Origin: Candidatus Omnitrophota bacterium | Lineage (GTDB): Bacteria; Omnitrophota; Gorgyraeia; Gygaellales; Profunditerraquicolaceae | Assembly (NCBI GenBank): GCA_041651115.1 | Contig: JBAZJY010000003.1 | Span: 270,252-334,251, forward strand | Length of the DNA stretch: 64,000 nt | Direction: 5' to 3' | Part shown: one piece after another, positions 1 through 64,000 of the stretch | Layout: each line of letters opens with the position of its first letter | Numbering within the stretch: position 1 is the first letter of the stretch | Notes under the pieces: generated by a model | Told to the model about the DNA's origin: nothing | Databases searched by the model: none | What the model saw: only the letters and a program-made list of their open reading frames with translations | Made by a program: the position numbers and the translations under genes

Positions 1-390
1 GGCAATTGCCAGCGCTTCTTTAGAAATATCCACAGCTGTTATCTCTGCGTCCGGCAAAAACTTCGCCAGCGACACCGCAATGCATCCTGACCCCGTGCCG
101 AGATCAAGAATCTTAAGGCAGGGCCCGCCAATGCAACACGATAGTACCGTCTCAACTAATATTTCCGTTTCCGGCCGCGGGATGAGCACTGCCGGGCTCA
201 CCTTAAATTCAAGGCCCATAAATTCCGTTTTGCCTAAAATATATTCCAGCGGTTCGCCGCTGATCCTGCGCTTTAACGCCGCGGCAATCGCGCCGGATTC
301 ATCTTTAGTCAGTAATTTATCCCTGTCTATATATAACGACATGCGGCTGCGGTTTAAGACGCTGCTAAACAGGACTTCTGCCTCATTCAT
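1..390 (-). CDS. prmC: Release factor glutamine methyltransferase PrmC/HemK, N-terminal part (continues beyond window start)
   Basis: Translation of minus strand from ATG at 390: MNEAEVLFSSV...ILDLGTGSGCIAVSLAKF... SAM-methyltransferase motif; lies downstream of prfA with 8-nt overlap, the classic prfA-prmC arrangement. Confidence 0.8.
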   Translation of the reverse strand, partial: MNEAEVLFSSVLNRSRMSLYIDRDKLLTKDESGAIAAALKRRISGEPLEYILGKTEFMGLEFKVSPAVLIPRPETEILVETVLSCCIGGPCLKILDLGTGSGCIAVSLAKFLPDAEITAVDISKEALAIA

Positions 391-1441
391 GCTTTTTCTC
401 CTCGGACGCCTTGATCAGGGCATCCGAAAGCTCATCCATATCGCCGTCAAGTATTGCTTCCAGCCGGTGCGAAGTAAAATTTATCCGGTGGTCAGTGACC
501 CGGCGGTCGGGAAAATTATAAGTGCGTATTTTTTCACTCCGGTCGCCCGAACCGATCTGGGATTTTCTCTCCTGCGAAAGCTTCTTTATTTCCGCTTCGC
601 GCTTCATATCCAAAAGCCGCGCGCCGAGAATACGCATTGCCTTGGCCTTATTCTTTAACTGCGAACGCTCATCCTGACAGGCCACTACCACGCCCGTAGG
701 TATGTGCGTTATACGTACCGCGGAATCGGTCTTTTGCATATGCTGGCCGCCTGGCCCGGATGAACGATAAGTGTCAATCCTTAAATCGCTGGGATTGATC
801 GCCATATCAACTTCCTTCGGTTCGGCAAGCACAGCTACGGTAGCAGTAGAAGTATGGATACGGCCCTGGGCTTCGGTCTCCGGAACACGCTGCACCCGGT
901 GCACCCCGCTTTCAAATTTAAGACGCTTATAAGCGTCTCTTCCCCTGACGCTGAAAACAACTTCTTTAAAGCCGCCTAATTCCTTAGGGCTGCCGGACAT
1001 CGGCTCAAACACCCAGCCTTTGGCAGCTGCATACAGTGAATACATACGGTAAAGGTCAGCGGCAAACAACGCTGCCTCATCACCGCCTGTACCCTGGCGG
1101 ATCTCCACGATCAGGTCAGTGCCGGCGTCTTTATCTTCGCCTGCGAGCATAACCTTTAATTTCTGCTCTAACTCTGCCTGCTGGTTTTTCAGGCTTTCCA
1201 CTTCCGCAGTTGCCAATTCCATAAACTCCTTATCATGTTTTTCGCTAAAAACATGTTGGAGATCTGACGCCTGCTTGGAGATGTTTTTATACTGCCTGAA
1301 AAGCCTTACCGGATCGCTTAAATCCGAGAGCTCTTTGGCATAGCGGCTGTATGCTTCCTGGTCCACGGCAACTTCCTGCCTGCCCAGAAGCTCCTCAAGC
1401 TCTTCATAACGCTTTTCAAGCTTTTCTAATTGCTCGAACAT
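383..1441 (-). CDS. prfA: Peptide chain release factor 1
   Basis: 352 aa ORF with GGQ motif (SGPGGQHMQKTDSAVRITHIPTG) and RF1-type domain order. Confidence 0.95.
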   Translation of the reverse strand: MFEQLEKLEKRYEELEELLGRQEVAVDQEAYSRYAKELSDLSDPVRLFRQYKNISKQASDLQHVFSEKHDKEFMELATAEVESLKNQQAELEQKLKVMLAGEDKDAGTDLIVEIRQGTGGDEAALFAADLYRMYSLYAAAKGWVFEPMSGSPKELGGFKEVVFSVRGRDAYKRLKFESGVHRVQRVPETEAQGRIHTSTATVAVLAEPKEVDMAINPSDLRIDTYRSSGPGGQHMQKTDSAVRITHIPTGVVVACQDERSQLKNKAKAMRILGARLLDMKREAEIKKLSQERKSQIGSGDRSEKIRTYNFPDRRVTDHRINFTSHRLEAILDGDMDELSDALIKASEEKKHE

Positions 1442-1449
1442 GAACCCTC

Positions 1450-1650
1450 TTACTTCTTAGCGTATTTCTTAATGAATTTATCCACTCTTCCGGCGGAATC
1501 AACAAACTTCTGTTTGCCGCTGAAAAAAGGATGGCATTTTGAGCATACTTCAACGCGGATATTCGGTTTTGTCGAACGCGTATGTATCGTATTCCCGCAT
1601 GCGCACACGACCACGCAATCCTGGTACTTGGGGTGAATTTTCTCTTTCAT
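1450..1650 (-). CDS. rpmE: 50S ribosomal protein L31 (Zn-ribbon type)
   Basis: 66 aa, MKEKIHPKY...CxxC...CSKCHPFF typical L31; SD aaggagag upstream. Confidence 0.9.
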
Positions 1651-1667
1651 TTTTCTCTCCTTTTTTT

Positions 1668-1741
1668 AGGGACGGTTCTCAGGCCAAAGGAAAAGTGTCC
1701 CCATTCGGGGACATTTTTCTCCTTGGCTGAAAACCGTCCCT
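1668..1741. repeat. REP-like imperfect palindromic element, copy A (about 35-bp arms, nested hairpin)
   Basis: agggacggttctc...aaaggaaaagtgtcccc attc ggggacatttttctcctt...gaaaaccgtccct; sits 5 nt after rho stop and about 18 nt before rpmE start; related copy at 24195..24269. Confidence 0.8.
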
Positions 1742-1746
1742 AATCA

Positions 1747-3003
1747 TTACTGGTTCATACTGCCTAAAAATTCCTCGTTGTTCTTTGTCTTAAGGAGCTT
1801 TTCGATCAAGAGCTCCATTGCTTCCACGTTGGTCAACTCATTAAGCACTTTCCTTAATATCCATGCCTTCTGCAAGATATCCGGCTTAAGCAACAGCTCT
1901 TCGTGGCGGGTATTGGAACGCTTAATATCAATGGCCGGATAGATCCTGCGCTGGAAGAGGTTTCTGTCCAACTGCAGTTCCATATTGCCGGTGCCTTTAA
2001 ATTCTTCAAAGATCACATCGTCCATACGGCTGCCCGTATCTACCAGCGCCGTGGCAATGATCGTCAGGCTCCCGCCCTCTTCAATGGCGCGCGCAGCTCC
2101 GAAGAACCGCTTTGGTTTTTGCAGGGCATTGGAATCAATACCGCCGGACAATACCTTTCCGCTGTGCGGCACAACCGAGTTATAGGCGCGCGCAAGCCGG
2201 GTAATGCTGTCCAATAGTATAACCACGTCCCGCTTATGCTCAACCAGACGCTTTGCCTTCTCAAGCACGATCTCCGCTACCTGAACGTGCCTTTCCGGAG
2301 GCTCGTCAAACGTGGAAGAAATAACTTCGCCCTTTACGTTGCGCTGCATATCCGTGACTTCCTCGGGGCGCTCGTCGATCAAAAGTACGATCAATATCGT
2401 TTCCGGTTGATTAGTGACGATGGCATTGGCGATCTTCTGCAGTAGTACGGTCTTTCCGCTGTAAGGAGGCGCGACGATCATGCCGCGCTGCCCCTTGCCG
2501 ATAGGCGCTAAAAGGTCCATGATCCGCATTGACGCTTCCTTAGGATTGGTCTCCAGCACAAAGTGTTCGCGCGGATAAACCGGAGTAAGGTTATCAAAGA
2601 GTATCTTCTCTTTTACGTCTTCGGGATTTTCAAAATTCACCGCCTGCACCTTAAGCAAGGCAAAGTATTTTTCGCCTTCTTTGGGCGGGCGGATCTCCCC
2701 GCTTACCGTGTCTCCGGTGCGCAAATCAAATTTCCTGATCTGCGACGGAGATATATATATATCATCCGGGCAAGGCAGGTAATTATAATTGGGGCTCCTT
2801 AAAAAACCGAATCCTTCGGGAAGGATCTCTAAAATGCCCTCTCCGAACATCAGCCCTTCCTTTTCCGCCTGGCCCTGCAGGATCTTAAAGATCAGGTCCT
2901 GCTTTTTGAGCCCGCTCATGCCGTTGACATTCAATTCTTTTGCCAGCTTGTTGAGCTCGGTAATTTTCATTTGTTTAAGTTTACCAATGTCTAATTTTTC
3001 CAC
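1747..3003 (-). CDS. rho: Transcription termination factor Rho
   Basis: 418 aa; N-terminal Rho_N / cold-shock-like RNA-binding domain; RecA-type ATPase with Walker motifs; GTG start preceded by AGGAGG SD (3008..3013). Confidence 0.95.
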
Positions 3004-3015
3004 AACATCCTCCTA

Positions 3016-3302
3016 GCTGAGCCTCCTGTAAATAATTGACACATTGGAAGCCCGAGTTTTGGCCGTATGCAAGGCGCGACGACGAAGGCGTAGTCTTTAG
3101 CACTACGCCGAGGAGGAGCAACGCCGCAGACGGCCGAAAGGCGGGCTTCCCCTCATCTATACTATGGGCTGGCTGATTTTGGGCTGCGACTGCGTCACTC
3201 GTCCTTGGCGTAGCGCTTATTCGGCTACGCCTGCGTCCTCGTTCCTTGTCTCGCTCCAAAATCAGCTCAGCCAATGTGTCAATTATTTACAGGAGGCTCA
3301 GC
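3016..3302 (-). other. 287-bp structured element flanked by 32-bp perfect inverted repeats in the coaE-rho intergenic region (rho 5' leader); MITE-like or regulatory RNA structure
   Basis: 3016..3047 gctgagcctcctgtaaataattgacacattgg is the exact reverse complement of 3271..3302; the interior is GC-rich with nested dyads and two similar sub-hairpins (ggcgtagt...actacgcc and ggcgtagc...gctacgcc); no ORF. Confidence 0.7.
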
Positions 3303-3895
3303 AGATTCTCCACTTGTTTTTTTGTTTGTTCCCTTGTGCCGCTGTTATCTATTACAAAATCCGCTTTACGGACCTTAGCCGTTAAAGGCATCTGCGCCTT
3401 TATCCGCATCAATATGTCTTTGCCTGAAAGCGAAGCTTTCCTTTTTTGGGCGCGCTTGACCTGCGCCTTCCTGTCTGCGGTTACGACAATTACCTTATCC
3501 GCTAATTGCTGGAGCCCCGACTCAAAAAGCAGCGGGATATCCAAAACCGCAACTTTTTGCCGGCCTGTTTTAGCTTCTTTTTTTATAGCCTTGACCACAC
3601 CGGGATGCACAATACTATTTAATCTATTTAAAAGCCTGGGGTTTGAAAATACTATCTGCGAGAGCTTACCCCGGTCAATACTTTTGTCTTTTTGAACTAT
3701 GCCCCTGCCGAATAACGCGACAACTTTTTTGTACGCGGATGTTCCGGGCTTAATCAGGCCGTGAGCGATCTTGTCCGCGTCAACTACCTTAGCCCCATAG
3801 CCGCGCAATAAGGATGCTATTGTGGTCTTACCCGTGGCAAAACCGCCTGTTACTGCCACCACTGTCCTCTTATTCAACTTTTCCGGCTTCTTCAT
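3287..3895 (-). CDS. coaE: Dephospho-CoA kinase
   Basis: P-loop VAVTGGFATGKTT, CoaE family; start taken at MKKPEK; last codons lie inside the right arm of the inverted-repeat element. Confidence 0.85.
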   Translation of the reverse strand: MKKPEKLNKRTVVAVTGGFATGKTTIASLLRGYGAKVVDADKIAHGLIKPGTSAYKKVVALFGRGIVQKDKSIDRGKLSQIVFSNPRLLNRLNSIVHPGVVKAIKKEAKTGRQKVAVLDIPLLFESGLQQLADKVIVVTADRKAQVKRAQKRKASLSGKDILMRIKAQMPLTAKVRKADFVIDNSGTREQTKKQVENLLSLL

Positions 3896-5261
3896 ATAAA
3901 CGGGCGTATTTTCTTGCCGATTCTTCCCATGAAAAGTCGCACTGCATTGCGCTGGCAATCAACTTATTCCATTTATCTTTGGCGCTAAATGCCTTTAATG
4001 CGTCTTTCAGCGAATTGATCAGGTCGTCTTTTTTATAGCGCTGAAAAATAAAGCCGCATTTGGGAGTTACCGTATCTGCCAATCCGCCGGTTTTAAACAC
4101 AACCGGGATCGTGCCATACCTTAAGCTGATCAACTGCCCAAGGCCACAGGGCTCATATTTGGAAGGCATAAGAAAAATATCCGAACCCGCGTATATCTTA
4201 TGCGCCAAAACGTCGTCGAATTTAAGATGCAGGGACATGACCTTTGGGTATTTAGCCGCAATGCCGGATAAAAGTTTATGGTATTCCGCATCGCCCGTGC
4301 CCAGGATCACAATTTGCAAGTTCATCTTGCAGATTACATCCATTGCCTGGCTCAAAAGGTCAAAGCCTTTTTGCTCGGCCAAACGGGAAACGATCCCGAC
4401 TAAAGGCACATCCTTGTTCAAGGGAAGGCCACAGATTTCCTGTAATTGCTTTTTATCCTCGCTCTTTCCGCGCAGGTCGGAAGCCGTATAATCACTAGCA
4501 ATGATTTTATCAGCTCCCGGGTCCCAGATGGAATAATCCAAGCCGTTTAAAACCCCGAAAAGCCGCTTGCGCCGCTTAGCCAGCACGCCTTCCAGGCCAA
4601 AACCGAATTCAGAAGTTTGTATCTCTTTGCTGTAAGTAGGGCTGACAGTGTTGATGATATCGGAGAATACGATCCCGCCCTTTAAAAGGTTGATCCTGCC
4701 GAAAAATTCCAGGGTTTCCACGTCAAAGTATTTCCAGTCAATCCCGAGATCGGCGAATTCTTCCCTCGGAAACAGCCCTTGATAGCCGATATTATGAATG
4801 GTAAATACGGTCCTTGCGGCATTATAGAAAGGATCCGCGCTATAAAGCGTTTTCATGTAAACCGGGACCAGCGCCGACTGCCAGTCATGGCAGTGAATGA
4901 TATCGGGAGAAAAATCCAGCTCCTTTAAAAGGTCAATGCTCCTTTTGCAATAGTAGGAAAAACGTTTTAAGTTATCTTTATAATCGCCTGTTTTATCCCC
5001 GTAAAGCGATTCGCGTCCGAAATAAAAATCGTCTTCGATAAAATAGGCGCGCACGCCCTCGCCGATCACGGAAGAGACAATGTCCGGCTTTAACCGACGG
5101 ATCGCTGCCTTTGCATCCCGGACCTGTTTATAGCACGGCATAATCAGGATCACTTCATGGCCAAGTTCTTCCAAGGCAAGCGGCAAAGCCCCGGTTACAT
5201 CCGCCAAACCTCCGGTCTTGGCAAACGGCACTGCTTCCGACGCGCAGAATGCTATCTTCAT
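3870..5261 (-). CDS. glgA: Glycogen/starch synthase (GT5 family, ADP-glucose type)
   Basis: N-terminus MKIAFCASEAVPFAKTGGLADVTGALPLAL matches the GlgA signature; 463 aa. Confidence 0.85.
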   Translation of the reverse strand: MKIAFCASEAVPFAKTGGLADVTGALPLALEELGHEVILIMPCYKQVRDAKAAIRRLKPDIVSSVIGEGVRAYFIEDDFYFGRESLYGDKTGDYKDNLKRFSYYCKRSIDLLKELDFSPDIIHCHDWQSALVPVYMKTLYSADPFYNAARTVFTIHNIGYQGLFPREEFADLGIDWKYFDVETLEFFGRINLLKGGIVFSDIINTVSPTYSKEIQTSEFGFGLEGVLAKRRKRLFGVLNGLDYSIWDPGADKIIASDYTASDLRGKSEDKKQLQEICGLPLNKDVPLVGIVSRLAEQKGFDLLSQAMDVICKMNLQIVILGTGDAEYHKLLSGIAAKYPKVMSLHLKFDDVLAHKIYAGSDIFLMPSKYEPCGLGQLISLRYGTIPVVFKTGGLADTVTPKCGFIFQRYKKDDLINSLKDALKAFSAKDKWNKLIASAMQCDFSWEESARKYARLYEEAGKVE

Positions 5262-5264
5262 GGC

Positions 5265-7805
5265 TCAGTACTCCTCCGCTTCCAGCCAATTCTTTCCGGT
5301 TTTTACCGTCACTACTATAGGCACATCCAGGCGCAAGACATTTTCCATCCTGTCCTTTACCAGGGCCGCAAACCCGTCCATCTCTTTTTGCGGCACGTCA
5401 AATACCAATTCATCATGGATCTGCAGTACCATTTTAGAACCGCTCTTTCTTGACTCGATTTCCTTGTGTATCTCTATCATCGCCAGCTTTATCAGGTCGC
5501 TGGCAGTCCCTTGAATAGGCGTATTTACGGCTTTACGCTGGGCAAACTGCCTTATTCCCTGATTTTTATTATTGATCTCCGGGATATACCTGCGTCTGCC
5601 AAGGAGCGTTGAGACAAAACCGTCTTTTTTGGCTTTTTCTATCTGTTGCTGTATGTAGCCTTCAACCTTGGGATAACGGACAAAATAAGCGTCGATAAAA
5701 ACCTGCGCTTCATCAATCGGTATGCTCAAATCCTTGGAGAGGCCGAAGGAAGTCAGTCCGTAGACAATGCCGAAGTTCACCCTTTTAGCGGTATCGCGCA
5801 TCTGGCCGGTTATGTCTTTTTCGTCCAGGCCGTAAATCAATGCCGCGGTTGCTTTATGGATGTCGCGGTTATTCTTAAACGCGGCAATAAGATTATCATC
5901 CCCGGAAAGATGCGCCAGTATCCTTAATTCGATCTGGGAATAATCGCAGACCAAGAGCCGGCTATTATTGTAGGAAGCCACAATTGCCTGCCTGATGCGG
6001 CTGCCGATCTCCGTTCTCACCGGAAGATTCTGCAGGTTCGGATTGCTGGAGCTAAGCCTGCCGGTTTCGGTGGCAGTCTGGTTAAAAGAAGTGTGTATCC
6101 GGTTGGTTTGCGGGTCTGCCAGCTGCGGCAAAGTATCCACATAAGTTGTCTTTAGCTTCATCAGCTGACGGTATTCCAGCAAAAGGCGGGGCAGCTGATG
6201 CGAGCCCGCCAGCCTCTTTAACACTTCCTCGTCAGTAGAAGGCCCTGTTTTGCTTCTTTTAATTACCGGCAATTTCAGCTTTTCAAATAATACCTGGCTC
6301 AATTGCTTAGGCGAATTTATATTGAATTGCGTACCGCTTGCCTGATAGATTTCCTCGATCAATTGGATCAGCCTTTTCTCCAGATCTTTTGCCAGGCCTT
6401 TAAGGATATCCAGGTCTATCTTGATCCCGTTGAGCTCCATTTGAGAAAGAACTTCCGCAAGCGGCATTTCAAGATCGTAAAAAAGCTTCTCCAGCGACCG
6501 CTGGCGTAACATTTCTTCCAGCTTAGGTTTTAGCTGTAATAACAAGTTAAGGCCGCAGCCAGCCACAACTGCCTCCTGCGAGAGGCTTGTATCTAAGTAT
6601 TCCAGCGCCAGGTCGGAAAGAGAATACCCGGCTGCCGAAGGATTAACGAGGTAACCGGCGATCATCGTGTCAAAATACATGCCCTTAAGCATGGCCCCCT
6701 CTCTGGCCAGCGCGACCCTTATTTTTTTAAGGTCATGCCCGGTCTTCTTTATCTTAGGATCGGATAAAATACCTTTAATGCTGCCGTCCAATGATCCAAC
6801 GCGGAAAAATTTTCCTTGCGCAAAAAAAACAAGTCCTTCGTCCGGCTGGCCACAAATAAACAATTCGTCTCCGGCAGCCAGCATCCCCTGCAAATCTTCT
6901 TCGGGCATCAGAAGAACTTCTGCCTGCGGCTGTTTTGTTTCATCGTCAACCGGCAGGCCTTTGAGTAATTTTTTAAACTCAAGCTGCTTAAAAATACGGA
7001 ACAGCTCTTTGGTATCCGCAGCCCTGGCCATAAAGCGCTGCGCGTCAAAGTCTATGTCCACGCTCCTATCAAGGACAGCCAGTTCCTTGCTGAATTTGAT
7101 CGCGTCGGCTGCGGCGATAACCGCCTGTTTTATCTTTTCTTGTTTTATCTCTCCGGCCTTATCCAGCAGGTTTTCCACGCTGCCAAAGCCTTTGATCAAT
7201 TCTGTTGCGGTTTTTTCTCCGATGCCGCGCACGCCAGGGATATTATCCACGCTGTCGCCCATCAACGCGATCACATCGGTAACCTGCCCGGGGCTGACGC
7301 CGAATTCCTTACGCACGCCTTCAATGTCTAAAATAATGCCCTCTTCTTTGTATGGATTAAAAACTACCGTATTTTCATCAACCAATTGCAAAACGTCCTT
7401 ATCTGAACTGACAATAGTCACGGGTATGCCGGCCTGTTTTGCTTTTACGGCGATGGTGGCGATGATGTCATCCGCTTCAAAGCCTTGTTTTTCCAGTATG
7501 CTTATCCCGTAAGCGGAAATAACCTCTTTGATCAGGGGTATTTGGCTTGACAAGCCGTCAGGCATTGGCGGCCGCTGGATCTTATATTCTGCGAATTTTC
7601 TTGCCCGGAACGTATCCCTTGAAACGTCAAAACAAGCTGCCAGATACTGCGGTTTTTTTTCCTTTATGATCTTATTAAGCATGTTCAGGAAACCGTAGAC
7701 CGCGTTTGTCGGCTGGCCAAAAGACGTAGACAACCCTTTTAACGCATAGAATGCCCGGTAGCAAAAAGCCGTGGCATCGATTAAATACAGCCGCTTTTCA
7801 TCCAT
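5265..7805 (-). CDS. polA: DNA polymerase I
   Basis: 846 aa; 5'-3' exonuclease N-terminus (LIDATAFCYRAFYA) and C-terminal family A polymerase motifs (RRxAKxxNFGxxYG, QIHDEL). Confidence 0.95.
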   Translation of the reverse strand: MDEKRLYLIDATAFCYRAFYALKGLSTSFGQPTNAVYGFLNMLNKIIKEKKPQYLAACFDVSRDTFRARKFAEYKIQRPPMPDGLSSQIPLIKEVISAYGISILEKQGFEADDIIATIAVKAKQAGIPVTIVSSDKDVLQLVDENTVVFNPYKEEGIILDIEGVRKEFGVSPGQVTDVIALMGDSVDNIPGVRGIGEKTATELIKGFGSVENLLDKAGEIKQEKIKQAVIAAADAIKFSKELAVLDRSVDIDFDAQRFMARAADTKELFRIFKQLEFKKLLKGLPVDDETKQPQAEVLLMPEEDLQGMLAAGDELFICGQPDEGLVFFAQGKFFRVGSLDGSIKGILSDPKIKKTGHDLKKIRVALAREGAMLKGMYFDTMIAGYLVNPSAAGYSLSDLALEYLDTSLSQEAVVAGCGLNLLLQLKPKLEEMLRQRSLEKLFYDLEMPLAEVLSQMELNGIKIDLDILKGLAKDLEKRLIQLIEEIYQASGTQFNINSPKQLSQVLFEKLKLPVIKRSKTGPSTDEEVLKRLAGSHQLPRLLLEYRQLMKLKTTYVDTLPQLADPQTNRIHTSFNQTATETGRLSSSNPNLQNLPVRTEIGSRIRQAIVASYNNSRLLVCDYSQIELRILAHLSGDDNLIAAFKNNRDIHKATAALIYGLDEKDITGQMRDTAKRVNFGIVYGLTSFGLSKDLSIPIDEAQVFIDAYFVRYPKVEGYIQQQIEKAKKDGFVSTLLGRRRYIPEINNKNQGIRQFAQRKAVNTPIQGTASDLIKLAMIEIHKEIESRKSGSKMVLQIHDELVFDVPQKEMDGFAALVKDRMENVLRLDVPIVVTVKTGKNWLEAEEY

Positions 7806-7859
7806 TAATTATACATTAGGAAATAGATTGGCAGGAAAATGGGTTTTGTAGGACCCTTT

Positions 7860-8651
7860 TTATTGTGACAACATCCTTACTTGTACCCTATCCAGGAATT
7901 CGTCGATATCCCGGTTAGAGGGATCAAGAGACTTGGCATCCACCGCTTGTTTAAGGGCGGTTACCGTATCTCCCTTTTTATAAGTCAGCTTTGCGTCTGC
8001 AAGGTGCTTTTTGGCAAGCGCCTTATCGTCTGTCTTGAGGATAGACTTCTCGACCAGTATATCATTCATCAGCCCGATCACTTTATCTTCATCGGGGTCC
8101 ACGTTCTTGTCGCCGAGCACAAGCCGGATATCATTCAGCCTTGCCCTGGCTCTTTCTGTCCAGGGGTCTGCGGATGGGCCGAAATCTATCCTCTTCTGCC
8201 AATACTCGGATGCTTTTTTTAAATCGCGCTTATTTTCGTAAAACAGCGCTAGGTTTGAATAAGCGCTGAAGAAATTCGGGTTTATTTGCACTGCCTTCAG
8301 GTAGTTCTGTTCAGCCCGGTCAGGCATGCCCTTGGCCTCATAGATAATACCTAAGTCATTATAGGCAATCGCATATGCGGAATCCAGTTCCGCTGCCTTC
8401 TGATAATAAGCCATTGCATTGTCCAAATCGCCTATCTTCTGGGATTCCACGCCTTGCTGCCGGTAAGCCCTGGCTTCTTTCTGCAAACCATTCAGCCGGC
8501 TCTCATCTTCCGGATATGTTCCGGCTCCGGGCGAGCTGGCTGCGCAGGAAACCTTTGCGAAAAAAGGCAACATCAAACCCCAAATAAATAACGCAGGGAC
8601 AATGATCCTTATGGTGATATTTTTGATGGTAGTAGGGAAGGAGTTACGCAT
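7860..8651 (-). CDS. TPR-repeat protein with signal peptide (possible lipoprotein)
   Basis: N-terminal hydrophobic signal then Cys; repeated TPR-like A/Y-rich 34-aa units. Confidence 0.6.
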   Translation of the reverse strand: MRNSFPTTIKNITIRIIVPALFIWGLMLPFFAKVSCAASSPGAGTYPEDESRLNGLQKEARAYRQQGVESQKIGDLDNAMAYYQKAAELDSAYAIAYNDLGIIYEAKGMPDRAEQNYLKAVQINPNFFSAYSNLALFYENKRDLKKASEYWQKRIDFGPSADPWTERARARLNDIRLVLGDKNVDPDEDKVIGLMNDILVEKSILKTDDKALAKKHLADAKLTYKKGDTVTALKQAVDAKSLDPSNRDIDEFLDRVQVRMLSQ

Positions 8652-8706
8652 CTGTTGTAAGTATTATATTACTTAATTGCCTTTAGTCAAGAAAAAGTTT
8701 TACGAA

Positions 8707-11691
8707 TCACATTTTCCCGAAAGGCACGCGGCATGCCAGTCCGGCGGCATAGGCGCGCAAAAACCGCAATTTGCCCGGATGCTTGCATAACGCATCCAAT
8801 ACATTATTGTAATAACCCAGAGCTGCCAGGGCATTCTCTTTCTCTATGATATGATGGCTGTATTTAGCCTCTTCATATTCAGCGGTTAATTTCAGCAACG
8901 CGTTTTCTTTAATGCCATAGGCGGTTTCGATCACTACGGCAAAGGAAAGCGGAGGTAAATGATCGTGGTTGCAAAAACCGCAGACTGCCAATACATCAGC
9001 CAGGTTGGCGTACAATTTGATCACAAACTGCCGGTTATCCTGGTCTAATAATTCTTTGAGTTTATTTCTTTTCTTCTCTGCGATCATATAAAATGCGGTA
9101 AAGATCAAGGCCAGAGCTGCCAATAACGAAAAAAGAAATTTCCCTATCTGCTCAAATATCCATGCAAGCGTAAAAACCACGCGGATATTTACCGGAAGGC
9201 TGGATATCTCCATATATTCCGCTTTTAGTATTGCCAGCCCCCCCCAAAGCGCGAAAACCTCTCCCCCGGAGCTAACCCTGGCTATGCGGGGTTTATCATT
9301 ATGCCATTCTACCAGGTCAGTAACGTCTTTATGGGAAGAATCGGAATAATATGCTTCTGCCCGCAGGCTCAATTTGCCCCTGATCGGAATCACTGCTTCC
9401 GGCGGGAAAACCGCTATGGAAATAAGGCGCGCGGGGTTTACTTTTACCCGGCAAGGATTGCTTATGCTGCCGTCTGCGCTTGCATGCACTTCTGCCTCTC
9501 CCTCGGAAAGCGCGCTGACTATACCTGCGGATACTGAAGCAACGCCGCCGTGAGAACTATCCCACTGCGCCGAGAGCGTAACATCTTCCTGTGATCCGTC
9601 GCTGTAAAGAAAAAACGCTTCTAATTTTTCCTCTTCGCCTACTGCCAGCTCAAGGGAATCCGGTGAAACCACCAGAGTGCCGGTTTTTACTGTTTTTGCC
9701 GAAAGTACCTCATCCAGCTTATCCTTAATACTCTCCACTTCCTCCGCAGTTTCTGCTTTATCAAGGTCTCCCATTAATGCGCTAATGATGCTCGCATCCT
9801 TTTTATCCGGCGCTTTTACGGCTTCTTCTCCGGCGGCAACGCTGTTCTCAATGATAAAAGCAACGAGTTCCCTGATATTTGCAACTGCCTGAACCAGGGT
9901 ATTCGCGGCCTTGGCTTCAAGCAAAGCCTGTTGCCTTAATTCAATGATCTTGTTTTCCAGCCAGCGCGCGTCGGCAAAAAGCTTTTCCATGTCCTTAACA
10001 GACCCGAGGGCGGAAAAATCTTTAAAGAATGCCGCTGCCTGGTTAGCCGATAAAGCGCTATCTGCGATCAACCGGCTGACATTTTGCAATTCTTCATCGA
10101 TAAGTAACTCTGCTTTAGCCAGTGACATGACGCGGAACAAAGCAATGGCTCCATCAGCGGGAAGCGCGCTTTTTAATTGTTGCGCGTTGGCAATAAAACC
10201 TTCGGCATTCTCTGAGTTACAGGTTTCCCTGATCAAATCTTTTAATTCTTCCGCTTCAACCGCAAGCTTTCTGCCTTCATAAGAAATAAATATTTCCTGC
10301 TTCAGCCTGACAGCCTCGGCTAATCCTTCGGCAAGTTCTTCTTGCGTGCCTGCGGAAGCGTCCTTAAAATCGCTTATCTTCTTTTTCGCGAGCTTTAATT
10401 CCGGCAGAAATACCGCCTTGGCAATTTCTGAAAGCAAAGCGGAACTTTCGGTTTTCGCCGGTTCTTCCAATGCCGCGGCTGCCTTTGATAAACCGGAAAT
10501 TTTTTGCCGATAGGCGGCAAATATCTTCCATGCGCGCAGCCGGTTAAAAAGGTCTTTTAATTTATTCCTCTCTTCCTGGGCTACCGGAGAATTTGTGCGG
10601 TCCATCAGGCTGGAACCCTGCCTTTCCAAAGCGCGGGTCTCTTTAGAATCGGGGCTATATTGCATTTTATTTGCCAGGTTCATACCCTGGAACTTTTCTC
10701 TCAAACTAAAGGGATTAGACCTTAAGCGGTTGGCAACGGCATTTTTATTCCATATTACATTTAACCTGATCCGTTTATCAATATACTCTTCAATCCTTTT
10801 AACTAAATGCTCGGCATCATCTCCTTCAATGCCGGGGCCGGGCGTGCCGAGATAGCTAATCAAGCCTTCCTGCGCCCTATCAACTTCCACAATATCAAGA
10901 GAATCATTGGTCAGGGGGCTAAAAAGAAAAACCAGCTCCCTGCTTCCCTCTACCGCGCCCGCGCCTGTAGCCAATGAAGAAACCTTATTGCCGATCTGTT
11001 CCTGTAGGTTATAGTACTCTTTTTCCAGGTCATCTTCCAAATTGAATTTACTTTCCATTTCTTCCTGCCAGAACAACCCTCCCTGATCCAGCTCTTTCCA
11101 TGCTACGGCGGAGAACACTGCCAAAGCAACAAATATAACGGCGGCAAATAACAGTATTAACGCGGCAATGGAATGCCGGCTGCCGACAGACTGCTCGCCG
11201 CTGTCTGCGCCGGAAAAGAAAAGTTTTACCCTGCATATGCCTAACCAGCAAATGATATAAAGGGCAACGAATACAAAATAAGCCGGGTGGGAAACATTGC
11301 CGAACAAGGGCGAGCTGATGAATACGGGGATACTTAAGAGCTGGGCGCTGGATAAAACAAGCGGAAAATTAGCGCCAAAGGCAAGCAATACTTCCATGAC
11401 CAACACGCCCTTTACGCTGATCATGACGATTTCACGGTAGAAGAACGAAGACATTGACAGCAGGTAAATTACCCAGCCGCAAATGATCACGGCGCCGGCG
11501 TTAATCCCGGCATAAGTAAAAGGAAGCGGGCGATTGCGGATAAACCAGCTGAATAAAAATCCTGCGGCAGCGGCAACGCATAAATACGGCCCTAAAACCG
11601 GCAGCGCCTGCCCCAGGAGCATGACGCAGCTAAGGAGCATGCAAAAAGTAAGAATGATCTCGTAGCCTAAATATCGCTGCTTTTCTTCCAT
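8707..11691 (-). CDS. Large multi-pass membrane protein with coiled-coil region and bacterial Ig-like (Big_2-type) repeats; third gene of a MoxR-DUF58 operon
   Basis: 994 aa; about 6 N-terminal TM helices, long alpha-helical central region, Big_2-like segments, C-terminal TM helix; the operon position matches that usually held by a DUF3488/transglutaminase-like protein in MoxR/DUF58 operons, but no clear TGase catalytic core was recognised. Confidence 0.5.
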   Translation of the reverse strand: MEEKQRYLGYEIILTFCMLLSCVMLLGQALPVLGPYLCVAAAAGFLFSWFIRNRPLPFTYAGINAGAVIICGWVIYLLSMSSFFYREIVMISVKGVLVMEVLLAFGANFPLVLSSAQLLSIPVFISSPLFGNVSHPAYFVFVALYIICWLGICRVKLFFSGADSGEQSVGSRHSIAALILLFAAVIFVALAVFSAVAWKELDQGGLFWQEEMESKFNLEDDLEKEYYNLQEQIGNKVSSLATGAGAVEGSRELVFLFSPLTNDSLDIVEVDRAQEGLISYLGTPGPGIEGDDAEHLVKRIEEYIDKRIRLNVIWNKNAVANRLRSNPFSLREKFQGMNLANKMQYSPDSKETRALERQGSSLMDRTNSPVAQEERNKLKDLFNRLRAWKIFAAYRQKISGLSKAAAALEEPAKTESSALLSEIAKAVFLPELKLAKKKISDFKDASAGTQEELAEGLAEAVRLKQEIFISYEGRKLAVEAEELKDLIRETCNSENAEGFIANAQQLKSALPADGAIALFRVMSLAKAELLIDEELQNVSRLIADSALSANQAAAFFKDFSALGSVKDMEKLFADARWLENKIIELRQQALLEAKAANTLVQAVANIRELVAFIIENSVAAGEEAVKAPDKKDASIISALMGDLDKAETAEEVESIKDKLDEVLSAKTVKTGTLVVSPDSLELAVGEEEKLEAFFLYSDGSQEDVTLSAQWDSSHGGVASVSAGIVSALSEGEAEVHASADGSISNPCRVKVNPARLISIAVFPPEAVIPIRGKLSLRAEAYYSDSSHKDVTDLVEWHNDKPRIARVSSGGEVFALWGGLAILKAEYMEISSLPVNIRVVFTLAWIFEQIGKFLFSLLAALALIFTAFYMIAEKKRNKLKELLDQDNRQFVIKLYANLADVLAVCGFCNHDHLPPLSFAVVIETAYGIKENALLKLTAEYEEAKYSHHIIEKENALAALGYYNNVLDALCKHPGKLRFLRAYAAGLACRVPFGKM

Positions 11692-11693
11692 GC

Positions 11694-12926
11694 TTACCTC
11701 AAAAACGCTTCTTCCAGCCTGTCGCCTTTGGAGAAGATGATCGGGTTAAAATTCACCCAACGGGAAACCTTTTGCATGGCGTCGATGATCACTTCTTTCT
11801 TATCAAAAGCATAGTTGAACGTAGACGACATCACGATCAGCGGGATCAGGCAGACATTGCGCTTATCTAAAGAGAGCATTGCCGAAAAATGTTCCCAGTC
11901 CTTGTCCAGCATAATCACTACCAGGCTTGAGCTATCGGCAACATGCCTGGCGTGCTCCTGAAAGATCTCGATCAGGCTGACCTCGCTCTCGGGCTTGGCC
12001 ACGGTAAAGAATTTCATTACGTCTTCTAAGTATTCCGGGCCTTTGTTGAACGGAATATGCACGATCTCCCCTGCCTGGGCAATGATCTCAACCGCAACGT
12101 TATTATTGATCAGGTATTTTGCAACGGAAGCGGCAATACGCACGATATATTCCGCTACCGATTCTTTGCCTTCGCCGTAATTCCTGCTTCTTTCAAGGTT
12201 AAAGATGATCGTAGCGCGGAAAAAATTCTGGCGCTGGAACTGCTTGACGATCAGTGCGTTCTTGCGCGCGCTGGAAAGCCAATGGATCCTTTTTATCGGA
12301 TCGCCTTCCTTATACGCCCTGACGCCGAAGAATTCATCCTCATCGCCTGAGGTATGCGATGTCTCAATGCCGAACCAGGGGAGCACGCCTTTTACCAGCG
12401 GCGGGAATTTTGTAATAGGAAAAGTCCGGGGATAGACGTAGATATCCGAGAAGGCCGGATAGACTTTTTTAAAACAGAATAGGCCGAAAGGATCAAAAAA
12501 ATATATGATCGCCGGGCCCAGCGCGAATTTGCCTCTTTTAGGGCAAACACAGGAATAGTTAATACTGCGGCTTGCCCCGGGGCCAAGAAAATCGATCAGG
12601 ATAGTCCGGCGCATCTGTCCGGGCTCCGCGCAGGAAAGGTTATCTTCAAATAAAAGATTAAAAAGCGGGATAAAGGAAGCGTTAGTGACGGCCATCTTGA
12701 TCTCAACCGAGTCGTCTTCCTCTATTTTGGTTATGACGGAGCGGTTAAATTCTAATTTTGCGCCGAAATAACCCGCAGCAATACAGGCAAGGCTCAGCAG
12801 TATCAGCGCCAGAATAAAAGAAAACAGCAGGTAGAAAATAGCGACCGACGTCTTCAGCCCGATGATAAGGCTAAAAACGGCAAGGATGGAAATGAACGCC
12901 AGCCTCTGAAAGGAAAGTCTGAGCAT
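11694..12926 (-). CDS. DUF58 family protein (MoxR-associated, vWA-like)
   Basis: N-terminal TM helices plus FFGVRAYKEGDPIKRIHWLSSAR motif typical of DUF58. Confidence 0.75.
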   Translation of the reverse strand: MLRLSFQRLAFISILAVFSLIIGLKTSVAIFYLLFSFILALILLSLACIAAGYFGAKLEFNRSVITKIEEDDSVEIKMAVTNASFIPLFNLLFEDNLSCAEPGQMRRTILIDFLGPGASRSINYSCVCPKRGKFALGPAIIYFFDPFGLFCFKKVYPAFSDIYVYPRTFPITKFPPLVKGVLPWFGIETSHTSGDEDEFFGVRAYKEGDPIKRIHWLSSARKNALIVKQFQRQNFFRATIIFNLERSRNYGEGKESVAEYIVRIAASVAKYLINNNVAVEIIAQAGEIVHIPFNKGPEYLEDVMKFFTVAKPESEVSLIEIFQEHARHVADSSSLVVIMLDKDWEHFSAMLSLDKRNVCLIPLIVMSSTFNYAFDKKEVIIDAMQKVSRWVNFNPIIFSKGDRLEEAFLR

Positions 12927-12932
12927 GCGGCT

Positions 12933-13859
12933 TTAAGGTATGACTGTGCTTTTAAGGATCTCGGTAATGATGCTTTCGGCGGTTTTTCCGGCGATCAGGG
13001 TCTTGGGCTCAAGGATGATCCTGTGTTTAAGTATCCACGGCGCGAGTTTATTTATGTCGTCGGGAATAACATAATCCCTTCCCTCCAGCATTGCCCATGC
13101 GCAGCCTGCCTTCATCAAAGCTATGGAGGCGCGCGGGCTGGCGCCCAGCTTCAGGCCTTCATAGGAACGCGTGGCGGAAACCAGCTTGACGATATATTCC
13201 AGCATCTCGGAGGATATTTGGATCTTCTTTACTTCCTGCTGCAGTTTAAGGATGTCTTCAAGGTTCAGTACCGGGCGCACATCCTCAACCGGATGCTTAA
13301 TCTTTTGCTCGCTGACGACTTTTATTTCTTCGGCAAGCGGCAGGTATCCGACGCTGATCTTCATCAGGAACCTGTCGATCTGCGCCTCGGGAAGCGGATA
13401 AGTCCCCTGATATTCAATGGGGTTTTGCGTGGCAATGACCATAAACGGCTGGGGCAATTCAAAGGTCTTACCGTCAAGGGTAACCTTGTATTCCTGCATG
13501 CACTCAAGTAAAGCGGACTGGGTACGCGGGGTAGTGCGGTTAATTTCGTCCGTAAGCAGTATATTGGCAAACACCGGGCCTTTCTTAAAATCAAAATCTC
13601 CGGTTTTAGGGCTATAGACCAGCCCGCCGGTAACGTCCGACGGCAGGAGGTCGGGAGTGAACTGGATGCGCTTAAAATCGCCGTTGATCGATTTGGCAAG
13701 CGCAAGGCTTAACATCGTCTTGCCTAAACCCGGCACGTCCTCAATAAGGATATGGCCGTTGGTCAGGAGTCCGACAATCAAGAGCTTTATCGTCTCGGCC
13801 TTACCGACGATGACTTTCTCTACGTTATCAATCAGCAGCTTTAACTTTGTGTTATCCAT
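12933..13859 (-). CDS. MoxR-family AAA+ ATPase
   Basis: 308 aa; LIEDVPGLGKT Walker A; MoxR-like domain organisation. Confidence 0.85.
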   Translation of the reverse strand: MDNTKLKLLIDNVEKVIVGKAETIKLLIVGLLTNGHILIEDVPGLGKTMLSLALAKSINGDFKRIQFTPDLLPSDVTGGLVYSPKTGDFDFKKGPVFANILLTDEINRTTPRTQSALLECMQEYKVTLDGKTFELPQPFMVIATQNPIEYQGTYPLPEAQIDRFLMKISVGYLPLAEEIKVVSEQKIKHPVEDVRPVLNLEDILKLQQEVKKIQISSEMLEYIVKLVSATRSYEGLKLGASPRASIALMKAGCAWAMLEGRDYVIPDDINKLAPWILKHRIILEPKTLIAGKTAESIITEILKSTVIP

Positions 13860-13876
13860 GGCCTTTTCTCCCTTTT

Positions 13877-14689
13877 TTAGAAACTAAAAACAAATCTTAC
13901 TATCCTTTCCGCCCAAAATAAAGACATTACCGCGGCCAAAGACAGGAACGGGCCGTAAGGTATTGTGTGATCTTTTTTCACGGCCAAGTTAATAACGCCG
14001 ATCACTGCCCCGAAAAACGGGGCAATAAAAAAAGTCAGCAGCGCCCGCTCCCACCCAAGGAACGCGCCGATCATTGCCAGGAGTTTTACGTCGCCGCCGC
14101 CCATTGATTCGGTCTCCCCTTGTATCGGCGGACGCTTAAGCAGCTTAAAATAAACAACGTCAAAAATAAATCCCGTCAGGTAGATAATACCGCCGCCGAT
14201 TATAATGCCAAGCAGTGAATTTAAGAGCGGCCGGTAGTCAAATTGCAAAGGAGAAATATTAACGCCTCCGGCTGCCCTTAAGATAAGCCCGATAACCATG
14301 CCTCCGATAGAGATCTCATCGGGGATGATCCGGTGCTTTATATCGATAAAGGTGGCGACGATCAAGGCGCATAAAAATATTGCGCAGAAGAAAAAATTAT
14401 AGGAAAAGCCAAAACGGTTATATAAAAACAGGAAAGTCAGCGCAGTCAAAAGCTCTACGACAAAATAACGCGGGGATATCGGCTTATGGCAGGAACGGCA
14501 TTTACCGGTTAAAAACAGATAGCTCAACAGCGGGATATTGTCGTACCAGAAAATCGGTTTCTTGCATTCGGGGCAATGCGAAGACGGCCTGGCCAAAGAA
14601 TATCCCTCAACGGGCATGCGATGTATGCAGACGTTCAGGAAGCTGCCGATCACCGATCCGAAAATAAAGATAAAAACCTTCTCAAACAC
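13877..14689 (-). CDS. pilD: Prepilin peptidase (A24 family; PilD/GspO-like)
   Basis: N-terminal CxxC..CxxC zinc motif (CPECKKPI...CRSCHKPI) and multiple TM helices with catalytic Asp regions. Confidence 0.85.
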   Translation of the reverse strand: MFEKVFIFIFGSVIGSFLNVCIHRMPVEGYSLARPSSHCPECKKPIFWYDNIPLLSYLFLTGKCRSCHKPISPRYFVVELLTALTFLFLYNRFGFSYNFFFCAIFLCALIVATFIDIKHRIIPDEISIGGMVIGLILRAAGGVNISPLQFDYRPLLNSLLGIIIGGGIIYLTGFIFDVVYFKLLKRPPIQGETESMGGGDVKLLAMIGAFLGWERALLTFFIAPFFGAVIGVINLAVKKDHTIPYGPFLSLAAVMSLFWAERIVRFVFSF

Positions 14690-14691
14690 GC

Positions 14692-15528
14692 CTAAGCCTC
14701 CAGAAGCGCCTTAAGCATTACATCTTTGGGCGCTTTTTTTCCGGTCCAGATCTCAAAGGCGATCATCCCCTGGTATAAAAGCATCCCCAATCCGTTAGAC
14801 AGTTTAGCGCCTCTCTCCTTTGCCGCCTTAAGTAGTTTTGTCTCCTTGGGGTTATAGACCAAATCATAAACCAGCATGCCCTTGCGGATATCTTTTGCGT
14901 CTATAAGGCAGGGATCAGATTCTTTCACCCCTACCGGCGTGGCATTGATCAAAAGATCGGAATCGGCGATCTCCAGTCCTTTGACTGAAGTTGCCTGCCG
15001 GATCCCGTTATTCTTAAAATTTGCTTTCAGGTAACTTACCAATGACGAAGCCTTATCTTTATCCGCGTCATAGATCAATATTTGTTTCGGGTTTACCTTG
15101 CAGAGATATACCGATATGGCGCGGGCTGCTCCGCCTGCCCCGATAAGCGCGATCCGCCTGTTTTCCGGATCAAAATTAAGGTCTTCGGTGAGGTGCTTTA
15201 AAAAACCGTTCCCGTCGGTATTAAAGCCTTCCAGCTTGCCGGAAGAAACCTTGATCGTATTGACCGCCCCGATCAGCTTTGCTTCGTATGAAATATGGTC
15301 CATGTAGGGCAAAACTTTTTCCTTATAGGGTACGGTAACGTTCAAGCCGGAAATATCCTGGCCAACAAGATTCTTTAAGAATTTCCCCAGCTCTTCTTCT
15401 TTTAAAGGAAAAAGTTTATATTCCGCATTGATCCCCAGAAATGAAAAAGCCGCGTTATGCATCAGCGGCGACAGGCTATGGTTTATGGGCTGGCCGATCA
15501 GGCCGTAGATCTTTTTTTGGTGGGTCAT
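14692..15528 (-). CDS. aroE: Shikimate dehydrogenase
   Basis: GQPINHSLSPLMHNAAF and GAGGAARA NADP motif. Confidence 0.9.
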   Translation of the reverse strand: MTHQKKIYGLIGQPINHSLSPLMHNAAFSFLGINAEYKLFPLKEEELGKFLKNLVGQDISGLNVTVPYKEKVLPYMDHISYEAKLIGAVNTIKVSSGKLEGFNTDGNGFLKHLTEDLNFDPENRRIALIGAGGAARAISVYLCKVNPKQILIYDADKDKASSLVSYLKANFKNNGIRQATSVKGLEIADSDLLINATPVGVKESDPCLIDAKDIRKGMLVYDLVYNPKETKLLKAAKERGAKLSNGLGMLLYQGMIAFEIWTGKKAPKDVMLKALLEA

Positions 15529-17030
15529 CTGGCCTCTAGCTTATCCAGTGCGTCGAGGTAGGCCCTTATTGCCGCCTCGATAATATCCGTGCTTGAGCCA
15601 TGGCCGGTAATGGCCTTATCTTTACTCTTCAACTTAAGGCTGGCATGGCCGAGCGCGTCTTTGCCGGAAGTAACTGCTTCCAGGCGGAATTCTTCAAGTT
15701 TAATTTTGAGGCCGGTTATTTTATCAATCGCCTTAAAACAGGCATCTACCGGGCCGTCGCCGGAAGATTCGCCGGTAAAATTCTTTGCCTTTTTCCTTAA
15801 CGCGACCTTTGCCTTCGGATTGATCCCGGTGCCGGAAGAAACTTCAAAGCTGACCAGGCTCCATAAGGGCTTGACTATCCTGATCTCATCTTCAACAATA
15901 GTCATCAAGTCATTATCAAATATCTCTTTTTTCCTGTCTGCCAATTCTTTAAAACGCTGAAATGCTTTATTTAATTTTTCTTCATCCAGATGCAGGCCAA
16001 GAGTTTCCAGCCTCTGACGGAAGGCATGCCTGCCGGAATGCTTGCCCAGGATCAAAGAACTTTCATTCACGCCAACGTCATGAGGATCCATGATCTCATA
16101 GGTAATCTTTTTCTTCAATACCGCGTCCTGATGGATGCCGGATTCATGGGCAAAGGCGTTCCTGCCGACGATCGCCTTATTGGGAGGCACCACAAAATCG
16201 GTAAATTTACTTACCAGGCGGGAAGTGCGGTAGATTTCCTTTGTGTTAATGCCGGTATAAAAGTTGCCGAAGACATCCTTGCGCGTTTTCATTGCCATGA
16301 CGATCTCTTCCAGCGAGGCATTTCCCGCGCGTTCGCCGATGCCGTTGACCGTGCAGTGCACCTGCCGCGCGCCTGCCAGGACCGCGGAAAGCGAATTAGC
16401 CGTTGCCAATCCCAAGTCATCGTGGCAATGGATAGCGATCACTGCCTTATTTATGTTCGGCACATTGTCTTTGATACTGCTGATCAGCGAATAAATTTCC
16501 TGCGGGTAACTATAGCCGACAGTATCGGGGACATTTATCGTAGCCGCGCCTTCATTGATCGCCATCTCAATCATGCGAAAAAGGAAATCTTTTTCCGTAC
16601 GCGTGGCATCTTCCGGGGAAAATTCAACATCCGCACAGAATTTTTTGGCCTGGCGGATAGCATCCCTGGCAATGGAGACGATCTCATCTTCGGCTTTTTT
16701 GAATTTATACTGCAGGTGGATCTTGGAAGTAGCCAGGAAAAGATGGATGCGCGGATGTTTTGCTTTTTTTAAGGACTTCCCGGCATGCTCAATATCCTTA
16801 TACATGCAGCGGGCAAGGGCGCAGACCGCGCTCCGCCTGATATTTTTGGCAATCTCACTCACCGCCACAAAATCATCTGGCGAAGCAACGGGAAAACCCG
16901 CTTCAATGATATCCACGCCCAGCTTTTCAAGCTGCGCAGCCACTTCCATCTTCTGGAAGCTGTTCATTGACGCGCCCGGGGCCTGCTCTCCGTCGCGCAA
17001 TGTAGTATCAAATATTATAATCTTTTCCAT
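15525..17030 (-). CDS. leuA: 2-isopropylmalate synthase (LeuA/CimA family)
   Basis: [21 protein letters not shown]-like motif; 501 aa with C-terminal LeuA dimerisation/regulatory domain; adjacent to ilv genes. Confidence 0.85.
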
Positions 17031-17055
17031 TGACCTGACACCTATGACCTATCAC

Positions 17056-18048
17056 CTATTTATGCATCCATGGCATCATTTCGCGAAGCTTTCTGCCTAC
17101 TGTTTCGATCAGGTGCTCGTCGCCTTCTTCGATTAATTTATTGAAATTCGGCCTGCCTTTTTCATTTTCTTTGATCCACTCTTTGGCAAATTGTCCGGTC
17201 TGGATTTCTTTCAGGATTTTCTTCATTTCCTTGCGGGTTTCTTTAGTGATGATGCGCTTTCCGCGGGTAAGGTCGCCGTAGCAGGCGGTATTGGAAACTC
17301 CCCGGCGCATCCCGGAAATGCCTCTTTCCTGGATCAGGTCAGTGATCAATTTTAATTCGTGCAAAACTTCAAAATAAGCGATCTCCGGCTGGTAACCCGC
17401 GTCAACCAGGGTATCAAAACCCGCCCTGATCAGCTCACTCACTCCTCCGCAAAGCACAGCCTGTTCGCCGAAAAGATCGGTTTCCGTTTCTTCTTTAAAG
17501 TTAGTTTCAATTACGCCGGCAGTAGTTGCCTTAAGGGCCTTGGCATAAGCAAGGGCAATGTCCAGCGCCTTTCCGCTGGCATCATGATATACGGCAACCA
17601 GCGAAGGCACGCCTTTCCCCTCTTCATACATTTTCCGCACTAAAGCACCCGGGCCTTTGGGAGCGATCATAAACACGTCCACGTTATCCGGGGGAACGAT
17701 CTGTTTAAAATGGATGTTAAATCCATGGGAAAAACACAATGCCTTGCCTTCTTTTAAATACGGTTCGATCGAATCCTTATACACCTTTGCCTGGACATGG
17801 TCCTGGGTAAGGATCTGGATAATATCCGCTTTTTGCGCCGCTTCCGCAGCAGTTACGGGAGTAAATCCGTCCTTTTTTGCCTGATCATAATTAACAGTGC
17901 CCGGCATTTCCGAAACCACGACATTACACCCTGAATCGCGCAGGCACAATGACTGGCCGCGGCCCTGGATGCCGTAACCGATGATCGCAATGGTTTTTCC
18001 TTTTAATAAATTCAGATCCGCGTCTTTGTCATAATATACTTTTACCAT
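17056..18048 (-). CDS. ilvC: Ketol-acid reductoisomerase
   Basis: 330 aa, class I KARI; [21 protein letters not shown]-binding. Confidence 0.95.
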
Positions 18049-18066
18049 TCCATCCTCCTATATAAG

Positions 18067-18540
18067 TTAATATGCCATGGCAATTCTGCCGGTCCTGACT
18101 AATTCCGTAACGCCGAACCGGTCCAGCTCTTCCAAAAGCTGCTTTATCTGCGCCTGATCGCCTACTGCTTCAATTATCGCGGCATCTTCTTTATGCTGGA
18201 TAAGTTTGGCGACGAATTTGCTTAAAATATTCTCCAGCTTTGCTTTCTCCTTGGCAGAATAGCTGACCTTTACCAGAATCAATTCGCGGTCAACGTGCTC
18301 TTTCTTGGTGACATCAGCCACGGTGATCACGTCGATGAGCTTATTCAGCTGTTTTTCGATCTGCTCAAGTATTGCTTCATCCTTTGTATCCACCACGATA
18401 GTCATGCGGGAGATCGCCGGATCCAGGGTTTCGCTGACTGCCAGGGAACTGATATTATATCCGCGCGCGCTGAATAACCCTGCCACGCGGGCAAGCACCC
18501 CGAATTTATTTTCTACCATCACTGAGATCGTATGTTTCAT
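18067..18540 (-). CDS. ilvN: Acetolactate synthase small (regulatory) subunit
   Basis: 157 aa ACT-domain protein MKHTISVMVENKFGVLARV. Confidence 0.9.
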   Translation of the reverse strand: MKHTISVMVENKFGVLARVAGLFSARGYNISSLAVSETLDPAISRMTIVVDTKDEAILEQIEKQLNKLIDVITVADVTKKEHVDRELILVKVSYSAKEKAKLENILSKFVAKLIQHKEDAAIIEAVGDQAQIKQLLEELDRFGVTELVRTGRIAMAY

Positions 18541-18541
18541 T

Positions 18542-20212
18542 TTAGGCTAATCCTCCGATAATATTATTTATCGCTTCGCCGGCAGGGACCATGGGAAACA
18601 CATTTTCCTCTTCCTCAACCAGAAAATCAATAAACACCGTATTATCGGTTTTAATCGCGCGCTCCAAAGCAGGGCGCACGTCTTTTTTATGCTCGACGCG
18701 GATACCCACCGCGCCGTAGCTCTCCGCAAGTTTCACAAAATCAGGGCTGGTGATCGGCGTATGAGAATAGCGGCGCTTATAAAAAAGTTCCTGCCATTGC
18801 CTGACCATCCCAAGGTATCCGTTATTCAGGATCGCCACTTTCACCTGAATATTGTTCGCCACACAAGTGGCAAGCTCCTGTATGTTCATCTGGATCGAGC
18901 CGTCCCCGGCAATATTAAAGACTGTTTTTTCCGGCCGGCCGATCTTTGCGCCCATTGCCGCCGGGAAACCAAACCCCATTGTGCCCAGACCGCCTGAAGA
19001 AAGGAAAGTGCGCGGCTTACTATATTTGTACCACTGGGCAGCCCACATCTGATGCTGGCCCACTTCCGTACAAATGATCGCGTCGCCTTTAGTCACTTCA
19101 TCTATCTGTTCGATCACGTATTGCGGCAGGATCTTTGATTTTTCTTTGTAGAACATGGGAAATTTCTTCTTTAATCCTTCCACATGCGTCAGCCACGCTG
19201 CAATTTCCGGGGCCTTGTCTATCTCATCAATCAGCGCCCTTAACACATTCCTGCAATCTCCCACGATCGGGATCTCCACCTTCACGTTCTTGCTGATCGA
19301 CGAAGGATCAATATCAATGTGGATTACCGAAGCGCTGGGGGCAAAGGCATCCAGCCTGCCGGTTACGCGGTCGTCAAAACGCGCGCCCACGGCAATGATC
19401 AAGTCTGACTCCATGATGCTATGGTTGGCATAAGCTGTGCCGTGCATGCCCAGCATGCCCAGAGATTGCTTATGCGCCGAAGGAAACCCTCCGATACCCA
19501 TCAGCGTCCAGGTTACCGGGCAATTGATTTTTTCCGCCAGTTCCAGCACTTCCAGGCTGGCGCCGGAAGTGATCACCCCTCCGCCGATATAAAGCAGCGG
19601 CTTCTTAGACTTAGTAATGAACTTAGCAGCGCGCTTGATCTGGCCGGGATGGCCCACATAAGTCGGGTTATAGCTGCGGATCTTTACTTCTTCCGGCCAT
19701 TCAAATTCCGTTTCGGCAAATTGCACGTCCGTAGGCAGGTCGATCAATACCGGGCCCGGCCTGCCGGTTGAAGCAATATAAAAAGCCTCGCGCACAATAC
19801 GCGCCAGGTCTTTGACGTCTTTGACCAGGAAATTATGCTTGGTGATCGGCCGGGTGATCCCGGTAATATCTGCTTCCTGAAAAGCGTCGTTACCGATCAG
19901 TGTCGTGCGCACCTGGCCGGTGATCGCCACCATAGGAATCGAATCCATGTAAGCATTGGCAATACCGGTCACGAGGTTTGTGGCTCCCGGGCCTGAAGTA
20001 GCCAGGCACACCCCTACCTTACCGGTTGCGCGGGCATATCCGTCGGCAGCATGCGCCGCGCCCTGTTCATGACGGGTAAGGATGAATTTCAGACCGAAGT
20101 CATAGAGCTTATCAAAGGTAGGAAGGATCTGGCCTCCGGGATATCCAAAGACCACCTCCACACCCTCGCGTTTAAGGCACTCCAATAATATCGATGACCC
20201 TGATAGTTTCAT
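18542..20212 (-). CDS. ilvB: Acetolactate synthase large subunit (ThDP enzyme)
   Basis: 556 aa; ThDP-binding GDG...NN motif. Confidence 0.95.
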
Positions 20213-20230
20213 AAAAATTACCTTCCTTTA

Positions 20231-21883
20231 TTAACTTAAAATCGCTCCCTTATCTGCTGAACTTACCAACCTGGAATAACGTGCCAGATATCCTTTTTGG
20301 ATCTTCGGAGCTACCGGCTTCCAGTTTTTAAACCTTTTCTTTATCTCGGTGCCGGATAACCTGACTTCCAGCTTTCTGTTCGGGATATCAATAGTTATTA
20401 TATCATTATCTTTTAAAATCGCAATCGGACCTGACGAAGCTGCTTCCGGTGAAACATGCCCGATGCAGGGGCCTTTTGTGCCGCCGGAAAATCTTCCGTC
20501 AGTAATCAGGGCTACGGAATCAGCCAAGCCCATACCCACGATCGCCGCGGTTGGGGCAAGCATTTCGCGCATGCCCGGGCCGCCGGACGGGCCTTCGTAA
20601 CGAACTACGATAACGTCTCCGCTTTTGATCTTATTATTCAAGATCGCCTGCATGGCTTCTTCTTCGCGGTTAAATACTTTGGCCTTACCGGTAAACTTCA
20701 TCATTTTCTGGCTTACTGCCGCTTGCTTAACTACTGCGCCGTCAGGGGCAAGATTGCCATACAGGACCGCAATGCCGCCCTGCTGGTGATATGCGCGGTT
20801 AAACGGCCTGAGCACTTCTTCATCATAAATCACTGCCTCGTCGGCAATCTCAAAGATCTTCTTACCGTTTAAAGTCATTACATTATGCAACTTACCTTTT
20901 AATCTCTTTAACACCGCGGGTATGCCTCCGGCATATTCCAGATCCTCCATAAAATGCGGCCCCGCAGGCTCGATATTAGTAATATGCGGAGTATTTTTGC
21001 TGATCCGGTCAAATGTCTTCAGGTCCAACTTTATTCCTGCTTCATTGGCGATTGCCATCAGATGCAGCACGGTATTGCTTGAACCGCCAAGCGCCATATC
21101 CACGACGATCGCGTTTTCCAGCGAATCTTTAGTAATGATCTTGGACGGCGTAATATTATTCTTTACCAGCTCGACAATGCGCTCGCCGCTGGCCTGGGCA
21201 ATGCGCCGTTTCTTGGCAGATATTGCCAGGGCAGTGCCGCTTCCGGTTAAAGACATGCCCATTGTCTCGGTCAAACAAGCCATGGTATTTGCCGTATACA
21301 AACCCTGGCAGGAACCTGCTCCGGGGCAGGCCTCCATCTCAAGGCAGGACAATTCCGCGCCGGAGATCTCGCCTTTTTTGGCTTTTGCCACTGCTTCATA
21401 AGTATCGTGCACAAAAGCAAGTTTTCTCTGGTTATATCTTCCGGAGATCATTGGCCCGGCAGTAACAATTACCGCGGGAATATTTAAACGCGCGATACCC
21501 ATAAGCATACCGGGCGTGATCTTATCGCAATTGGTCAAACAAACAATACCGTCTAACTGATGCGCGTTACAAACCGTTTCAATAGTATCGGCAACGATCT
21601 CTCTTAATGCCATCGGATAACACATTCCCAAATGGCCCATGGCAATGCCGTCGCAAATGCCGGGGACGCCGAAGAAAAACGGCACTCCGCCGCCGTAACA
21701 GATGCCGCGTTCGATATACCTTTCCAGGTCGCGCATGCCGATGTGTCCGGGGATAAGATCGGTGAACGAACTGGCGACGCCGATGAACGGCCGCTTCAGG
21801 TCATTCCGGCTTAAACCCGTGGCATGTAAAAGCGCGCGGTGCGGGATACGTTCGATACCTTTCTTGATCTGGTCTGAGCGCAT
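20231..21883 (-). CDS. ilvD: Dihydroxy-acid dehydratase
   Basis: ILVD/EDD family; [11 protein letters not shown] and 2Fe-2S Cys ligands; start taken at [19 protein letters not shown] (internal Met of the 566-aa ORF) to avoid overlap with the upstream gene. Confidence 0.9.
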
Positions 21884-21884
21884 A

Positions 21885-23210
21885 TCAATCAGCTCCTTCT
21901 CCGTCGTGATGGATCTCTTTTGCCTCGTCACGCTTACGGCTGATCACTCTTTTTAAGGTAATATATTTATCCACCAGCTCTTTATTATTCACGGCATTCA
22001 GCTGCTTGAAGAGAAATTCGAATTTATTCTCGATCTCCGCGGCAATCGCGTCGCGTACGCTTTGCGCCAGGCCCATGATCTCTTTTTTAAAAGGCCCCAG
22101 CGCTTTCTTGCGCGATTTGTAGAAAAATTGTTCTTCGGTCTCCCCTTCTTTTTTCTCCCCAGCGGCATTGATTTTCAACCATTCATAGATCTTTGCTTTA
22201 AGTTCAGCCGGAAAATGTTTGCTCTCATAGATCATATTCTGGAATTCGGTTGCCAAATGCACTTCCGCGGTCTCGGTTTCAGGAAACTTATGGAAAGCCT
22301 CTGCCGGCAGCGTGGAAGCGCCATGCTGCACTGCTCCCGCCAAACCGAATTCATCACGCGCAAGCTTGGAGATATTCTTTAAAGTATCAAAATCAAGCTT
22401 TACCTGCGCTACTGTGCCGTCAGGAAGCACTACCCCGCCGTGCGAAGTGCCGGTCTGAATACTGATCTTGCTGATACCGGTACGGCCTTTGCGCAACCTG
22501 TCCTTGAAACCTCCCATGAACGCGCGCAGGTCTTCAGGCGTGGAATTCTTGCTGCCTACCTCTCCGATTTCTCCGCCTACGGAAACTTCGATGCCGGCCG
22601 GCTGGATCTGCCGGATGAACTGCGTCAGCTTGGCGCAGACTTCGTAATTATTAAACTGTTGTTTCTTAAGGTCTGTCTTGGATAGATCAACCAGCGTCGA
22701 AGAATCAATATCGATGTTATAGAAGCCTGCCTCGATCGCATCTTTGATCAATGCCTGCAGCGATTCCATTTCTTTATCGGGATTTTCCTGGTATTTCTTG
22801 GCGTTTGCCTGGAAATGGTCGCCCTGGACAAATACCGGGCCGCTCCAGCCTTCTTTGATCGCCGCTGCCAGGATCACGCTGGCGTATTCTATTGGCGGCT
22901 GAGCAGTATAACCCATTTCGGATTTGGCGATCTCAAAAATGAATGCCCCGGAATTATTTCTCTTGGCAACCCGGAAGATCGCCCGCGCCAGGTCATAGGT
23001 CATGCTCCGCAGATTTATCGCCGGCACGGTAAAGCCGCTGAATTCGCCCTTACCGCGCGCCATATACAGTTCGTGGATACTGGAAAGATAAATATTCTTT
23101 TTATAGGCAATGTCGGATATCTTTTTTGCCAGCGATCTTTTTACATTCATATCGTCGCTGTTAACCATCTCAAGCGCTATTTTTTCCACGTCCAACGGTC
23201 TTCTTCCCAT
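21885..23210 (-). CDS. Class II fructose/ketose-bisphosphate aldolase family protein (long type)
   Basis: Motifs in the order of class II aldolases: [28 protein letters not shown]...[17 protein letters not shown]. Confidence 0.6.
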
Positions 23211-23223
23211 GACAAGTATCCTC

Positions 23224-24183
23224 CTAGCTTAACTGTTTGATTAGACTATACATCCCTTCATAATTAAATTCTTTTTTGGCGATCGCGGTCTCAAAATCAA
23301 CCGTGAATAATTTACCCTGGGAAAGCCCGACTACTTTACGAGTTTCTCCGCGCAACAAACATTCTACTGCCGCTTTGCCGAGGCTAAGCGCCATATCGCG
23401 ACTGGCTGCCGTAGGCCGGCCGCCTCTTTGAATATGCCCTAAAACTACGGCCCGCGTTTCAAGGCTTGTCATCTCGTTTATTTTTTTGGCAATATCTTCG
23501 GCATGGCCCGCGCCCTCGGCCACGACAATGATCCAGCTGATCTTACCCCTTAAGTTGCCGTTGACGATATCATGGCAGATAACCTCAAGGTCAAACGGCT
23601 TCTCCGGTATAAGCGCTTCTTCGCAGCCGCCGGCAAGGGCAACGGTCAGGGCAATAAAACCGCAGTCCCTGCCCATTACCTCAACCACAAAAATACGTTC
23701 CATGGAAGTGGCGGTATCGCGAATATTATCAATGGCATCCAGCGCAGTGTTTACTGCCGTATCCACGCCTATGGTTATATTTATGCCGTTTACGTCATTA
23801 TCAATGGAAGCCGGTATACCAACACAAGGTATCCCATATTTCTTGCTAAAGATATTGGCGGCGGTAAAACTGCCATTTCCTCCGATAACTACCAAAGCGT
23901 CTATTTCATGTTTCTTTAATGTCTCGAACGCCCGCTTTTGCCCTTCGTCGGTATAAAACTCCGCGCAGCGGCCGGTCTTTAAGATCGTGCCGCCCTGATT
24001 AATGATCCCTGATACGGAACGATGGTTAAAGACCTTCAGTTCCTCATTGATCAGGCCCCACCAGCCGCGGAACACACCCCAGACTTCCAGCTTGCTATTG
24101 GTGCCGTAACGGACAACCGCGCGGATCGTCGCGTTCATTCCCGGGGCATCGCCGCCGGTAGTCAACACCGCAATTTTTTTCAT
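23224..24183 (-). CDS. pfkA: ATP-dependent 6-phosphofructokinase
   Basis: MKKIAVLTTGGDAPGMNATIRAVV; start at ATG 24183 (the ORF in the supplied track begins two codons earlier at a GTG). Confidence 0.9.
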   Translation of the reverse strand: MKKIAVLTTGGDAPGMNATIRAVVRYGTNSKLEVWGVFRGWWGLINEELKVFNHRSVSGIINQGGTILKTGRCAEFYTDEGQKRAFETLKKHEIDALVVIGGNGSFTAANIFSKKYGIPCVGIPASIDNDVNGINITIGVDTAVNTALDAIDNIRDTATSMERIFVVEVMGRDCGFIALTVALAGGCEEALIPEKPFDLEVICHDIVNGNLRGKISWIIVVAEGAGHAEDIAKKINEMTSLETRAVVLGHIQRGGRPTAASRDMALSLGKAAVECLLRGETRKVVGLSQGKLFTVDFETAIAKKEFNYEGMYSLIKQLS

Positions 24184-24194
24184 AATCACTCTTT

Positions 24195-24269
24195 AGGGAC
24201 GGTTCTTAACTCAAAGTTAAACTGTCCCCATAAAGGGGACACTTCTCCTTTAGTTTGAGAACCGTCCCT
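24195..24269. repeat. REP-like imperfect palindromic element, copy B
   Basis: agggacggttcttaactcaaagttaaactgtcccc ataaa ggggacacttctcctttagtttgagaaccgtccct; the same consensus arms as copy A; sits 4 nt after ahcY stop and 12 nt before pfkA ATG. Confidence 0.8.
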
Positions 24270-24273
24270 AAGC

Positions 24274-25530
24274 CTAGGTTCCCGATTCCCAGCTTGCCAG
24301 GTACTTTTCCTGCTCTTTGGTGAGAGCATCGATCTTAATACCCATTGATCTTAATTTAAGGTAAGCGATATTTTTGTCGATCGCTTCCGGAACGCTGAAA
24401 ACATTGTTTTCCAGTTTTCTATAGTTTTTAGCGATGTATTCGGCGCTCAATGCCTGGTTGGCAAACGACATGTCCATTACCTGCGCCGGATGGCCTTCGG
24501 CAGCAGCAAGGTTTACGAGCCTGCCCTCGCCTAAAAGATAGATCTTGCGGCCGTCTTTTAAGATATACTCATCGACAAAATCGCGGATGCGTTTTTTCGC
24601 CTTGCTCAATTTTTCCAATGCCGGGATATCCAGCTCAACGTTGAAATGTCCGGTGTTGGCAACGATCGCTCCGTCCTTCATCAAAATAAAATGCTCTTTG
24701 CGGATAATACTGGTATCTCCGGTGGATGTTACAAAGACATCGCCGGACTTTGCCGCTTCCTTGACCGGCATGACTTCATAGCCGTCCATGGTTGCTTCAA
24801 GGGCCCTGAGCGAATCCACTTCCACGACAGTCACTTTAGCGCCCATGCCTTTTGCGCGCATGGCCACGCCCCTGCCGCACCAGCCATATCCGCAGACAAC
24901 AAAATGAGAGCCTGCAAGAAGCTTATTCGTGGCGCGGATGATCCCGTCTATTGTAGACTGGCCTGTGCCGTAGCGATTATCAAATAAATGCTTGGTCTTG
25001 GCGTCATTAACGGCAATGATCGGATAGCGCATTTTTCCCTGGTTAGCCAGGGCGCGCAACCGGATCACGCCGGTAGTGGTCTCTTCGGTGCCGCCGATAA
25101 TATTGGCATGAGAGACAGCCGGCCGCTGATGGATCGCGCTGACCAGATCAGCGCCGTCGTCCATGGTAATATCCGGCTTGGTTGCCAGAGCCTGCTCAAG
25201 ATGACGGTAATAAGTTTTCGTATCCTCCCCTTTGATCGAGAATACGGAGATTTTAAGATGCTTGACCAAAGACGCAGCCACATCGTCTTGAGTTGACAAT
25301 GGATTGGAAGCGCATAATGATACTTCCGCGCCGCCAATTTTTAAGACCTCCATTAAAGCCGCGGTCTCGGTGGTAACATGCAGACAAGCAGCTAATTTCA
25401 AGCCTTTCAGAGGCCTCTCTTTACCGAACTTTTTGGCGATTAATCCTAAAACAGGCATGTTATTGCGCGCCCATTCGATACGCAAAGCTCCTTTTTCCGC
25501 TAATCTCATATCTTTGATATCATACTTCAT
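24274..25530 (-). CDS. ahcY: Adenosylhomocysteinase
   Basis: 418 aa; SAHH family with NAD-binding [10 protein letters not shown]. Confidence 0.95.
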
Positions 25531-25560
25531 GATATATTATCCTCTCTTGGTTACGTTATT

Positions 25561-25668
25561 AGGTTAAGGTTAAGAAGCCAGTATGGTAAATAGGTTAGGG
25601 TTAAGTATCAATGTCCTAACCTTAACCCCTAAACCATACCGGCATCCTGACCTTAACCTTAACCCTAG
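25561..25668 (-). other. Long imperfect hairpin built from GGTTA(A/G)GG telomere-like repeats in the metK-ahcY spacer
   Basis: taggttaaggttaag...ggtaaataggttagggttaag / cttaacccctaaaccatacc...ccttaaccttaaccctag are mutually complementary; no ORF. Confidence 0.6.
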
Positions 25669-25669
25669 C

Positions 25670-26839
25670 CTACAGTCTCGCCGCTTGCTTCTTTAGCGCC
25701 GCCGCCTTCTCGGTGCTCTCCCAGCTGAACTCAGGCTCAGTCCTGCCGAAATGGCCGTAGCAGGCGGTCTTCATATAGATCGGCCTTAAAAGATCCAGGT
25801 CGCGGATCATGCCTTTGGGCGTAAGGTCGAAATTTTCTCTGATTAATTTTACGAACGCAGCTTCCGAAAGTTTTCCGGTCCCGAATGTATCGACCATAAT
25901 CGCTAAGGGATCGGCTTTCCCGATTACATAAGCAACATGGATCAGGCATTTATCGGCGAGCCCGGCTGCGACGATGTTTTTGGCAATGTACCTTGCCATA
26001 TAAGCAGCTGAACGGTCCACTTTTGTCGGGTCCTTCCCGGAAAAAGCGCCGCCGCCCGGAGCAGCTACGCCGCCGTAGGTATCCACGACGATCTTCCTAC
26101 CGGTCATTCCGGTATCAGACTGCGGGCCGCCAACGACAAATTTGCCGGTTTCATTCACGTAATATTTTGTGTCTTTATCAAGATATTCCTTTAATATCGG
26201 CTTGGCGATCACGTCGATAAATTCCTGCCGCGCCTTCTTGGTGATCATTTCACCCGTGGAATCAAGTATCTCATCGGTATGCTGACAGGCAAGGACCACG
26301 GAATCAACCCTTTTGGGTGTGCCGTCGTGATATTCCACGGAAACTTGAGACTTACAATCCGGTCCGAGGTATTTTAAAGTGCCTTTTCTCCTGACCTCTG
26401 CCATGCGGCTAACGAGCTTATGGGAAAGCATGATCGGAAGCGGCATCAGTTCCGGGGTTTCCTTGCAGGCATAACCCACCATAAAACCCTGGTCTCCGGC
26501 GCCGCCCTTGTCCACTCCCTGGGCAATATCCGGCGACTGGCAATTGATCGTGTTGATGATCGCGCAGGTATGATAATCAAAACCGTATTTGGGATGGGTA
26601 TAACCTATTCCTTCTATGATCTTGCGGGCGAGCCTCTGGATATCCACGTAAGCAGTAGTAGTGATCTCGCCGCCAACGATCAAAAGGCCCATGGTAACGT
26701 ATGTTTCACAGGCTACCCTGCCGTAAGGATCCTGCCTAAGTACCTCATCCAGCACTCCGTCGGAAATCTGGTCGCAAACTTTATCCGGATGCCCTTCGCC
26801 AACTGATTCAGAAGTAAAAAAATGTTTACGCGTTGCCAT
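25670..26839 (-). CDS. metK: S-adenosylmethionine synthetase
   Basis: [27 protein letters not shown] and GGGAFSGKD motifs. Confidence 0.95.
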
Positions 26840-26859
26840 TTGCTTTTTTACCCTCCCCA

Positions 26860-27594
26860 TTAGAAATTGTTTTTTGCCTTGTCATAAAATTTACGGTCTC
26901 CGATATCATACCAATGCCCGCCGAATACAAAACTGTAAACCGGATCTTTCCGGCGCAGCCAGTCTATATAAAAACCCGTTGCGTCGCTTTTATGCGCCCT
27001 GGACCTCAAGTATTGCCCGATCCGCTTTACTTTGGATTTGGGAAAATAATAAAGGCACATTGCCACAAGCGTCGACTTAGGCGCTTTAGGTTTCTCTTTA
27101 AAATCGGTTATCCGGTTTTTTTTGTTGATCCTGATGACGCCGTATTTATCCGCCTGGCGGATGTCTTTTATATCGTAGGCGCCGATCACCGGGTGCGGCT
27201 TATTTGCCTCGGCAAACGCGCAGAAAGCCGACAGGTCACCGTCAAAAATATTATCACCTCCGATGACCAGGAGATCGTCATTGATACGTTTCTTATTTAT
27301 GGCGAAATCCATATCCCCGATCGCCCCGCGCTTATCTTCGTTAGACTTGGTCAGGTCATCGACCAGGCTGATGCGTATATTAGGCTTTAATCCGGATAGC
27401 CACTTCCGGAACCGGGAAATGAACCTGCTGTTTGTCACAACGATGATCTCATCGATCTCCGGCACAAGCGCAAGCTTGGCAATGATATGCTCGATGATCG
27501 GTTTCTTGCCGACCTTAAGCAAAGGCTTGGGGAAATCCTTAGTCAAAGGATAAAGCCTTACGGCGTAGCCCGCGGCAAGGATCAATGCCTTCAT
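26860..27594 (-). CDS. Sugar-phosphate nucleotidyltransferase (NTP_transferase family)
   Basis: [18 protein letters not shown]...KPLL N-terminal glycine-rich nucleotidyltransferase signature; 244 aa. Confidence 0.6.
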
Positions 27595-27601
27595 TGCTGC
27601 C

Positions 27602-29335
27602 TCACCCTATAATCCCTCTTAATTTACCTTGAAGATACTCTTCCACTTCCCTGCCGGTAGCCAGCTTCAAGGCCTGCATTGCGATCTCCTGCGCCTGAGC
27701 AGTAGTCACCGAACGGACAATATACTTTATTTCCGGAATAACAAAAGGCGGCATGCTGAATTCATCAAGGCCCAGGCCTAAAAGCATGAGCACAAATGCC
27801 GGTTCGCCTGCCATTTCTCCGCACATCCCGACCTTGATGCCGGCCTGATGCGCGGAATCAATTACGCTTTTGACCATACGCAGCACCGCCGGGTGCGACG
27901 GTTCATAAAGATAGGCAACTTTTTCATTCGTGCGGTCCACTGCCAAAGAATACTGGATCAGGTCATTAGTGCCGATACTGAAAAAATCTGCGTGCCGCGC
28001 CAAGAGATCGGCGGTAAGCGCTGCCGAAGGGACTTCGATCATCGCGCCGACCTTGATGTCGTCGTTAAACGGTACGCCTTTCTTCCTCAATTCCGCTTTT
28101 GCTTCCTCTAATATCTTATTTGCCTGTATTAATTCATCTATCCCGGAGATCATCGGATACATAAGCTTGAGCTTGCCGTGCGCTGACGCGCGCAGTATCG
28201 CCCTTAACTGTATCTTGAACACGTCCGGGCGGGCAAGGCAAAAGCGGATCGCCCGCCATCCCAGGAACGGCCGCATTTCAGACGGGATCTCAAGCTGCGA
28301 AAGGAATTTATCGCCGCCCAGGTCCAGGGTACGGATGATCACCTCATACGGTTTCATTTCTTCCGCAACGTACTTATACGCCTGATAGTGTTCTTCTTCG
28401 GAAGGCAAATCCTTGCGGTTCATATAGAAAAATTCCGTGCGGTAAAGGCCGATGCCCTGGCCTCCGTGCATGCGTATCGCAGGTATCTCTTCCGGTAATT
28501 CAATGTTGGCGCTTATGTCAACCGACTTGCCATCGGTGGTAACAGCAGGCAGGTCCTTCACCGACATAAAACGCTCGGTAATGCCTTTTAGTTTCTTTTC
28601 CGCTTCCCAGTAACTGTTTAAGGTATCATTGTCCGGGTCGATGATCACGATGCCCATTGCGCCGTCAATGATCAAAGTATCTCCGGTCTTGATCCGGGAT
28701 GTCGCTTCTTCAAGGCCCACGACCGCGGGTATCTCAAGCGATTTGGCCATGATCGCGGTATGCGAAGTTTTTCCGCCGATATCGGTGACAAAGGCGCAGA
28801 CATTCTGCTTGTGCATTGCCGCGGTATCCGAAGGCGAGATGTCGTGCGCCACAACCACGACCCTTTCCTTTAAATCCTCGAACCCCTTGCGTTCTTTGCC
28901 CAGGAGGTTGCGCAGCACGCGCTTGCCTACGTCATTGACGTCGGCAGTGCGCTCTTTAAGATACTCGTCTTCGATTTTGGAAAAAACATCGATATATTTT
29001 TTCAAGACCTCGGAAAAAATGTAAGCTACGCAAAGCCGCTCTTTCTTAAGCCGCGAAATGACTTCCTCGATGAGCATGCGGTCCTCAAGGACTAAAAGGT
29101 GGGCGTCGAATATCTGCGCTTCTTCCTGCCCGAGGTCGGTTGCGATCTTCTTCTGGAGCTCAATGATCTCTTTGCGCGTCTTGATCAGCGCTTCCTCAAA
29201 GAGCTGGATCTGCAGGGGGATATCGCTTTCCTGTATGTTCTCCTTGGAGACGACAATATCCTCTTTGCCGATCTTGTATGCCGGGCCGATACTTATGCCC
29301 GCAGCCGCTCCAATGCCTTTTAATTTTATCATCAT
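27602..29335 (-). CDS. ptsI: Phosphoenolpyruvate-protein phosphotransferase (PTS enzyme I)
   Basis: 577 aa; PEP-utilising-enzyme domains; catalytic His region GGKTSHTAIMAKSLEIPAVVG. Confidence 0.95.
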   Translation of the reverse strand: MMIKLKGIGAAAGISIGPAYKIGKEDIVVSKENIQESDIPLQIQLFEEALIKTRKEIIELQKKIATDLGQEEAQIFDAHLLVLEDRMLIEEVISRLKKERLCVAYIFSEVLKKYIDVFSKIEDEYLKERTADVNDVGKRVLRNLLGKERKGFEDLKERVVVVAHDISPSDTAAMHKQNVCAFVTDIGGKTSHTAIMAKSLEIPAVVGLEEATSRIKTGDTLIIDGAMGIVIIDPDNDTLNSYWEAEKKLKGITERFMSVKDLPAVTTDGKSVDISANIELPEEIPAIRMHGGQGIGLYRTEFFYMNRKDLPSEEEHYQAYKYVAEEMKPYEVIIRTLDLGGDKFLSQLEIPSEMRPFLGWRAIRFCLARPDVFKIQLRAILRASAHGKLKLMYPMISGIDELIQANKILEEAKAELRKKGVPFNDDIKVGAMIEVPSAALTADLLARHADFFSIGTNDLIQYSLAVDRTNEKVAYLYEPSHPAVLRMVKSVIDSAHQAGIKVGMCGEMAGEPAFVLMLLGLGLDEFSMPPFVIPEIKYIVRSVTTAQAQEIAMQALKLATGREVEEYLQGKLRGIIG

Positions 29336-29343
29336 CTTAATGC

Positions 29344-29607
29344 CTACTCTTCGCTAGTTACCAGTTTTTCCAATTCCACTATCGCCAAATGCGCGTCATC
29401 GCCTTCCGCTTCGATTACGATCTCGCTGTCTTTTTCCGCGCCGAGCATAAGGATACCCATGATCGACTTCCCGTTGACTTTCTCTTCATCGCGGATGACG
29501 GTAATGCGGGAATCGAATTTATTGGCGACCTGAACGAATAAAGCCGCGGGCCGCGCATGCAGCCCCTGCTTGTTTTTTACGGTTAATTGTTTTCTTACCA
29601 GGGCCAT
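29344..29607 (-). CDS. ptsH: Phosphocarrier protein HPr
   Basis: 87 aa; His15 region KQGLHARPAA; Ser46 region. Confidence 0.9.
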   Translation of the reverse strand: MALVRKQLTVKNKQGLHARPAALFVQVANKFDSRITVIRDEEKVNGKSIMGILMLGAEKDSEIVIEAEGDDAHLAIVELEKLVTSEE

Positions 29608-29621
29608 TGTTCTTTCCTGTA

Positions 29622-30896
29622 TTATATCTCTTCGATTACCCCAAAAATTATCTTTGCCAGCTTCACGGGGTCATGCCTGATTACGTCGTCGGTGATCACA
29701 ATGTCGTCCTCGATCACCCGATAACCCATATTCTCAATGTTCTTCGTGTCGTTGATCACAGGATAAGAATCTTCCTGCGCGTAACGCTTCAGTATAGAGC
29801 TGGAGATCTCTCCGGTATTTAAAATACAGTAATCCAGGACGCGCGGATGCGCGTGGGCGATCAACCCCCGGATATGATTGGAGGCGCGATAGCCGTCTGT
29901 CTCTCCGGGCTGGGTCATCGCGTTGCACACGTACACCTTGATCGCCTGCGATTTTACAAGCGCGTCGGTAATGTCTTTTATCAAAAGGTTCGGTATAATG
30001 CTGGTATAAAGCGAGCCCGGGCCAAGCACAATCACCTGGGCTTCTTCGATCGCCCTTATTGCCTCGGGTGTGGCCTGCGAATCTCTAGGCTCCAGCGTCA
30101 CGCGTTTTATCGGCATATGCGCCTTCGGGATATTGTCTTCTCCCTTAGCGGTTGAGCCATCATGATATTCCGCCACCAGCGTCACGTTATTTAAAGTTGA
30201 AGGTATGACCTGCCCGCGCAAGGCAAGTACTTTACTGGTTTCTTTTATCGCCTTTTCAAAATCTCCGGTAAGCTGCGTCATTACGGTAATAAAAAGGTTG
30301 CCAAAATTATGCCCGGAAAACTCCGAGCCCTTTTCAAACCTGAACTGGAACAGGTCGCGCATCAAGGTTGAGGCATCGGCAAGCGCGACAAGGCAGTTAC
30401 GGATATCACCCGGAGGCAATATATCAAACTGCTGCCTTAATCTGCCGGATGAACCTCCGTCGTCGGCAACCGTAACGATCGCCGTAATATTGGAGGTGTA
30501 TTCCTTTAATCCTTCAAGCAGCACGGACAATCCGGTGCCGCCGCCGATAGTAACAATCCTTGCCCCCCTGCCCAGCTGGCTCCTGTGATAAAGGATATCT
30601 ACCAGTTCCGAGCCCTTGGAAGAAGGGATAAAGGCATTAATGATCGAACGGATGATCCGCTTAATGCCGAGTATTAAAATGATAATGCCGGAAGCTACGA
30701 TTATTTCGTCTAATGTGCGAATCAACCAGAATTGCTGGTCGCGCAAGTGGCCGATGCCGTTAACAACAAGCGCAAAGCCAAAAATACCCAGGACGATCCA
30801 GCGCTTTACGCCGATACCCGGATAAAGCCACTTGGCTACGCCCTTGAACCTGCCGGGAGCGAATACCTTGCTGTTCGGGTTAAACTTTCTTTTCAT
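29622..30896 (-). CDS. YvcK/CofD-like (UPF0052, gluconeogenesis factor family) protein with about 100-aa N-terminal transmembrane extension
   Basis: Core IVTIGGGTGLSVLL...ADDGGSSGRLR; two predicted TM helices at the N-terminus. Confidence 0.75.
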   Translation of the reverse strand: MKRKFNPNSKVFAPGRFKGVAKWLYPGIGVKRWIVLGIFGFALVVNGIGHLRDQQFWLIRTLDEIIVASGIIILILGIKRIIRSIINAFIPSSKGSELVDILYHRSQLGRGARIVTIGGGTGLSVLLEGLKEYTSNITAIVTVADDGGSSGRLRQQFDILPPGDIRNCLVALADASTLMRDLFQFRFEKGSEFSGHNFGNLFITVMTQLTGDFEKAIKETSKVLALRGQVIPSTLNNVTLVAEYHDGSTAKGEDNIPKAHMPIKRVTLEPRDSQATPEAIRAIEEAQVIVLGPGSLYTSIIPNLLIKDITDALVKSQAIKVYVCNAMTQPGETDGYRASNHIRGLIAHAHPRVLDYCILNTGEISSSILKRYAQEDSYPVINDTKNIENMGYRVIEDDIVITDDVIRHDPVKLAKIIFGVIEEI

Positions 30897-31350
30897 CTTC
30901 CTGGCTGATTATGTTTATTACGCTTGCTGAGTCTTCGCAGTTGCGCAGGCTGTCGCGGAAATATTTGTCTTTCAATAAACGGGAGATGCGCGCAAGGGCT
31001 TTAAGGTGCGGGCCGGCAGAATCCTGAGGAGCAACCAAAAGAAAAAATATGTGCGCCGGCTCACCGTCTAAAGAATCAAAATCCACTCCGCGCTTAGAAA
31101 GGCCAAAGGCAGCTACCAGCTTTTCCACACAATCGCTTTTGGCATGCGGTATGGCAACCGCCTGGCCGATGGCAGTGGAACCCAAAGCTTCCCTGGCCAT
31201 AAGTGCATCAATAAGCTTGGCGCGATTACGCTTATCTATGTCAGAGGCATTGATCAGGGAATCTACCAGCTCCTTGATCACATCCTCTTTTTTGGTAGAT
31301 TTAATATCTGTGACTATCGCGTTTGTTGACAAGAAATCGGTGATCTTCAT
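30880..31350 (-). CDS. ptsN: PTS EIIA-Ntr-type (fructose-family IIA) nitrogen regulatory protein
   Basis: 156 aa; phosphorylatable His in AIPHAKSD. Confidence 0.8.
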   Translation of the reverse strand: MKITDFLSTNAIVTDIKSTKKEDVIKELVDSLINASDIDKRNRAKLIDALMAREALGSTAIGQAVAIPHAKSDCVEKLVAAFGLSKRGVDFDSLDGEPAHIFFLLVAPQDSAGPHLKALARISRLLKDKYFRDSLRNCEDSASVINIISQEDEKKV

Positions 31351-31395
31351 GACGGTTCTCTCCTTTTTAATAAATACCGCGGGGCGGGTGAAAAA

Positions 31396-31473
<78 letters not shown>

Positions 31474-31505
31474 CATACTCGCTATTGCTTCTGTCAATTA
31501 AGTGG

Positions 31506-31594
31506 GCGGAAGAGGATTTTTAAGCCACCGTTATTTACTTTCAGTGGCGAAATCCCGCCTTTAATGGCGGGAGAACCTCCCGATTCCCTTCCGC
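31506..31594. other. 89-bp palindromic structured element between tRNA-Gly and tRNA-Leu (7-bp terminal stem GCGGAAG/CTTCCGC enclosing three hairpins); not a canonical tRNA
   Basis: Perfect terminal complementarity and internal stems GCCAC/GTGGC and CCCGCC/GGCGGG; no T-loop. Confidence 0.4.
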
Positions 31595-31610
31595 ACAATG
31601 TTAATAGTAG

Positions 31611-31692
31611 TGCGGACGGAGGGAGTTGAACCCCCAAGGGTCACCCCATCGGCTCCTAAGGCCGACGCGTATGCCAATTCCGCCACGTCCGC
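31611..31692 (-). tRNA. tRNA-Leu (anticodon TAG), long variable arm, CCA not encoded
   Basis: GCGGACG acceptor; anticodon loop CUUAGGA with G37; variable arm GGGGUGACCCUU; T-loop UUCAACU. Confidence 0.85.
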
Positions 31693-31708
31693 ATAGCGGA
31701 TAAAATAG

Positions 31709-31781
31709 TGAGCCTCCCGCGATTCGAACGCGGCACGGCCATCTTAAAAGGATGGTGCTCTACCAAATGAGCTAGAGGCCC
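31709..31781 (-). tRNA. tRNA-Lys (anticodon TTT), CCA not encoded
   Basis: GGGCCUC acceptor; anticodon loop CUUUUAA; T-loop UUCGAAU. Confidence 0.85.
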
Positions 31782-31914
31782 TAGTCTTTATTGTAAGCCA
31801 CTAGCGAAATCCCCCCTTGGATGGGGGATGAGCTAGAGGCCCTATACTATGATCCCGACAGCTAAGCAGCTCGCAGATTCTGTTAGAATCTGCTCGCAGC
31901 TGCGGGATTAATTC

Positions 31915-31956
31915 GGCCTTACAACTTACGTTCACTCCGTTCCGTAAGTTGTGGCC
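31915..31956 (-). terminator. Stable hairpin (10-bp perfect stem) 5 nt downstream of frr stop, followed by a second dyad at 31868..31912; no clear U-tract
   Basis: ggcc ttacaacttacg ttcactccgttc cgtaagttgt ggcc. Confidence 0.35.
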
Positions 31957-31960
31957 TTAT

Positions 31961-32521
31961 TTAAAATTCGTTTAGTTCTTTTTCTTTATTCTTAAGTATC
32001 TCGTCAACTCTGGCGATATATTTATCTACGAGCTTCTGTAATTCATCTATGCCTGTAAATTTATCGTCTTCGGAAATGACCTTGTCCTTTTCCAGCTTTT
32101 CTAACGCTTCTTTTGCGTCGCGCCTGACCGTACGCAGGGAAACCCGGCCGTCTTCGGACATCTTATGCACTACCTTGATCAGTTCCTGCCGCCTTTCTTT
32201 AGATAGCTGCGGCACGGAAAGCCTGATCACCTTGCCGTCATTAGAAGGCATAACGCCTAAGTTTGATTTCATGATCGCTTTTTCGATCTCTACTATAGCG
32301 GTGGCGTCCCAAGGCTGAATCATCAGCATGTGAGCATCAGGCACGGAAATAGAACCCAACTGCTTAACCATGGTCGGAGTGCCGTAATAATCCACATGCA
32401 GGCCCTCTACCATTGAGGGGCTTGCCCTGCCTGTCCTGACTTCGGCAAAATTACGCGTCACCGTCTCGATCGTTTTTTTCATCTTATCTTCGGCGCCATG
32501 TAAAACCTCTTTTGCAGTCAT
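31961..32521 (-). CDS. frr: Ribosome recycling factor
   Basis: 186 aa RRF family. Confidence 0.95.
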   Translation of the reverse strand: MTAKEVLHGAEDKMKKTIETVTRNFAEVRTGRASPSMVEGLHVDYYGTPTMVKQLGSISVPDAHMLMIQPWDATAIVEIEKAIMKSNLGVMPSNDGKVIRLSVPQLSKERRQELIKVVHKMSEDGRVSLRTVRRDAKEALEKLEKDKVISEDDKFTGIDELQKLVDKYIARVDEILKNKEKELNEF

Positions 32522-32536
32522 TGCATCCCTCGCTTT

Positions 32537-33265
32537 CTAGCTTACAACCGTTCCGATCTTTTCGCCTAACACAACGCGCTTGATATTGCCCTCTTTATTA
32601 AGGTTAAAAACAATGATCGGCAGCTTATTGTCCATGCACAGGCTCACCGCAGTCGCATCCATGACTTTCAGGCCTTTTTTAAGCACATCAAGATATTTTA
32701 AGCGGCTGAATTTCTTTGCCGTTTTAACCTTCATCGGGTCTGCCGAATACACGCCGTCTACCTTGGTAGCTTTCAATATCGCGTCGGCATCAATCTCCAT
32801 TGCCCGCAACGCTGCCGCGGTATCGGTGGTAAAATAGGGGTTGCCTGTGCCGGCGACAAAAATAACAATGCGGCCTTTTTCCAGGTGGCGGACCGCCCTC
32901 CTGCGGATATAAGGCTCGGCAATCCTCTGCATCTCTATGGCGGTCATTACGCGCGTAGGCATTTTCATTTCTTCAAGCGCGTTCTGCAGCGCCAAACCGT
33001 TGATCACCGTAGCAAGCATGCCCATATAATCGGCTACTGACCGGTCCATATCCAGGCCCTGGGAGTTGACGTTCTCCTGGCCGCGGAAAATATTACCTGC
33101 GCCGAGTACGATAGCTACGTCCACGTTTAAATCTTTTATTTCCTTGACCTGGCGGGAAATGGAGATCAATACGGCGTTATCAATGCCGTGGTCTTTCCTG
33201 CCCTGCAGGGCTTCACCGCTTAACTTCAAAACTATTCTTTTATAGGCTGGCCTATTGCTTACCAT
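32537..33265 (-). CDS. pyrH: Uridylate kinase
   Basis: [12 protein letters not shown] amino-acid-kinase fold. Confidence 0.95.
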
Positions 33266-33789
33266 TATTCGCCGATCTTATAACGCATGAACCGCTTTAT
33301 TACGATATTCTCACTGAATTTAGCCACTAAACTCCCCAGGCAATCTTTTATCGTGAGGCTGGGGTCTTTGACAAATGCCTGATCAAGCAGGCAATGATTT
33401 TTAAAAAATAACTCTTTATCTTTTTCGCCGTCCAGCGCTTCAGCGGGAACGTCTTCCCGGCTTATATAGGTAGGGCTTACCGCGACTATTTGCATTGCGA
33501 CGTCCCGGGTAAACTGGCAAAATTCGGCGTTACGGGCGACAAAATCAGTCTGGCAATCAACCTCAAGCAGCACGCCTACTTTGTTGCCGTGATGCACGTA
33601 TGCTTCAATCCTGCCTTCTTTTGCGCCTTGCCCCTGCTTTTTCGCTGCCAGTTCCAAGCCGCGCTTACGCAGCAATTTTACCGCCGACTGGATATCTCCT
33701 GCCGTCTCTTCAAGGGCCTTGCGGCATTCCGAGACGCTGGCAGAAGTCATATTCCTTAATTCTTTGATCAAATCCAATGATATCTTCAT
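33265..33789 (-). CDS. tsf: Elongation factor Ts (short form)
   Basis: N-terminal UBA-like [22 protein letters not shown]; 174 aa. Confidence 0.85.
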
Positions 33790-33793
33790 CCTG

Positions 33794-34690
33794 TTACGCC
33801 TTTCTTTTCAGCTTGTTCTTTGCTTCCGGGTTCGGCTTTATATGGCTTTTCTTCAATTTCGCGTCTTCCGTATCCGGCGCTGCAGTTTCTACAATCTCTT
33901 CAATTTCTTTTATCTTGATTTCTTCTTCCGGAAGGAGAACCGATTCTTCTTCTGATTTCTGCGGTTCTTGCTTAACCGCCACCCCTGCCTCCGAAAGATA
34001 ACTCAAGAATTTCTTTCTCCCCTCGATCACCGTATCGGCGATCAGCGTAGTGACCGCGCGGATGGATTTGGTAGCGTCGTCGTTTCCAGGGACCGGGTAA
34101 TCTATCACATCAGGGTCGGAATTGGTATCTATAAGGCCGATTATCGGTATACCCAGCCTCTTTGCCTCCCTGACCGCAGTTTCTTCTTTCTTCGTATCAA
34201 CGATAAATATCGCCTTAGGCATGCGTTCCATCTGAGATATGCCGGCGAAATTCTTTTTCAGCTTTGAGAGCTCTTTTTCCAGGCGCGCGATCTCTTTTTT
34301 AGTGATCTTCTCATAAGTCCCGTCTTCCTTCATCTTTTCGATTTCCTTGAGCCGGTTAATGCTCTTTTTTACGGTCGAAAAGTTGGTAAGGAGACCGCCT
34401 GGCCAGCGCTCGGTCACGTAAAACATCCCCGCGCGGATCGCTTCCTGCTGCACAACTTCCTGCGCCTGTTTTTTTGTACCTACAAACAGGACAGCCTCGC
34501 CCTTAGCGGCGAGGTTCAATATGAAGTCGCGCGCCTTATTAAGGCATTCTTCCACCTTTTCCAGGTCGATAATATAGATCCCGCTTCTTTCCCCAAAAAT
34601 GAACTTTTTCATCTTCGGGTTCCAGCGCGAAGTCTTGTGGCCAAAATGAACGCCTGCTTCCAATAACTGTTTGATTAATTCTGATGGCAC
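33794..34690 (-). CDS. rpsB: 30S ribosomal protein S2 with K/E-rich C-terminal extension
   Basis: [19 protein letters not shown] signature; GTG start with G-rich SD. Confidence 0.95.
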
Positions 34691-34774
34691 GGTAATTCCC
34701 CCTTTTTTACTGATAGTTTATTGAATTTCGCGTTATAACCGTTTATTTGTTACCCGTTAAAGGATAATTCTACA

Positions 34775-34802
34775 AATATAGCATATTTTCCTTTAAATGC
34801 AA
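34775..34802 (-). promoter_or_regulatory. Sigma70-type promoter for the rpsB-tsf-pyrH-frr operon (TTGCAT-16-TGcTATATT, extended -10)
   Basis: Minus-strand -35 at 34802..34797 and -10 at 34780..34775 with a TG at -15/-14, about 85 nt upstream of the rpsB start. Confidence 0.55.
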
Positions 34803-36221
34803 CTATTTTTTAGGCTTTTGCTCTTCTATGAGGTTATTACGGGCTTTAGCGTAATCCGGCCTAAGCTCAATAGCCCTTTGAAAACAAAGAATTGCCTTAT
34901 CGCGGCTGCCAAGCCTGCTGTACGCTGTCCCAAGATTGTTAAAGGTAACTGCGGACCGCGGGTTTACCTTTATGGCCTTTTCCAGCTCCTCAACCGCTTT
35001 CTCCAGCCTGCCCTCGTTTAAGTAGATATAACCCATATTATCGTGGGCATTCCAACTGTCCGGAGAAACGATAAGCACGCTTTCCCACACCGTGCGCATA
35101 TCCTTCCAGTCGCGGTTCCTTATTATGGTGCGGCCGGAAAAAAAGATAATCACAACAAGCATCGCGGCCAGAAACCAACGTCTAAGAACAGGGTGTCCTC
35201 CGCTGAACCTTTCATACAGAACGGCAACAGCCATGCTCAAGGCGATTGATGGGAAATAAAGGTAACGCTCCGCAACCAGCGAAGATACCGGCAGCGGGCT
35301 GTAAGTCGGCAACAGGAACATGATAAAAATGCACAGGCCGAAAAAAAGCCTTTTTGAATGCTTAAAGGTTAAAACCAGCGAAATAATTACCGGGAGCACA
35401 TATAATATGCTGCGCCAGTCAAACATGCTCGCCGGGATGAGATACGGCTCATGAAAAAGGCTTAGATTTACCGGCCAAAGCAAAAGCCAAAAATGCGCAT
35501 ACAAAGAATAAACAAAATACGTAAGGGGGTTTTGCGCCGTAAAAAACCCCATATCCGCAGACATACTGGAAACGCGGCCGGAGATCAACACCGGCAATAG
35601 AAGCAGCTTGACAAAAACGACTATAAAAAAGGGGGCCAGCCATTTCAGGTTCTCTCTCAATTTCCCGGAGCAAACATCCGATAAAAACAGGAAAAACGGA
35701 AAGACAAGGTAAAAAGGTATGTGCTCTATGGTAAAATAAAAAAATAATATAAAAGAAGCTGAATAATAGCGGATCCTCAGCCTTTCTTCAATACCTGCGC
35801 CGGTGGCTTTGCGGTATAAAAGATACGGGCCGAGAGTAAAGATCGCAAATATCGTATAAGCCTTACCGGATATCCATGTTACCGCTTCGCTGTTCACCGG
35901 ATGGACGGCAAATAAGCAGGCAGCGAGGAATGCCGCTTGAGGCGTAAAAAACAGCCTCAAGAACAAAAACGCAAGGATAGTAGCAGCGGCATGCAGCGCA
36001 ATGTTCGCGAGATGATAAGCAAAAGGGCTATAGCCGCCTATGAGATAAATAAGGCAATTCAGGAAACGGACCGGATCCTGCCAATAGTGGAACGGCCGGG
36101 AAATGTTGGGAATATCGCGCATGCCTATGTCGTCAATAACAAAGGCATTAGAAAGAGAGTTGGCGTATACAAGCAGGCAGATGCCTGCCAAGATCAAATA
36201 TATCTTTTTATTGCCGATCAT
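34803..36221 (-). CDS. Polytopic membrane protein with C-terminal TPR repeats (GT39/PMT- or O-antigen-polymerase-like architecture)
   Basis: About 11 TM helices followed by TPR motifs (NNLGTAYSRLGSRDKAILCFQRAIEL). Confidence 0.55.
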   Translation of the reverse strand: MIGNKKIYLILAGICLLVYANSLSNAFVIDDIGMRDIPNISRPFHYWQDPVRFLNCLIYLIGGYSPFAYHLANIALHAAATILAFLFLRLFFTPQAAFLAACLFAVHPVNSEAVTWISGKAYTIFAIFTLGPYLLYRKATGAGIEERLRIRYYSASFILFFYFTIEHIPFYLVFPFFLFLSDVCSGKLRENLKWLAPFFIVVFVKLLLLPVLISGRVSSMSADMGFFTAQNPLTYFVYSLYAHFWLLLWPVNLSLFHEPYLIPASMFDWRSILYVLPVIISLVLTFKHSKRLFFGLCIFIMFLLPTYSPLPVSSLVAERYLYFPSIALSMAVAVLYERFSGGHPVLRRWFLAAMLVVIIFFSGRTIIRNRDWKDMRTVWESVLIVSPDSWNAHDNMGYIYLNEGRLEKAVEELEKAIKVNPRSAVTFNNLGTAYSRLGSRDKAILCFQRAIELRPDYAKARNNLIEEQKPKK

Positions 36222-36245
36222 TATAGGCTTGTTTATAGGATGGCG

Positions 36246-38033
36246 TTACTGTAATTCCTGCATTTGATAGAGCCGCTTATAAAGGCCGGATTTATCAAGC
36301 AGCCCGCTATGGCTGCCTTGCTCAACGATCTTGCCTTCGGAAAGAACAACTATCGTGCTTGCGTTCCTGACCGTTGAAAGCCGGTGAGCGATCACGAATA
36401 CCGTGCGGCCCTGCATCAGGCTGTCCAGCGCCTCCTGCACCAGCCGCTCTGAATGGGAATCAAGCTGCGAGGTTGCCTCGTCTAAAATTAAAATTGCCGG
36501 GTTTTTCAGCAGCGCCCGGGCAATGGCAATGCGTTGCCGCTCTCCTCCGGATAATTTCATACCCCGGTCTCCGATCACCGTGTCATAACCTTGAGGCAGG
36601 TGCTTGATAAAATCATGCGCATGCGCCTGTTTTGCCGCGCGCTCTATATTCTCGAGAGAAGCCTCAAGATGCCCGTAGGCGATATTCGCCCTGATCGTAT
36701 CGTTGAAAAGTATGGTATCCTGCGTAACTATCCCGATCGCCTGCCTGAGCGACTTAAGCGTAAAATCCTTGATATCCACCCCATCAATCAGTATCCGCCC
36801 CTTTTTGGGGTCATAGAAGCGCGGGATGAGATCCAATAGGGTAGTCTTTCCGGCTCCGCTTGGGCCGACAATTGCCAGGACTTGGCCCTTAGACACGGTT
36901 AAATTTACCCCTTTTAAAACCTCGTGGCTGCCGTAGCTTGTCCAGATATCCTGAAAATCTATTTTTTCTTTGAATCCGCTTAATTCCAGGGCATTGTTTT
37001 TCTCCGCTACGGTAACCGGCTCATCCAGTACCTCAAAGATCCGCTGTCCCGCAGCCACTGCCTGCTGGTTGATCGAATGCACCTGGCTTAATTTCTTAAA
37101 CGGCCTGATAAGAGAAAAAAATGACGCCATAAAAAATCCGACTACTCCGAAAGAAACACGGCCGGCCATTACCTCTTTGCCGGCGATCACGGCAACCGTC
37201 ACTCCGGCAACCGAACCCAATATTTCCGTCATCGGGCTAAGCATTGACATCCGCTTGATCGACCGCATGGAGATCTTATAATAACTGTTGTTGACTTCGT
37301 TGAACTTTCTGATCTCATACTCTTCCATGTTAAACGCCTTAACGATCCTTGTTCCAAGGATCGTCCCGTAAAGCAAAGAGTTCAAATCAGCCATTTTTTC
37401 CTGACCCTGGCGGGACAGTTTTTTTAAGACTCTGCCGACTTTATAGATAATGAATCCCATCACCGGCATGATCAGGAATACGGCGATCGCCAGCTTCGCG
37501 TAAATAAAGAATACCATGAAGGTAAAAATAACTACCTGGGAACCTTCGTAAACAAGGTCAGTCAAGCCGTAACAAACGGCATTCTCAATGAGTTTTGAGT
37601 CGTTGGTAATGCGGGAAATCAGTTCGCCGCCGCGCTTACGCGTAAAGTATTCCAGGGAAAGCAGCTGGAATTTTGCAAAGAGCTTATTGCGTATATCCCT
37701 GACGATGCGCTGGCCGATATCCGAGACAAAATAGCTTTGCAGGAAATTAAATATCCCTTTTAAGAAAAAAAGCACAATAATGCCGATAACGATATAACCC
37801 AGCAGGGTCTGCGGATCAGTATTGTTTATTCTATCGACAAGGCCTGCCACGGGAGCGGGCATCTTGGCAGGCAGGACAATTTGTTTATTGGTGAATATTT
37901 TGTCTACTAAAGGCAGGATCATTGCCAGCGATACTCCGCTGAACAAGGCAGAGAAAAACATAAATACCATAGACAAGGCAAATAATGCCTTGTATGGCTT
38001 AACGAATTTCAGTAATCTTATGTAATCACGCAT
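36246..38033 (-). CDS. msbA: ABC transporter, fused permease/ATPase (MsbA-like lipid exporter)
   Basis: 6 TM helices + NBD with GPSGAGKTT, LSGGERQRIAIARAL and ILDEATS. Confidence 0.8.
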   Translation of the reverse strand: MRDYIRLLKFVKPYKALFALSMVFMFFSALFSGVSLAMILPLVDKIFTNKQIVLPAKMPAPVAGLVDRINNTDPQTLLGYIVIGIIVLFFLKGIFNFLQSYFVSDIGQRIVRDIRNKLFAKFQLLSLEYFTRKRGGELISRITNDSKLIENAVCYGLTDLVYEGSQVVIFTFMVFFIYAKLAIAVFLIMPVMGFIIYKVGRVLKKLSRQGQEKMADLNSLLYGTILGTRIVKAFNMEEYEIRKFNEVNNSYYKISMRSIKRMSMLSPMTEILGSVAGVTVAVIAGKEVMAGRVSFGVVGFFMASFFSLIRPFKKLSQVHSINQQAVAAGQRIFEVLDEPVTVAEKNNALELSGFKEKIDFQDIWTSYGSHEVLKGVNLTVSKGQVLAIVGPSGAGKTTLLDLIPRFYDPKKGRILIDGVDIKDFTLKSLRQAIGIVTQDTILFNDTIRANIAYGHLEASLENIERAAKQAHAHDFIKHLPQGYDTVIGDRGMKLSGGERQRIAIARALLKNPAILILDEATSQLDSHSERLVQEALDSLMQGRTVFVIAHRLSTVRNASTIVVLSEGKIVEQGSHSGLLDKSGLYKRLYQMQELQ

Positions 38034-38057
38034 CTTGCAGCTCTCCTAAACCGATGT

Positions 38058-38109
38058 ATCTTATCACAATAAAATACTAGTTGCAAGCAAATAGCGGCTT
38101 TGCTATGAT
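38058..38109. promoter_or_regulatory. Back-to-back divergent sigma70-like promoters sharing the palindromic -35 hexamer TTGCAA (38081..38086): plus strand TTGCAA-17-TATGAT, minus strand TTGCAA-17-TAAGAT
   Basis: Spacing exactly 17 nt on both strands; the plus-strand -10 ends 7 nt before the ATG at 38117 (leaderless candidate). Confidence 0.5.
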
Positions 38110-38116
38110 GCTGGGT

Positions 38117-39040
38117 ATGGATAAACCGCGCATAGCAGTCATAGGGATAGGCCATTTAGGCAGCATCCATGCAAAGATATTAAGCGGCATGGATAATTGC
38201 CGGCTGGTCGGCGTATGCGATGTGGATAAGGCCCGCCTGAGCGAAGTTTCCAAACAGCTTGGAGTAGAAGGATTTGCTGATTACGTGGATTTATACGATA
38301 AGATCGATGCGGCAATTATTGCCGTGCCCACAAAGCTGCACCATAAAACAGCACTTGGATTCCTGGAACATAAAATAAATACATTTGTCGAAAAGCCGTT
38401 TACCTCTACGTTGGAACAAGCCGATTCCCTGATCCGGGCGGCAGAAGTAAATAAGCTAATACTGCAGGTCGGCCATATTGAAAGGTTCAATTCCGCGTTC
38501 AGCGCTACGCAAAAGCTGATCAAAGAACCCAAATTCATCGAATGCCACCGCTTAAGCCCCTTTCCAAACCGCTCGCTGGATGTAGGCGCGGTATTGGACA
38601 TTATGATCCACGACATTGACATCGTGCTCGGCCTTGTCCGGTCTAAGATCAAAAAGGTCGAATCCGTAGGCATCAACGTACTCACCCCCTTTGAAGACAT
38701 CGCGAATACCAGGATATCTTTTGAGAACGGCTGCGTAGCAAACCTTACTGCAAGCCGGATATCCGACGAAACAATGCGCAAGATCAGGATCTTCCAGGAA
38801 AATACCTATATCTCCCTTGACTATAAAGAAGCAAGGGCAAGTATATACAGGAAAAACGGCCCGGTGATCACCAAAGAAGACCTGCCCATTGAAAATGAAC
38901 AACCCCTGCAAAAGGAAATTGCTTCCTTTATTGACTGCGTAACCAGCCGCAAGGAGCCTCTGGTCTCAGGGCCGGTTGCCCGCGAGGCGCTGGCAGTAGC
39001 GCTGGAAATCCAAAAACAGATATGGCAGCAAAACAAATAA
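38117..39040 (+). CDS. Gfo/Idh/MocA-family NAD(P)-dependent oxidoreductase (possible UDP-GlcNAc 3-dehydrogenase GnnA-like, given the lipid A context)
   Basis: Rossmann N-terminus RIAVIGIGHLGSIHAK; start taken at ATG 38117 (the 38081 TTG lies inside the promoter); overlaps lpxB start by 19 nt. Confidence 0.7.
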   Translation: MDKPRIAVIGIGHLGSIHAKILSGMDNCRLVGVCDVDKARLSEVSKQLGVEGFADYVDLYDKIDAAIIAVPTKLHHKTALGFLEHKINTFVEKPFTSTLEQADSLIRAAEVNKLILQVGHIERFNSAFSATQKLIKEPKFIECHRLSPFPNRSLDVGAVLDIMIHDIDIVLGLVRSKIKKVESVGINVLTPFEDIANTRISFENGCVANLTASRISDETMRKIRIFQENTYISLDYKEARASIYRKNGPVITKEDLPIENEQPLQKEIASFIDCVTSRKEPLVSGPVAREALAVALEIQKQIWQQNK

Positions 39041-40158
39041 TCATCGTTTGCGGAGAGGCATCCGGAGACTTAAATGCCGCCGGCCTTGCTAAGGCGATAA
39101 AAGAAACTTCCCCGGAAACAAGAATCCTGGCTGTAGGCGGCAGGCAATTGGCTGCTGCGGGCGCCGAAATATTCTACGATATAAAAGGCCTTTCGGTAAT
39201 GGGGCTCTTTGATGTCTTCAAAAAACTTCCCCTTTTCTTTTCGCTAAAAAAACTTATCCTAAAAAAGGTCCGCGAAGAAAAACCGGATGCGCTGATCCTG
39301 GTGGATTTTTCGGGGTTTAATTTACGCCTGGCCAAGGCGATAAATAAATCCCTGCCGGTAATTTACTATGTCAGCCCGCAAGTATGGGCATCAAGGCCGG
39401 GCCGCGTCAGGACGATCAAAAAATATATCCATAAGATGGTTGTCCTGTTTAGTTTTGAAGAGGAATTTTACCGCAAGCACGGCGTGGAAGTTGAGTTTGC
39501 CGGGCATCCGCTGCTGGATATTGTGCGGCCGTCAATGGAAAAAAACGCGTTCCTTGCAAATCTTAGCCTTTCCGCGGCAAAAACGACGATCGCCCTTTTG
39601 CCCGGATCGCGGGAAGCGGAAATAAAGAACGTCCTTCCGGCCATGCTTAAGAGCGCTGAGATCATTGCCGGAAAAATTAAAGATGCGCAATTCATCATTG
39701 CTAAATCAGCGCAGGTAGAATTAGATACCTACGAAATTATAACGATGGATTTTAAGCCCGACCTGCGGATCATTGAAGACAAAACCTATGATTGCCTCAA
39801 CGCCGCGGATTTCTGCCTGGTTTGTTCCGGCACGGCAACGCTGGAAACAGCAATCATGCAAAAACCTTTGGCAGTGGTTTATAAAATGAACCTGCTAAAT
39901 TATTTGCTTTACCGGCCGCAGGTTAAAGTCCCTTATATCGGCATGGTCAATATCGTTGCCGGTAAAATGATCGCCCCGGAATTCATCCAATTCAGGGCAA
40001 AGCCGGCTGCGATCGCCTCTGCCGCATTAAAGGTCTTGAGCGACCCGGCACAGGCCGACAAAATGAAAAAAGACCTCGGTCAAATTAAGGCCTCTCTCGG
40101 CTCTGCCGGCGCCAGCTCCCGCGCCGCCAAAATCATCCTCAATTTCCTTAATAAATAA
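39022..40158 (+). CDS. lpxB: Lipid-A-disaccharide synthase
   Basis: MAAKQIIIVCGEASGDLNAAGLAKAIKE; 378 aa GT19. Confidence 0.9.
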   Translation: MAAKQIIIVCGEASGDLNAAGLAKAIKETSPETRILAVGGRQLAAAGAEIFYDIKGLSVMGLFDVFKKLPLFFSLKKLILKKVREEKPDALILVDFSGFNLRLAKAINKSLPVIYYVSPQVWASRPGRVRTIKKYIHKMVVLFSFEEEFYRKHGVEVEFAGHPLLDIVRPSMEKNAFLANLSLSAAKTTIALLPGSREAEIKNVLPAMLKSAEIIAGKIKDAQFIIAKSAQVELDTYEIITMDFKPDLRIIEDKTYDCLNAADFCLVCSGTATLETAIMQKPLAVVYKMNLLNYLLYRPQVKVPYIGMVNIVAGKMIAPEFIQFRAKPAAIASAALKVLSDPAQADKMKKDLGQIKASLGSAGASSRAAKIILNFLNK

Positions 40159-40373
40159 TCGCCATTAAGATTTTCCGTCTGCCTTGTCTTGCTTTTCGCA
40201 GGGACGCTCGCCCCGCCCAGCGTGCGGGGCTTCGCTCGGGAGTCGGCTTTCGCTCTCCCCGCCGTTGTTGGAGACAAACGGCGAGGATCCATGCCCGCTC
40301 AAGCCTCCTCACGCCCTGCTCAAAGCAAGCCAAGTCAGCCGCAAAATTATAACAATCTTCATTTATAACTGAA

Positions 40374-40598
40374 CCTGCCGGCTCTTTGAGCGAAGTTTGG
40401 GCCGATTTAGCCAATGAAGCTTAAGTGAGCGAGGGAATCCGAACGTGAAAAGGTTCGGACGGCGAGGATGTTTGAGCCCGTCCTGGCGCGTAAGCGCCGA
40501 CGGGCGAGTTCCGCAGCCGCCGAGCTCACGAAAGATTCATTGGCGGTCCTGCGTAAGACGAAGGAAAAGCGGCACACTGAGCGAAAAGAGCCGGCAGG
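40374..40598 (+). ncRNA. Candidate structured small RNA (about 225 nt) closed by a 14-bp perfect stem; 6S-like rod architecture, identity unknown
   Basis: cctgccggctcttt (40374..40387) pairs perfectly with aaagagccggcagg (40585..40598); internal helices ccaatgaa/ttcattgg, gtgagc/gctcac, gcccgtc/gacgggc, ggcgc/gcgcc; local GC far above the genome average; AT-rich TATAAC -10-like box ends 7 nt upstream; strand uncertain. Confidence 0.45.
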
Positions 40599-40607
40599 TT
40601 TAGTTAG

Positions 40608-41714
40608 CTATAGAATAAATTTTTCGGCTAATGCGATGCGTTCGGAGGTTGGCGGATGGTCAAAGAAAAAGAACTTAATAAGCGGGTGCGGGTTACGGTC
40701 GGCAAGGTTTTGCTCGGAAAGCTTATTCATCATAGAAATGAATGTCTCCTTCATTCCCGTTGCCTTAAGCGCGGCAAGGTCAGCATCTTTCTCAAAACGC
40801 CGGCTTAAAAAATTTTCCAGCGGCTGCATCACGACTCCAAAAACGGTCATATACATTATCACCAGGGGAAAAGCAGCAATGTCTTCCAGCGAAACAAAGC
40901 CAAATAATTCCAAACAATGGGCATTACTGACAAAAATAACATAAAACAGCAACAAGGTCATAAGCGCATTTATCAAGATCAGCTTCAGCAGGTGCTTCAT
41001 CCGGTAATGGCTGAATTCATGCGCCAATATCACTTCTATCTCATCGTAAGAGTATTTATCCTTTAGCGTATCGGCGAGGATCACCCGCCGCGTCCTGCCC
41101 CAGCCCACAAAGGCCGCGTTTGCCTTGAGGGTTTTCTTACTGAAATCGATCTCAAAAACATCCAGTATCTTTACGCGCATCTTTTCCGCCAGCTTTACGA
41201 TGCGCTCTCTAAGCGCGGAGTCTTCCAGTTGCCGGTATTTAAAAAACAGCGGGATAATCGCAACCGGCAGGATCTTTGCCATTATCAGACTGAAAAATAT
41301 CCAAAATAAGGCAACCATAAACCACCACGTATGCGGATTGCGCCCTAATACATAATAAAAAGCGCCGAAAAGCATAAGGCCGATGATATAGGATAATACG
41401 CCTGCCTTAAGCTGATCAATGAGCCATGCCCCAAACTTTTGATTTGTCAGGCCGAATTTGTGTTCAAGCATAAACGAGCGGTAAAAATTAAGCGGGAATG
41501 TCAAAACAGACGACAAGATAAGTATGCCTAGCAAATAGGCGGGAAAAACCAAATAATCTTGCCTGAAAAAAACAGATGCGCTTGCGGCAAGCCATGACGA
41601 AAATCCGGACTTAAGCAGCAGCACGATCAGCGCCAATAAATAAACCGTATCAAAAATAGCAAGGCTGTATTTAATGCGGCAGTAGCTGCCGGCCTTATCT
41701 ACCGGGCCTCTCAA
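40608..41714 (-). CDS. M48-family zinc metalloprotease (Ste24/HtpX-like) integral membrane protein
   Basis: HEFSHYRMKH HExxH motif within a multi-TM protein. Confidence 0.8.
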   Translation of the reverse strand: MRGPVDKAGSYCRIKYSLAIFDTVYLLALIVLLLKSGFSSWLAASASVFFRQDYLVFPAYLLGILILSSVLTFPLNFYRSFMLEHKFGLTNQKFGAWLIDQLKAGVLSYIIGLMLFGAFYYVLGRNPHTWWFMVALFWIFFSLIMAKILPVAIIPLFFKYRQLEDSALRERIVKLAEKMRVKILDVFEIDFSKKTLKANAAFVGWGRTRRVILADTLKDKYSYDEIEVILAHEFSHYRMKHLLKLILINALMTLLLFYVIFVSNAHCLELFGFVSLEDIAAFPLVIMYMTVFGVVMQPLENFLSRRFEKDADLAALKATGMKETFISMMNKLSEQNLADRNPHPLIKFFFFDHPPTSERIALAEKFIL

Positions 41715-41719
41715 GGCGG

Positions 41720-41974
41720 CTATTCTTTCTTTGCCTTGATTTGCCCTGCAGGCTCGACATTGATAAAGGTCCTAAGCCTTCCGTGCGGAGTCTTTTTGCG
41801 GGTAAAATAGACTTTCCCGGAGCAAACCGCGAATAATGTGCCGGCCCCCTTGACGTTCTTGCCGGCCTTATAGACATTAATACCCCTTAAGAGTATCTGG
41901 CCTGTCCTTACCGGTTGGCCTCCGGATACTTTTAATTCTTCATCTTTTTTAGGTGTAGAAAAACCTCCAGCCAT
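41720..41974 (-). CDS. rpmA: 50S ribosomal protein L27 (divergent N-terminus)
   Basis: GGQPVRTGQILLRGINVYKAGKNVKGAGTLFAVCSGKVYF aligns with the L27 core. Confidence 0.7.
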   Translation of the reverse strand: MAGGFSTPKKDEELKVSGGQPVRTGQILLRGINVYKAGKNVKGAGTLFAVCSGKVYFTRKKTPHGRLRTFINVEPAGQIKAKKE

Positions 41975-41992
41975 TTGATCCTCCTTGATTGA

Positions 41993-44317
41993 TTAATATT
42001 TAACGTCTACTCTAAAGCCGCAAACTGTCGGCTCTTTTATGGCAACTACTGTCTGCTGCATGTGCTGATAGCGGTAATTATTGAATATCGGAAGAAAATT
42101 CATCACGAAAATGTTCATGGATAAATTATCGTTGAATTGATACTTTAGCGCCGCGTTAGCCCTGAAATCCACGTCATAGATCCCGCTGTCCTTAAGCCTT
42201 TGAATATTATCCAGGATCGTTTGCTGCGAAGCGGTCCCTATAGCGGCATTTTCCCACATCCGCATCCATTCTTTCTCTCCGGCATAATCCCAAAACGCCT
42301 GGCAATCAAAAAGTAATTTTATCTTTTTGTTCAGCTGGCTTGTGGCAAAAAGCTTTAACATGCTATTGGGCCAATTAAGCAGATTGTCCCCCCAGCTTCT
42401 TAGTATCACGCCGTCAGGAAGGGAATAGGTCTGAAAATAATCTTCGGTGCTTATCGCTGTGGCGCTGCCGACGTTGCCGACCTCCCAATTGATCTGCTTG
42501 GCATAAGCATAATTTAAACCTATGGTATTTTTCTCGGTTTTATAGGCAATTTCGCATTCCAGCCCCCAGGTCCTTAGCTTTCCGCTCACTTCGGATTTTT
42601 GTTCCGCGCTGTTCCAGCTGATCGCCTTAAGCTGATTACGGAACCCGGTCAGAGAAAAATCAAAATTACTTATATTTTTTTGATAACCAAGCTCAATACT
42701 CTTCAGCTGTTCAGGATCAGCCTTGTTTCCGGCCCTGCCGGACAAATAGAGGTTTACCGCTGTGGGCATGCGTATTGATTCCTGCATCGTCACCCTGGAC
42801 GTGCCGAATTTGCCCATATCCCAGATAGCTGCGACACGCGGAGAAAGCAGGTAACGGGAAAACCTGTTCTTGTCCAGCCTGTCGGAAAGAAGAACGCTTA
42901 GATTGTCGGTTAATTTCAGGTTGGCCTCTGCCAGGAAGGCATAATTGTAAAGGCTAAACCCGTATTTTTCAGTAAAATAAACATTGGTGTAAAAAGGAGT
43001 GTAATCCAGATACTTGGCATCCGGAGCGCAAAGGATGACCGAACCGTCAAAGATAACCGCGTCTTTGGCAGACTGGCCCCATCCCGGGCCATAGGTTTCA
43101 TAAGAATATTCGCCGCCTAAAGCGATATTGTGCTTATCAAAAATATCGAAATTCAGCGTTGATTTCATTTCCAATTTATTTTCCGCGTAGTTCCAGGCCA
43201 TATTCGAGGGATACTTGGGGCTCGGGTTACCATTGTTATTTATGATATTAACCCAAGTATCATCAAACTGACGGCGGTAACCATCCATGGAATCAAAACT
43301 GATCATGCTTTTTAAAGTAGCGTCATTGGCAAAAATATGGTTATCTTCCAGGGCGAGAATAAACTGGCGGTTACGGGTCTCCGAACCGTTCACGTATTCG
43401 CCTGCGGTTGAATATTTAGCTACATGTAAATTATCGGTTGCGTTATTCGGCCATTCGGTCCAGGAGCGGATACGCGATGTCCCGGAATTGGTATACCTTA
43501 AATAAAGGCTGAATTCCTTTAAAAAATCGAACTGGGTATGGAATTTTATTTGCGGCTGGTTCTCGGTATCGGAATAATAGCTTGCCGGGTCATATTTACT
43601 GTAGATCCCGTCTTCGCCGACCCAGCTGCCGCTGCCGGATATGCGTGGATCAAGGTAATAGATCCTTGGGTCTATGCCGTTGGTGCTGCGGCAACTGGCA
43701 TAAATATAGGCCTGGGTATTTTCAAAAGTTTCGCCTAAACTGGCATATCCGCCATAGGAATTGTAGCCGCTTACATAGGCAAGCCCTGCTTTCTTGCCTT
43801 TACCGGTAGTGGCATTCTTGGTAATGATATTGATCACGCTGGTAATCGCTCCCGGGCCATAGGTAACCGAACCCGGGCCGCGGATCACTTCTATCCTCTC
43901 AATATCATTTAAATCCCAATTTTCCAGCTCGGTAGTCATGCCGTTAGTTGCTTTTTGGTTGATCAACTTACCGTTTAAAAGCAACAAAGAACGGTAATCC
44001 CTGTCTACAATAAAGCCCCTTACGCCGATATGCGTGCTGTCAAAATGCGTGAAATACGTAAGGCCGGGCACATAGGCTTCCAATAAATCGTAAATATTGC
44101 GCACCGGGGTCATTTCAATCATTTCGCTGGTGATGATCGTAGAAGAAACCGGAGAACGCTTAATGTTTTTCTCTGTAAGGGTCCCGGCCACTACCGGCGC
44201 TATCTGCCTGAACAACATTTCTTCCAAGCCGATTTCCTGGCCGATTACCTGCGCGCGCAGGGAAATTGGAAAAGATAAGAACATTGCCGCAAATAAATAG
44301 ATAAGGATTTTTTTCAT
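41993..44317 (-). CDS. TonB-dependent outer-membrane receptor
   Basis: Signal peptide, plug domain (TPVRNIYDLLEAYVPGLTYF), 774 aa beta-barrel ending in an aromatic residue. Confidence 0.8.
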   Translation of the reverse strand: MKKILIYLFAAMFLSFPISLRAQVIGQEIGLEEMLFRQIAPVVAGTLTEKNIKRSPVSSTIITSEMIEMTPVRNIYDLLEAYVPGLTYFTHFDSTHIGVRGFIVDRDYRSLLLLNGKLINQKATNGMTTELENWDLNDIERIEVIRGPGSVTYGPGAITSVINIITKNATTGKGKKAGLAYVSGYNSYGGYASLGETFENTQAYIYASCRSTNGIDPRIYYLDPRISGSGSWVGEDGIYSKYDPASYYSDTENQPQIKFHTQFDFLKEFSLYLRYTNSGTSRIRSWTEWPNNATDNLHVAKYSTAGEYVNGSETRNRQFILALEDNHIFANDATLKSMISFDSMDGYRRQFDDTWVNIINNNGNPSPKYPSNMAWNYAENKLEMKSTLNFDIFDKHNIALGGEYSYETYGPGWGQSAKDAVIFDGSVILCAPDAKYLDYTPFYTNVYFTEKYGFSLYNYAFLAEANLKLTDNLSVLLSDRLDKNRFSRYLLSPRVAAIWDMGKFGTSRVTMQESIRMPTAVNLYLSGRAGNKADPEQLKSIELGYQKNISNFDFSLTGFRNQLKAISWNSAEQKSEVSGKLRTWGLECEIAYKTEKNTIGLNYAYAKQINWEVGNVGSATAISTEDYFQTYSLPDGVILRSWGDNLLNWPNSMLKLFATSQLNKKIKLLFDCQAFWDYAGEKEWMRMWENAAIGTASQQTILDNIQRLKDSGIYDVDFRANAALKYQFNDNLSMNIFVMNFLPIFNNYRYQHMQQTVVAIKEPTVCGFRVDVKY

Positions 44318-44386
44318 CCCGGCCTCCTTAGTGATAAATCAAAACAAGTATATCAATAATGGCCCTTGAAAGCAACGCATTTCTCT

Positions 44387-45781
44387 CTACGATAATTCAA
44401 CTTCCTCGTCTTTACCGGGTATATAGACATCAAGGCCCGTGCGGGCAAAGGTATTGGCAAGGATCTGCAGCTGGTCTTCTTCCCCATGCACCAGGAAGAT
44501 GCGCTTAAGCGGCAGGCATGCGGAGACAAAATCCGCAAGGTCATTTTTGTCCGCGTGCCCGGAAAGTGCGTTGATCACCACAACCTCGGCATTAAGTTCG
44601 CATTCTACTCCGAATATCCGCACGAAGCGCTGCCTTTCTACGATCTTCCTGCCCAGCGTGTCTTTAGCCATATAGCCTACGACGAGCACGGTGTTGCGGG
44701 AATCTTCAATATTGTTTTTAAGGTGGTGCAGTATCCTGCCTGATTCGCACATGCCGCTTCCGGCAATGATCAGCATCGGGCGCTTATCCACGTTGAGCCG
44801 CTTGGATTCTATTTGGTCCCGGACAAACCTTAAATTCAAAAATTCAAACGGATTATCCCCCCGGCTGATCGCCTCACAGGTGCGATTATTCATATAGTCG
44901 CTGTGGCAGACGAATGAATCGGTGATCTCGGTTGCCAAGGGGCTATCCACATATATAGGTATAACGGGTATTGCCTTTTCCTTGAACAGCTCATTCAGCA
45001 GGTATATGACCTCCTGCGTGCGCTCAAGGCTAAACGCCGGAATCAAGATCTTGCCGCCGCGGCTGATCGTGCGATCAATCACTTCTTTCAGCCTTACCTT
45101 TGCCTGTTCAATAGGCGCGTGCTGCCTGCCGCCATAAGTACTTTCCATGATCAAATAATCCAACCCGCGAGGGGCTTGGGGATCGTCGAGCATCGGCAGA
45201 TTTTTCCTTCCCAGGTCCACCGCATAGCCTATCTTTATACTGCGGGACGGATCCCTGACTTCCAAAACTACAATACTTGAGCCGAGTATATGGCCGGCAT
45301 TATATAAAGTAACATGGGTATCCCTTGATACCAAAAAACTCCTGCCGTAAGTAAGGGGGTGGATCCTGCGGATTGCCCCGGAAACGTCTTTCTTGGTGTA
45401 AAGCGGTTTTACCGGAGCAAGCCCCAGCCGTTTATTGATCTTATTGACGTATTTGGTATCTTCTTCCTGGATTTTAGCCGAATCTTCAAGCATCAGCCGG
45501 CAGAGGTCTTTGGTAGCATGCGTAGAATATATCTTACAGCGCATCCCGCTTTTTATCAGGCTGGGGATATTGCCGCAGTGGTCAATATGCGCGTGAGAGA
45601 TAATCAGGGCGTTTATTTTGCGGGGGTTATAATGAAAAGTGGTATTAATCTCATAGAAATCACGGCGCCGGCCCTGGAACAGGCCGGCATCAAGCAGGAT
45701 CTCCGACTTATCGCTGGATACAAGATGGCTTGAACCGGTAACGGTCTTTGCCCCTCCCAGAAACTTAATTTTTACCGGCAT
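44387..45781 (-). CDS. MBL-fold beta-CASP ribonuclease (RNase J / CPSF-like)
   Basis: HAHIDHCG metallo-beta-lactamase motif; beta-CASP and RNA-specificity-type C-terminus; 464 aa. Confidence 0.75.
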   Translation of the reverse strand: MPVKIKFLGGAKTVTGSSHLVSSDKSEILLDAGLFQGRRRDFYEINTTFHYNPRKINALIISHAHIDHCGNIPSLIKSGMRCKIYSTHATKDLCRLMLEDSAKIQEEDTKYVNKINKRLGLAPVKPLYTKKDVSGAIRRIHPLTYGRSFLVSRDTHVTLYNAGHILGSSIVVLEVRDPSRSIKIGYAVDLGRKNLPMLDDPQAPRGLDYLIMESTYGGRQHAPIEQAKVRLKEVIDRTISRGGKILIPAFSLERTQEVIYLLNELFKEKAIPVIPIYVDSPLATEITDSFVCHSDYMNNRTCEAISRGDNPFEFLNLRFVRDQIESKRLNVDKRPMLIIAGSGMCESGRILHHLKNNIEDSRNTVLVVGYMAKDTLGRKIVERQRFVRIFGVECELNAEVVVINALSGHADKNDLADFVSACLPLKRIFLVHGEEDQLQILANTFARTGLDVYIPGKDEEVELS

Positions 45782-46451
45782 GCTTGCTTTTCCTCATCTT
45801 GATCGCGACAAAAATCACTAAAACCAGGTAGATAAAACTAAAAATCAGGGCGGCTTTATTTGTGCCAAGGTAATTTACCAACTCCTGCGGGTCTTTGAGT
45901 ATGCCCTTACCGGCTCCGGAAATAATATACTGCACCCAGAAAATACGCACCGGCGAGCCAAGGCAAACTACGGCCATATACCTCTTGAAAGAGACATCCG
46001 CCAGGCCGGCGGCAAGGTCTAAGAAACGGAACGGCACCAGCGGAACGCTGCGCAGCAGAAAAAGCCCGAGAAAACCGCTGCTGCTTATTTTTTTATCAAG
46101 GCCGGCGCTGATATTGCCCAGATGGTCCTTAACAAACTGCCTGCCTAAAAATCTGCTCAAGGAAAACAATACCGCGGCATTTATCGCTTCGGCAATAAGA
46201 ATAAGCAGCGCGCTTACATAAGCCCCGAAGATAAACGCAGAGACAAGTTTAAAGATATCCTTGGATAGCCAAAAAAAGAAAGTAATAACGACATAGAGGC
46301 AGATAAAAATTATCCCGCTGTAGATCAGCGGGAATCTGCTGAAAAAACTCTCAGTTTTGTCCGGATCAATATGGAAATACCTGCCTAAAAGCCATAATAA
46401 AATAAGCCCTGCAGCGAGGATTAAAAATTTAAGCGTGGATTTCCGGGGCAT
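45765..46451 (-). CDS. DedA/TVP38 family membrane protein
   Basis: 228 aa multi-TM with the DedA signature region. Confidence 0.7.
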   Translation of the reverse strand: MPRKSTLKFLILAAGLILLWLLGRYFHIDPDKTESFFSRFPLIYSGIIFICLYVVITFFFWLSKDIFKLVSAFIFGAYVSALLILIAEAINAAVLFSLSRFLGRQFVKDHLGNISAGLDKKISSSGFLGLFLLRSVPLVPFRFLDLAAGLADVSFKRYMAVVCLGSPVRIFWVQYIISGAGKGILKDPQELVNYLGTNKAALIFSFIYLVLVIFVAIKMRKSKHAGKN

Positions 46452-48113
46452 TTAGCTATCGTAAGTAGAATAGTAATACGGAGTAAAGGCCTTGAATTCA
46501 GCGGCGCAGGTATCTACCAGCTTAAACGCCGGAGTTATGCTCAGCGATTTGCGCAAAGCGCAGATGTCCTCTTCCTTCTTGTTCAGCAGCGCTGCCAGCT
46601 GCTTGTCGCTGAAACCGTATTGCTTGGCTTCCAGAAGCGAATCCCGCGTAAGATCACCGCTGCCTGATACAATCCGCTTTTCCAGCTCAATGATCTCTTT
46701 TATATTATAGATGAACCAGCGGTCAACGCGGGAAAGTTCATATATTTTTTCCACGCTTACGCCGGCGCGCAGCGCATCGCCGATATAGAATATCCTCTCT
46801 GCGCCGGGGACCCTTACCTTCCGGTATATCCTTTCCAGCGACCCGTTATCTATTTTTGCGCTTTCCATGCCGCTAAACAACACGCTTTCAAGCCCTGCCT
46901 TTTTTATCTCAAGCGAGCGCAGGCCTTTTTGCAGCGCTTCCTTAAAAGTCCTGCCTATAGACATCACCTCGCCTACGGATTTCATGGAAACCGTAAGCGT
47001 GGGATCTGCGGAAGGGAATTTCTCAAACGTAAAACGCGGGATCTTGACTACGCAATAATCAATGGACGGCTCAAAACACGCGGGCGTTTCTTTAGTGATA
47101 TCATTGGGTATCTCATCCAGCGTGTATCCTACGGCAAGCTTTGCGGCAATCTTGGCAATGGGAAAGCCCGTTGCCTTGGAAGCAAGCGCCGAGCTTCTTG
47201 AAACGCGGGGATTCATCTCAATCACGACCTGCCTGCCGGTATCCGGATGCACGGCAAACTGGATATTAGACCCTCCGGTCTCAACGCCGATCTCTCTGAT
47301 ACAGGCGATCGAGGCATCGCGCATGCGCTGGTATTCCCTGTCGGTTAAAGTCTGCGCCGGGGCAACCGTAATGCTGTCTCCGGTATGCACGCCCATAGGA
47401 TCAAGGTTCTCAATAGAACAGATAATCACTACGTTATCTTTTGTGTCGCGCATTACCTCAAGCTCAAATTCTTTCCACCCGGCAACCGACTCCTCGATCA
47501 ATATTTCGCTGATCATACTGGAATCAAGGCCGGCTTTGGCAAGCAGCCGAAACTCTTCTATGTTATAGGCAACGCTGCCTCCGGTGCCGCCCAAAGTAAA
47601 GCTGGGGCGGATAATCACCGGAAAACCGATCCGCTCGGCTACTTTGCAGGCATCTTTTAAAGTATATGCCTTGCCGCTTCTGGGCAGGTCAAGGCCGATC
47701 TTCTGCATCGCATCCTTGAATAATTGCCTGTCTTCGGCTTTCTTGATCGCCTTAATGTTGGCGCCGATAGTTTCTACTTTGTATTTCTTGAGCACTCCCT
47801 TTTCAGCCAGCCCTACCGCGGTATTCAAAGCTGTCTGGCCGCCTAATGTCGGCAGGAGCGCGTCCGGTCTTTCTTTCGCGATAATTTTGGCGACGATATC
47901 CACGGTTATCGGCTCGATATAAGTGCGGTCCGCGGTCTGCGGATCAGTCATGATCGTCGCGGGGTTAGAATTAACCAAGACGACCTCAAACCCTTCCTGT
48001 TTTAGCACCTTGCAGGCCTGCGTGCCGGAATAATCAAATTCGCACGCCTGGCCGATGACGATCGGGCCGGAGCCGATGATCAGGATTTTTTTAATATCTG
48101 TCCGTTTGGGCAT
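46452..48113 (-). CDS. carB: Carbamoyl-phosphate synthase large subunit, N-terminal half only (split carB)
   Basis: 553 aa; begins [30 protein letters not shown]; ends at a genuine stop just after the DTCAAEF linker that normally begins the second ATP-grasp half; the next gene is unrelated (DedA). Confidence 0.85.
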
Positions 48114-48128
48114 ATTTTAAAGAGACTC

Positions 48129-48500
48129 CTAACAGGCGAAATTCTCTATTATCGAGCTGATTTGCTGGATATCAAAAGGCTTATTTATGGAATGCGCTGC
48201 GCCCTCTTGCCGGGCCTTCTGAAGCAGGTCATCAACCGCATAACCGGTCATCATTACATATTTTGCCGCCGGGTCAATCTTCTTGAGTTCCCTGAACGTT
48301 TCCAGGCCGTTCATCTGCGGCATCTTTACGTCCAGGAAAACCAGGTCAAACCTTTCCTGCCTTGCCGCTTCGATAGCCATGAATCCGTCTTCTACGATCT
48401 TTACGATTGCAGATTTTAACGCCAGAAAACGGGCAAGAAAATCCCTGACTACCTGCTCGTCATCTACTACCAAGACTTTTATTTTTCTATCGTTTTCCAT
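48129..48500 (-). CDS. Stand-alone response-regulator receiver (CheY-like), paralogous to REC1 of the tandem-REC proteins
   Basis: VLVVDDE...FLDVKMPQMNGLETFRELKKI...YVMMTGYAV...KPFD; start taken at MENDRK. Confidence 0.8.
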   Translation of the reverse strand: MENDRKIKVLVVDDEQVVRDFLARFLALKSAIVKIVEDGFMAIEAARQERFDLVFLDVKMPQMNGLETFRELKKIDPAAKYVMMTGYAVDDLLQKARQEGAAHSINKPFDIQQISSIIENFAC

Positions 48501-49602
48501 AGCGTTTCCCTCCAATTTTCTTTTTTGGCGGCCGCAGCAAACCGATGAACCGGTCAAAAAGATAATTTGCGTCATGCGGCCCCGGACCGGCTTCAGGATG
48601 GAATTGGACTGAAAATATCGGCCACCGTCTGTGCCGGATGCCTTCAAGGGTATGATCGTTCAAATTTATATGGGTTACTTCAATATCACGCTTACTCAAA
48701 GAACTCTCGTCCACGCAAAAGCCATGGTTCTGCACCGTAATATATACCCTTCCGGTCTTAAGGTCTTTGACCGGATGGTTCCCGCCATGATGGCCGAATT
48801 TTAGTTTATAAGTCTTACCGCCCATGGCCAGGCCCAGCATCTGCTGGCCCAAACAAATGCCGAAAATGGGAAGCTTGCCTAAAAGTTCTTTTACGGTATT
48901 GATAACGTACGATACCGCGGCCGGGTCTCCCGGCCCGTTGGAAAGCAAGAGGCCGTCGGGCTTGACCGCTAATATTTGCGCGGCACTGGAATCCGCCGGC
49001 ATCACGATCACCCGACAATTACGCTCTTCTAATGCGCGTAAAGTATTTAATTTTATCCCGCAGTCAAGCACTGCTACTTTATATTTACCCTGCTTATTCC
49101 ATTCATACGGCTTAGCGCAGGCAACACCTTTAACCAGGTCTACGCCTTCAAGACCCGGTGAAGACCTTGCCTTGACAATCAGGCTCTCATGATTAAGGTC
49201 TACGGTGGATAAGACCGCTTTCATTGCCCCTGCCTGCCGGATATGCAGGGTAAGCGCGCGCGTATCGATACCTTCTATACCGACGATATCGTTTGCCGCA
49301 AGATATTCGCCGAGTGACTGCTCCGCGCGCCAGTTGCTGGCGATCTTACTGTATTCTTTTACCACAAATCCTTCAACAAACGGCCTGCATGATTCAACGT
49401 CTTCTTTGTTTACGCCGTAGTTTCCGATCAAAGGATAGGTCATTGCCACGATCTGGCCTTTATAAGAAGGATCGGTAATGATCTCCTGATATCCGGACAT
49501 ACTGGTATTAAAAACGACTTCGCCGCACTTTTCTCCGGCAGCGCCGAAAGAACGGCCTCTGAATATTGTCCCGTCTTCTAAAACAAGCCTGGCTTCCGTC
49601 AT
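48487..49602 (-). CDS. carA: Carbamoyl-phosphate synthase small subunit (glutamine amidotransferase)
   Basis: 371 aa; class I GATase with Cys-His-Glu triad region. Confidence 0.95.
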   Translation of the reverse strand: MTEARLVLEDGTIFRGRSFGAAGEKCGEVVFNTSMSGYQEIITDPSYKGQIVAMTYPLIGNYGVNKEDVESCRPFVEGFVVKEYSKIASNWRAEQSLGEYLAANDIVGIEGIDTRALTLHIRQAGAMKAVLSTVDLNHESLIVKARSSPGLEGVDLVKGVACAKPYEWNKQGKYKVAVLDCGIKLNTLRALEERNCRVIVMPADSSAAQILAVKPDGLLLSNGPGDPAAVSYVINTVKELLGKLPIFGICLGQQMLGLAMGGKTYKLKFGHHGGNHPVKDLKTGRVYITVQNHGFCVDESSLSKRDIEVTHINLNDHTLEGIRHRRWPIFSVQFHPEAGPGPHDANYLFDRFIGLLRPPKKKIGGKRYGKR

Positions 49603-49606
49603 GTGA

Positions 49607-51130
49607 TTAGGTTACAAATAAATTACGGGAAGAGAACTTCCCGTCTGTCGTCAAATTAACGCCCAGCCTTTTTAACCCTACGTCGTCGCCGGGAGAAGGG
49701 ATATGCGTCATATGTATTTCGCAATTCCTTAGTTCTGTAAGTTTTTTCATCGCCAGCTCTGCCGTATGATTGGTCGTGGCGCTTATGGAAAGCGCGATCA
49801 GCGTTTCTTCCAGGTCCAGGCTTTCCGATTCTTCGTTTAAGATCCCCTGTTTCAGCATCGATATCTGGTTGATGATCTGCGGAGAAAGCAGGAGGATTTC
49901 GTCGGGGATACCGGCAAGCACCTTTAATGTATTGATGATCAGGCTTGAGGCGGCATGCATCAGTTTGGAATTCTTTCCGGTTACCACTTTCCCTCCGGAA
50001 AGCTCAAGCGCTGCGCCGCAGAATATGCCGGCGTTACCTTTACCTTTTGATTCCGCTTCTTCGGCAGCCTTTCTTGCTATTTCTACGACTTTCCTGTCCG
50101 TAAGCTTAACGCCTAATTCTTCCATTAAAAGCGCCACCCTCTCCGCGGCCTCTTTCTTTTCTATTCCTAAAACATATTCCGCATTATAGCGGAAATACCT
50201 GCGTATCAGCTCCTGCCGCGCCGCTTCCTGCACTGCGTCGTCGTCAATTATGCCGAAACCTGCGCGGTTAACACCCATATCCGTGGGAGAATTATACATC
50301 GGCAGATTACTTTTCTTCTCCAATATCTTATTTAAGATCAGTTTCAATATCGGGAAGCTTTCCACGTCCCGGTTATAATTTATCGCCGTTTCGTGGTAGA
50401 TATTCAAATGAAAAGGGTCAACGAGGTTAAAATCCTGTATGTCTGCGGTCGCCGCTTCATAAGCGACGTTTACGGGATGCTTAAGCGGAAGGTTCCAAAT
50501 GGGAAAAGTCTCAAACTTCGCGTATCCGGCATTCACGCCTTTTTTATGCTCGTGGTATAATTGCGAAAGGCAGGTAGAAAGTTTTCCGCTATTCGGCCCG
50601 GGACCGGTAACAACCATAACCTGGTTCTTTGTCTCTATATAGTCGTTCCTGCCAAACCCCTGTTCGCTGACAACCAGGTCTACGTTAACAGGATAGTTCT
50701 CTATCGGATAATGCAGATAAACCTTAACCCCGCGGCGCTCCAGCTTATTTTTGAATACGGCTGCCGAATGCTGCCCGGAAAACCTCGTGATCACTACGGC
50801 CAGAATATCCAGGCCCCATTTGCGCAGGTCGTCGATCAGCTTTAAAGTCGCGGCATCGTAAGTTATGCCAAAATCCCCTCTTACCCTGCCCCGTTCAATA
50901 TCGCCGGCATAAATGCAAAGGACAATGTCAATCTTGTCTTTTAATGATTGCAACAGCCTGATCTTTACGTTCGGGTCATATCCCGGCAGGACGCGCGCAG
51001 CATGGTAATCAAAACAAAGCTTACCGCCAAACTCAAGGCAAAGCTTACTATTAAACTTTTTAACCCTGTCTAATATCGCCGCAGTCTGTTCTTTGAGGTA
51101 TTTTTCGTTGTCAAAACCGGTCTTTTCCAT
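49607..51130 (-). CDS. Conserved hypothetical protein (UPF0371/DUF1846-like)
   Basis: 507 aa; N-terminus MEKTGFDNEKYLKEQ...LEFGGKL..DYHAARVLPGYDP resembles the UPF0371 family as I recall it; no catalytic motif recognised. Confidence 0.4.
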   Translation of the reverse strand: MEKTGFDNEKYLKEQTAAILDRVKKFNSKLCLEFGGKLCFDYHAARVLPGYDPNVKIRLLQSLKDKIDIVLCIYAGDIERGRVRGDFGITYDAATLKLIDDLRKWGLDILAVVITRFSGQHSAAVFKNKLERRGVKVYLHYPIENYPVNVDLVVSEQGFGRNDYIETKNQVMVVTGPGPNSGKLSTCLSQLYHEHKKGVNAGYAKFETFPIWNLPLKHPVNVAYEAATADIQDFNLVDPFHLNIYHETAINYNRDVESFPILKLILNKILEKKSNLPMYNSPTDMGVNRAGFGIIDDDAVQEAARQELIRRYFRYNAEYVLGIEKKEAAERVALLMEELGVKLTDRKVVEIARKAAEEAESKGKGNAGIFCGAALELSGGKVVTGKNSKLMHAASSLIINTLKVLAGIPDEILLLSPQIINQISMLKQGILNEESESLDLEETLIALSISATTNHTAELAMKKLTELRNCEIHMTHIPSPGDDVGLKRLGVNLTTDGKFSSRNLFVT

Positions 51131-51189
51131 CTTTTACCTATGAATTTATCGGATTATTATAGTATACAAAGACGGGATTGTAAAACAGA

Positions 51190-52938
<1,749 letters not shown>

Positions 52939-52956
52939 TCCAAAAAAGAGTACGGG

Positions 52957-53436
52957 TTAGTTCTTCGGCTGGCGCGCCGATATGCTTAATGCCGAGAACT
53001 TACGCAGTTCAACGTCAATAAGGCCGTCGAGAGCGACAAAAGAATCCTTTAATTTTTTGACCTGCTCTTTTATTTTCTTTTCTGCCGGTTTGAACGCATC
53101 AAGATTGCTTATGCCGAGCTTATTGCTGTTTTTCACTGTGCCCAGCCACGCGGTGATAAATTTGATCGCGCTTTCGCCGCTGTCTTTCTTAGTCAAAGTT
53201 TCAAAAATGCCCAGCATGGAAAAATAAGCGTCTAACTGTGTTGCCGTAAGTATGCAGGAATCGAACATAGCGGTCAAAACAACGCTATCTTTTGTTTTGG
53301 GGGTCATCAAGCCCCTTATTTCCTGCGCCTGCCCAAGGACCTGATCGCGCAAGTCTACGATTTTAGAATCCAAGGCATAGGCGTTAAAAACACAAAACAG
53401 GGTTAACAGCAGAAAAAATACAACAGCTCTTTTCAT
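52957..53436 (-). CDS. Hypothetical secreted protein (signal peptide), last gene of the pseudopilus cluster
   Basis: MKRAVVFFLLLTLFCVFNAYA signal; no recognisable domain. Confidence 0.5.
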   Translation of the reverse strand: MKRAVVFFLLLTLFCVFNAYALDSKIVDLRDQVLGQAQEIRGLMTPKTKDSVVLTAMFDSCILTATQLDAYFSMLGIFETLTKKDSGESAIKFITAWLGTVKNSNKLGISNLDAFKPAEKKIKEQVKKLKDSFVALDGLIDVELRKFSALSISARQPKN

Positions 53437-53455
53437 AGCATCCTCCTTTGCCCGG

Positions 53456-54022
53456 TTAGGCCATTACGATCATCGCGATAGTTATCGAGCACTGCACAGT
53501 GCCGGTCTCCTTGGATTTCGGGCTGATCTGGTACTTTTCAATATTAAAGAGCGAATTCAGGTTCTCAATATTATACATGAACTCAATGACCTGCTCCATC
53601 TGCCCTTCGCAGCTTAAAACCACCTGGAATTTCTTGGTCCCGTCTTTCTCGGCTTTCACGCCTGCCGGCTTCATATCAACGATATAAAGCGAACTCTTAC
53701 CGGCTTGGTTCTCGACCTCCTTGAGGAAAGACGTTGTCGCCTCTTCTTCCGATTCGGGAGAACTGAAAAAAGAGGCGTATTTCTTTGACTCCAGGATGAT
53801 CTTCTCTTTCTGGGCGAGCATGCGCATATCCCTGACAATGCCGGTTTCCCCCTCCTTTATCGCGTTGTTCAACGAATTAATCCTGGAATAAACCGGATAG
53901 ATGATCAGCCTGTCAAGCGCTACAAGGGACAATGCTGTGGCCGCGGCGTAAAAAATGATCTTTTCCCTTTTAGACAAGCCGGAAAGGACTTTAAGCAAAG
54001 GCTGCAGCTGAAGCTTAAACAT
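53456..54022 (-). CDS. GspM/PilO-like bitopic assembly protein
   Basis: Single N-terminal TM + coiled coil + periplasmic domain, 188 aa, positioned after the GspL-like gene. Confidence 0.55.
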   Translation of the reverse strand: MFKLQLQPLLKVLSGLSKREKIIFYAAATALSLVALDRLIIYPVYSRINSLNNAIKEGETGIVRDMRMLAQKEKIILESKKYASFFSSPESEEEATTSFLKEVENQAGKSSLYIVDMKPAGVKAEKDGTKKFQVVLSCEGQMEQVIEFMYNIENLNSLFNIEKYQISPKSKETGTVQCSITIAMIVMA

Positions 54023-55494
54023 TATATCTTCCTGCCTTCCTGAAAACCGGTAATTTCAAAGTCTGTAACGTCTTTAGTACCTTCTCTCCTCTTGGTGGTA
54101 TATTTAGTTTTTACTTCCTTAAAATACTTTGACTTTTCCAGCTCTTCAACAAAAGTAAATACCGCCGACATTGATTCCGAGGCGCCCCGGAGAGAAACCT
54201 TGCCCTGGTCATCGAATTTCACGTCGCTTAGTTGCAGCTCGTCGCTGACAAGATTATATAACTCTACCAGCACCTCCAGAGAATATCCCCGCGCCGCTAA
54301 ATAAGCTTTTATCCTGCTGATGCGGTCAAAATCGCTTTCCAGTTTTTTTGCCTCTTCGTTCAAGATCTGATACCTGTCGGTCACCCTCTTTAAATATAAT
54401 CCTTTAAAATAAATGCCCGTGACCATTATAAAAAAGATAAGGATAAAATTCATCAGGATAAAGATCCCTGTTTTAATCAGCTCTTTACCTCTTTCTTCAA
54501 GCGTCTTCCTCAGCTTTATCTCTTCGGGCACAAGGTCAACTTTAAGCTTATCCCATGAAAAAAGCGCGGCAATGATATGCATAAAGGACATCTGCTTGGC
54601 CAGCGAAGCGGCGCGTCCGGCCTCAGCCGCAATCGGGATGCTTTTTATGTAGGGCAGGACCTTAACCGGCAGGTGCATGCTGTTATTTAACGTATCCTCC
54701 AGTTCCCTTACCGGCTCTATCGCTCCGGTAAGAATAAGCATATTAGGTATCTTTTCTATGTCTTCGTTCTGATAGGCCTCAAGCGAATGCAACAATTCTT
54801 CGACGAATTTCACCTCGTATTTTTGCTTTTCCGCCAGGATATGCTGGGTCCCGATAGGGATGCTCCGGACGAAGATCGGCTTATTTTTATAGGCGATGAC
54901 AAAATCGGAATGGTTTTCATCAAGGTGCACGATATTCACGGGCGGATCGCCATTTTCAATCTTTAGCATCTTACCGGTAAATACGGCCAGCCCCTCGGCA
55001 GCCAGAAGCACCCTTTCAAGCCGAAGGCCTGCTTTATCAAGTATTTCAAGGTGCTTCTTTACCAGGCTGCGCGCTATAATTACCAGGAGTATTTTGGTAT
55101 AGCTGTTCTTATACGTGCCTATCTCAATGTAATCGGCAATGATCTCGTCGCGCGAATAAGGCGTATGCCTGCCTGCCTGGAGGTTGATGATCTCTTTTAT
55201 TTCCCGGGGGTCTACCGAAGGGACTTCGATGTTTTTTGTGATCACCGAATGCGAAGGGATTACGCTGATTACGCCGGGATTTTTGACTTTGAATTCCGTG
55301 GCGCTGCCCCTGACGACATTGGCAATGTCCTCGGCGATCAAGCCGCTGATATTGCGGGTGGCTATGCCGGCGATCTCAACTTTATTCAGAGAAATCACCG
55401 CATGGACGAACTTAAGATTATCGCCGGTAAAATCTATGCCGATCATTTCTTTGTTAACCATATCGGCGAATTTTTTTACGTTGATCCCAACCAT
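54022..55494 (-). CDS. GspL-like (PilM-PilN fusion type) assembly protein: cytoplasmic actin-like domain + TM + periplasmic domain
   Basis: 490 aa; PilM-like N-terminal region, central TM helix (IFILMNFILIFFIMVTGIYF), PilN-like C-terminus. Confidence 0.6.
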   Translation of the reverse strand: MVGINVKKFADMVNKEMIGIDFTGDNLKFVHAVISLNKVEIAGIATRNISGLIAEDIANVVRGSATEFKVKNPGVISVIPSHSVITKNIEVPSVDPREIKEIINLQAGRHTPYSRDEIIADYIEIGTYKNSYTKILLVIIARSLVKKHLEILDKAGLRLERVLLAAEGLAVFTGKMLKIENGDPPVNIVHLDENHSDFVIAYKNKPIFVRSIPIGTQHILAEKQKYEVKFVEELLHSLEAYQNEDIEKIPNMLILTGAIEPVRELEDTLNNSMHLPVKVLPYIKSIPIAAEAGRAASLAKQMSFMHIIAALFSWDKLKVDLVPEEIKLRKTLEERGKELIKTGIFILMNFILIFFIMVTGIYFKGLYLKRVTDRYQILNEEAKKLESDFDRISRIKAYLAARGYSLEVLVELYNLVSDELQLSDVKFDDQGKVSLRGASESMSAVFTFVEELEKSKYFKEVKTKYTTKRREGTKDVTDFEITGFQEGRKI

Positions 55495-56579
55495 CAGGGC
55501 TCCCGCCAGTATAAGATTTTCCCGTTACGGTCCAAAATGCAATAGATATCGCTTACGTTGGCGCTGTTGTTCAATTTTACCCGGCAGCGGACGAAGAAAT
55601 TTTCCGACCTGACACCAAGATATTTACCGGATATGTCGGTTAATTGTGCTAACTCACTGGAGCTTAAATGCGCGAACTCGCTGAGCTTCGGCACGATCTC
55701 TGAGGCCTGCACAAAAATGTTGTCGTCTTCGGTCCCGGTTACCCTGTCTTCTCCCGCGCGGAAAAGGATGATATTTTTTACGATATTTTCATCCAATCCC
55801 AATGCCGTCAACACGAGCTTGGAAGCAGTATTGATATTGACCCTGCCGCTGCCGTAGATTGTAACATAGTTTCTTACTTTACTGAATATATTTTCATCCA
55901 TGCCTTTAACCAATAATAATTCTTCCGGGATGTCAAACTTGGCGTTCTTTGCTTCATAAGGATACGGCAGGCCCTTGTAATAATTACTCTCCGCGCCTCC
56001 GGAAAATACCCCCGACTCAGCGTCGGAGTCGCGCCAGTCAATAATACAGGCTGCCAATTCCTGCGCCCGCGCTTCATCATATCCAAGTAAGCCCATAAAC
56101 AACTGCCGCAAAATCTTCAATACCGCTTCCTTATTTTCACTGGATATGGTATTTACGTTGATCTTGCTCTCTTCGTCAACGAGCCCGTAACGCAAGCCCT
56201 GATCGCCCGACTCTTCGTCAACGTAATCATAACAGATATTGGCAGTCCCCGCGCCTACGCCTATATTCATGAATACGGCCGGGTTGCTGCTCCAGGCGCC
56301 GTTTAATGCGGCATACTGCGGGCCTTCCATCTGCCATTTTTTTAATTCAGAAATTGTTTTTTTTACCCCTGCCTCGGCAATAAAACGCAGGCTCGCCCGT
56401 TCATCCAGCCGCTTTGCCATCACTGCCTTCTGCCTCACCTGATAACCCAATATTACCGCAAACGCGGAAAGCAGGCAAAGAGACCACAGGACGATCACTA
56501 AAATACTCCCTGCGCAATTAACCCGCGATGGGGATAAATACTGACTGTATAAATTTACGTGTCTGATCGCCATCTCCAA
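55494..56579 (-). CDS. GspK-like minor pseudopilin
   Basis: N-terminal hydrophobic segment (GSILVIVLWSLCLLSAF), large periplasmic domain with helix-hairpin-helix-like VNINTASKLVLTALGLDENI. Confidence 0.6.
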   Translation of the reverse strand: MEMAIRHVNLYSQYLSPSRVNCAGSILVIVLWSLCLLSAFAVILGYQVRQKAVMAKRLDERASLRFIAEAGVKKTISELKKWQMEGPQYAALNGAWSSNPAVFMNIGVGAGTANICYDYVDEESGDQGLRYGLVDEESKINVNTISSENKEAVLKILRQLFMGLLGYDEARAQELAACIIDWRDSDAESGVFSGGAESNYYKGLPYPYEAKNAKFDIPEELLLVKGMDENIFSKVRNYVTIYGSGRVNINTASKLVLTALGLDENIVKNIILFRAGEDRVTGTEDDNIFVQASEIVPKLSEFAHLSSSELAQLTDISGKYLGVRSENFFVRCRVKLNNSANVSDIYCILDRNGKILYWREP

Positions 56580-57108
56580 TTTCCAATTCTACCTTGACTG
56601 CCGGAGGCATCCCGGATTTCTGCCATGTATCCTGCCAAAAGTATATGCCGTCATCCTCTTTAAAAACATAATATTGGAATTTTAACGATTTTATATTAGT
56701 TAAAGACTGGGTAAGGCTTCCCTGGCTGCTGCCGCTATATACCTGGGAATAATCATCCTGCTGCCGGGTTAAAAGCTCGGCCTGCGGGTCATAAGAATAG
56801 GTAACCTGCCCCACGGTGGTATTCTGAAGGCGGGTGCTTTTTACAAGCGTAGGCAGGGATAATTCTTCTTCTCTTCCGGAAAAGTTTATTGAAGCCGAGT
56901 TTACGCCGTTACGCAGGTCGCGGGAAAATTTATCAAGGAAGATCACGGCATCTTCCTGAGGCAGCTGCCTGGTTATCTTCTGCCATATCCTGAGGCCGTT
57001 ATTCAATACCCCGTACATTGCCATTGAAACCATTGCCAGGAGGGTAACAACCAGCAGTAACTCTATCAAGGTAAGGCCAGTTTTTGTTTTCCGGTCTGGA
57101 TGCATCAT
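56518..57108 (-). CDS. GspJ-like minor pseudopilin (prepilin-type N-terminal cleavage/methylation domain)
   Basis: KTGLTLIELLLVVTLLAMV class III signal. Confidence 0.6.
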   Translation of the reverse strand: MMHPDRKTKTGLTLIELLLVVTLLAMVSMAMYGVLNNGLRIWQKITRQLPQEDAVIFLDKFSRDLRNGVNSASINFSGREEELSLPTLVKSTRLQNTTVGQVTYSYDPQAELLTRQQDDYSQVYSGSSQGSLTQSLTNIKSLKFQYYVFKEDDGIYFWQDTWQKSGMPPAVKVELEIGDGDQTRKFIQSVFIPIAG

Positions 57109-57569
57109 TTTTCCCGCAATATCTCATATGTGCTTCTTGAAAGCGCCAAATTTCTTTTGCCGGTCTTCCATGAAAGGGAAAGGTCCAGGGCGTACAGCCG
57201 CGCCTGCTCATCGAGCGGGCCGCAAGCTAAACTCCACCGGAAAATTTTATTGTTTTCCGTAAACTCTCCGCCTTCCTGGCCGGCCAAAGGGACCCCCTGC
57301 CTGAGTTTATCCTGTGCCTGCCAGATCCTATTATCCGCCCAGGAAGCAACGTTCAAGTAGTCGGTATAATAATTAAAGGTATCCAAAGAAATAAAGAAAG
57401 CTTCGTATACCAATACCGTGCCCAGCGCCAGGGCCGCAGAGGCAGCCATTACTTCCAAAAAAGTGAATCCTGCAACGGCCCGCTTAATCCCAGTTTTTAA
57501 CATCATCTGAACTCTCAACGCCGTCTTTACCCAGCGAATAAAGGTCGTAATCGGCCGGCCGGTGCTCAC
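57105..57569 (-). CDS. GspI-like minor pseudopilin
   Basis: AGFTFLEVMAASAALALG prepilin-type N-terminus; 154 aa. Confidence 0.55.
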   Translation of the reverse strand: MSTGRPITTFIRWVKTALRVQMMLKTGIKRAVAGFTFLEVMAASAALALGTVLVYEAFFISLDTFNYYTDYLNVASWADNRIWQAQDKLRQGVPLAGQEGGEFTENNKIFRWSLACGPLDEQARLYALDLSLSWKTGKRNLALSRSTYEILREK

Positions 57570-57897
57570 CGGGGCATTTATATTTATATTCCCTGCCCCA
57601 GGGATCTATGGGCTTTTTTTCAATATACGGCCCGTGCCAGTTTGTTGCTGATCCGGGTTTATCAAGTAGGGCGTTCAACCCTTCATCCGAACTGGGGAAA
57701 CTGCCGTTATCCAGCTCATATAATTTTAAGGCAGTGGCAATATTGGCGCGGATATCCGCTTCCGCGGCGGTAGAACGCGCCTGCTCAGTTCGGCCGGTAA
57801 GCCGGGGCATGACCATAGCTACGAGGGCGCCGATAATAATCACGACCAGCATCAGCTCAATAAGCGTAAATGCCCTTACAGCGTGTTTTTTATCCAT
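57484..57897 (-). CDS. gspG: Type II secretion major pseudopilin GspG
   Basis: AFTLIELMLVV...YELDNGSFPSSDEGLNALLDKP...WHGPYIEKKPIDPWGREYKY; start at MDKKHA. Confidence 0.8.
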   Translation of the reverse strand: MDKKHAVRAFTLIELMLVVIIIGALVAMVMPRLTGRTEQARSTAAEADIRANIATALKLYELDNGSFPSSDEGLNALLDKPGSATNWHGPYIEKKPIDPWGREYKYKCPGEHRPADYDLYSLGKDGVESSDDVKNWD

Positions 57898-58753
57898 TGT
57901 TTTTCTCCTCCAGGTATTTTCTCCATTCATTATCCAGCTCTGCGATGCTGCGGATATGCATCGGATAAACAAATCTAAGCGCCTCCTCGAGGGATTTACC
58001 GTCGCGCAGCTGCCGGCAGAGCTCAATGAATTTCTCCGAACCGAAACGCACAATCAAAAAGTCCACCAGCGATACCGCTTGCAGATAAAACGCATTCACC
58101 AGTTTCTCGCCGCTTAAAAACAATACCCCTTTCCTGTTATCGTTTGTAGTTACGGTATTGATATAGATGCTTTCGTCTGCCCTTATTTTCCTGACATCCA
58201 GAACCATCATCTCTTCCAGCGGCAATACCAGATTATCTTTATAGGCCTGGCTTGCCATGGCTTTTATGTAATTCCTGTCCGGCTTTTCCGCCCATTGCGC
58301 AATGCCTTCATCCAGCCAGAGGGGCACTTCGCCTTTAAAACCCACGAAGTCCCGGAAGATCAAATGCGCCATCTCATGCGGCAGGAGGGATTCCACAAAA
58401 CCCTTGCTCCAGGCATAACTGATTATTTTTTTACCACGGTAATCAGCCATACCCTGCGACCAATAGGGCTGGTGCGTGGCGGAAATAAAAGACTTATGGT
58501 CGGGATAGATATAGATCTTTACGCGGTTGTCCCACGTCCAAAATTCCGAATAGCGCGCGTATCCGAGGTCTCCGGCGATCCTCTTGTAATAATATTCGCT
58601 TTTATCCAGTACGTTCTTCGCAAATCCCGGGTCATTCGTGAAATAGACGATAAAGTGTTCGCTTTTAAGCTGTTCCCAATCCTGGCCGCAGGCATTCTGT
58701 TGCGGCAGCAAAAAACACAAAGATGTTAACGCGCAGAGTATTGCTCCCCTCAT
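57890..58753 (-). CDS. Secreted HExxH protein (putative zinc metallopeptidase), possible cargo of the secretion system
   Basis: Signal peptide MRGAILCALTSLCFLLPQQNACG; LLPHEMAHLIF motif; 287 aa. Confidence 0.5.
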   Translation of the reverse strand: MRGAILCALTSLCFLLPQQNACGQDWEQLKSEHFIVYFTNDPGFAKNVLDKSEYYYKRIAGDLGYARYSEFWTWDNRVKIYIYPDHKSFISATHQPYWSQGMADYRGKKIISYAWSKGFVESLLPHEMAHLIFRDFVGFKGEVPLWLDEGIAQWAEKPDRNYIKAMASQAYKDNLVLPLEEMMVLDVRKIRADESIYINTVTTNDNRKGVLFLSGEKLVNAFYLQAVSLVDFLIVRFGSEKFIELCRQLRDGKSLEEALRFVYPMHIRSIAELDNEWRKYLEEKNNG

Positions 58754-59505
58754 AATCCTTTCAGTTGCTTAATCTTATTTATTTCCTCATATATTTTATC
58801 TATCTCAAAAGGTTTATACAGGCACCCCTTGATATTAAGCTTCAGCTGCTTGATATCTTCACAACGCTCGACATACCCGGTGATCAGAATAATCGCCAAG
58901 TCCGGCTTTGCCTCTTGTATCTTTAAATAAAGCTCCGCTCCCTGCATATCCGGAAGCACCGTATCCACAAACGCCAGGTCAAAATCCTTTTCTTTCAGGC
59001 TTTCCAGCGCTTCTTTGCCGGTTTTAGCCGTAACCACGTCGTAGATGTCTTCTTTAAGCAGCTTTTTGAAAAAATTTAAGACTACTTCTTCGTCATCGAC
59101 AATAAGCATCTTCAAAACACCCCGAGGCGTCTTATTTTTTATGCAACCGTCAATAAGTTTTTTTATTTGCATCACGTCAAAGGGCTTTTTAAGCGCGTGG
59201 GCTACGCCTTCCTTCTTGGCCTGCTCAAGGATCTCATTCACCGCATAGCCCGTCATCATCACGTACGTAGTATCCGGGCTTATTTTTTTGAGCTCCCTGA
59301 ATGTTTCCAGGCCGTCAATACCGGGCATTCTGACATCAAGGAATACGAGGTCGTAGCTGGATTTCTTTGCCATCTCAATCGCCTTGAACCCGTTCTCCGC
59401 GGCTTCAGCGTTCAAGCCGTTTACGGTCAAAAGCTGGGTCAAGAAATTCCTCACCACTTCCTCGTCGTCAACAATCAACACATTAATATTTTTTTTAGCA
59501 TCCAT
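58750..59505 (-). CDS. Tandem-receiver (REC-REC) response regulator without output domain
   Basis: Two complete receiver domains, each with DD, phospho-acceptor D, T and K residues (VLIVDDEE...FLDVRMPGIDGLETF...MMTGYAV...KKPFD; MLIVDDEE...FVDTVLPDM...ILITGYV...YKPFE). Confidence 0.85.
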   Translation of the reverse strand: MDAKKNINVLIVDDEEVVRNFLTQLLTVNGLNAEAAENGFKAIEMAKKSSYDLVFLDVRMPGIDGLETFRELKKISPDTTYVMMTGYAVNEILEQAKKEGVAHALKKPFDVMQIKKLIDGCIKNKTPRGVLKMLIVDDEEVVLNFFKKLLKEDIYDVVTAKTGKEALESLKEKDFDLAFVDTVLPDMQGAELYLKIQEAKPDLAIILITGYVERCEDIKQLKLNIKGCLYKPFEIDKIYEEINKIKQLKGL

Positions 59506-59548
59506 TTATCCGTATCTCCTCTCTTACAGAAATCTACTACAGCACCTT

Positions 59549-61081
59549 CTAATCCGATTCGTAACTTACGCGCAGCACTTCCTTTAAAGTAGTTATCCCG
59601 TTGATAACCTTTTCGCAGCCATCCTGATATAAGGTTCTCATGCCGTTTGCCTGCGCCGCCTGCTTAATTTCGGCAGCCGGGCATTTTTTAGTGACCATCT
59701 CTTTTATCGGATCATCAATAACCAGCAATTCAAAGATACCAATGCGCCCCTTATACCCGGTATGCCGGCAAAAAAGACAGCCCTTGGAACGAAAAAGGCC
59801 AGCCTTTGCATCTTTATCCATGCCCAAACTTTGACGGATTTCTTCATTAGGAGAATACTCTTCTTTGCATTTCGGGCAAATGACCCTTACCAGCCTCTGC
59901 GCCAGAATGCCGATAACGCTGGCAGAGATCAAGAACGGCTCAATGCCCATATCAACCAGCCTGGTGATCGCGCCGGAAGCGTCATTGGTGTGCAGGGTGG
60001 AAAAAACCAAATGCCCAGTAAGCGCTGCGCGAATAGCGATCTGCGCAGTCTCCAGATCCCTGATTTCGCCGACCATGATAATGTCCGGGTCCTGGCGCAG
60101 TATTGCCTTTAAGCCGCTGGCAAAAGTAAAGTTTATTTCGGGGTCTACCTCACCCTGATTTATCCCCTGCAAAAGCTGCTCCCGCGGGTCCTCAAGGGTT
60201 ATAATATTCTTCTCCTGCGAATTTAATTTTGTCAACGTTGAATACAAGGTGGAAGTCTTTCCGCTGCCGGTCGGCCCGGTAACCAGAATTATCCCGAACG
60301 GCTTACGAATCAACGATTCAAAAACCTGTAAATTCTGCGCGGAAAACCCTAATTTATCAAGGCTTAAAAACGCGGAAACGCGGTCTAATATCCTGATCAC
60401 CACTTTCTCGCCGAAAGCGATCGGAAAGGTAGAGATACGCAGATCCACTTCCCGGTCTTCTATGCGCACGCGAAAACGCCCGTCTTGAGGCAGGCGGTGG
60501 TCTGTGATGTCTAATCCGGCAACGACCTTGATCCGCGGCACAACGGGCAAATTCATTCCCCGCGGAAAAGCGGCAAGCACGTGCATGATGCCGTCTATCC
60601 TTAGGCGGACTTTTACCTGCTCTTCTTCCGGCTCGATATGTATGTCGCTGGCATTATCTTTTATCGCCTGCGCGATGATCAAGTTAACCAGCTTTATTAC
60701 CGGCGGCTCTTCAACTATCCTCTGTATCCTTACCAGATCAAGTTTATCTTCCTGCACAAACGTAACCCCGCCTGCCTGCAGGCCCTTAATGATATCGTCG
60801 ATGGAGTTGCTCACGGTATAATATTGCTCAATTGCCTTGACAATCTCAACCGGGTCTGCCTTTACTGCCTGGATCTTGCATCCGGAAACCGCCGCTGCCT
60901 CATCTAATGCGATAAAATCAGCCGGATTACTCATCGCAACGGTCAAAGTATCCCGGACCTGAAAAATAGGAATGATCTTATGCCTCCTGGCTACTCTTTC
61001 GGGAATAGTATTTAATATAGCGGGATCGATTATATAATTATTCAGGTCAACCGAAGGGACGTCTTTACCGGGTTTAAGCAT
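59549..61081 (-). CDS. gspE: GspE/PilB-family secretion ATPase
   Basis: T2SE N-terminal domain, Walker A GPTGSGKTSTL, tetracysteine CPKC...CLFC, 510 aa. Confidence 0.9.
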   Translation of the reverse strand: MLKPGKDVPSVDLNNYIIDPAILNTIPERVARRHKIIPIFQVRDTLTVAMSNPADFIALDEAAAVSGCKIQAVKADPVEIVKAIEQYYTVSNSIDDIIKGLQAGGVTFVQEDKLDLVRIQRIVEEPPVIKLVNLIIAQAIKDNASDIHIEPEEEQVKVRLRIDGIMHVLAAFPRGMNLPVVPRIKVVAGLDITDHRLPQDGRFRVRIEDREVDLRISTFPIAFGEKVVIRILDRVSAFLSLDKLGFSAQNLQVFESLIRKPFGIILVTGPTGSGKTSTLYSTLTKLNSQEKNIITLEDPREQLLQGINQGEVDPEINFTFASGLKAILRQDPDIIMVGEIRDLETAQIAIRAALTGHLVFSTLHTNDASGAITRLVDMGIEPFLISASVIGILAQRLVRVICPKCKEEYSPNEEIRQSLGMDKDAKAGLFRSKGCLFCRHTGYKGRIGIFELLVIDDPIKEMVTKKCPAAEIKQAAQANGMRTLYQDGCEKVINGITTLKEVLRVSYESD

Positions 61082-61451
61082 CCTTCCCCTCCAATAGCTC
61101 TTTTATTTTAGCGGTAAGCTCCTTTAGATCAAACGGCTTGGTAATATAGCAGTCCGCGCCTACTTTCTCGCCCCATTCCTTATCTTCTTTTTGGCTTTTT
61201 GCCGTGAGCATGATCACCGGTATATTCTTATACCTTTGATCAAATTTTAAGAGCCGGCAGACCTGATATCCGTCCATGTCCGGAAGCATCAAATCCAAAA
61301 TAATCAGGTCCGGATTTTCCGACTTTGCCTTATTATAAGCGGTATTTCCGTCGGTAGCAACCGTGACTTCATAGCCGGTTGCCTCCAGCCGCATCTTTAT
61401 GGTCGTAACAATATCCGGCTCATCATCTACCAAAAGGATCTTTTTAGCCAT
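61074..61451 (-). CDS. Single-domain CheY-like response regulator
   Basis: KILLVDDEPDIV...LIILDLMLPDMDGY...VIMLTAK...KPFD. Confidence 0.85.
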   Translation of the reverse strand: MAKKILLVDDEPDIVTTIKMRLEATGYEVTVATDGNTAYNKAKSENPDLIILDLMLPDMDGYQVCRLLKFDQRYKNIPVIMLTAKSQKEDKEWGEKVGADCYITKPFDLKELTAKIKELLEGKDA

Positions 61452-63061
61452 TATAACGCAACCTCCTTAATCGGAAGCGTAAAGCTTAATTTGCTCCCCT
61501 TGCCTAATTCGCTCTCTGCCCAGATCTTCCCACCGTGCTTTTCCACGATGCCTTTGGATATACTAAGGCCTAAGCCGGTGCCCTTAACCAGCGCTTTAGC
61601 GCCAGGCCGGCTGACTTGATAAAATTTATCAAAAATCTTTTCCAAGTCAGCCGTGGGTATGCCTGAGCCGGTGTCTATGACGTCAGTTTGGATAAAATCT
61701 CCTTCTCTGAATATATTAACGTTGATTGAACCGCCGGAAAGCGTAAATTTCAAAGCATTGCCTACAAGATTAGTGATCACCTGCGTGATCCTGTCGGCAT
61801 CCGCCTGAATGCGCGGCAGGCCGGCTGTAAAAGAAGAGGATAATTTGATCCCTTTTTCTTCTGCGATCTTTTGCAAGAAACCGATGGCATCGCTTGCCAG
61901 CGCAGCGATATCCAATTGCTGCTTATTTAACTGTATCCTGCCTGCTTCAATACGCGAAATATCCAAGAGTTCAGAGATCAAACGGTTTAGGCGGTCAATA
62001 TTGCGCTCGATAAGCAGGAGGCATTCATTCTGGCTTTGGTTCAGGCTGCCGGTAATCCCTTCCAACAGGTTCTCGGCCGCGCCTTTCATCGCCGCTAAAG
62101 GCGTGCGCAACTCATGGGAAACCAAAGAAACAAAATCATTTTTCATCCGCTCAATCTCCCGCTCTTTGGTCACGTTCCTCAAAACCATTACCACGCCCAG
62201 CGGCTTCTCCGTTTCATCCTGTATGCAATTTGTTTCAACGTGGATGATCCGGGCAGACGGCTTCTCCATATATATTTCCTTGATCGGCGGAAAACATACC
62301 TTCTTTTTTACGGCGTCGGGCGGATTGCTTAATCCCGATTCATGGAAAAATTTTAACAGCGCTGCGGCATCCAATTCCTGATGGTAGTAACCCAATATAT
62401 CCCGGGCCGCGGCATTAAAAATAACCACCTGATTTTTTTCATCAAACATGATTACCCCTTCCGACATCCGCTCTACCATTATCTTCATCTTGCTTTTCTC
62501 GGCTGCCAGTACGGACTGCAATCTTTCAATCGCAGACGAAGCCTGAGAGGCAATAGTATAAAATAATTTTATGTCGTCGTCGGAATAAAAAACATTTTTA
62601 ACGCTGCTTACGCTTAATATACCTACTGCCTTGTCCCTTAGGAACAGCGGGACGTCAAAAGACGAGATTATCGACTGAAGCGGAGAACCCGCTTCTGCCA
62701 ACTCCCCCTTAAAATCCATGGCCAGTTCTTCTTCGGCGACTGCCTCCCCCCTTAAGTTATTTAAAGCAGACAACACCTTGCGTTTTGCCGAATCAATAAC
62801 CTCCGTTTTTAATGGATGTGCTATGCGGACCGCCATTTTTGCCTTTTTTTCTTCTTCAGAAACGATCAACGATATACAAAGGTCGTAATCTATGATCTTA
62901 TACAGGGAATCCATGATAAAACGCAGAATATCGTCATAATTAAGCGTATAGCTGATGCTGTTGCTTATATCATAAAGCACGGATAATTCAAAAAGCCGCT
63001 GTTTTAGCTCTTGCGAAAGGCACTGATTCTCTTCCTTTAATTTTTCCGTCTCAACCGTCAT
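61451..63061 (-). CDS. Sensor histidine kinase with GAF and PAS-like sensory domains (cytoplasmic)
   Basis: HisKA H-box [19 protein letters not shown]; HATPase_c G-boxes ([18 protein letters not shown]); no TM helix evident. Confidence 0.85.
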
Positions 63062-63802
63062 CTATTTCTTTGATTTCGCCGTTTCAATATACTTAAGGAT
63101 ATTATTTATTTCAAAAGGTTTATACAGGCATCCGGAAACCGCCAGTGTACCTTCAATTGACTTCGCCTTCTGGGGAAATCCGGTGATCAAGACGATATTT
63201 GCCTCCGGCAGAATGGCTTTAAGCTCATTATACGCATCCACTCCGTTGGCATCCTTAAGCACAAGATCAAGGAAAATAAGGTTAAATTTATTTTGCTTTG
63301 CCAGCATAACGGCTTCCTCTTTACTATGCGCACTTTTACAGGAGAGATTTTTTTGCGCCAGCAAAGAAGAAAAAAATTCCAGGATTGTTTCATCATCGTC
63401 AATAACAAGGATGTTCAACTGCTCCCCGGATTTCACGGCACTGACCTTATCCAGGACCTCTTTTATCTGACTGATGTCAAAAGGTTTGCGTATGTCGCCG
63501 TACGCGCCTTCTTTACGGGCCTGTTCAAGCGTGTCCTCTACGGCATATCCGGTGATCATTACTGCCTGCGCATCAGGATCAATCTGACGGATCTGGCGGT
63601 AAGTCTCAAGGCCGTTAAGCCCGGGCATGCGCACGTCAATAAAATAAAGGTCGAATTTACCTGCCTTCACCGCTTCCACCGCCTTATATCCGTCTTCAAC
63701 GTCAATTACTTCCAGCCCCAGTAAAGACAAAAGACGTTTAAAAAAATCCCTGACGATTTTTTCATCATCCACTACCAGAACCTTAAGCTTAGCTTCACCC
63801 AT
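63062..63802 (-). CDS. Tandem-receiver (REC-REC) response regulator, paralog of 58750..59505
   Basis: [14 protein letters not shown]...[21 protein letters not shown]...VMITGYAV...RKPFD then ILVIDDDET...[11 protein letters not shown]...VLITGF...YKPFE. Confidence 0.85.
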
Positions 63803-64000
63803 TTTCTTCCTCCTTGTGCCCTGCCAAACTTGATAAAGGCAAATTTATCCTGAAAGTAGCCCCTTTACCCTGCTCGCTTTCAACCTTAATATTTCCATGA
63901 TGCTCCTTGATGATACCGTAAGCAATGGAAAGGCCAAGGCCCGTGCCCTCTCCCATGGGTTTAGTAGTAAAAAATGGCTCAAAGATTTTATCCATATCGT
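63795..64000 (-). CDS. Histidine kinase, C-terminal HATPase fragment (gene continues beyond window end)
   Basis: [51 protein letters not shown]2/G3 boxes; ATGA overlap with the downstream REC-REC. Confidence 0.7.

Follow-up and report, generated by a model that had tools for sequence, protein, structure and literature searches.

Introduction

Bacterial MITEs typically have terminal inverted repeats (TIRs), TA termini and stable RNA hairpins, and sometimes they carry contiguous ORFs (PMC2229807). The Correia or NEMIS elements of Neisseria are MITEs that end in TA and have TIRs of ~24-26 bp; they are co-transcribed with their neighbours and can alter the expression of adjacent genes (PMC2229807, PMC2649163, PMC10969869). 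ERIC (IRU) and YPAL are imperfect palindromes with TA termini and contiguous ORFs that are located in transcribed intergenic regions of operons. They are co-transcribed or co-translated with upstream genes, the outcome for the mRNA differs with their orientation, and the hairpin is remodelled when ribosomes enter (PMC2229807). The Rickettsia palindromic elements (RPE) are also palindromic and mobile; one of their frames is open and is translated within host messages (PMC2229807). REP2 of Neisseria and IR-A/IR-B of Borrelia lie directly upstream of ORFs in one orientation, contain two stem-loops and supply a ribosome binding site (PMC3184786). For Chunjie, a MITE found in Geobacter uraniireducens, the sources give a size of 178-235 bp and very stable hairpins (PMC10969869, PMC3184786), and a copy is reported inside an operon that it leaves undisturbed (cited in PMC10969869). 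Finally, TA targeting is documented for ISY100/IS630 (PMC2170065).

Here, we looked at an inverted repeat located between coaE and rho in the window, i.e., the whole 64-kb stretch of DNA that was analysed. The earlier note on this DNA preferred to see it as a novel cis-regulatory or processing leader specific to rho, and gave a MITE insertion as the alternative. Searching the literature by name and by literal sequence, we found no description of this element.

Results

A 287-bp palindrome separates coaE from rho

The features of the locus are as follows, all on the minus strand.

1747..3003, minus strand: rho, 418 aa, GTG start at 3001-3003; Pfam Rho_N, Rho_RNA_bind and ATP-synt_ab
2981..3286, minus strand: stop-free bridge frame (mechanical ORF 2981..3274), a frame conserved family-wide
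3009..3014, minus strand: native rho Shine-Dalgarno (SD) AGGAGG, lying 1 nt downstream of the element and, on its other side, 5 nt upstream of the GTG; the relatives have a collinear SD
3016..3302, minus strand: whole element, 287 bp; perfect inverted repeat, exact deletion gives an in-frame junction collinear with the relatives, full-length match to the family profile
3016..3047, minus strand: 3' arm (gene sense), element nt 256-287, with an SD-like AGGAGG at 3022-3027
3048..3150, minus strand: hairpin A, inverted homologue of hairpin B (half-to-half comparison, covariation, core matches)
3151..3164, minus strand: AT-rich linker separating hairpins B and A (alignments A2 and A3, frame analysis)
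3165..3270, minus strand: hairpin B (predicted folds; covariation in helices 2-5 of alignment A3)
3271..3302, minus strand: 5' arm (gene sense), element nt 1-32, with stops in all three frames and an anti-SD
3287..3895, minus strand: coaE, 202 aa, Pfam CoaE; identical protein on ENA contig k141_2792708

In gene sense, the order is therefore 5' arm, hairpin B, linker, hairpin A and 3' arm. The 64-kb window contains the arm sequence GCTGAGCCTCCTGTAAATAATTGACACATTGG two times and no more, once at 3016-3047 (plus strand) and once at 3271-3302 (minus strand), with 0 mismatches; 0 such matches were obtained in 100 shuffles. The perfect 32-bp repeat described in the earlier note is thus real, and so are the element length of 287 bp (the untranslated gap between coaE and rho being 283 nt), the GC-rich interior (59% GC vs 48% for the window) and the strong dyad structure, whose fold z-scores of -14.1 and -13.0 on the two strands are far beyond chance. 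The two sub-hairpins that it called similar, ggcgtagt..actacgcc and ggcgtagc..gctacgcc, are both present, but the likeness goes further, the two halves being inverted homologues: their interior is 62% identical (score 43 vs -33 +/- 8.6 for shuffles) and the adjoining arms are identical at 32/32 positions. The tip stem of hairpin B is GGCGTAGC/GCTACGCC. On the sense RNA, the internal loops of hairpin B are purine-rich, with AAGGA and GAGGA motifs, and those of hairpin A are pyrimidine-rich (GCUCCUCCUC and UCGUCGUCGCGCC). Hairpin A also includes a core of ~57 nt that is present in single-hairpin elements of GC-rich contigs.

The 5' arm of the window copy contains TGA at nt 3-5, TAA at nt 14-16 (3287-3289, the present coaE stop) and TGA at nt 22-24. 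An anti-SD, CCTCCT at 3291-3296, lies in the same arm, and the SD-like AGGAGG of the 3' arm pairs with it. Both arms carry a TTGACA peculiar to this copy, the family having GGGCAC at that place, and the final base of the 3' arm is C vs T in the family. Two details given previously had to be corrected. The interior was said to have no ORF, but a 97-codon ORF with a TTG start (3274..2981, minus strand) spans the whole element. The native rho SD lies at 3009-3014, not at 3008-3013, and a single nucleotide (position 3015), not three, separates it from the arm.

The element belongs to a family of dispersed copies

Elements of the same family, 272-305 bp long, were found in dozens of Omnitrophota MAGs and in metagenome contigs. 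A degenerate and restrictive pattern of the hairpin tips, built from positions common to the two diverged halves, gave 31 GTDB loci, 30 of which were confirmed by a profile search; 28 are named Omnitrophota or Omnitrophica, with up to 5 copies in one MAG. The metagenome scan gave at least 120 loci, and metagenome contigs added over 30 two-hairpin copies, of which 24 are full length. In all, more than 60 dispersed two-hairpin copies are present in many Omnitrophota genomes and metagenomes. Exact 23-mers taken from the arm had 0 matches both in the GTDB genomes and in the JGI metagenomes; therefore, the window genome and its close copies are missing from these collections. The plasmid collection gave one weak, irrelevant match. 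The 64-kb window holds one copy only, and none was found in 117 kb of the closest relatives; copies of the same genome can be up to 96.5% identical.

The arms are complementary at 27-32 of 32 positions in every full-length copy (32/32 in the window). They vary and covary among copies, and the interior is the most conserved portion of the family, with nearly invariant internal loops. The linker is the most variable part, both in length and in sequence (regional identity 0.55).

Filled and empty orthologous sites were found at four different junctions. One of them is the window compared with L002-L010, and the further pairs are L039/L091, L017 and L023/L032, and L125 and L160/L035. In the last three, the empty site (L091, L032, L035) is each time a TAA(N0-2)ATG junction. 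Compared with their diverged empty orthologues, the left boundaries of filled sites are 1-14 nt shorter, a difference blurred by divergence; these sites would be compatible with a target-site duplication.

Small size without a transposase, TIRs, dispersed copies and presence/absence polymorphism are what is expected of a MITE, and all were observed. We consider it likely that the element is a mobile, non-autonomous, MITE-like insertion of operon junctions. The MITE alternative of the earlier note is thus supported in the main by the precise lineage-specific insertion and the dispersed copies, but a "pure MITE" undersells the fold, the polarity and the stop, ORF and SD features.

Most copies occupy operon junctions with one polarity

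About 90% of the copies share one polarity and are flanked by two co-directional genes of unrelated function. In 16/20 and 21/23 sites, the upstream gene stops at the 5' arm or close to it, and in 17/20 and 23/25 sites the downstream start is 0-25 nt away, in most copies 0-6 nt past the 3' arm. The corresponding counts in opposite-orientation controls were 3/20, 5/20, 4/23 and 6/28. The upstream ORF ends at recurrent stop codons in or at the 5' arm, and 15 copies out of 20 have stops in all three frames inside ~40 nt. On the downstream side, an SD-like motif is present at -11 in 11/20 copies, and in about half of the copies a GGAGG of the 3' arm is at SD distance and pairs with an anti-SD of the 5' arm. 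The family is specialised for tight junctions of co-directional operon genes and is widespread in Candidatus Omnitrophota. Its polarity could partly be a product of insertion coupled to replication or transcription.

The downstream genes are unrelated housekeeping genes (topA, murE, dnaG, trmD, miaA, uppS, lspA and others). A regulon or riboswitch was also considered, given the conserved structure, but it would call for functionally related genes downstream and was rejected. Rfam, searched at gathering and lenient thresholds with the window, family members and GC-rich relatives, returned only tRNAs and sub-threshold hairpin-like noise.

A three-way fold is supported by covariation

The fold is three-way, with the 32-bp closing helix and the two hairpins, and it is supported by covariation in alignment A3. 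Both partners change in 29 of 104 pairs (12 at arm positions and 17 elsewhere), and 94.8% of cells are paired, a value that 0/500 shuffles reach; slid controls are 34-38% paired. The GTAG of the hairpin tips also covaries (GTAT/ATAC, GTAC/GTAC, GTAA/TTAC). An extended single-hairpin fold was tried, but only 2 covarying pairs were gained outside the arms, and the three-way fold was preferred.

Counts of G.U vs A.C showed no strand asymmetry and minimum free energies were similar on both strands, so a structure at the DNA level explains the covariation equally well. The hairpins and arms are most likely a DNA-level recognition structure for transposition. In the co-transcript of the window, the closing helix is predicted to be a perfect 32 bp, above the minimum of ~20 bp for a Correia-like repeat processed by RNase III, and the rho SD would lie 1 nt from its foot. 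By analogy, this helix is a plausible RNase III substrate.

An open frame bridges the element

An ATG is present in the arm of 32/34 sense sites. The sense frame is open to the end of the element in 26/32 sites and its stop is exactly at the junction in 20/32, while the antisense is open in 1/31; the frame is interrupted in ~6 of 38 copies. This ATG-initiated frame has a constant length of 88-90 codons. Indels in the linker offset those of the tip loops, so the reading frame is kept. Some blocks of ~20 residues are read in one frame or another depending on the copy; all four combinations exist, and each of them returns to the exit frame.

In the window, the frame is open from the coaE stop onwards, includes a TTG in frame (3272-3274) and crosses the whole element. 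It overruns the junction and ends at a TAA (2981-2983) located 20 nt inside rho, in a frame that differs from that of rho. This end recalls the ancestral geometry, in which the coaE stop is 10 nt inside rho. At nt 20-22, where the family carries the arm ATG, the window has ATT. The window copy is an atypical member of the family, without arm ATG and without junction stop, that has kept the native rho SD.

These features suggest how an operon could tolerate the element. Ribosomes reaching the end of the upstream gene in the 5' arm would start again at the arm ATG and go on translating to the far side of the element. This would melt the helix and the hairpins and shield the RNA from Rho-dependent polarity. 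The ribosomes would then terminate on or beside the start codon of the downstream gene, and the two genes would thus stay translationally coupled despite the insertion. In about half of the copies, the GGAGG of the 3' arm may serve as SD, masked by the 5' arm until the helix opens. Taken on its own, and judged from sequence, this translated bridge is nearly evenly balanced between right and wrong, with a slight lean to the latter.

The family could instead function mainly at the RNA level, as a structured intercistronic module and not a translated bridge: RNase III would cut the 32-bp helix, parting the cistrons and exposing the downstream SD, or proteins would bind the loops. The early intercistronic sites of T7 and the Correia elements provide models for an RNase III site, the TIR helices of Correia being cut by this enzyme (PMC2649163, PMC10969869). 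The covariation that preserves the three-way fold, the polarity fixed relative to transcription, the pairing of anti-SD and SD-like GGAGG in about half of the arms and the nearly invariant internal loops are in line with such a module, and the GGA-rich loops of hairpin B and the YC-rich loops of hairpin A are candidate protein-binding sites. However, if the conserved open frame is translated, ribosomes would melt the fold, and with an mRNA that is translated through, the covarying helices are not easily explained by selection at the RNA level. The lack of G.U vs A.C asymmetry and the similar energies of both strands also speak against it, as do the GC-rich single-hairpin relatives, which share the core and have no polarity. 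Finally, an RNA module leaves unexplained the indel compensation that keeps one frame open. We regard it as unlikely, noting that it and the translated bridge are not mutually exclusive.

The element might also be a mobile gene for a small protein, flanked by inverted repeats, with a functional peptide of 88-90 aa. The constant ATG frame with its stop in 26/32 sites would fit, as would the ~100 clusters of "hypothetical proteins" of 88-90 aa that gene callers have drawn from it. Yet the substitutions are spread over the codon positions as 67/61/60, with no third-position excess, and synonymous to non-synonymous changes are 58:130 vs 49:139 and 47:141 in the other frames, i.e., the same fraction. 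The ~20-residue blocks are read in different frames between copies, the peptide has no family match in Pfam, the arm ATG lacks its own SD, and the window copy has no ATG at all. The bridge frame shows no protein-level selection, and a functional peptide is improbable.

The flanks of the family suggest possible TA targeting

In 13/20 copies, the flanks are T^A...T^A (the caret marks the boundary of the element), as a TA duplication could leave them. In the window copy they are T^G...C^T, and no TA duplication is visible. The family arm consensus is (A)CTGAG-N8-10-AAATAAT-N6-ATTGG, and its counterpart in GC-rich hosts is GTGTCCTGAG... The 57-nt core recurs in single-hairpin elements on contigs of ~70% GC, at least one of which is probably from Planctomycetota. 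There, it is flanked by TA^GTG...CAC^TA, often CTAG, and no polarity is seen. TA is rare on these contigs, yet TA flanks are frequent. Judging from the flanks, the family points to an enzyme of the IS630/Tc1-mariner type. No arm-like motifs bracketing a larger segment, as expected of a transposase gene or autonomous partner, were found in the 1.1 Mb of loci covered. We also considered that the variable arm segment is copied from the target or guides the element to it, as the L039 arm resembles the empty site L091; the other pairs were unsupportive, and generic SD, TAA and ATG features explain the resemblance.

The two inverted GC-rich hairpins with GTAG/CTAC at their tips recall REP/REPIN elements, for which the mobilising enzyme would be a RAYT transposase (Y1/HUH) that works on single-stranded hairpins, with the orientation bias arising via replication. 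The strong orientation bias and the lack of a clear target-site duplication in the window copy would agree with this. In REP/REPIN elements, however, the GTAG would be invariant and copies would be dense; here the tips covary, there is one copy per 64 kb, and no RAYT gene was noticed in passing. The 32-bp TIRs with T...A flanks and the TA^GTG...CAC^TA of the GC-rich relatives are typical of TA-duplicating DDE transposition. A REP/REPIN-type element is very improbable.

The window copy is a lineage-specific insertion

At nine orthologous loci of the closest relatives (L002-L010, three lineages), coaE overlaps rho by 13 nt and the spacer is absent. The Rho proteins of the relatives have 418 aa and are 89-94% identical to that of the window; for the three lineages of L002-L010, the identity is 92-94%. 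One relative without the insert (contig k141_2061141) co-occurs with the window population in the same sample, ERZ27247363. In the window, the rho GTG start at 3003 was confirmed by Pfam and translation; the gene call of the 157-kb source contig begins rho at Met12 (407 aa), 11 codons short. As the earlier note had seen, the end of coaE is encoded by the arm (Pfam and translation): because the TAA at 3287-3289 is inside the arm, the final codons LSLL* are derived from it. The last four residues of CoaE and its stop thus come from the element, in place of an ancestral ..RRMLWKN* tail. When 3016-3302 is deleted, the CoaE tail becomes ..QVENLRRMLWKN*, to be compared with ..QVEKIRRQLWKN*, ..KIRRLLWKS* and ..QIRRLLWRN* in the relatives. 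The reconstructed insertion is exactly 287 bp, and its deletion gives back the family-typical C-terminus. The empty site corresponding to the window insertion would be GAGAATCT(T/A)AGGAGGATGTTGTGG.

The 287-bp insertion at coaE-rho is lineage-specific. It is recent, and it broke the ancestral translational overlap of coaE and rho and rewrote the CoaE C-terminus. Scans for sigma-70 promoters and intrinsic terminators predicted none within the element, and on this basis rho must still be transcribed through it.

In E. coli, Rho is autoregulated through its leader, and the highly structured element lies immediately upstream of rho. A conserved autoregulatory leader, i.e., a Rho-dependent attenuator or a processing site evolved for rho, was therefore tempting, and conservation of the structure in related rho leaders had been proposed as a check. 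The relatives have no rho leader at all, since coaE overlaps rho by 13 nt at the nine loci. In addition, the element is also found before topA, murE, dnaG and the other unrelated genes listed above, and its removal gives back the ancestral CoaE C-terminus. This reading, which the earlier note preferred, is highly improbable and is abandoned; any influence on rho expression is incidental to the insertion, which is not an evolved rho regulator.

A palindromic chimera could in principle come from the MEGAHIT metagenome assembly of the window contig, but such an artefact can practically be discounted, given that the interior palindrome is imperfect (62% between halves), that a second contig (k141_2792708) encodes an identical CoaE including the arm-encoded tail, and that the more than 60 homologous two-hairpin copies come from independent NCBI, JGI and ENA assemblies.

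Discussion

At this locus, the palindrome is an insertion and not a regulator of rho, and the tempting leader story is removed. In the window lineage, the element inserted precisely between the last coaE codons and the rho SD, destroying the ancestral 13-nt overlap. For the family as a whole, we tentatively propose a scheme that, taken with all its parts, is slightly more doubtful than the translated bridge on its own. The elements would colonise operons by entering at stop/start junctions, where the arm stops end the upstream gene. A bridge cistron constrained in phase and not in sequence would then carry ribosomes over ~290 nt to the next start, preserving coupling and avoiding Rho polarity. 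The near-invariant core, found from Omnitrophota of ~48% GC to contigs of ~70% GC, would be the recognition module of the mobilisation machinery. Here, the element happens to sit before rho.

The family shows how a selfish element can persist in small operon-dense genomes where nearly every site is coding. It joins palindromes at the DNA level to "good manners" at the mRNA level: stops in every frame at entry, an open frame, a stop on the next start and often an SD of its own. Translation of the bridge frame, if it takes place, would make it a natural and portable means of keeping translational coupling over a long structured spacer, with a potential use in synthetic operons. The conservation of the 57-nt core across phyla points to a strongly constrained interaction. 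There are also consequences for annotation, as the ~100 database clusters of 88-90-aa "hypothetical proteins" stem from this repeat, which also breaks assemblies and shifts called gene ends, like the 11 codons missing from rho on the source contig.

How does this family compare with known systems? As in MITEs derived from IS630/Tc1-mariner (e.g., RUP), there are T...A flanks (13/20), TA^...^TA in the GC-rich relatives and TIRs in the usual length range. On the other hand, a search of 1.1 Mb gave no transposase of the IS630 type whose ends match, and the window copy shows no TA duplication. Arms that vary and covary around an interior that is the most conserved part are also unusual for such MITEs. 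The TIRs of Chunjie measure 21 bp and its direct repeats 9 bp, and its copies are mostly ordinary intergenic ones; the sources consulted describe no fixed polarity and no bridging frame. REP2 and IR-A/IR-B are without TIRs and carry a promoter and the downstream start codon, and REP2 precedes a co-regulated set of genes; the present family, in contrast, has 32-bp TIRs, no predicted promoter and unrelated downstream genes. ERIC elements are found in both orientations and expose an RNase E site; they have no sequence similarity to the family, and an arrangement of stop, ATG, open frame and junction stop has not been described for them.

Like Correia, the present element is a small non-autonomous repeat whose TIRs can form a long RNA helix, RNase III cutting being a feature of Correia. 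Correia elements are 104-157 bp long with a single stem, occur in both orientations, and have outward promoters and an IHF site; stops occur in every frame of their 155-bp form. The family described here differs by its size of 272-305 bp, its two internal hairpins, its fixed polarity, its through-reading frame and its strict operon-junction site. Finally, RPE insert in frame within genes and join the host protein, whereas the frame described here is a separate mini-cistron bounded by the arm and junction stops.

The palindrome between coaE and rho

The 32-nt sequence GCTGAGCCTCCTGTAAATAATTGACACATTGG occurred exactly twice in the window, at 3016-3047 (plus strand) and 3271-3302 (minus strand), with 0 mismatches and with no second occurrence expected by chance, so that the perfect inverted repeat described in an earlier note as bounding a 287-bp element (3016-3302) was recovered. 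Folding of this unit against shuffles gave z = -14.1 and -13.0 for the two strands, and its interior was GC-rich as reported (59% vs 48% for the window). The two sub-hairpins mentioned in that note were also present, but they are more than merely similar: the halves of the element are true inverted homologues (interior 62% identical, arms 32/32); their inverted alignment scored 43, where shuffles scored -33 +/- 8.6, and direct alignment showed no similarity. The flanking genes are all on the minus strand, hereafter the gene sense, in which the element reads arm, hairpin B, linker, hairpin A, arm:

prfA, minus strand, on the rho side of the element, beyond the L31 ORF
short ORF, minus strand, between prfA and rho, called ribosomal protein L31 on the source contig
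1747-3003, minus strand, rho, GTG start
3009-3014, minus strand, native rho Shine-Dalgarno (SD), 1 nt from the arm
3274..2981, minus strand, ORF through the element, 97 codons, TTG start
3287-3289, minus strand, coaE stop TAA, within the arm
glgA and polA, minus strand, beyond coaE

The arm thus provides the last coaE codons, as had been proposed, whereas the rho SD had been placed too far from the arm (3 nt) and the 97-codon ORF crosses an interior thought to have none. A prediction scan detected neither a sigma-70-like promoter nor an intrinsic terminator within the element, and rho is therefore most likely still transcribed through it. The 418-aa rho starting at the GTG at 3003 was backed by all relatives and by the SD position; on the source ENA contig (L001:3926; window 2970-3003), rho is called as 407 aa, starting at Met12.

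Insertion into an ancestral overlap

The CoaE protein of the window had an exact match encoded on ENA contig ERZ27247363:k141_2792708 (157.6 kb), from which the DNA fetched around coaE was identical to window 287-6895, and a second metagenome contig encodes an identical CoaE. The best matches to its Rho, at 89-94% identity, are proteins of 417-422 aa (mostly 418) whose sources are named Candidatus Omnitrophota or Omnitrophica. Across nine orthologous loci (L002-L010), which represent three related lineages, the gene order was polA-glgA-coaE-rho-rpmE-prfA as in the window, with a coaE/rho overlap of 13 nt and the coaE stop 10 nt inside rho. On the minus strand, the window junction reads ...CAAGTGGAGAATCT[287 bp]TAGGAGGATGTTGTGGAAAAATTAG. 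When exactly 3016-3302 was removed in silico, the junction became collinear with the relatives and the CoaE tail became ..QVENLRRMLWKN*, to be compared with ..QVEKIRRQLWKN*, ..KIRRLLWKS* and ..QIRRLLWRN*. Since the orthologues lack the spacer and its exact deletion restores both junction and tail, these comparisons indicate that the element is a precise, lineage-specific insertion that replaced the CoaE tail by LLSLL* and broke the ancestral translational overlap. A rho-specific regulatory leader, the favoured idea of the earlier note, does not fit a spacer missing from nine orthologous loci and an element found elsewhere before unrelated genes; its alternative, an inserted MITE, agrees with the precise insertion and with the dispersed copies and filled/empty sites described below.

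The target-site duplication that had been sought was not visible at the window copy by comparison with L002-L010; a model with a TA duplication and three later substitutions gives the same insertion length as one without duplication. The window copy obeys the polarity of the family and ends 12 nt upstream of the rho start, hence the survival of the native SD. A related Omnitrophota population from the same metagenome sample (L006, ERZ27247363:k141_2061141; Rho 93% identical) has the empty coaE/rho overlap, and offers an obvious reference against which effects of the insert on transcripts could be judged.

A dispersed family

Exact 23-mers taken from the arm had no match in GTDB genomes or in JGI metagenomes. 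The hairpin-tip positions common to both diverged halves of the window copy served to build a degenerate pattern, which matched 31 GTDB loci, 28 of them named Omnitrophota/Omnitrophica and several at contig ends; a profile search confirmed 30 of the 31 and rejected the single Actinomycetota match. The further copies that the earlier note proposed to search for are thus dispersed in other genomes, with none detected by the profile elsewhere in the window or in 117 kb of the closest relatives. Full-length GTDB copies are 272-296 bp long and 84-91% identical to the window copy. Identity between copies within one MAG reached 96.5%, and near-identical copies (99.3%) were found in different MAGs at different sites. 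Scanning metagenomes with a near-invariant 20-mer of hairpin A gave at least 120 loci; among the 120 listed, 106 had family matches and 24 were full-length two-hairpin copies, and metagenome copies reached 305 bp. Besides coaE-rho, three more filled/empty orthologue pairs were found within the sampled loci, with empty sites AAT TAA ATG, GTT TAATG and CAT TAA TA ATG, and filled sites in which the right end ...CTCAG directly abuts TA(A)ATG.

The family looks modular. Three loci are single-hairpin variants with Omnitrophota-type arms (L024:284-415, L027:6001-6132 and, of ~150 bp, L073:3774-3923), and L081:243-480 has a variant architecture; single-hairpin forms in Omnitrophota MAGs carry family-type or divergent arms. 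A more distant two-hairpin subfamily (nzgw323; L021:1056-1324, L030:3936-4205) kept the loop motifs with different arms and outer stems. No larger segment bracketed by arm-like motifs, and hence no transposase partner, was found in 1.1 Mb of fetched sequence. The Rfam scan proposed earlier matched neither the two-hairpin elements nor their GC-rich single-hairpin relatives, its sole matches in the window being three clustered tRNA genes (31401-31781, minus strand). The plasmid collection contained nothing relevant to the family, and literature searches by name and by literal sequence strings returned no description of the element.

Position and polarity in operons

Among 20 GTDB copies read in gene sense, 17 are followed by an ORF starting 0-22 nt (mostly 0-6 nt) past the last base, and 16 have a co-directional ORF on the upstream side that terminates within -29 to +36 of the first base, repeatedly at TGA(3-5), TAA(14-16) or TGA(34-36) of the arm. 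The opposite-orientation control gave 3/20 and 5/20, all short dubious ORFs. Similarly, among the matches listed, the deduplicated metagenome set gave 23/25 downstream and 21/23 upstream (controls 4/23 and 6/28). Housekeeping genes unrelated to one another lie downstream (topA, miaA, GH1 glycosidase, lspA, trmD, uppS, thyA-like, murE, dnaG, nuoH-like), which argues against a riboswitch-type leader; upstream genes, identified by eye, include dprA, ftsI, tgt, an RNase E/G homologue, an AcrB-like pump and a response regulator. Altogether, the polarity counts, the empty sites and the right boundaries show that the family inhabits stop/start junctions of operons in a single orientation.

Fold and arms

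Paired cells and two-sided changes were counted in a sense alignment of 20 full-length copies. Arm positions 7-16 differ among copies (CCTCCGATAA, TCATCAGCAA, GCCCCAATAA, CCTTCGATAG and others), and yet the two arms of each copy are 27-32/32 complementary. A three-way junction of the 32-bp closing helix, hairpin B and hairpin A paired 94.8% of cells, with 29 of 104 pairs changed on both sides (17 outside the arms); 0/500 shuffles equalled it, and slid controls were 34-38% paired. A single extended hairpin, which gained just 2 covarying pairs outside the arms, was discarded. Hairpin tips vary (GTAG/CTAC, GTAT/ATAC, GTAC/GTAC, GTAA/TTAC), which sets the family apart from REP/REPIN. Interior loops are nearly invariant, in gene sense purine-rich in hairpin B and pyrimidine-rich in hairpin A; regional identity was 0.84-0.87 in the hairpins, 0.69 in the arm middle segment and 0.55 in the linker, the most variable part. 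Neither G.U vs A.C counts nor strand-specific MFEs gave a signal for the folding strand, or for RNA vs single-stranded DNA.

The window-copy arms differ from the consensus at five positions (1, 12, 13, 22, 24). As all five changes are mirrored in the other arm (32/32), they point to homogenisation of the arms, whether by repair within a hairpin or cruciform or by one end being copied, and not simply to a young age. The copy at locus L103 likewise begins GCTGAG. The inner conserved arm part GATAAATAATGG (columns 12-24 of A3, the family alignment) resembles a generic stop/start junction (TAA ATA ATG) and the empty target sites TTAATAATG, TTAAATG and TTTAATG, and the first 13 nt of the L039 arm match the empty orthologous site in L091 at 10/13. 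This resemblance could be a coincidence, or could reflect a target preference for sequences like the element's ends.

A bridge frame through the element

In gene sense, all three frames are closed within ~40 nt in 15 of the 20 copies. A GGAGG or GGGG, located 11 nt before the 3' end with SD spacing to the downstream start, is present in 11 copies and paired with CCTCC of the 5' arm. Through the arm motif AAATAATGG, 32 of 34 distinct sites have an ATG at nt 20-22. The frame from this ATG, the bridge frame, is open to the element end in 26/32 and stops exactly at the junction in 20/32 (terminal T plus AA, AG or GA), where the stop overlaps or adjoins, within a few nt, the downstream ATG (TAATG, TGATG, TAAATG). 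In antisense, an equivalent ATG exists in 31/34 sites with the frame open in only 1/31. Elements of 284, 286, 287, 288 and 290 bp restore the phase every time; one-base tip-loop indels are offset by linker indels, leaving ~20-residue blocks in alternative frames in all four combinations. The three codon positions share the substitutions evenly (67/61/60), synonymous changes make up the same fraction (58:130) as in the other frames (49:139, 47:141), and the peptide has no Pfam match. The substitution pattern, the frame switching and the Pfam result thus speak against a protein-coding gene and indicate that the conserved feature is an open frame with fixed entry and exit phase. In public gene calls, the bridge frame appears as ~100 clusters (P0241-P0340) of 88-90-aa 'hypothetical proteins', most on contigs of about 1-3 kb, consistent with assembly breakage by the repeat.

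In the window copy, the arm ATG is ATT, both arms being altered in concert, with an in-frame TTG at nt 29 and the coaE stop in the bridge frame three codons upstream. A C as terminal base lets the frame run past the junction; it stops 20 nt inside rho, in a position reminiscent of the ancestral coaE stop 10 nt inside rho.

GC-rich relatives

Among the metagenome matches listed, ~50 share with the family only a ~57-nt core of hairpin A, GCnGCGTTGCTCCTCCTCGGCGTA - variable tip - TACGCnnTCGTCGTCGCGCCTTGC. Their contigs have 59-76% GC, and the core forms the apex of a single-hairpin palindrome some 200 bp long (for example L044:3505-3561, L049:1984-2038, L078:370-431 and L113:1197-1258, among L042-L161). 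This non-coding core is almost invariant across these contigs and Omnitrophota. Several arm classes, unrelated or distantly related, occur among the palindromes. Most read GTG...CAC between two flanking TA, and the palindromes as a group displayed no polarity to neighbouring genes (upstream flanks 16 '+'/12 '-', downstream 15 '+'/19 '-'). A neighbour protein on one contig has named relatives in Planctomycetota only (45-50% identity), and at least one host contig is probably from this phylum. A likeness, judged by eye, between some GC-rich arms (GTGTCCTGAGTCGGAAATACG...) and the Omnitrophota arm (ACTGAGCCTCCGATAAATAATGG...) suggests that both form one superfamily.

Proposed mechanism and comparison with known systems

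The most economical reading of these sequences would be a transposition module acting at the DNA level, combined with signals that make its insertion tolerable in an operon. Arms and hairpins would serve transposition, and the stops, ATG, open frame, junction stop and optional SD would ensure tolerance. Ribosomes ending the upstream gene in the 5' arm would re-initiate a few nt away, cross the element while translating, and finish on the start codon that follows. The RNA would thus be kept covered and its helices melted, so that translational coupling would be kept and Rho-dependent polarity avoided. As only the sense orientation offers such a frame, selection would explain the polarity of the family. 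With its frame untranslated, the window copy would form a perfect 32-bp helix 1 nt before the rho SD, and RNase III could plausibly act on it, as judged from Correia-element helices (PMC2649163, PMC10969869). Effects on rho would be incidental, whether the bridge frame is translated or not. Viewed as a rho leader, the element is ordinary; the family to which it belongs holds moderate surprise and lends itself to experiment.

Bacterial MITEs combine TIRs and TA-type flanks with a stable hairpin, dispersed copies and filled/empty sites (PMC2229807), and by these same features the family is a bacterial MITE in kind, possibly of the IS630-derived class. It is partly like Correia/NEMIS (TIR helix within co-transcripts), ERIC/YPAL (operon-internal, orientation-dependent, ribosome-remodelled), Chunjie (reported to have entered an operon without disrupting it), REP2/IR-A (a repeat that supplies an RBS just in front of ORFs; PMC3184786) and RPEs (translated palindromes). 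What sets it apart from every one of these is its combination of strict junction targeting, near-absolute polarity, a mini-cistron constrained in phase but not in sequence, and covarying arms around a conserved interior, whose core is common to GC-rich elements of other organisms.

Follow-up and report, generated by a model that had tools for sequence, protein, structure and literature searches.

The question raised by the locus considered here is what occupies a GC-rich, non-coding gap in the genome of a Candidatus Omnitrophota bacterium. The gap lies between lpxB and the gene for an M48-family peptidase, which converge on it, within a stretch of 64,000 nucleotides referred to below as the window. 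Omnitrophota are uncultured, very small bacteria, and to our knowledge their non-coding repertoire is essentially uncharted. A preliminary description of this DNA saw in part of the gap a candidate novel structured RNA, closed by a perfect 14-bp stem, preceded by a promoter-like hexamer and resembling 6S RNA in its architecture. It must be asked whether the gap contains such a gene or something of another kind.

Two structured modules in the lpxB-M48 gap

Both neighbors of the gap were confirmed by Pfam. The left one is lpxB, at 39022-40158 on the plus strand (LpxB, 1.8e-92), and the right one, at 40608-41714 on the minus strand, encodes an M48-family peptidase (Peptidase_M48_N and Peptidase_M48). 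The GC-rich character ascribed to the gap was borne out, with GC fractions of 0.53-0.60 across it compared with roughly 0.41-0.53 in the adjoining genes. A GFO/IDH/MocA oxidoreductase gene overlaps lpxB (window 38081-40158), and a transporter gene with ABC_membrane and ABC_tran domains (36246-38033) is divergent from the oxidoreductase gene. This GFO-lpxB/ABC transporter gene order is kept across Omnitrophota loci, and we take the group to resemble a lipid-A cluster (GnnA-like, LpxB, MsbA-like). An identical lpxB product is present on the ENA contig ERZ27247363:k141_2792708.

The gap is filled by a composite of two elements, module A and module B, the only such composite in the 64-kb window (Table 1). 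The preliminary description had placed its element at 40374-40598; the rest of the gap (40166-40355) proved to be a second conserved structured module and not mere GC-rich background.

Table 1. Features of the composite element, in window coordinates
Feature	Position	Strand	Remarks
Module A	40166..40355	-	About 185 nt; match to covariance model R2 of 150.2 bits on the minus strand vs 33.7 bits on the plus strand
AT-rich A-B spacer	40348..40365		In other composites 2-74 nt between hits, most <20
Module B	40363..40608	+	About 245 nt; closing stem, G.A-motif internal loops, rod and apical three-way junction; match to covariance model R1 of 144.9 bits
Module B closing stem, 5' arm	40366..40387	+	22 bp, including the 14-mer at 40374-40387; inverted repeat
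Module B closing stem, 3' arm	40585..40606	+	Ends 1 nt before the M48 peptidase stop codon
Basal internal loop, 5' half, GAGCGAAG	40388..40395	+	Family consensus UUUCGAGCGAAUG; G29-A33 invariant in alignment A1
Basal internal loop, 3' half, GAGCGAAA	40579..40586	+	Family consensus UGAGCGAGAAA
Hairpin of the apical three-way junction (UCCGAAC...GUUCGGA)	40438..40459	+	Predicted fold
Apical hairpin GCCCGUC-CUGGCGC-GUAA-GCGCC-GACGGGC	40476..40505	+	Predicted fold
Optional small hairpin, 3' side of the rod	40545..40566	+	Only in some copies: window, L194, L135, L155, L011

In module B the 14-mers cctgccggctcttt (40374-40387) and aaagagccggcagg (40585-40598) are perfectly complementary, as had been described, and the closing helix extends outward from them to 22 bp. 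The extended stem has one G-U, which pairs on the plus strand only. The predicted RNA fold of the plus strand of 40374-40598 has an energy of -121.5 kcal/mol, compared with -79.1 +/- 4.3 kcal/mol for dinucleotide shuffles (z = -9.9; none of 200 shuffles as good), and that of the minus strand has an energy of -108.5 kcal/mol (z = -8.7). All of the inner helices listed earlier were recovered in the predicted plus-strand fold, and the repeated GAGCGAA is present on the plus strand at 40388 and 40579. Five of the 23 GAGCGA sites in the window fall in the 450-nt gap; B has three of them, on the plus strand, and A the other two, on the minus strand. The two basal loop halves of module B can, on paper, form G-C pairs flanked by tandem G.A/A.G mismatches. 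The likeness to 6S RNA did not survive, for the apex of the predicted fold is a three-way junction, and there are small basal G.A loops and no central bubble.

The hexamer TATAAC (40364-40369), reported as a -10 box ending about 7 nt before the helix, ends 4 nt before it, and its last four bases lie in the extended stem. Scanning of 39900-40900 yielded no sigma-70-like site and one terminator-like site, which is within the number expected by chance. With TATAAC forming part of the closing stem, the upstream spacer unconserved, and no promoter or terminator consensus found, the idea that the element has its own promoter was given up.

Every helix of the two modules is maintained by compensatory substitutions. 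For module B, 14 full-length copies were aligned (alignment A1), and a consensus derived with RNAalifold has 65 pairs, of which 37 show compensatory changes on both sides. The proportion of paired cells is 93.5%, compared with 80.2% in shuffles and 37-45% when partners were slid, and none of 500 shuffles attains any of the observed measures. Columns 8-17/308-317 of A1, in the closing stem, covary (AU/CG, CG/UA, GC/AU); helices 8-9, the hairpin of the apical junction, are 98-100% paired with seven compensatory pairs; and in helix 13, the apical hairpin GCCCGUC...GACGGGC, nine of nine pairs have changed on both sides. Since homologues with many compensatory changes exist in relatives, the element is not unique to this genome, and the proposal of a structured non-coding element was correct.

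Searches with covariance model R1 found 32 B-type elements in some 630 kb of sequence from related loci. Among them are mini-B forms, 94-111 nt long, which are reduced to the closing stem, the pair of conserved loop strands (UUUCGAGCGAAUG and UGAGCGAGAAA) and one short hairpin. A divergent interior, designated B2, is common to L006 (7421-7675), L008 (5101-5412), L053 (5083-5370), L010 and L079. One B copy (L114 3418-3692) has about 55 nt inserted in an apical hairpin loop, and the B match at L148 6695-6979 spans 285 nt, which suggests that the apical domains tolerate or accumulate insertions. A hidden small ORF or type I toxin in B was considered and rejected: the 22-codon ATG frame of L087 stops after four codons in the window. 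The indels in the B alignment have lengths that are not multiples of three.

Module A consists of a long imperfect closing rod, a helix, P2, and the hairpins H1 (40209-40230) and H3 (approximately 40255-40288). Its junctions carry strings that are invariant on the minus strand: GAGCAGGGCGU, GAGCGGGCA, GAGAGCGA, CGAGCG and GCGUCCCUGCGAGAAA. When the whole 452-nt gap was used as the query in blastn and nhmmer searches, the left half, corresponding to A, was found to be conserved more strongly than B. Covariance model R2, built on the window minus strand, gave 94 A-type hits in about 630 kb of related loci. In these hits 90.9% of cells are paired, compared with 74.9% after shuffling; 34 of 38 pairs are compensatory, and none of 500 shuffles was as good. 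A long-range helix between two variable segments, X and Y, appeared plausible by eye. It was left out of the model of module A because the energies of own and cross duplexes, -9.0 vs -7.6 kcal/mol, differ little. An A-type element with normal termini and a different core is present at L045 7578-7758. In L102, L167 and L111 the right flank of module A has another conserved string, ATATTTTGCCGARRGRTATTG, which may represent yet another module type.

The two modules fold better on opposite strands, the preferred strand being set by the folding energies of individual copies. Module A folds better on the window minus strand in 38 of 40 copies (mean -78.3 vs -68.9 kcal/mol); for module B the plus strand is the better one in all 14 copies (mean -104.0 vs -89.8 kcal/mol). 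Counting of G-U pairs on the first MAFFT/alifold structure was discarded for this choice, since a mispredicted hairpin in that structure made it misleading. On their better-folding strands the rods of A(-) and B(+) both begin with 5'-UUUCGAGC...GCGAGAAA-3'. Judged from its nucleotides, this shared basal motif can form U-A and C-G pairs around a putative tandem G.A/A.G step, and module B has a second such step, also presumed to pair in a non-canonical manner.

Of 30 B-type hits, 18 have module A directly upstream, and its orientation relative to B never varies. It follows from this fixed arrangement, and from the opposite better strands, that the G-rich strands point away from the AT-rich spacer. 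Neither the length nor the sequence of the spacer is conserved in the composites compared by eye. A and B are different elements, which fold separately and do not pair with each other, and the modules are found as A alone, B alone, A and B joined, or minimal forms that keep the basal stem only.

Comparison with Rfam 15 did not assign either module to a known family. At the gathering threshold the sole hits in the window are three tRNA genes (31401-31781, minus strand), and cmscan of 40100-40700 at E <= 10 gave only a chance match to CRISPR-DR28 (E = 7). Other copies of both modules gave nothing relevant. RNase P, tmRNA and SRP motifs had not been recognised by inspection; apart from the chance match no Rfam 15 family matches even at E < 10.

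Distribution and turnover of the elements

The first loci were collected by means of the peptidase gene. All 80 of these peptidase-anchored loci belong to MAGs that are assigned to Candidatus Omnitrophota or bear the label 'uncultured Planctomycetales', and 22 of the 80 Omnitrophota species-representative loci carry at least one module within about 9 kb. In this set all copies are situated in the two gaps that flank the GFO-lpxB operon, M48-lpxB and GFO-ABC transporter. In many species these gaps are short, 0-130 nt, and with elements in them they measure 180-850 nt.

Metagenomes were then scanned with a module-A pattern, and the figures that follow refer to the matches listed. True copies were found on at least 65 metagenome contigs, with up to three copies within 6 kb (L088) and several contigs with two or three copies in 6-9 kb. 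The flanking genes are diverse and of the housekeeping type, and include folD, leuS, tgt, rpsI, crcB, queD and a gene for a heptosyltransferase (family-9 glycosyltransferase). With respect to co-directional neighbors, about 17 copies have the same orientation and 11 the opposite one in the tally among the matches listed. The same gaps are occupied in many species, namely M48-lpxB, GFO-ABC and that downstream of the heptosyltransferase gene. A cis-regulator specific to lpxB was rejected as a candidate: among the matches listed, copies fetched by their own sequence adjoin lpxB in only one case. The link to the lpxB operon is a sampling artefact, since the first loci had been chosen by the peptidase anchor and copies found by their own sequence are rarely beside lpxB. 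At L114 a tRNA gene (3132-3203) lies about 20 nt upstream of an A+B composite.

Copies sharing a contig are only 52-85% identical, and a recent burst is therefore not indicated. Different helix subtypes are represented among them, yet each copy scores >100 bits with the models. Some 60 nucleotides in junctions and loops hardly vary between species in which identity of the M48 peptidase is down to about 55-60%. Association with phages was sought in three pattern scans of viral contigs, which gave chance matches only and no covariance-model hit.

Modules B and A are thus units of a previously undescribed, modular, dispersed, many-copy family of intergenic elements that extends across many Omnitrophota species, and a literature search found no prior description of such elements in this group. 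The description of the element as a novel structured non-coding RNA therefore stands in part: its conserved fold is real and unmatched in Rfam, but the element is no discrete single gene, being multi-copy, modular, dispersed and present in both orientations.

Turnover was evident among relatives whose M48 genes are 85-89% identical at the nucleotide level. Pairs in which the gap is filled in one member and empty in the other are L050/L074, L013/L012 and L053/L041. In the orthologous M48-lpxB gap, L045 and L046 have A copies of one subtype (77% identity) that face opposite ways, and in the other orthologous gap L045 has an A-type element with its termini kept and its core replaced. L013 (7193-8042) differs from L012 (7211-7315) by a 745-bp insertion, the edges of which coincide with A termini. 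The insertion contains A(+), an ORF beginning MNQRKTAFTLIELIIVVVIIGILA, which, as read from the DNA, we take to be a prepilin-type N-terminus, and an inverted mini-A with the closing rod only. In L193, the region 1650-3140 contains A(+), a truncated IS256-family (Transposase_mut) ORF at 2091-2765, B(+), and an inverted 5' half-A abutting B, together with additional starts of A and a tandem repeat of 22 nt at 1725-1772. Individual copies have been gained, lost and inverted on short evolutionary time scales, and the fold, especially the basal stem with its G.A motif, has been preserved.

Other palindromic sequences were observed in the window. A 292-nt near-palindrome at 3013-3304 has a closing stem of about 32 bp; the region 3000-3320 has a predicted RNA fold of -170.3 kcal/mol (z = -13.5), with long ORFs listed on both strands, and this second rod was present in no fetched locus. 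Two copies of an almost perfect 78-nt hairpin, TTAGGGACGGTTCT...AGAACCGTCCCTAA, are found at 1666-1743 and 24193-24271. Hairpins of this family fill the short M48-lpxB gap and other gaps in L006, L052, L078, L111, L034, L032, L079 and others, and their presence in many loci indicates a second, REP-like dispersed repeat of Omnitrophota.

Possible nature of the family

REPINs lie between genes and are predicted to fold into hairpins as ssDNA or mRNA; compensatory changes in them are common, and they are moved by a single-copy tyrosine transposase (PMC3116915). The explanation tentatively preferred here, with a probability of about 0.45, is that the Omnitrophota family is a new, unusually large, fold-dependent and non-autonomous repeat of the REPIN/MITE type. 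The folded single strand, either ssDNA or RNA, and above all its basal G.A-motif stem, would be recognised by an enzyme encoded elsewhere in the genome. At the lpxB/M48 gap the composite would reach the RNA level only in the form of a 3' tail on one or the other mRNA and not as a free sRNA, and the very stable rods in such tails may act as 3'-end barriers or as substrates for RNase III. Strand-specific folding, modularity, dispersal, turnover and compensatory changes all speak for a replicator. Several points can be raised against it. Neither a mobilising enzyme nor a target-site duplication was found in the tested loci, which were at most about 14 kb long; the units are several times the size of any known REP or REPIN and far more complex; the retention of pairing at 52-85% identity could equally mean that the copies are useful to the host; and some 60 near-invariant junction nucleotides would not be needed in a pure "hairpin for a transposase".

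The last two points bring forward a host-functional, multi-copy family of structured RNAs, each copy of which would be selected for its use to the cell. This is the main rival, and we regard it as less likely. The basal tandem-G.A stem would bind a protein, or the rods would stabilise, terminate or process the flanking mRNAs, in the manner of E. coli REP/BIME sequences. The head-to-head A(-)/B(+) composite would offer one optimally folding module whichever the direction of transcription, and each of the convergent mRNAs in the window would end in the better-folding module. With such a function it would be understandable that about 91-93% of cells are still paired in a family whose copies on one contig have diverged so far, and that junction and loop nucleotides have changed so little in comparison with the M48 peptidase. 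G-U pairs, tandem G.A features and a folding advantage of one strand are typical of RNA, and the occupation of the same gaps (M48-lpxB, GFO-ABC, downstream of the heptosyltransferase gene) in many species points in the same direction. A host function explains the invariant nucleotides and the pairing in divergent copies better than does a replicator; it explains less well the orientation to neighboring genes, which is near random in the tally among the matches listed, and the dispensability of individual copies between close relatives. It is also at odds with the lack of a conserved promoter or terminator, with A-B spacers that vary widely in length and are unconserved in sequence, and with the mini forms, nested or truncated copies and replaced cores, which look like the decay of mobile elements.

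The elements might also be classical MITEs, that is, internally deleted insertion sequences with a DDE transposase, in which the stems are TIRs bound as double-stranded DNA and the RNA fold is incidental. Small, non-coding, dispersed elements with inverted termini would be expected of such a family; mini-A and mini-B retain mainly their termini, variants with common termini have different interiors, and the insertion in L013, bounded by inverted A termini with a gene inside, is like a composite element. Folding as RNA is known in the Correia, ERIC, RUP and bcr1 families (PMC3184786). Nevertheless, this origin is improbable on several grounds. No excess of direct repeats indicative of a target-site duplication was detected around 73 A copies for k = 2-8 at any boundary offset, the empty and filled sites of L012 and L013 give an ambiguous picture on this point, and no autonomous element sharing the termini was present in about 1.3 Mb of fetched loci. 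The termini are indeed inverted repeats, but several of their positions covary and are not fixed, both in the B stem AAU-NNNN-CUGG (columns 11-14) and in helix 1 of A. Multi-helix cores with extensive compensation and a bias to one strand would be unexpected if recognition were of double-stranded DNA.

The search for a mobility partner was also negative in other respects. No recurrent transposase was found among 331 clustered flanking ORFs and no Y1 transposase among 20 flanking ORFs scanned in the loci of about 9 kb; the small flanking ORFs are ordinary genes. An IS256-type partner was rejected, as the Transposase_mut ORF of L193, the sole transposase in the neighborhood of the copies, is truncated and without a homologue in the other loci.

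A stand-alone sRNA gene with its own promoter, 6S-like or otherwise unique, would agree with the long closing stem, the high GC in a lower-GC genome, the very stable fold and the real covariation, but it is scarcely credible, and its 6S-like form is practically excluded by copy number, context and architecture, since the elements are multi-copy and dispersed, neither 6S nor any other relevant Rfam family matches at E < 10, the apex is a three-way junction, TATAAC overlaps the extended stem, no promoter or terminator consensus was found, and the neighboring module A belongs to the same repeated unit.

The basal stem common to A(-), B(+) and the mini forms, with its double tandem-G.A motif (UUUCGAGC...GCGAGAAA), invites a more far-reaching and more speculative idea, which we consider unlikely. 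It could be the handle of machinery specific to the Omnitrophota, serving either a fold-dependent replicator whose ribozyme-sized cores aid its own mobility, or a genome-wide RNA-protein regulatory network of dozens of paralogous RNAs. In either case the family would be more than an enlarged REP or MITE.

The two covariance models, R1 and R2, describe widespread large elements that are absent from Rfam 15, and they can serve for the annotation of Omnitrophota genomes. With their help, assembly breaks and GC-rich "orphan" intergenic regions can be accounted for, and the re-reporting of such regions as unique sRNAs can be prevented. The family joins behavior like that of mobile elements to strong selection on a branched fold and to a strand-specific motif resembling a protein site. 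This makes it a tractable case for the question of how intragenomic replicators persist, and the G.A-motif stem is a target for finding the partner protein.

Comparison with known systems

A genome has one or two genes dedicated to 6S RNA, with a separate promoter and terminator for each, and the RNA binds the holoenzyme of RNA polymerase with sigma-70 and serves as a template for product RNAs. The modules resemble 6S RNA (RF00013 and relatives) in size, which falls in the range of about 180-250 nt, in their long closing helix and in the presence of internal loops. They differ from it in being multi-copy, in the absence of a covariance-model match and of any promoter or terminator of their own that could be found, and in their branched apex, where 6S RNA has a central bubble that mimics an open promoter.

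A closer likeness is seen with the Correia elements of Neisseria, the enterobacterial ERIC sequences, the pneumococcal BOX A/B/C and RUP elements, and bcr1 of Bacillus cereus. These are likewise non-coding, intergenic, 100-450 bp in length and co-transcribed with their neighbors, and their folds are long stem-loops; BOX is built of modules, and the RNA of bcr1 has two stems and resembles a cruciform (PMC3184786). In contrast to the Omnitrophota elements, in which the termini covary and no target duplication was found, they have conserved TIRs and usually TA or other target duplications. Set against their descriptions, the extent of covariation and the branching of the cores are greater here, and the phylum is a different one.

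In BIMEs, short linkers of variable sequence connect units that are inverted relative to each other, and A and B are joined in a similar way in the composite. With the REP/REPIN/BIME-RAYT systems the family further shares its intergenic, many-copy, palindromic elements in either orientation, the absence of target-site duplications, a frequent location between convergent genes, and hairpin pairing that is kept by compensatory changes (PMC3116915). There are also clear differences. The Omnitrophota units are 170-245 nt long, with three-way junctions and about 60 invariant junction nucleotides, compared with 20-40 nt for REPs and approximately 70-110 nt for REPINs. A REPIN consists of two inverted copies of one REP in one hairpin, whereas A and B are distinct elements. 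Within a contig the copies have diverged strongly, the family is present in many species of a phylum-level group, and no RAYT, a Y1 HUH transposase, was identified in the flanking loci. In kind, the family is an interspersed palindromic repeat; it is unusual in its size of 170-245 nt per module, its branching, the depth of its covariation and its phylum-wide spread.

Follow-up and report, generated by a model that had tools for sequence, protein, structure and literature searches.

A two-component signaling island in a type II secretion-like filament locus of Candidatus Omnitrophota

What machine is encoded where pseudopilin genes of the type II secretion system (T2SS) kind are interleaved with genes for histidine kinases and receivers, and does phosphorylation act on that machine directly? 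Omnitrophota are uncultured, mostly ultra-small bacteria for which predatory or parasitic lifestyles are suspected, and few candidates for a host-interaction machine exist in them, the pilus/F1-ATPase locus being one. To our knowledge, no direct phospho-control has been described for T2SS-type systems. We analyzed such a locus in the 64,000-nt stretch of DNA (the window) from Candidatus Omnitrophota bacterium GCA_041651115.1 JBAZJY010000003.1:270252-334251, of which it occupies positions 52957-64000. Our preferred answer, held at a probability of roughly 0.55, is that this region forms the downstream two-thirds of a long co-directional locus for a type IV filament machine that is specific to Omnitrophota and of the T2SS/pseudopilus kind, together with a kinase-controlled mechanism centered on a second assembly ATPase, E510.

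Locus extent and gene order

All 14 minus-strand ORFs of the region were present at the coordinates given in the two lists below, and the gene order proposed in a sequence-only reading of this DNA was confirmed, with every domain call supported by Pfam and NCBIfam. The gene junctions in the window are overlaps of 8, 0, 1, 8, 4, 8, ~20, 4, ~56, 1, and 1 nt, except for two gaps (43 and 19 nt). Two-component genes account for 5 of the 14 genes in the region versus 1 of ~46 elsewhere in the window (Fisher p = 0.002).

The locus continues beyond the window. Two contigs (L001 and L085) equal the window sequence over 10,939 nt and then run past 64000; on this identical contig, three more kinases, one receiver, GspF, and a 715-aa ATPase with a PilZ domain (E715) were found, as well as a small MshEN protein (MshEN155), F1-type ATPase genes, and a giant ORF. 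GspF and E715 are located ~6-9 kb beyond the window end. The sequence-only reading had described GspF and the secretin GspD as absent from the visible part, with signaling proteins and a putative metallopeptidase in their positions. No GspF occurs anywhere in the 64-kb window, so the description is true inside it; however, GspF seemed to be missing because the window ends before its gene, and the signaling block has been inserted after F, ahead of the peptidase/G genes. The extension past 64000, which had been recommended, also yielded the rest of the CHASE4 kinase. Neither GspD nor the connector GspC was found in the 64-kb window, in 20 kb upstream, or in the flanks of 80 related loci.

The pseudopilus core and its relatives

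The core genes in the window are as follows, together with the prepilin peptidase, whose predicted location was borne out by matches to the A24 domains.

13877..14689, minus strand: prepilin peptidase (A24; A24_N_bact and Peptidase_A24), unlinked, 40 kb away
57890..58753, minus strand: predicted exported gluzincin metallopeptidase, 287 aa (Peptidase_MA_2; HEMAH-x18-E, WLDEG)
57484..57897, minus strand: GspG major pseudopilin, 137 aa, leader ...RA/FTLIEL (T2SSG and N_methyl)
57105..57503, minus strand: GspI-position minor pseudopilin, 132 aa, leader AG/FTFLEV (weak N_methyl alone)
56518..57108, minus strand: GspJ-like minor pseudopilin, 196 aa, leader TG/LTLIEL (N_methyl; T2SSJ 26.4 bits, just under the cutoff)
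55494..56579, minus strand: GspK-like minor pseudopilin, 359-361 aa, no Glu5 (T2SSK_1st 71.6 bits and HHH_3)
54022..55494, minus strand: PilM-PilN fusion, 490 aa (PilM_2 and PilN)
53456..54022, minus strand: PilO/GspM-like bitopic protein, 188 aa (PilO 23.3 bits; weak T2SSM_b)
52957..53436, minus strand: last protein of the locus, 159 aa, N-terminal hydrophobic segment (probable signal peptide), predicted all-helical, no family

These genes were compared with loci from 80 related GTDB Omnitrophota species, 55 of which were informative for the F-to-G junction. Their genes are typically arranged as F1 ATPase, MshEN, E-PilZ, F, MA-peptidase, G, I, J, K, PilMN, O, and the 159-aa protein; the neighborhood check proposed earlier thus showed a pilus core order shared by the related loci. 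F, the peptidase, and G are adjacent without an insert in 41/55 informative loci, and the gene for F1 beta is the immediate upstream neighbor in 26-27 of 27 loci. The MA-peptidase is a core operon member, occurring in 39 of the 41 loci with F and G adjacent (~95%) and in all insert-bearing loci, with its motif residues 90-99% conserved. It had no match in NCBIfam, and against the PDB only the HExxH..E stretch was aligned, to M1 aminopeptidases.

Seymour et al. 2023 (PMC10066038) reported that Omnitrophota pilus genes are co-located phylum-wide with non-respiratory F1-type ATPase genes and labeled these clusters T4aP; their loci are almost certainly of the same class as the window locus. The pilus/F1-ATPase locus has therefore already been reported as T4aP, and what is new here is the signaling insert, together with the T2SS-like character; response regulators, kinases, the PilZ fusion, the peptidase, and the second ATPase are not mentioned in PMC10066038.

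The published label would imply that the locus makes an ordinary type IVa pilus used in attachment or twitching, with two-component genes that merely regulate pilin transcription in the manner of PilS/PilR. Several features agree with this. Both ATPases score about equally against PilB and GspE; for E510 the best NCBIfam match was GspE TIGR02533 (611 bits) and E715 reached 589 bits against GspE, both below the TIGR02533 cutoff of 630. The three upstream kinases (HK278, HAMP-HK, and CHASE4-HK) carry the H-box AHEINNPL, containing the PilS/NtrB-like HEINNPL. The PilM-PilN fusion, with one TM helix at 343-361 in a TM scan, has the domain architecture of GspL but no T2SSL match, and a Foldseek search with its AF2 model (pLDDT 82.8) returned PilM 5eou (TMt 0.70) and the EpsL cytoplasmic domain 1yf5 (TMt 0.65), so the modeled cytoplasmic fold is closer to PilM than to EpsL/GspL. 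Nevertheless, we consider an ordinary type IVa pilus improbable, since the major subunit scores above the GspG equivalog cutoff (TIGR01710, 139.5 bits versus 88.85; T2SSG, 110 bits), and the best matches of K, F, and M are Gsp families. The PilA model matched only the N-terminal helix of the major subunit (29 bits versus a cutoff of 400), which is not a PilA-type major pilin by this measure. The subunit is also the most conserved protein of the locus (79% median identity), unlike exposed T4P pilins. PilT, PilP, PilQ, and a PilA-type pilin are all absent from the locus; compared with the PilM-N-O-P-Q set of T4aP, it has PilM and PilN fused and a PilO-like protein, with neither PilP nor PilQ. 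No response regulator of the locus has a DNA-binding or AAA+ output domain.

The earlier suggestion of a T2SS-like character was upheld by the GspG equivalog, best matches to GspE, GspF, GspK, and GspM, the lack of PilT, and the order E-F-G-I-J-K-L-like-M-like. GspF has a T2SSF match (TIGR02120, 340 bits versus a cutoff of 424), and the GspK-like protein passes Pfam with T2SSK_1st and reaches 106 bits versus 130 for NF037980 GspK. The GspJ-like protein weakly matches gspJ TIGR01711. The GspI-position protein had no NCBIfam match; its leader and position are kept in 66 relatives. The PilO/GspM-like protein has a weak GspM_XpsM match and one TM helix, with its position kept in 78 relatives. Relatives of the PilM-PilN fusion were found in 224 GTDB species, the best match among species representatives being 79%. 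The 159-aa protein had no match in Pfam; orthologues occur in 48 loci (median identity 35%), and its single-sequence AF2 model (pLDDT 46, all helices) was of low confidence and unusable for a fold search.

Could the locus then be a bona fide T2SS with the secretin and GspC encoded elsewhere, exporting mainly the MA-family metallopeptidase and perhaps the giant protein, with the island gating secretion? Like the Gsp/Eps/Pul systems of Proteobacteria, the locus encodes a GspE-class ATPase with the zinc-binding CxxC..CxxC, GspF, GspG, and candidate I/J/K-type pseudopilins with K lacking Glu5. Next come a bitopic L-like protein, whose cytoplasmic domain is actin-like, and an M-like protein, giving the order E-F-G-I-J-K-L-M; the A24 peptidase is separate. 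An exported HExxH-x18-E peptidase lies within the operon in ~95% of loci, the giant ORF is directly upstream, and other Omnitrophota loci have GspD-like secretins (West-Roberts et al.). On the other hand, the secretin, GspC, and GspH are absent from the locus in 80/80 species, and the source locus likewise has no GspH candidate. A full PilM-PilN fusion with a PilM-like actin fold unlike GspL takes the L position, and the tight linkage to F1-type ATPase genes upstream has no T2SS counterpart. The Omnitrophota locus further differs from T2SS in the C-terminal PilZ domain of its main ATPase, in the metallopeptidase gene between F and G, and, in the source lineage, in a multi-kinase/multi-receiver island with a second ATPase. 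We regard a bona fide T2SS as less likely than not. Large ORFs downstream in relatives were considered as secretins and rejected, being RpoB/RpoC, PNPase, and FtsK. With no secretin or GspC in the locus, its output may be secretion or a surface filament.

The motor of the core shows signs of c-di-GMP input. E715 is the main ATPase, of the GspE/PilB class, and its C-terminal PilZ domain contains R603-VYS-R607 (RxxxR) and NISAGG (NxSxxG), conserved in 37 orthologues. The phylum consensus of MshEN155 matches the tandem 24-residue c-di-GMP motif (taken from PMC5013675), with Q replacing the first-motif R in the source genome. The locus core is probably tuned by c-di-GMP via the PilZ domain, judging from these motifs.

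The signaling island and E510

The signaling block in the window comprises the following genes.

63795..64000, minus strand: CHASE4-PAS-HisKA-HATPase sensor kinase, C-terminal 67 of 728 aa (HATPase_c match; full gene on L001/L085)
63062..63802, minus strand: REC-REC protein, 246 aa, two Response_reg stretches, no output domain
61451..63061, minus strand: GAF-PAS histidine kinase, 536 aa (Pfam GAF, PAS, HisKA, HATPase_c)
61074..61451, minus strand: CheY-like single-domain receiver REC125, 125 aa (Response_reg)
59549..61081, minus strand: E510, GspE/PilB-class assembly ATPase (MshEN/T2SSE; T2SSE 452 bits)
58750..59505, minus strand: REC-REC protein REC-REC251, 251 aa, two Response_reg stretches, no output domain

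The CHASE4 kinase, the remainder of which is past the window end, has two TM helices in a TM scan, and its stop is overlapped by 8 nt by the start of the 246-aa REC-REC gene. The GAF-PAS kinase (H-box SHELRTPL) has no TM segment in the TM scan and is cytoplasmic, with orthologues in eight related loci (520-640 bits). Past the window, the island includes a HAMP kinase next to a gene for a periplasmic binding protein, a minimal kinase, and REC130, which starts 16 nt after the F gene.

A residue check set beforehand showed that the receivers and kinases keep all their phospho-acceptor and catalytic residues. The window contains five receiver domains over three proteins, not four as first counted, and D12, D13, D57, T/S87, and K109 are kept in all five and in 7/7 when the extension is included. 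Both domains of the 246-aa REC-REC protein retain D12/D13/D57/T87/K109 (orthologues in L030, L036, and L089), and REC125 retains every phospho-acceptor residue and Y106. REC-REC251 also retains its phospho-acceptor residues, and its N-terminal REC is nearest to the Spo0F and NtrC receivers (orthologues in L031, L035, and L086-L089). The block had been called a multi-REC phosphorelay. However, no Hpt domain, hybrid kinase, or REC-containing kinase was found among the 22 locus proteins; a strict phosphorelay was rejected for lack of an Hpt domain. The REC-REC N-domain resembles Spo0F, but a transferase partner was not seen. Because there is neither a response regulator output domain nor an Hpt domain, the predicted signaling of the locus is a branched two-component network and not a true phosphorelay.

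REC/HK inserts of varying content occur at the F/peptidase junction in 14/55 informative loci (~25%), the largest of those compared being that of the window locus. Within it, the triad of GAF kinase, CheY-like receiver, and truncated GspE-PilB ATPase is conserved. REC125 shares 1 nt with the kinase stop and 8 nt with the ATPase start. It is directly upstream of an E510-type ATPase in 8/8 contexts (window, L031, L086, L087, L088, L089, L091, and L092), with an overlap of 4-8 nt in five; the GAF kinase and REC125 orthologues occur in the same order in nine loci.

E510 has Walker A, Asp box, Walker B, His box, and CxxC..CxxC motifs, read from its sequence. Its nearest solved structures are PilB and GspE, with PilT far behind; for both ATPases, PilT structures score ~125-130 bits versus ~450 for the PilB/GspE class. 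A PilT-like retraction motor by homology was therefore rejected for E510. No PilT-type retraction ATPase was found in the window, and both locus ATPases have the N1 domain and Zn motif. E510 shares 45% identity with E715 and 51-57% with the ~560-aa ATPase from a second pilus-like system. At its N-terminus ~55 aa are missing; they correspond to the MshE-type c-di-GMP motif region, which the 560-aa paralogues keep.

This similarity to the 560-aa ATPase raises the alternative that the island is a hitch-hiking insertion whose E510 and kinase/receiver genes work for the second pilus system or for some unrelated process. The GAF-HK/REC/E510 module is distant from pilin genes and flanked by housekeeping genes in L086, L087, L088, L091, and L092, five of the eight contexts, so that E510 could serve another machine, and the insert is missing in 75% of species. 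Yet signaling genes with differing content recur at the same junction in 14 of 55 species, and in other species they separate O from the 159-aa gene or lie just downstream. The island is co-directional with the locus, its flank junctions are tight (an ATGA overlap between REC-REC251 and the peptidase; F, then 16 nt, then REC130), and four relatives have the kinase/receiver cassette inside the locus without E510. A chance passenger is thus quite unlikely. The four relatives without E510 also imply at least one further target for the receivers.

Proposed control of the filament machine

In our preferred reading, a phylum-wide core (F1-type ATPase genes, the small MshEN protein, E715, GspF, the gluzincin peptidase, GspG, the I/J/K-like proteins, PilM-PilN, the PilO/GspM-like protein, and the 159-aa protein) carries, in the source lineage, an ~11-kb signaling island between gspF and the peptidase gene. 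Three kinases of the island are membrane proteins with extracytoplasmic sensors (CHASE4; HAMP plus the periplasmic binding protein; minimal), and a fourth, the GAF-PAS kinase, is cytoplasmic; the island further encodes two single receivers, two REC-REC proteins, and E510. The kinases would phosphorylate output-less receivers that act through protein-protein contact: the GAF-PAS kinase would phosphorylate REC125, which may switch E510 on or off or govern its docking on a shared GspF/PilMN platform. Pseudopilus assembly would then answer environmental and cytoplasmic signals post-translationally, and E715 would stay a constitutive, c-di-GMP-responsive motor. We infer the phosphorylation partners and the REC-ATPase contact from gene content and order; the filament may function in secretion, adhesion, or prey contact.

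Direct phospho-control of the ATPase, as suggested in the sequence-only reading, gains backing from synteny, with the receiver upstream of the ATPase in 8/8 contexts and the GAF kinase preceding it; gene order of this kind suggests that phosphorylation may control the machine directly. More speculatively, and with less than even odds by a wide measure, one GspF/PilMN platform would be served by two ATPases, E715 reading c-di-GMP via its fused PilZ domain and E510, which has no c-di-GMP module, gated by the GAF-PAS kinase and the coupled CheY-like receiver. Arbitration between the two motors would fall to the REC-REC proteins, and a motor exchange driven by phosphorylation (possibly extension versus retraction, or two secretion modes) would take place in a secretin-less, F1-ATPase-linked machine used on partners by ultra-small, probably host-dependent bacteria.

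Precedents for such control come from type IV pili. Synechocystis PilB1 is bound by CheY-type and PATAN-REC regulators (bioRxiv 10.1101/2021.06.11.447907; PMC11181946), and the cyanobacterial Tax/Pix systems share with our proposal output-less, antagonistic receivers fed by one kinase system and post-translational action on an assembly ATPase. However, they use chemotaxis-like CheA, MCP, and CheW encoded apart from pilB, whereas the Omnitrophota locus has classical HisKA kinases, no CheA/CheW/PATAN, and a receiver gene translationally coupled to a dedicated ATPase paralogue. In PilG/PilH (Pil-Chp, Pseudomonas) and the dual-REC FrzZ (Myxococcus), output-less single- or dual-REC regulators with shared input also steer the pilus, but CheA-type kinases act there on polarity modules (FimX/FimL, MglA) and a PilB/PilT pair; the Omnitrophota locus has no PilT and no chemosensory core. 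Its N-terminal MshEN-type region and ATPase-tied PilZ module resemble the c-di-GMP control of MshE/PilB (MshEN) and PilZ-FimX-PilB. The Xanthomonas/Pseudomonas PilZ does not bind c-di-GMP (PMC11656802), while in Omnitrophota PilZ is fused to the ATPase C-terminus with its binding motifs kept, a stand-alone MshEN precedes the ATPase, and E510 lacks the motif region.

A T2SS-like machine without a secretin in cis, probable c-di-GMP wiring, and output-less two-component coupling in a quarter of species would allow sharper hypotheses on partner contact. The kinase/receiver/ATPase triad is compact and suited to in vitro work, and it would bear on the post-translational switching of type IV filament assembly ATPases.

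Other layers of regulation were also surveyed. An Rfam scan of 43 kb spanning the whole locus detected no riboswitch, c-di-GMP riboswitches included. In a promoter and terminator scan of the locus, the internal signals were unconvincing, and the sole signal was the pyrG promoter after the last gene. The best sigma-70-like site is at 52938-52910, after the stop of the 159-aa gene and before pyrG.

Gene content of the region and its continuation

The region 52957-64000 is filled by 14 co-directional ORFs on the minus strand, which were identified by Pfam and NCBIfam searches. The gene order described in the sequence-only reading was confirmed, since all 14 ORFs exist and the searches agree with each call.

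ORFs of 52957-64000 in transcription order
63795-64000 (-), C-terminal HATPase_c fragment
63062-63802 (-), REC-REC, 246 aa
61451-63061 (-), GAF-PAS-HisKA-HATPase kinase, 536 aa
61074-61451 (-), CheY-like single receiver, 125 aa (REC125)
59549-61081 (-), MshEN/T2SSE ATPase, 510 aa (E510)
58750-59505 (-), REC-REC, 251 aa
57890-58753 (-), Peptidase_MA_2 with HEMAH-x18-E
57484-57897 (-), GspG (TIGR01710, 139.5 bits vs cutoff 88.85)
57105-57503 (-), I-position prepilin, N_methyl leader only
56518-57108 (-), GspJ, weak
55494-56579 (-), GspK (T2SSK_1st)
54022-55494 (-), PilM-PilN fusion (PilMN)
53456-54022 (-), PilO/GspM, weak
52957-53436 (-), 159-aa protein, N-terminal hydrophobic segment, no family match

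Gene junctions overlap by 0-8 nt, two of them as ATGA, with longer overlaps at the I and K genes and two short intergenic gaps of 43 and 19 nt. Two-component genes account for 5 of the 14 ORFs, compared with 1 of about 46 in the remaining window (p = 0.002), which consists of housekeeping genes. The prepilin peptidase reported at 13877-14689 is real, and neither GspF nor a secretin was found within the 64-kb window. An ENA contig identical to the window across the shared 10,939 nt extends past the window end, where the following genes lie upstream of the truncated kinase.

Genes past position 64000 in transcription order
Within L085 (locus sequence of this contig) 1-9522, giant ORF, at least 3,298 aa (cut by locus end)
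Within L085 1-9522, F1-type ATPase genes: 74-aa short epsilon, b/delta-like with N-terminal TM helix, alpha, gamma, beta
Stand-alone MshEN protein, 155 aa
GspE/PilB ATPase with C-terminal PilZ, 715 aa (E715)
GspF, 404 aa, then REC, 130 aa
Minimal one-TM kinase, 278 aa, then ABC_sub_bind periplasmic binding protein
HAMP kinase, 507 aa, then CHASE4-PAS kinase, 728 aa (its tail is the 63795-64000 fragment)

The extension thus recovered gspF and the remainder of the truncated kinase. The apparent absence of GspF was a window-edge artefact, and, contrary to the sequence-only reading, signalling genes do not take its place; gspF is separated from the peptidase/gspG genes by a signalling island of about 11 kb, inside which the window ends. 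The F1 genes immediately precede the pilus ATPase genes, and no Fo genes were visible beside them in L085.

Directly downstream of the pilus locus, a 507-aa DUF1846 protein is encoded between pyrG and carA (49607-51130, minus strand). A stand-alone receiver gene (48129-48647, minus strand; the start is likely an internal Met) lies between carA (48487-49602) and carB (46452-48113); its product, with all phospho-acceptor residues intact, is closely paralogous to the N-terminal REC found in both REC-REC proteins.

A T2SS-like machine and its conservation

A GspG equivalog serves as major subunit, and Gsp models give the top matches for E, F, K and the protein at the M position, in most cases with scores slightly below the equivalog cutoffs, which supports the T2SS-like label of the sequence-only reading. 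Both ATPases are of the assembly class (about 450 bits to PilB and GspE structures vs about 125-130 to PilT), and PilT, PilP, PilQ and a PilA-type pilin were not found in the locus. Within the locus, median identity across the phylum is highest for GspG (79%; orthologues in L005-L084) and lower for the ATPase (64%) and PilMN (50%); this top rank of GspG is easier to reconcile with a buried pseudopilus than with an exposed pilus. In this genome, residue -1 of the GspG prepilin cleavage site (57484-57897, minus strand) is Ala, where Gly is usual.

In the confident AF2 model of PilMN (pLDDT 82.8), the PilM actin fold is complete and occurs together with a TM/coiled-coil helix and a C-terminal domain of ferredoxin-like fold; the predicted architecture is that of GspL with a fold closer to PilM. 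The secretin and GspC, which define a T2SS, were not found at the locus. Because of these absences and the PilM-like fold, we call the locus a type IV filament machine resembling the T2SS and do not assign it to the T2SS. A true T2SS with a remote secretin, secreting the peptidase, is a somewhat doubtful alternative that would be compatible with the regulatory model presented below.

Relatives identified by PilMN homologue alignment were present in 224 GTDB species, all of the Omnitrophota type; 80 loci were fetched, and their ORFs were annotated using proteins of this locus. The usual order is F1 alpha-gamma-beta, MshEN, E-PilZ, F, MA-peptidase, G, I, J, K, PilMN, O and the 159-aa protein, followed 3' by variable housekeeping genes (RpoBC, PNPase/FtsK; pyrG in the window). 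F1 beta is immediately upstream in 26-27 of the 27 loci with enough sequence. F, peptidase and G are adjacent in 41 of 55 informative loci, with the peptidase in 39 of these 41 and its gluzincin motif 90-99% conserved. No secretin was found in any of the fetched loci. REC or kinase genes occupy the F/peptidase-G junction in 14 of the 55 (25%), and the insert varies from three receivers to one 1,690-aa kinase. Five further loci (L067, L068, L074, L081, L083) carry kinase/receiver genes between the PilO-like and 159-aa genes, or just downstream on the opposite strand, so the link between signalling genes and the locus arose at more than one position.

Two variants were also observed: one locus (L041, JAZDOJ010000055.1) contains two complete machine copies in tandem, the second of which has a separate set of F, G, J, K, MN and O genes and a 572-aa ATPase that lacks PilZ, and one relative (L089, 13235-13612) has a 23S_rRNA_IVP-family (four-helix-bundle) gene between peptidase and gspG.

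The base locus is already known in outline: non-respiratory F-type ATPase genes beside 'T4aP' clusters were described throughout Omnitrophota, without mention of regulators, PilZ fusion, peptidase or second ATPase (Seymour et al. 2023, PMC10066038). No passage retrieved by term search from the 2024 PilB-cofactor review (PMC11656802) deals with a kinase/receiver/ATPase operon or a PilZ-ATPase fusion. In the literature searched, we found no T2SS-like interpretation of the locus and no mention of its PilZ-fused motor, of the conservation of the peptidase or, most notably, of the triad of GAF kinase, receiver and ATPase. The filament could serve secretion of the co-encoded gluzincin, display of the neighbouring giant protein or adhesion to partner cells.

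Signalling proteins and the E510 triad

The phospho-acceptor residues on which the sequence-only reading depended are retained in every receiver domain (D12, D13, D57, T/S87 and K109 in the five of the region and two more nearby), and the H-box of the GAF-PAS kinase is normal. This kinase is cytoplasmic, and its H-box is unlike that of the three upstream kinases, whose DHp is almost identical (SAKMASIGQLAGGVAHEINNPL). The CHASE4 and HAMP kinases each have an extracytoplasmic sensor flanked by two TM helices. The six receiver proteins of the locus all lack an output domain, and the locus encodes neither an Hpt domain nor a hybrid kinase. The proteins therefore form a branched two-component network, necessarily acting via protein contacts. 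We do not regard this network as a phosphorelay, and the term multi-REC phosphorelay was too strong. Nor, given receivers without output domain, do we regard it as a PilS/PilR-type transcription switch. An ordinary T4aP under transcriptional control, with which the PilM-like fold and the published cluster name might be reconciled, is improbable.

E510 has intact Walker A, Walker B, Asp box, His box and tetracysteine motifs. It lacks the N-terminal 55 or so residues in which longer relatives hold MshE-type c-di-GMP motifs. Its identity is 45% with E715 and 51-57% with the approximately 560-aa ATPase of the phylum's second pilus-like system; true orthologues (505-513 aa, 58-74% identity) form a small group, of about 24 clusters. 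Eight genomic contexts were compared.

Contexts of E510-type genes (n = 8): setting; genes upstream of the ATPase; junction
Window: inside pilus locus; GAF-PAS kinase, REC125; 8-nt overlap
L031: inside pilus locus; GAF kinase, REC; 8-nt overlap
L089: inside pilus locus; GAF-PAS kinase, REC; 4-nt overlap
L086: stand-alone, housekeeping flanks; GAF kinase, REC; 8-nt overlap
L087: stand-alone; GAF kinase, REC; 3-nt gap
L088: stand-alone; GAF kinase, REC; 8-nt overlap
L091: stand-alone; GAF-PAS kinase, REC; 50-nt gap
L092: stand-alone; cut, unannotated 328-aa ORF, REC; 8-nt overlap

A REC125 orthologue is immediately upstream of the ATPase in all eight contexts, and REC-REC genes adjoin the module in six. 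The REC-REC/GAF-kinase/REC cassette also occurs in pilus loci without E510 (L030, L035, L036 and the P0090 contig). The kinase-receiver pair therefore has two independent linkages, one with the ATPase paralogue and one with the pseudopilus locus, and this double linkage, seen in gene neighbourhoods, is the strongest available support for a functional coupling. An unrelated hitch-hiking island, its ATPase serving another system, might accommodate the stand-alone modules and the resemblance to the second system's ATPase; we consider it unlikely. The idea of direct phospho-control of a secretion-type ATPase, as first suggested, gained real comparative support from the invariant receiver position, and the interpretation of the region as a whole is partly supported.

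Proposed control of the motors

From the parts, their intact catalytic motifs and the conserved arrangement, we infer a scheme leading from kinases through receivers to E510. Extracytoplasmic input via the CHASE4 and HAMP kinases and the binding protein, and cytoplasmic input via GAF/PAS, would lead to phosphorylation of the output-less receivers. Phosphorylated REC125 would gate E510 activity or its docking onto the GspF/PilMN platform, with the REC-REC proteins as possible extra switches or phosphate sinks. E715 would be the default motor, tuned by c-di-GMP. For receivers that act directly on an assembly ATPase, there are precedents in Synechocystis (bioRxiv 10.1101/2021.06.11.447907; PMC11181946).

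Two motifs, RxxxR (RVYSR) and NxSxxG (NISAGG), are retained in the PilZ domain of E715 and conserved across 37 orthologues. Across the phylum, the small MshEN protein has a consensus that fits the tandem 24-residue motif (PMC5013675), RLGxxLIxxGLIxxxxLxxALxxQ, a 5-residue linker and a second copy; the protein of this genome has Q at the first R. With these motifs kept, the core machine is probably c-di-GMP-responsive. REC-PilZ fusions recur near stand-alone GAF-kinase/REC/ATPase modules (L086 21183-21536, L088 20031-20765, L091 6479-7222), a hint that the phosphorylation and c-di-GMP pathways may communicate.

The prepilin peptidase gene is immediately followed by genes for a MoxR AAA ATPase, DUF58, a Big_2 protein of 994 aa and a TPR protein (window 7860-13859, minus strand). 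Another genome also encodes MoxR and DUF58, with two large proteins, at L091 12743-19656, two genes past the stand-alone REC/E510-type module, and this recurrence may be a link or a coincidence.

Follow-up and report, generated by a model that had tools for sequence, protein, structure and literature searches.

Two genes in the window (the whole stretch of DNA analysed here, 64,000 nucleotides from a Candidatus Omnitrophota contig) encode paralogous proteins, A and B, each made of two receiver (REC) domains without an output domain. Sequence comparison indicates that they are old paralogues in an Omnitrophota-wide family of output-less two-receiver regulators. We propose, as a plausible reading that falls somewhat short of probable, that both are partners of the sensor kinases called class I below and that, when phosphorylated, they control a pilus/T2SS-like ATPase. 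Here we infer phosphotransfer, target and sign of effect by analogy; the observations behind the proposal concern architecture, catalytic residues, family conservation, the layout of the operon, and which kinase class goes with which receiver class. A REC-REC protein without output is a protein type already known, and the new part is its wiring, kinase class against receiver class. The features of the window are listed below.

63795..64000, minus strand: class I histidine kinase truncated by the window end, C-terminal part ([18 protein letters not shown])
63062..63802, minus strand: REC-REC protein B, paralogue of A, 246 aa
about nt 63781-63452: REC1 of B
about nt 63415-63080: REC2 of B
61451..63061, minus strand: cytoplasmic class II kinase, GAF-PAS-HisKA-HATPase ([15 protein letters not shown])
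61074..61451, minus strand: single REC, 125 aa, PhoB/OmpR-like receiver
59549..61081, minus strand: PilB/GspE-type assembly ATPase, MshEN/T2SSE N-terminal domain (T2SSE, E 1e-135)
58750..59505, minus strand: REC-REC protein A, 251 aa, REC1 and REC2 without output domain
about nt 59481-59152: REC1 of A, aa 9-118
about nt 59109-58771: REC2 of A, aa 133-245
57890..58753, minus strand: secreted Peptidase_MA_2 protein, HEMAH motif
52957..57897, minus strand: pseudopilus/T2SS-like operon
48129..48500, minus strand: REC1-type receiver standing alone, with carA on one side and the N-terminal half of carB on the other

The first-pass annotation had described A and B as two complete receivers and nothing else, and this description holds. 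Both open reading frames lie on the minus strand, at exactly the coordinates it gave. Pfam finds two Response_reg (PF00072) stretches in A (E 2e-53, 179.7 bits) and in B (E 4e-46, 156.2 bits), for a gathering cut-off of 30.2 bits; no other Pfam domain reaches its gathering score in either protein. The AF2 model of A (pLDDT 90.5) contains two complete (beta/alpha)5 folds: DSSP assigns five strands and five helices to each half, with an inter-domain linker of about five residues leading from helix 111-125 to strand 131-136. The model offers no confident arrangement of the two domains (pTM 0.59). In a four-domain alignment, the acidic pair, the acceptor Asp, the Thr and the Lys are found in REC1 of A (D13/D14, D57, T85 and K107) and in its REC2 (D137/D138, D181, T209 and K231), and both domains of B keep the DD pair, the acceptor Asp, the Thr and the Lys-Pro at equivalent positions. 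The pocket is intact in all four domains, as annotated, and none of them is a pseudo-receiver.

Aligned over 246 columns, A and B share 41% identity; the two REC1 domains share 51% and the two REC2 domains 37%. Their paralogy, claimed earlier from a shared motif, is confirmed: FxDVRMPGxxGLETxR....IxPD...MxTGYAV is present in both REC1 domains. The motif also occurs in the single REC at 48129..48500, which is 54% identical to A1 and to B1 and scores 194 bits against the family HMM.

The two proteins belong to a large family. More than 100 independent homologues of 225-280 aa, drawn from many metagenomes, have the same two-domain length, and end-to-end alignment holds for 112 homologues in this size range, with a conserved junction. 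All homologues with a named source come from Candidatus Omnitrophota. It might be argued that a sequencing frameshift has merged two adjacent CheY-like genes; this explanation, to which we assign practically no probability, is ruled out by the conserved junction and by the recurrence of more than 100 same-length homologues in independent assemblies, and two paralogues in one window share the architecture. The pocket of REC1 reads D, D, D and K in 114 of 114 family members, with T or S in 114 of 114, while the acceptor Asp of REC2 is kept in 113 and its Lys in 105 of the 114. REC1 is the better conserved, invariantly canonical domain of the family. Its conservation peaks at the active-site face (alpha1, the beta3-alpha3 loop, beta4 and the loop after it), and its beta5 and alpha5 are weakly conserved. 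Kinase docking would explain this pattern no less well than binding of an effector.

Outside the family, similarities are those of receivers in general. NCBIfam holds no family specific to REC-REC proteins, its matches being single-domain and far under their cut-offs. The best receiver matches of REC1 are of the NtrC/AtoC/ZraR type; sequence and fold searches of the PDB return generic receivers, with Spo0F and NtrC1 on top by sequence. Scans of contig collections (genomes and metagenomes, with a protein or an alignment as query) recovered mostly generic receiver patterns, such as KMLIVDDE and [LIV]D[VIM][RK]MP.., and almost no true family members, and so gave no usable statistics on gene context.

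A and B belong to two distinct conserved clades, and other Omnitrophota genomes contain orthologues of each (L083_627 and L084_9162 in the clade of B). They do bracket an HK-REC-GspE module, as first annotated: the kinase (63061..61451), the single REC (61451..61074) and the PilB/GspE ATPase (61081..59549) lie between them. However, the accompanying suggestion of a duplicated signalling cassette, in the sense of a recent local duplication, found no support. Because the identity is 41% and the clades are separate and conserved, no recent duplication of a cassette is indicated, and we reject it on the clade placement together with the differing classes of the flanking kinases.

The genes are arranged as an operon. 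The truncated kinase overlaps the start of B by 8 nt on its stop codon side, and is presumed to be the cognate kinase of B. No transmembrane segment is predicted in the GAF-PAS kinase. The gene coupled most tightly to pilB is the single REC, not a REC-REC gene: this 125-aa receiver, which matches PhoB/RpaB best, is translationally coupled on both sides, with a 1-nt overlap with the upstream kinase and an 8-nt overlap with the downstream PilB gene. The ATPase scores 611 bits as GspE and 583 bits as PilB, both slightly under the equivalog cut-offs. After A, the start of the Peptidase_MA_2 gene overlaps the stop of A by 4 nt; in relatives, this gene is kept immediately before pseudopilin genes. 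The pseudopilus operon then comprises GspG (57897-57484), two minor pseudopilins, GspK, a PilM-PilN fusion, a PilO-like gene and a 159-aa ORF. Gene junctions in the operon measure -8, 0, -1, -8, +43, -4 and -8 nt, with GGAGG-like sites ahead, and no terminator-like site was found between the operon genes.

We compared gene contexts in 12 loci, namely the window and 11 related loci obtained from exact-protein look-ups, with flanks of 8-10 kb. Two classes of kinase recur. Class I kinases carry a HEINNPL H-box and a FEPFFTTK motif, and have HAMP, dCache or CHASE4 sensors; class II kinases are cytoplasmic GAF-PAS proteins with SHELRTPL and FDKFYQV motifs. The eight class I kinases, including the orthologue in L083 and the truncated kinase of the window, lie directly before REC-REC genes, REC-PilZ genes or single RECs of the REC1 type, and in seven loci a class I kinase stands ahead of a REC-REC gene. 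Class II GAF-(PAS) kinases precede a PhoB-like single REC in seven cases out of seven, PilB coming next in five of these. From this pairing of kinase class with receiver class, the REC-REC proteins therefore look like cognate outputs of class I kinases, and not like sinks for the HK-REC-GspE arm.

A two-input scheme, in which REC2 would accept phosphate from the GAF-PAS kinase and the protein would act as an integrator, is disfavored, since REC2 is closer to REC1-type receivers and has a REC1-like alpha1. REC2 is 35-38% identical to REC1-type receivers; compared with the PhoB-like REC, A2 reaches 27% identity and B2 gives no match. As alpha1 of REC2 resembles alpha1 of REC1, a single kinase class probably docks on both receivers.

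An alternative to a cognate output is that REC-REC proteins have no target of their own and act as phosphate sinks or competitors: their two acceptor sites would drain the kinase and damp the true output regulator, for which a REC-PilZ protein, a REC1-type single REC and the single REC adjacent to PilB are candidates. PixH, PilH and Sinorhizobium CheY1 work as phosphate sinks. Besides the precedent of PixH (PMC11181946), a sink would be consistent with the two intact acceptor pockets, with conservation concentrated on the kinase-facing surface, with tandem copies (two to three per locus) that would raise capacity, and with the frequent presence of other single-domain regulators nearby. Gene order in two loci argues otherwise. 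The kinase of L084 is followed by three REC-REC genes that are the only response regulators beside it within the 8-10 kb flanks, so that no other regulator is there to be damped; in L086, a class I kinase is directly followed by two REC-REC genes, and an OmpR-type regulator with its own kinase is found downstream. Moreover, the class of REC1 differs from that of the receiver paired with the GAF-PAS kinase, and because of this difference a sink serving the HK-REC-GspE arm is unlikely. Full-length, phylum-wide conservation that extends to REC2 also exceeds what a sink needs. We consider a sink function rather unlikely.

The other role commonly proposed for such proteins, that of connector, would make A and B Spo0F-like intermediates that hand phosphate on to a terminal regulator by way of an Hpt or Spo0B-type protein. 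Spo0F is indeed the best solved relative of REC1 by sequence and by fold (E 3e-19; TM about 0.92-0.95 over one domain), but at 31% identity this similarity is generic. No Hpt domain was detected in the Pfam-scanned ORFs of the window (in positions 1-44000, those of 150 aa or more) or in the annotated genes of the 11 related loci, and hybrid kinases appear in L082 only, where two contain a REC. A relay of this kind appears very improbable. The phrase 'phosphate sinks or connectors' in the first-pass annotation was not borne out, and some of the evidence speaks against it: the lack of Hpt in scanned ORFs, the gene order in L084 and L086 and the mismatch of receiver classes.

Returning to the view of A and B as class I outputs that act on a pilus/T2SS-like ATPase, the choice of target comes from gene neighborhood. 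PilB or pseudopilin genes are found within the flanks of REC-REC genes in 7 of the 12 loci. A REC-REC gene directly follows PilB in the window, L081, L087 and L169, which represent different clades; in L083, L085 and L168 it is located within a pseudopilin operon or next to one. L083, the closest relative, has the same operon without PilB. In the remaining 5 loci, pilus/T2SS genes are absent from the 8-10 kb flanks. These five loci are compatible with another hypothesis: REC-REC proteins may be general-purpose outputs of class I kinases, unrelated to the pilus/T2SS-like machine and with targets in, for example, metabolism or transport, in which case adjacency to PilB would be a by-product of the clustering of signalling genes in small genomes. 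Some neighbors in these five loci encode periplasmic binding proteins, Feo, phosphate-transport proteins or FAD-oxidoreductases, and the REC1-type receiver of the window sits between carA and carB. On the other hand, four loci from different clades have a REC-REC gene right behind PilB and three more have one within a pseudopilin operon, and the gene that opens the Peptidase_MA-GspG operon is translationally coupled to A through an overlap of 4 nt; we judge the hypothesis quite doubtful.

Known systems offer partial parallels. Among structural matches to the whole chain, PleD (REC-REC-GGDEF; PDB 1w25 and 2v0n) and the 3luf REC-REC fragment rank highest, though in essence a single domain is superposed (TMq 0.41-0.46, rmsd 8-12 A). 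In PleD, REC1 is phosphorylated and REC2 is an adaptor. The Omnitrophota family is PleD-like in that REC1 is better conserved than REC2, and differs in that REC2 keeps its acceptor pocket in most members. PleD also has a GGDEF output, whereas A ends at residue 251 with no GGDEF match (PRK09581: 88 bits for a cut-off of 474).

Another parallel is DrdR of Xanthomonas campestris pv. campestris, a REC-REC protein without output that acts by protein-protein contact, stimulating the ATPase activity of PilB and PilT, to which it binds (PMC13507683). By description, A and B resemble DrdR in architecture and in their tie to a type IV pilus motor, which in their case is gene adjacency. They differ in two respects: the N-terminal REC of DrdR is a truncated (beta/alpha)4 pseudo-receiver and only its REC2 is canonical, whereas both receivers of A and B are complete and canonical; and DrdR is an orphan, whereas the REC-REC genes described here lie directly behind kinases, B overlapping its kinase by 8 nt. 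FrzZ of Myxococcus xanthus likewise has two receiver domains and no output domain. It is fed by the CheA-type FrzE in a Che-like operon, while the neighbors of A and B are HisKA/HATPase_c sensor kinases; no CheA, CheW or MCP turned up in the window or the 11 related loci. Phosphorylated FrzZ is an output of the Frz system that controls pilus-dependent and gliding motility via protein interactions (PMC3441718). In Synechocystis, phosphorylated PixG binds PilB1 and a second receiver, PixH, antagonizes it as a sink (PMC11181946). PixG/PixH, like PilG/PilH of Pseudomonas, place receivers at PilB, the phosphorylated one binding or activating the extension ATPase and the second being an antagonist sink; however, these are single-REC or PATAN-REC proteins served by CheA-type kinases, whereas A and B are REC-REC proteins with HisKA kinases.

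By analogy with these systems, we may outline a mechanism. The class I kinase at the window end would phosphorylate B, and probably A as well. Because they have no output domain, A and B would act through protein-protein contact. From their recurrent position beside the pseudopilin operon and the PilB/GspE ATPase, we suppose that the phosphorylated forms bind this motor, or its platform, and tune it, much as DrdR acts on PilB and PilT. A second, separate arm may converge on the same ATPase, from the cytoplasmic GAF-PAS kinase to the PhoB-like single REC that is translationally coupled to pilB. In its most extended form, which is speculative and on balance unlikely, the REC-REC family would provide a phylum-wide, Che-independent control of the Omnitrophota pilus/T2SS-like motor: kinases of the envelope-sensing [15 protein letters not shown] type would charge both acceptor sites of one protein, which in this doubly phosphorylated state would make contact with the PilB/GspE ATPase or the PilM-N platform, alongside the GAF-PAS/single REC arm.

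Stand-alone tandem-receiver proteins are common, yet FrzZ and the very recent case of DrdR are, to our knowledge, the only ones investigated, and how two receivers transmit a signal without an output domain is poorly understood. We also know of no description of how type IV pili are regulated in Omnitrophota. A literature search combining 'Omnitrophota' and 'response regulator' returned nothing relevant. Type IV pili have been proposed to mediate host attachment in this phylum (PMC10066038), in a paper where the terms 'two-component' and 'response regulator' are absent. The Omnitrophota family offers a natural case: both receivers are canonical, the kinases are encoded next door, kinase and receiver classes pair cleanly, and a PilB/GspE motor and a pseudopilin operon share the transcription unit of the REC-REC genes. 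Kinase specificity, two-site phosphorylation and motor binding thereby become directly testable with recombinant proteins. If the extended scheme is true, pili for host attachment or predation would, in these nanobacteria, be governed by a multi-site switch with two arms.

The 52.9-64 kb part of the window is a single run of minus-strand genes that includes two tandem-receiver (REC-REC) proteins, here called A and B:

64000..63795, minus strand: C-terminus of a histidine kinase truncated at the window end; first gene of the run
63802..63062, minus strand: B, 246 aa, two Response_reg domains (Pfam E 4e-46)
63061..61451, minus strand: GAF-PAS-HisKA-HATPase kinase
61451..61074, minus strand: single receiver, 125 aa
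61081..59549, minus strand: PilB/GspE-type ATPase
59505..58750, minus strand: A, 251 aa, two Response_reg domains (Pfam E 2e-53)
57890-58753, minus strand: secreted Peptidase_MA_2 protein with a HEMAH motif and an N-terminal signal-like segment
thereafter, minus strand: GspG, two minor pseudopilins, GspK, a PilM-PilN fusion, a PilO-like protein and a 159-aa ORF

Gene spacing, counted from the truncated kinase through to GspG, is -8, 0, -1, -8, +43, -4 and -8 nt, GGAGG-like sites precede the gene starts, and no terminator-like site was found between genes of the operon. The best promoter-like site (52938..52910), just upstream of pyrG, marks the end of the unit. Throughout the window (1-64000), the minus strand carries nearly all of the large ORFs, and 30 of 32 two-kb bins have a negative GC skew, consistent with one replichore and co-directional transcription.

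The first-pass annotation had described A and B as paired receivers with intact catalytic residues and no output domain, and its description is accurate, also as to the coordinates given. Pfam detects no domain other than Response_reg above cut-offs in either protein, the sequence motif said to be shared is found in the first domain (REC1) of both, and an alignment including the window's two single receivers shows the DD pair, acceptor Asp, Thr and Lys-Pro kept in all four domains. In the alignment of 114 family members, REC1 is canonical without exception (D13, D14, D57 and K107 in 114/114; T in 108, S in 6) and REC2 slightly relaxed (acceptor Asp in 113/114, Lys in 105/114, T or S in 105/114); mean column entropy is 1.40 versus 1.84, REC1 being the better conserved. 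Conservation peaks at alpha1, at alpha3 and the beta3-alpha3 loop ahead of it, at beta4 and the loop after it, and at the KPFD turn; beta5 and alpha5 vary. Given the family alignment, AlphaFold2 models two complete (beta/alpha)5 folds (pLDDT 90.5) but does not place them relative to each other with confidence (pTM 0.59).

More than 100 full-length homologues (225-280 aa, 40-98% identity) came up in a search of 5.8 billion proteins, and we rejected the reading of A and B as artefacts on this basis; every source-named homologue is from Candidatus Omnitrophota or Omnitrophica. Run exhaustively over 1.84 billion representatives, HMMER gave 308 matches at E <= 1e-30, among them many REC-REC proteins (about 240-260 aa), along with some REC-REC-REC proteins (362-374 aa) and hybrid kinases; the architecture itself is therefore common and the close family small. 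Four relatives of 362-374 aa (P0121, P0122, P0130 and P0133), 33-40% identical to A and matching it from about their own residue 120, look like triple-receiver proteins. No curated NCBIfam or Pfam family captures A or B. FrzZ and DrdR are likewise REC-REC proteins without output; however, neither a CheA-type kinase nor a Che cluster, as FrzZ has, was seen in the window or the 11 related loci, DrdR has a pseudo-receiver REC1 where that of A and B is canonical, and DrdR is an orphan, which the A and B genes are not. PleD, the best two-receiver structural match, has a GGDEF output absent from A and B. The family is new and phylum-specific, within a known class of stand-alone tandem-receiver regulators.

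The first-pass annotation also read the pair as a duplicated signalling cassette; in the sense of a recent local duplication, this is not supported. A and B are 41% identical (51% between their REC1 and 37% between their REC2 domains), and neighbour-joining places them in separate groups, A with homologues P0001-P0005 (including L083_3384 and L084_10001) and B with L083_627, L084_9162, P0043, P0049 and P0076. Related genomes also carry two or three copies, often adjacent (loci L081, L084, L086 and L087). Taken together, this makes the duplication old and phylum-conserved.

The main new result, informative and previously undescribed, is that each class of kinase is paired with its own class of receiver. 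Across 12 loci, the window and 11 more retrieved by looking up exact proteins, the kinases fall into two clearly distinct classes. Class I kinases carry the H-box LAGGVAHEINNPLTGVLNN and an FEPFFTTK motif, with HAMP, dCache or CHASE4 sensors; they are followed directly by REC-REC in L083, L084, L085 and L086, by REC-PilZ in L169 and L171 (in L171 REC-REC comes next), and by a REC1-type single receiver and then REC-REC in L082. The kinase truncated by the window end has a class I C-terminal sequence and overlaps B, which is therefore its presumed cognate partner. Class II kinases have SHELRTPL and FDKFYQV motifs and cytoplasmic GAF-(PAS) sensors (the window's has no hydrophobic segment), and among the loci compared always precede a single receiver of about 125 aa. 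PilB usually comes next (window, L081, L085, L087, L169); L083 and L168 lack it. Receiver types divide in the same way: REC1 is closest to NtrC, AtoC and ZraR receivers, the 125-aa receiver to PhoB and RpaB, and PhoB-like single receivers score just 70-81 bits with the family HMM, well below REC1-type ones.

Helix alpha1 is established as a main determinant of kinase-regulator specificity. It is alike in REC1 and REC2 of A (EEVVRNFLTQLL and EEVVLNFFKKLL), which suggests that the same kinase class may serve both domains.

REC-PilZ proteins occur in L081 (19539-20279), L086 (5362-6114), L169 (3352-4095) and L171 (5668-6432); in L081 and L086, the two scored, the N-terminal receiver is of REC1 type (143-156 bits against the family HMM). 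REC1 thus seems able to occur with REC2, with PilZ or on its own. A stand-alone example in the window (48129-48500, minus strand; 194 bits against the same HMM, 54% identity to REC1 of both A and B) is oddly placed for a gene of this kind, between carA (49602..48487, overlapping it by 14 nt) and carB. The latter (46452-48113, minus strand) is a 553-aa N-terminal half alone (CPSase_L_D1, D2, D3), followed by a VTT-domain membrane protein instead of the second ATP-grasp half, and is therefore split or truncated.

REC-REC genes are linked to PilB or pseudopilin genes in 7 of the 12 loci: directly after PilB in the window, L081, L087 and L169, ahead of a Peptidase_MA-GspG operon in the window and L083, last in the pseudopilin operon of L168, and, in L085, two genes ahead of PilB, with the post-PilB slot there taken by a REC1-type single receiver. 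The other five (L082, L084, L086, L170, L171) hold just kinases and unrelated neighbours. We judge a pilus-independent role for REC-REC unlikely.

Peptidase_MA_2, which matches no NCBIfam family, precedes the pseudopilin genes in the window (57890-58753, minus strand), L083 (4142-4996), L085 (13784-14626, with an unrelated ORF between) and L169 (9626-10489), and looks like a conserved, uncharacterised component of this operon. In L083, the closest relative (69% identity), the operon is the same except that it lacks PilB; there (9528-13952) the operon-ending 160-aa ORF leads directly to a beta-CASP nuclease and a Plug-domain outer-membrane protein, a junction at which pyrG, DUF1846, carA, the receiver, the carB half and VTT (about 7 kb) intervene in the window (44387-52827), indicating a rearrangement or insertion between close lineages. 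Elsewhere (8707-14689, minus strand), a prepilin peptidase A24 (13877-14689) adjoins a MoxR AAA ATPase (12933-13859), a DUF58 protein (11694-12926) and a 994-aa Big_2-domain protein (8707-11691). No gene for a secretin or for a GspF/PilC platform protein turned up in any part of the 64-kb window.

Lacking an output domain, A and B must act through protein contacts or phosphate uptake. The first-pass annotation had cast them as phosphate sinks or relay connectors, a functional reading that is only partly supported. A connector is highly improbable, no Hpt having been found among the scanned genes of the window and the 11 related loci. A sink would agree with the kinase-facing conservation and the tandem copy number, but fits poorly with loci that have no alternative regulator, and for the GAF-PAS arm the receiver class does not match the kinase; we consider it unlikely. 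Our tentative preference is that class I kinases have A and B as their cognate outputs. In support, the fetched flanks of L084 hold no regulators beside the kinase other than three REC-REC genes, two such genes directly follow the kinase in L086, and REC-REC genes are repeatedly embedded in PilB/pseudopilin operons. A direct experimental precedent is DrdR of Xanthomonas campestris, an output-less REC-REC protein that binds both PilB and PilT and increases their ATPase activity (PMC13507683); further support comes from PixG of Synechocystis, whose phosphorylated form binds PilB1 (PMC11181946). A link of A and B to a PilB-type motor is plausible: on this reading their phosphorylated form would tune the PilB/GspE motor or else its platform, and the arm made up of the GAF-PAS kinase and the single receiver would act on the same ATPase.
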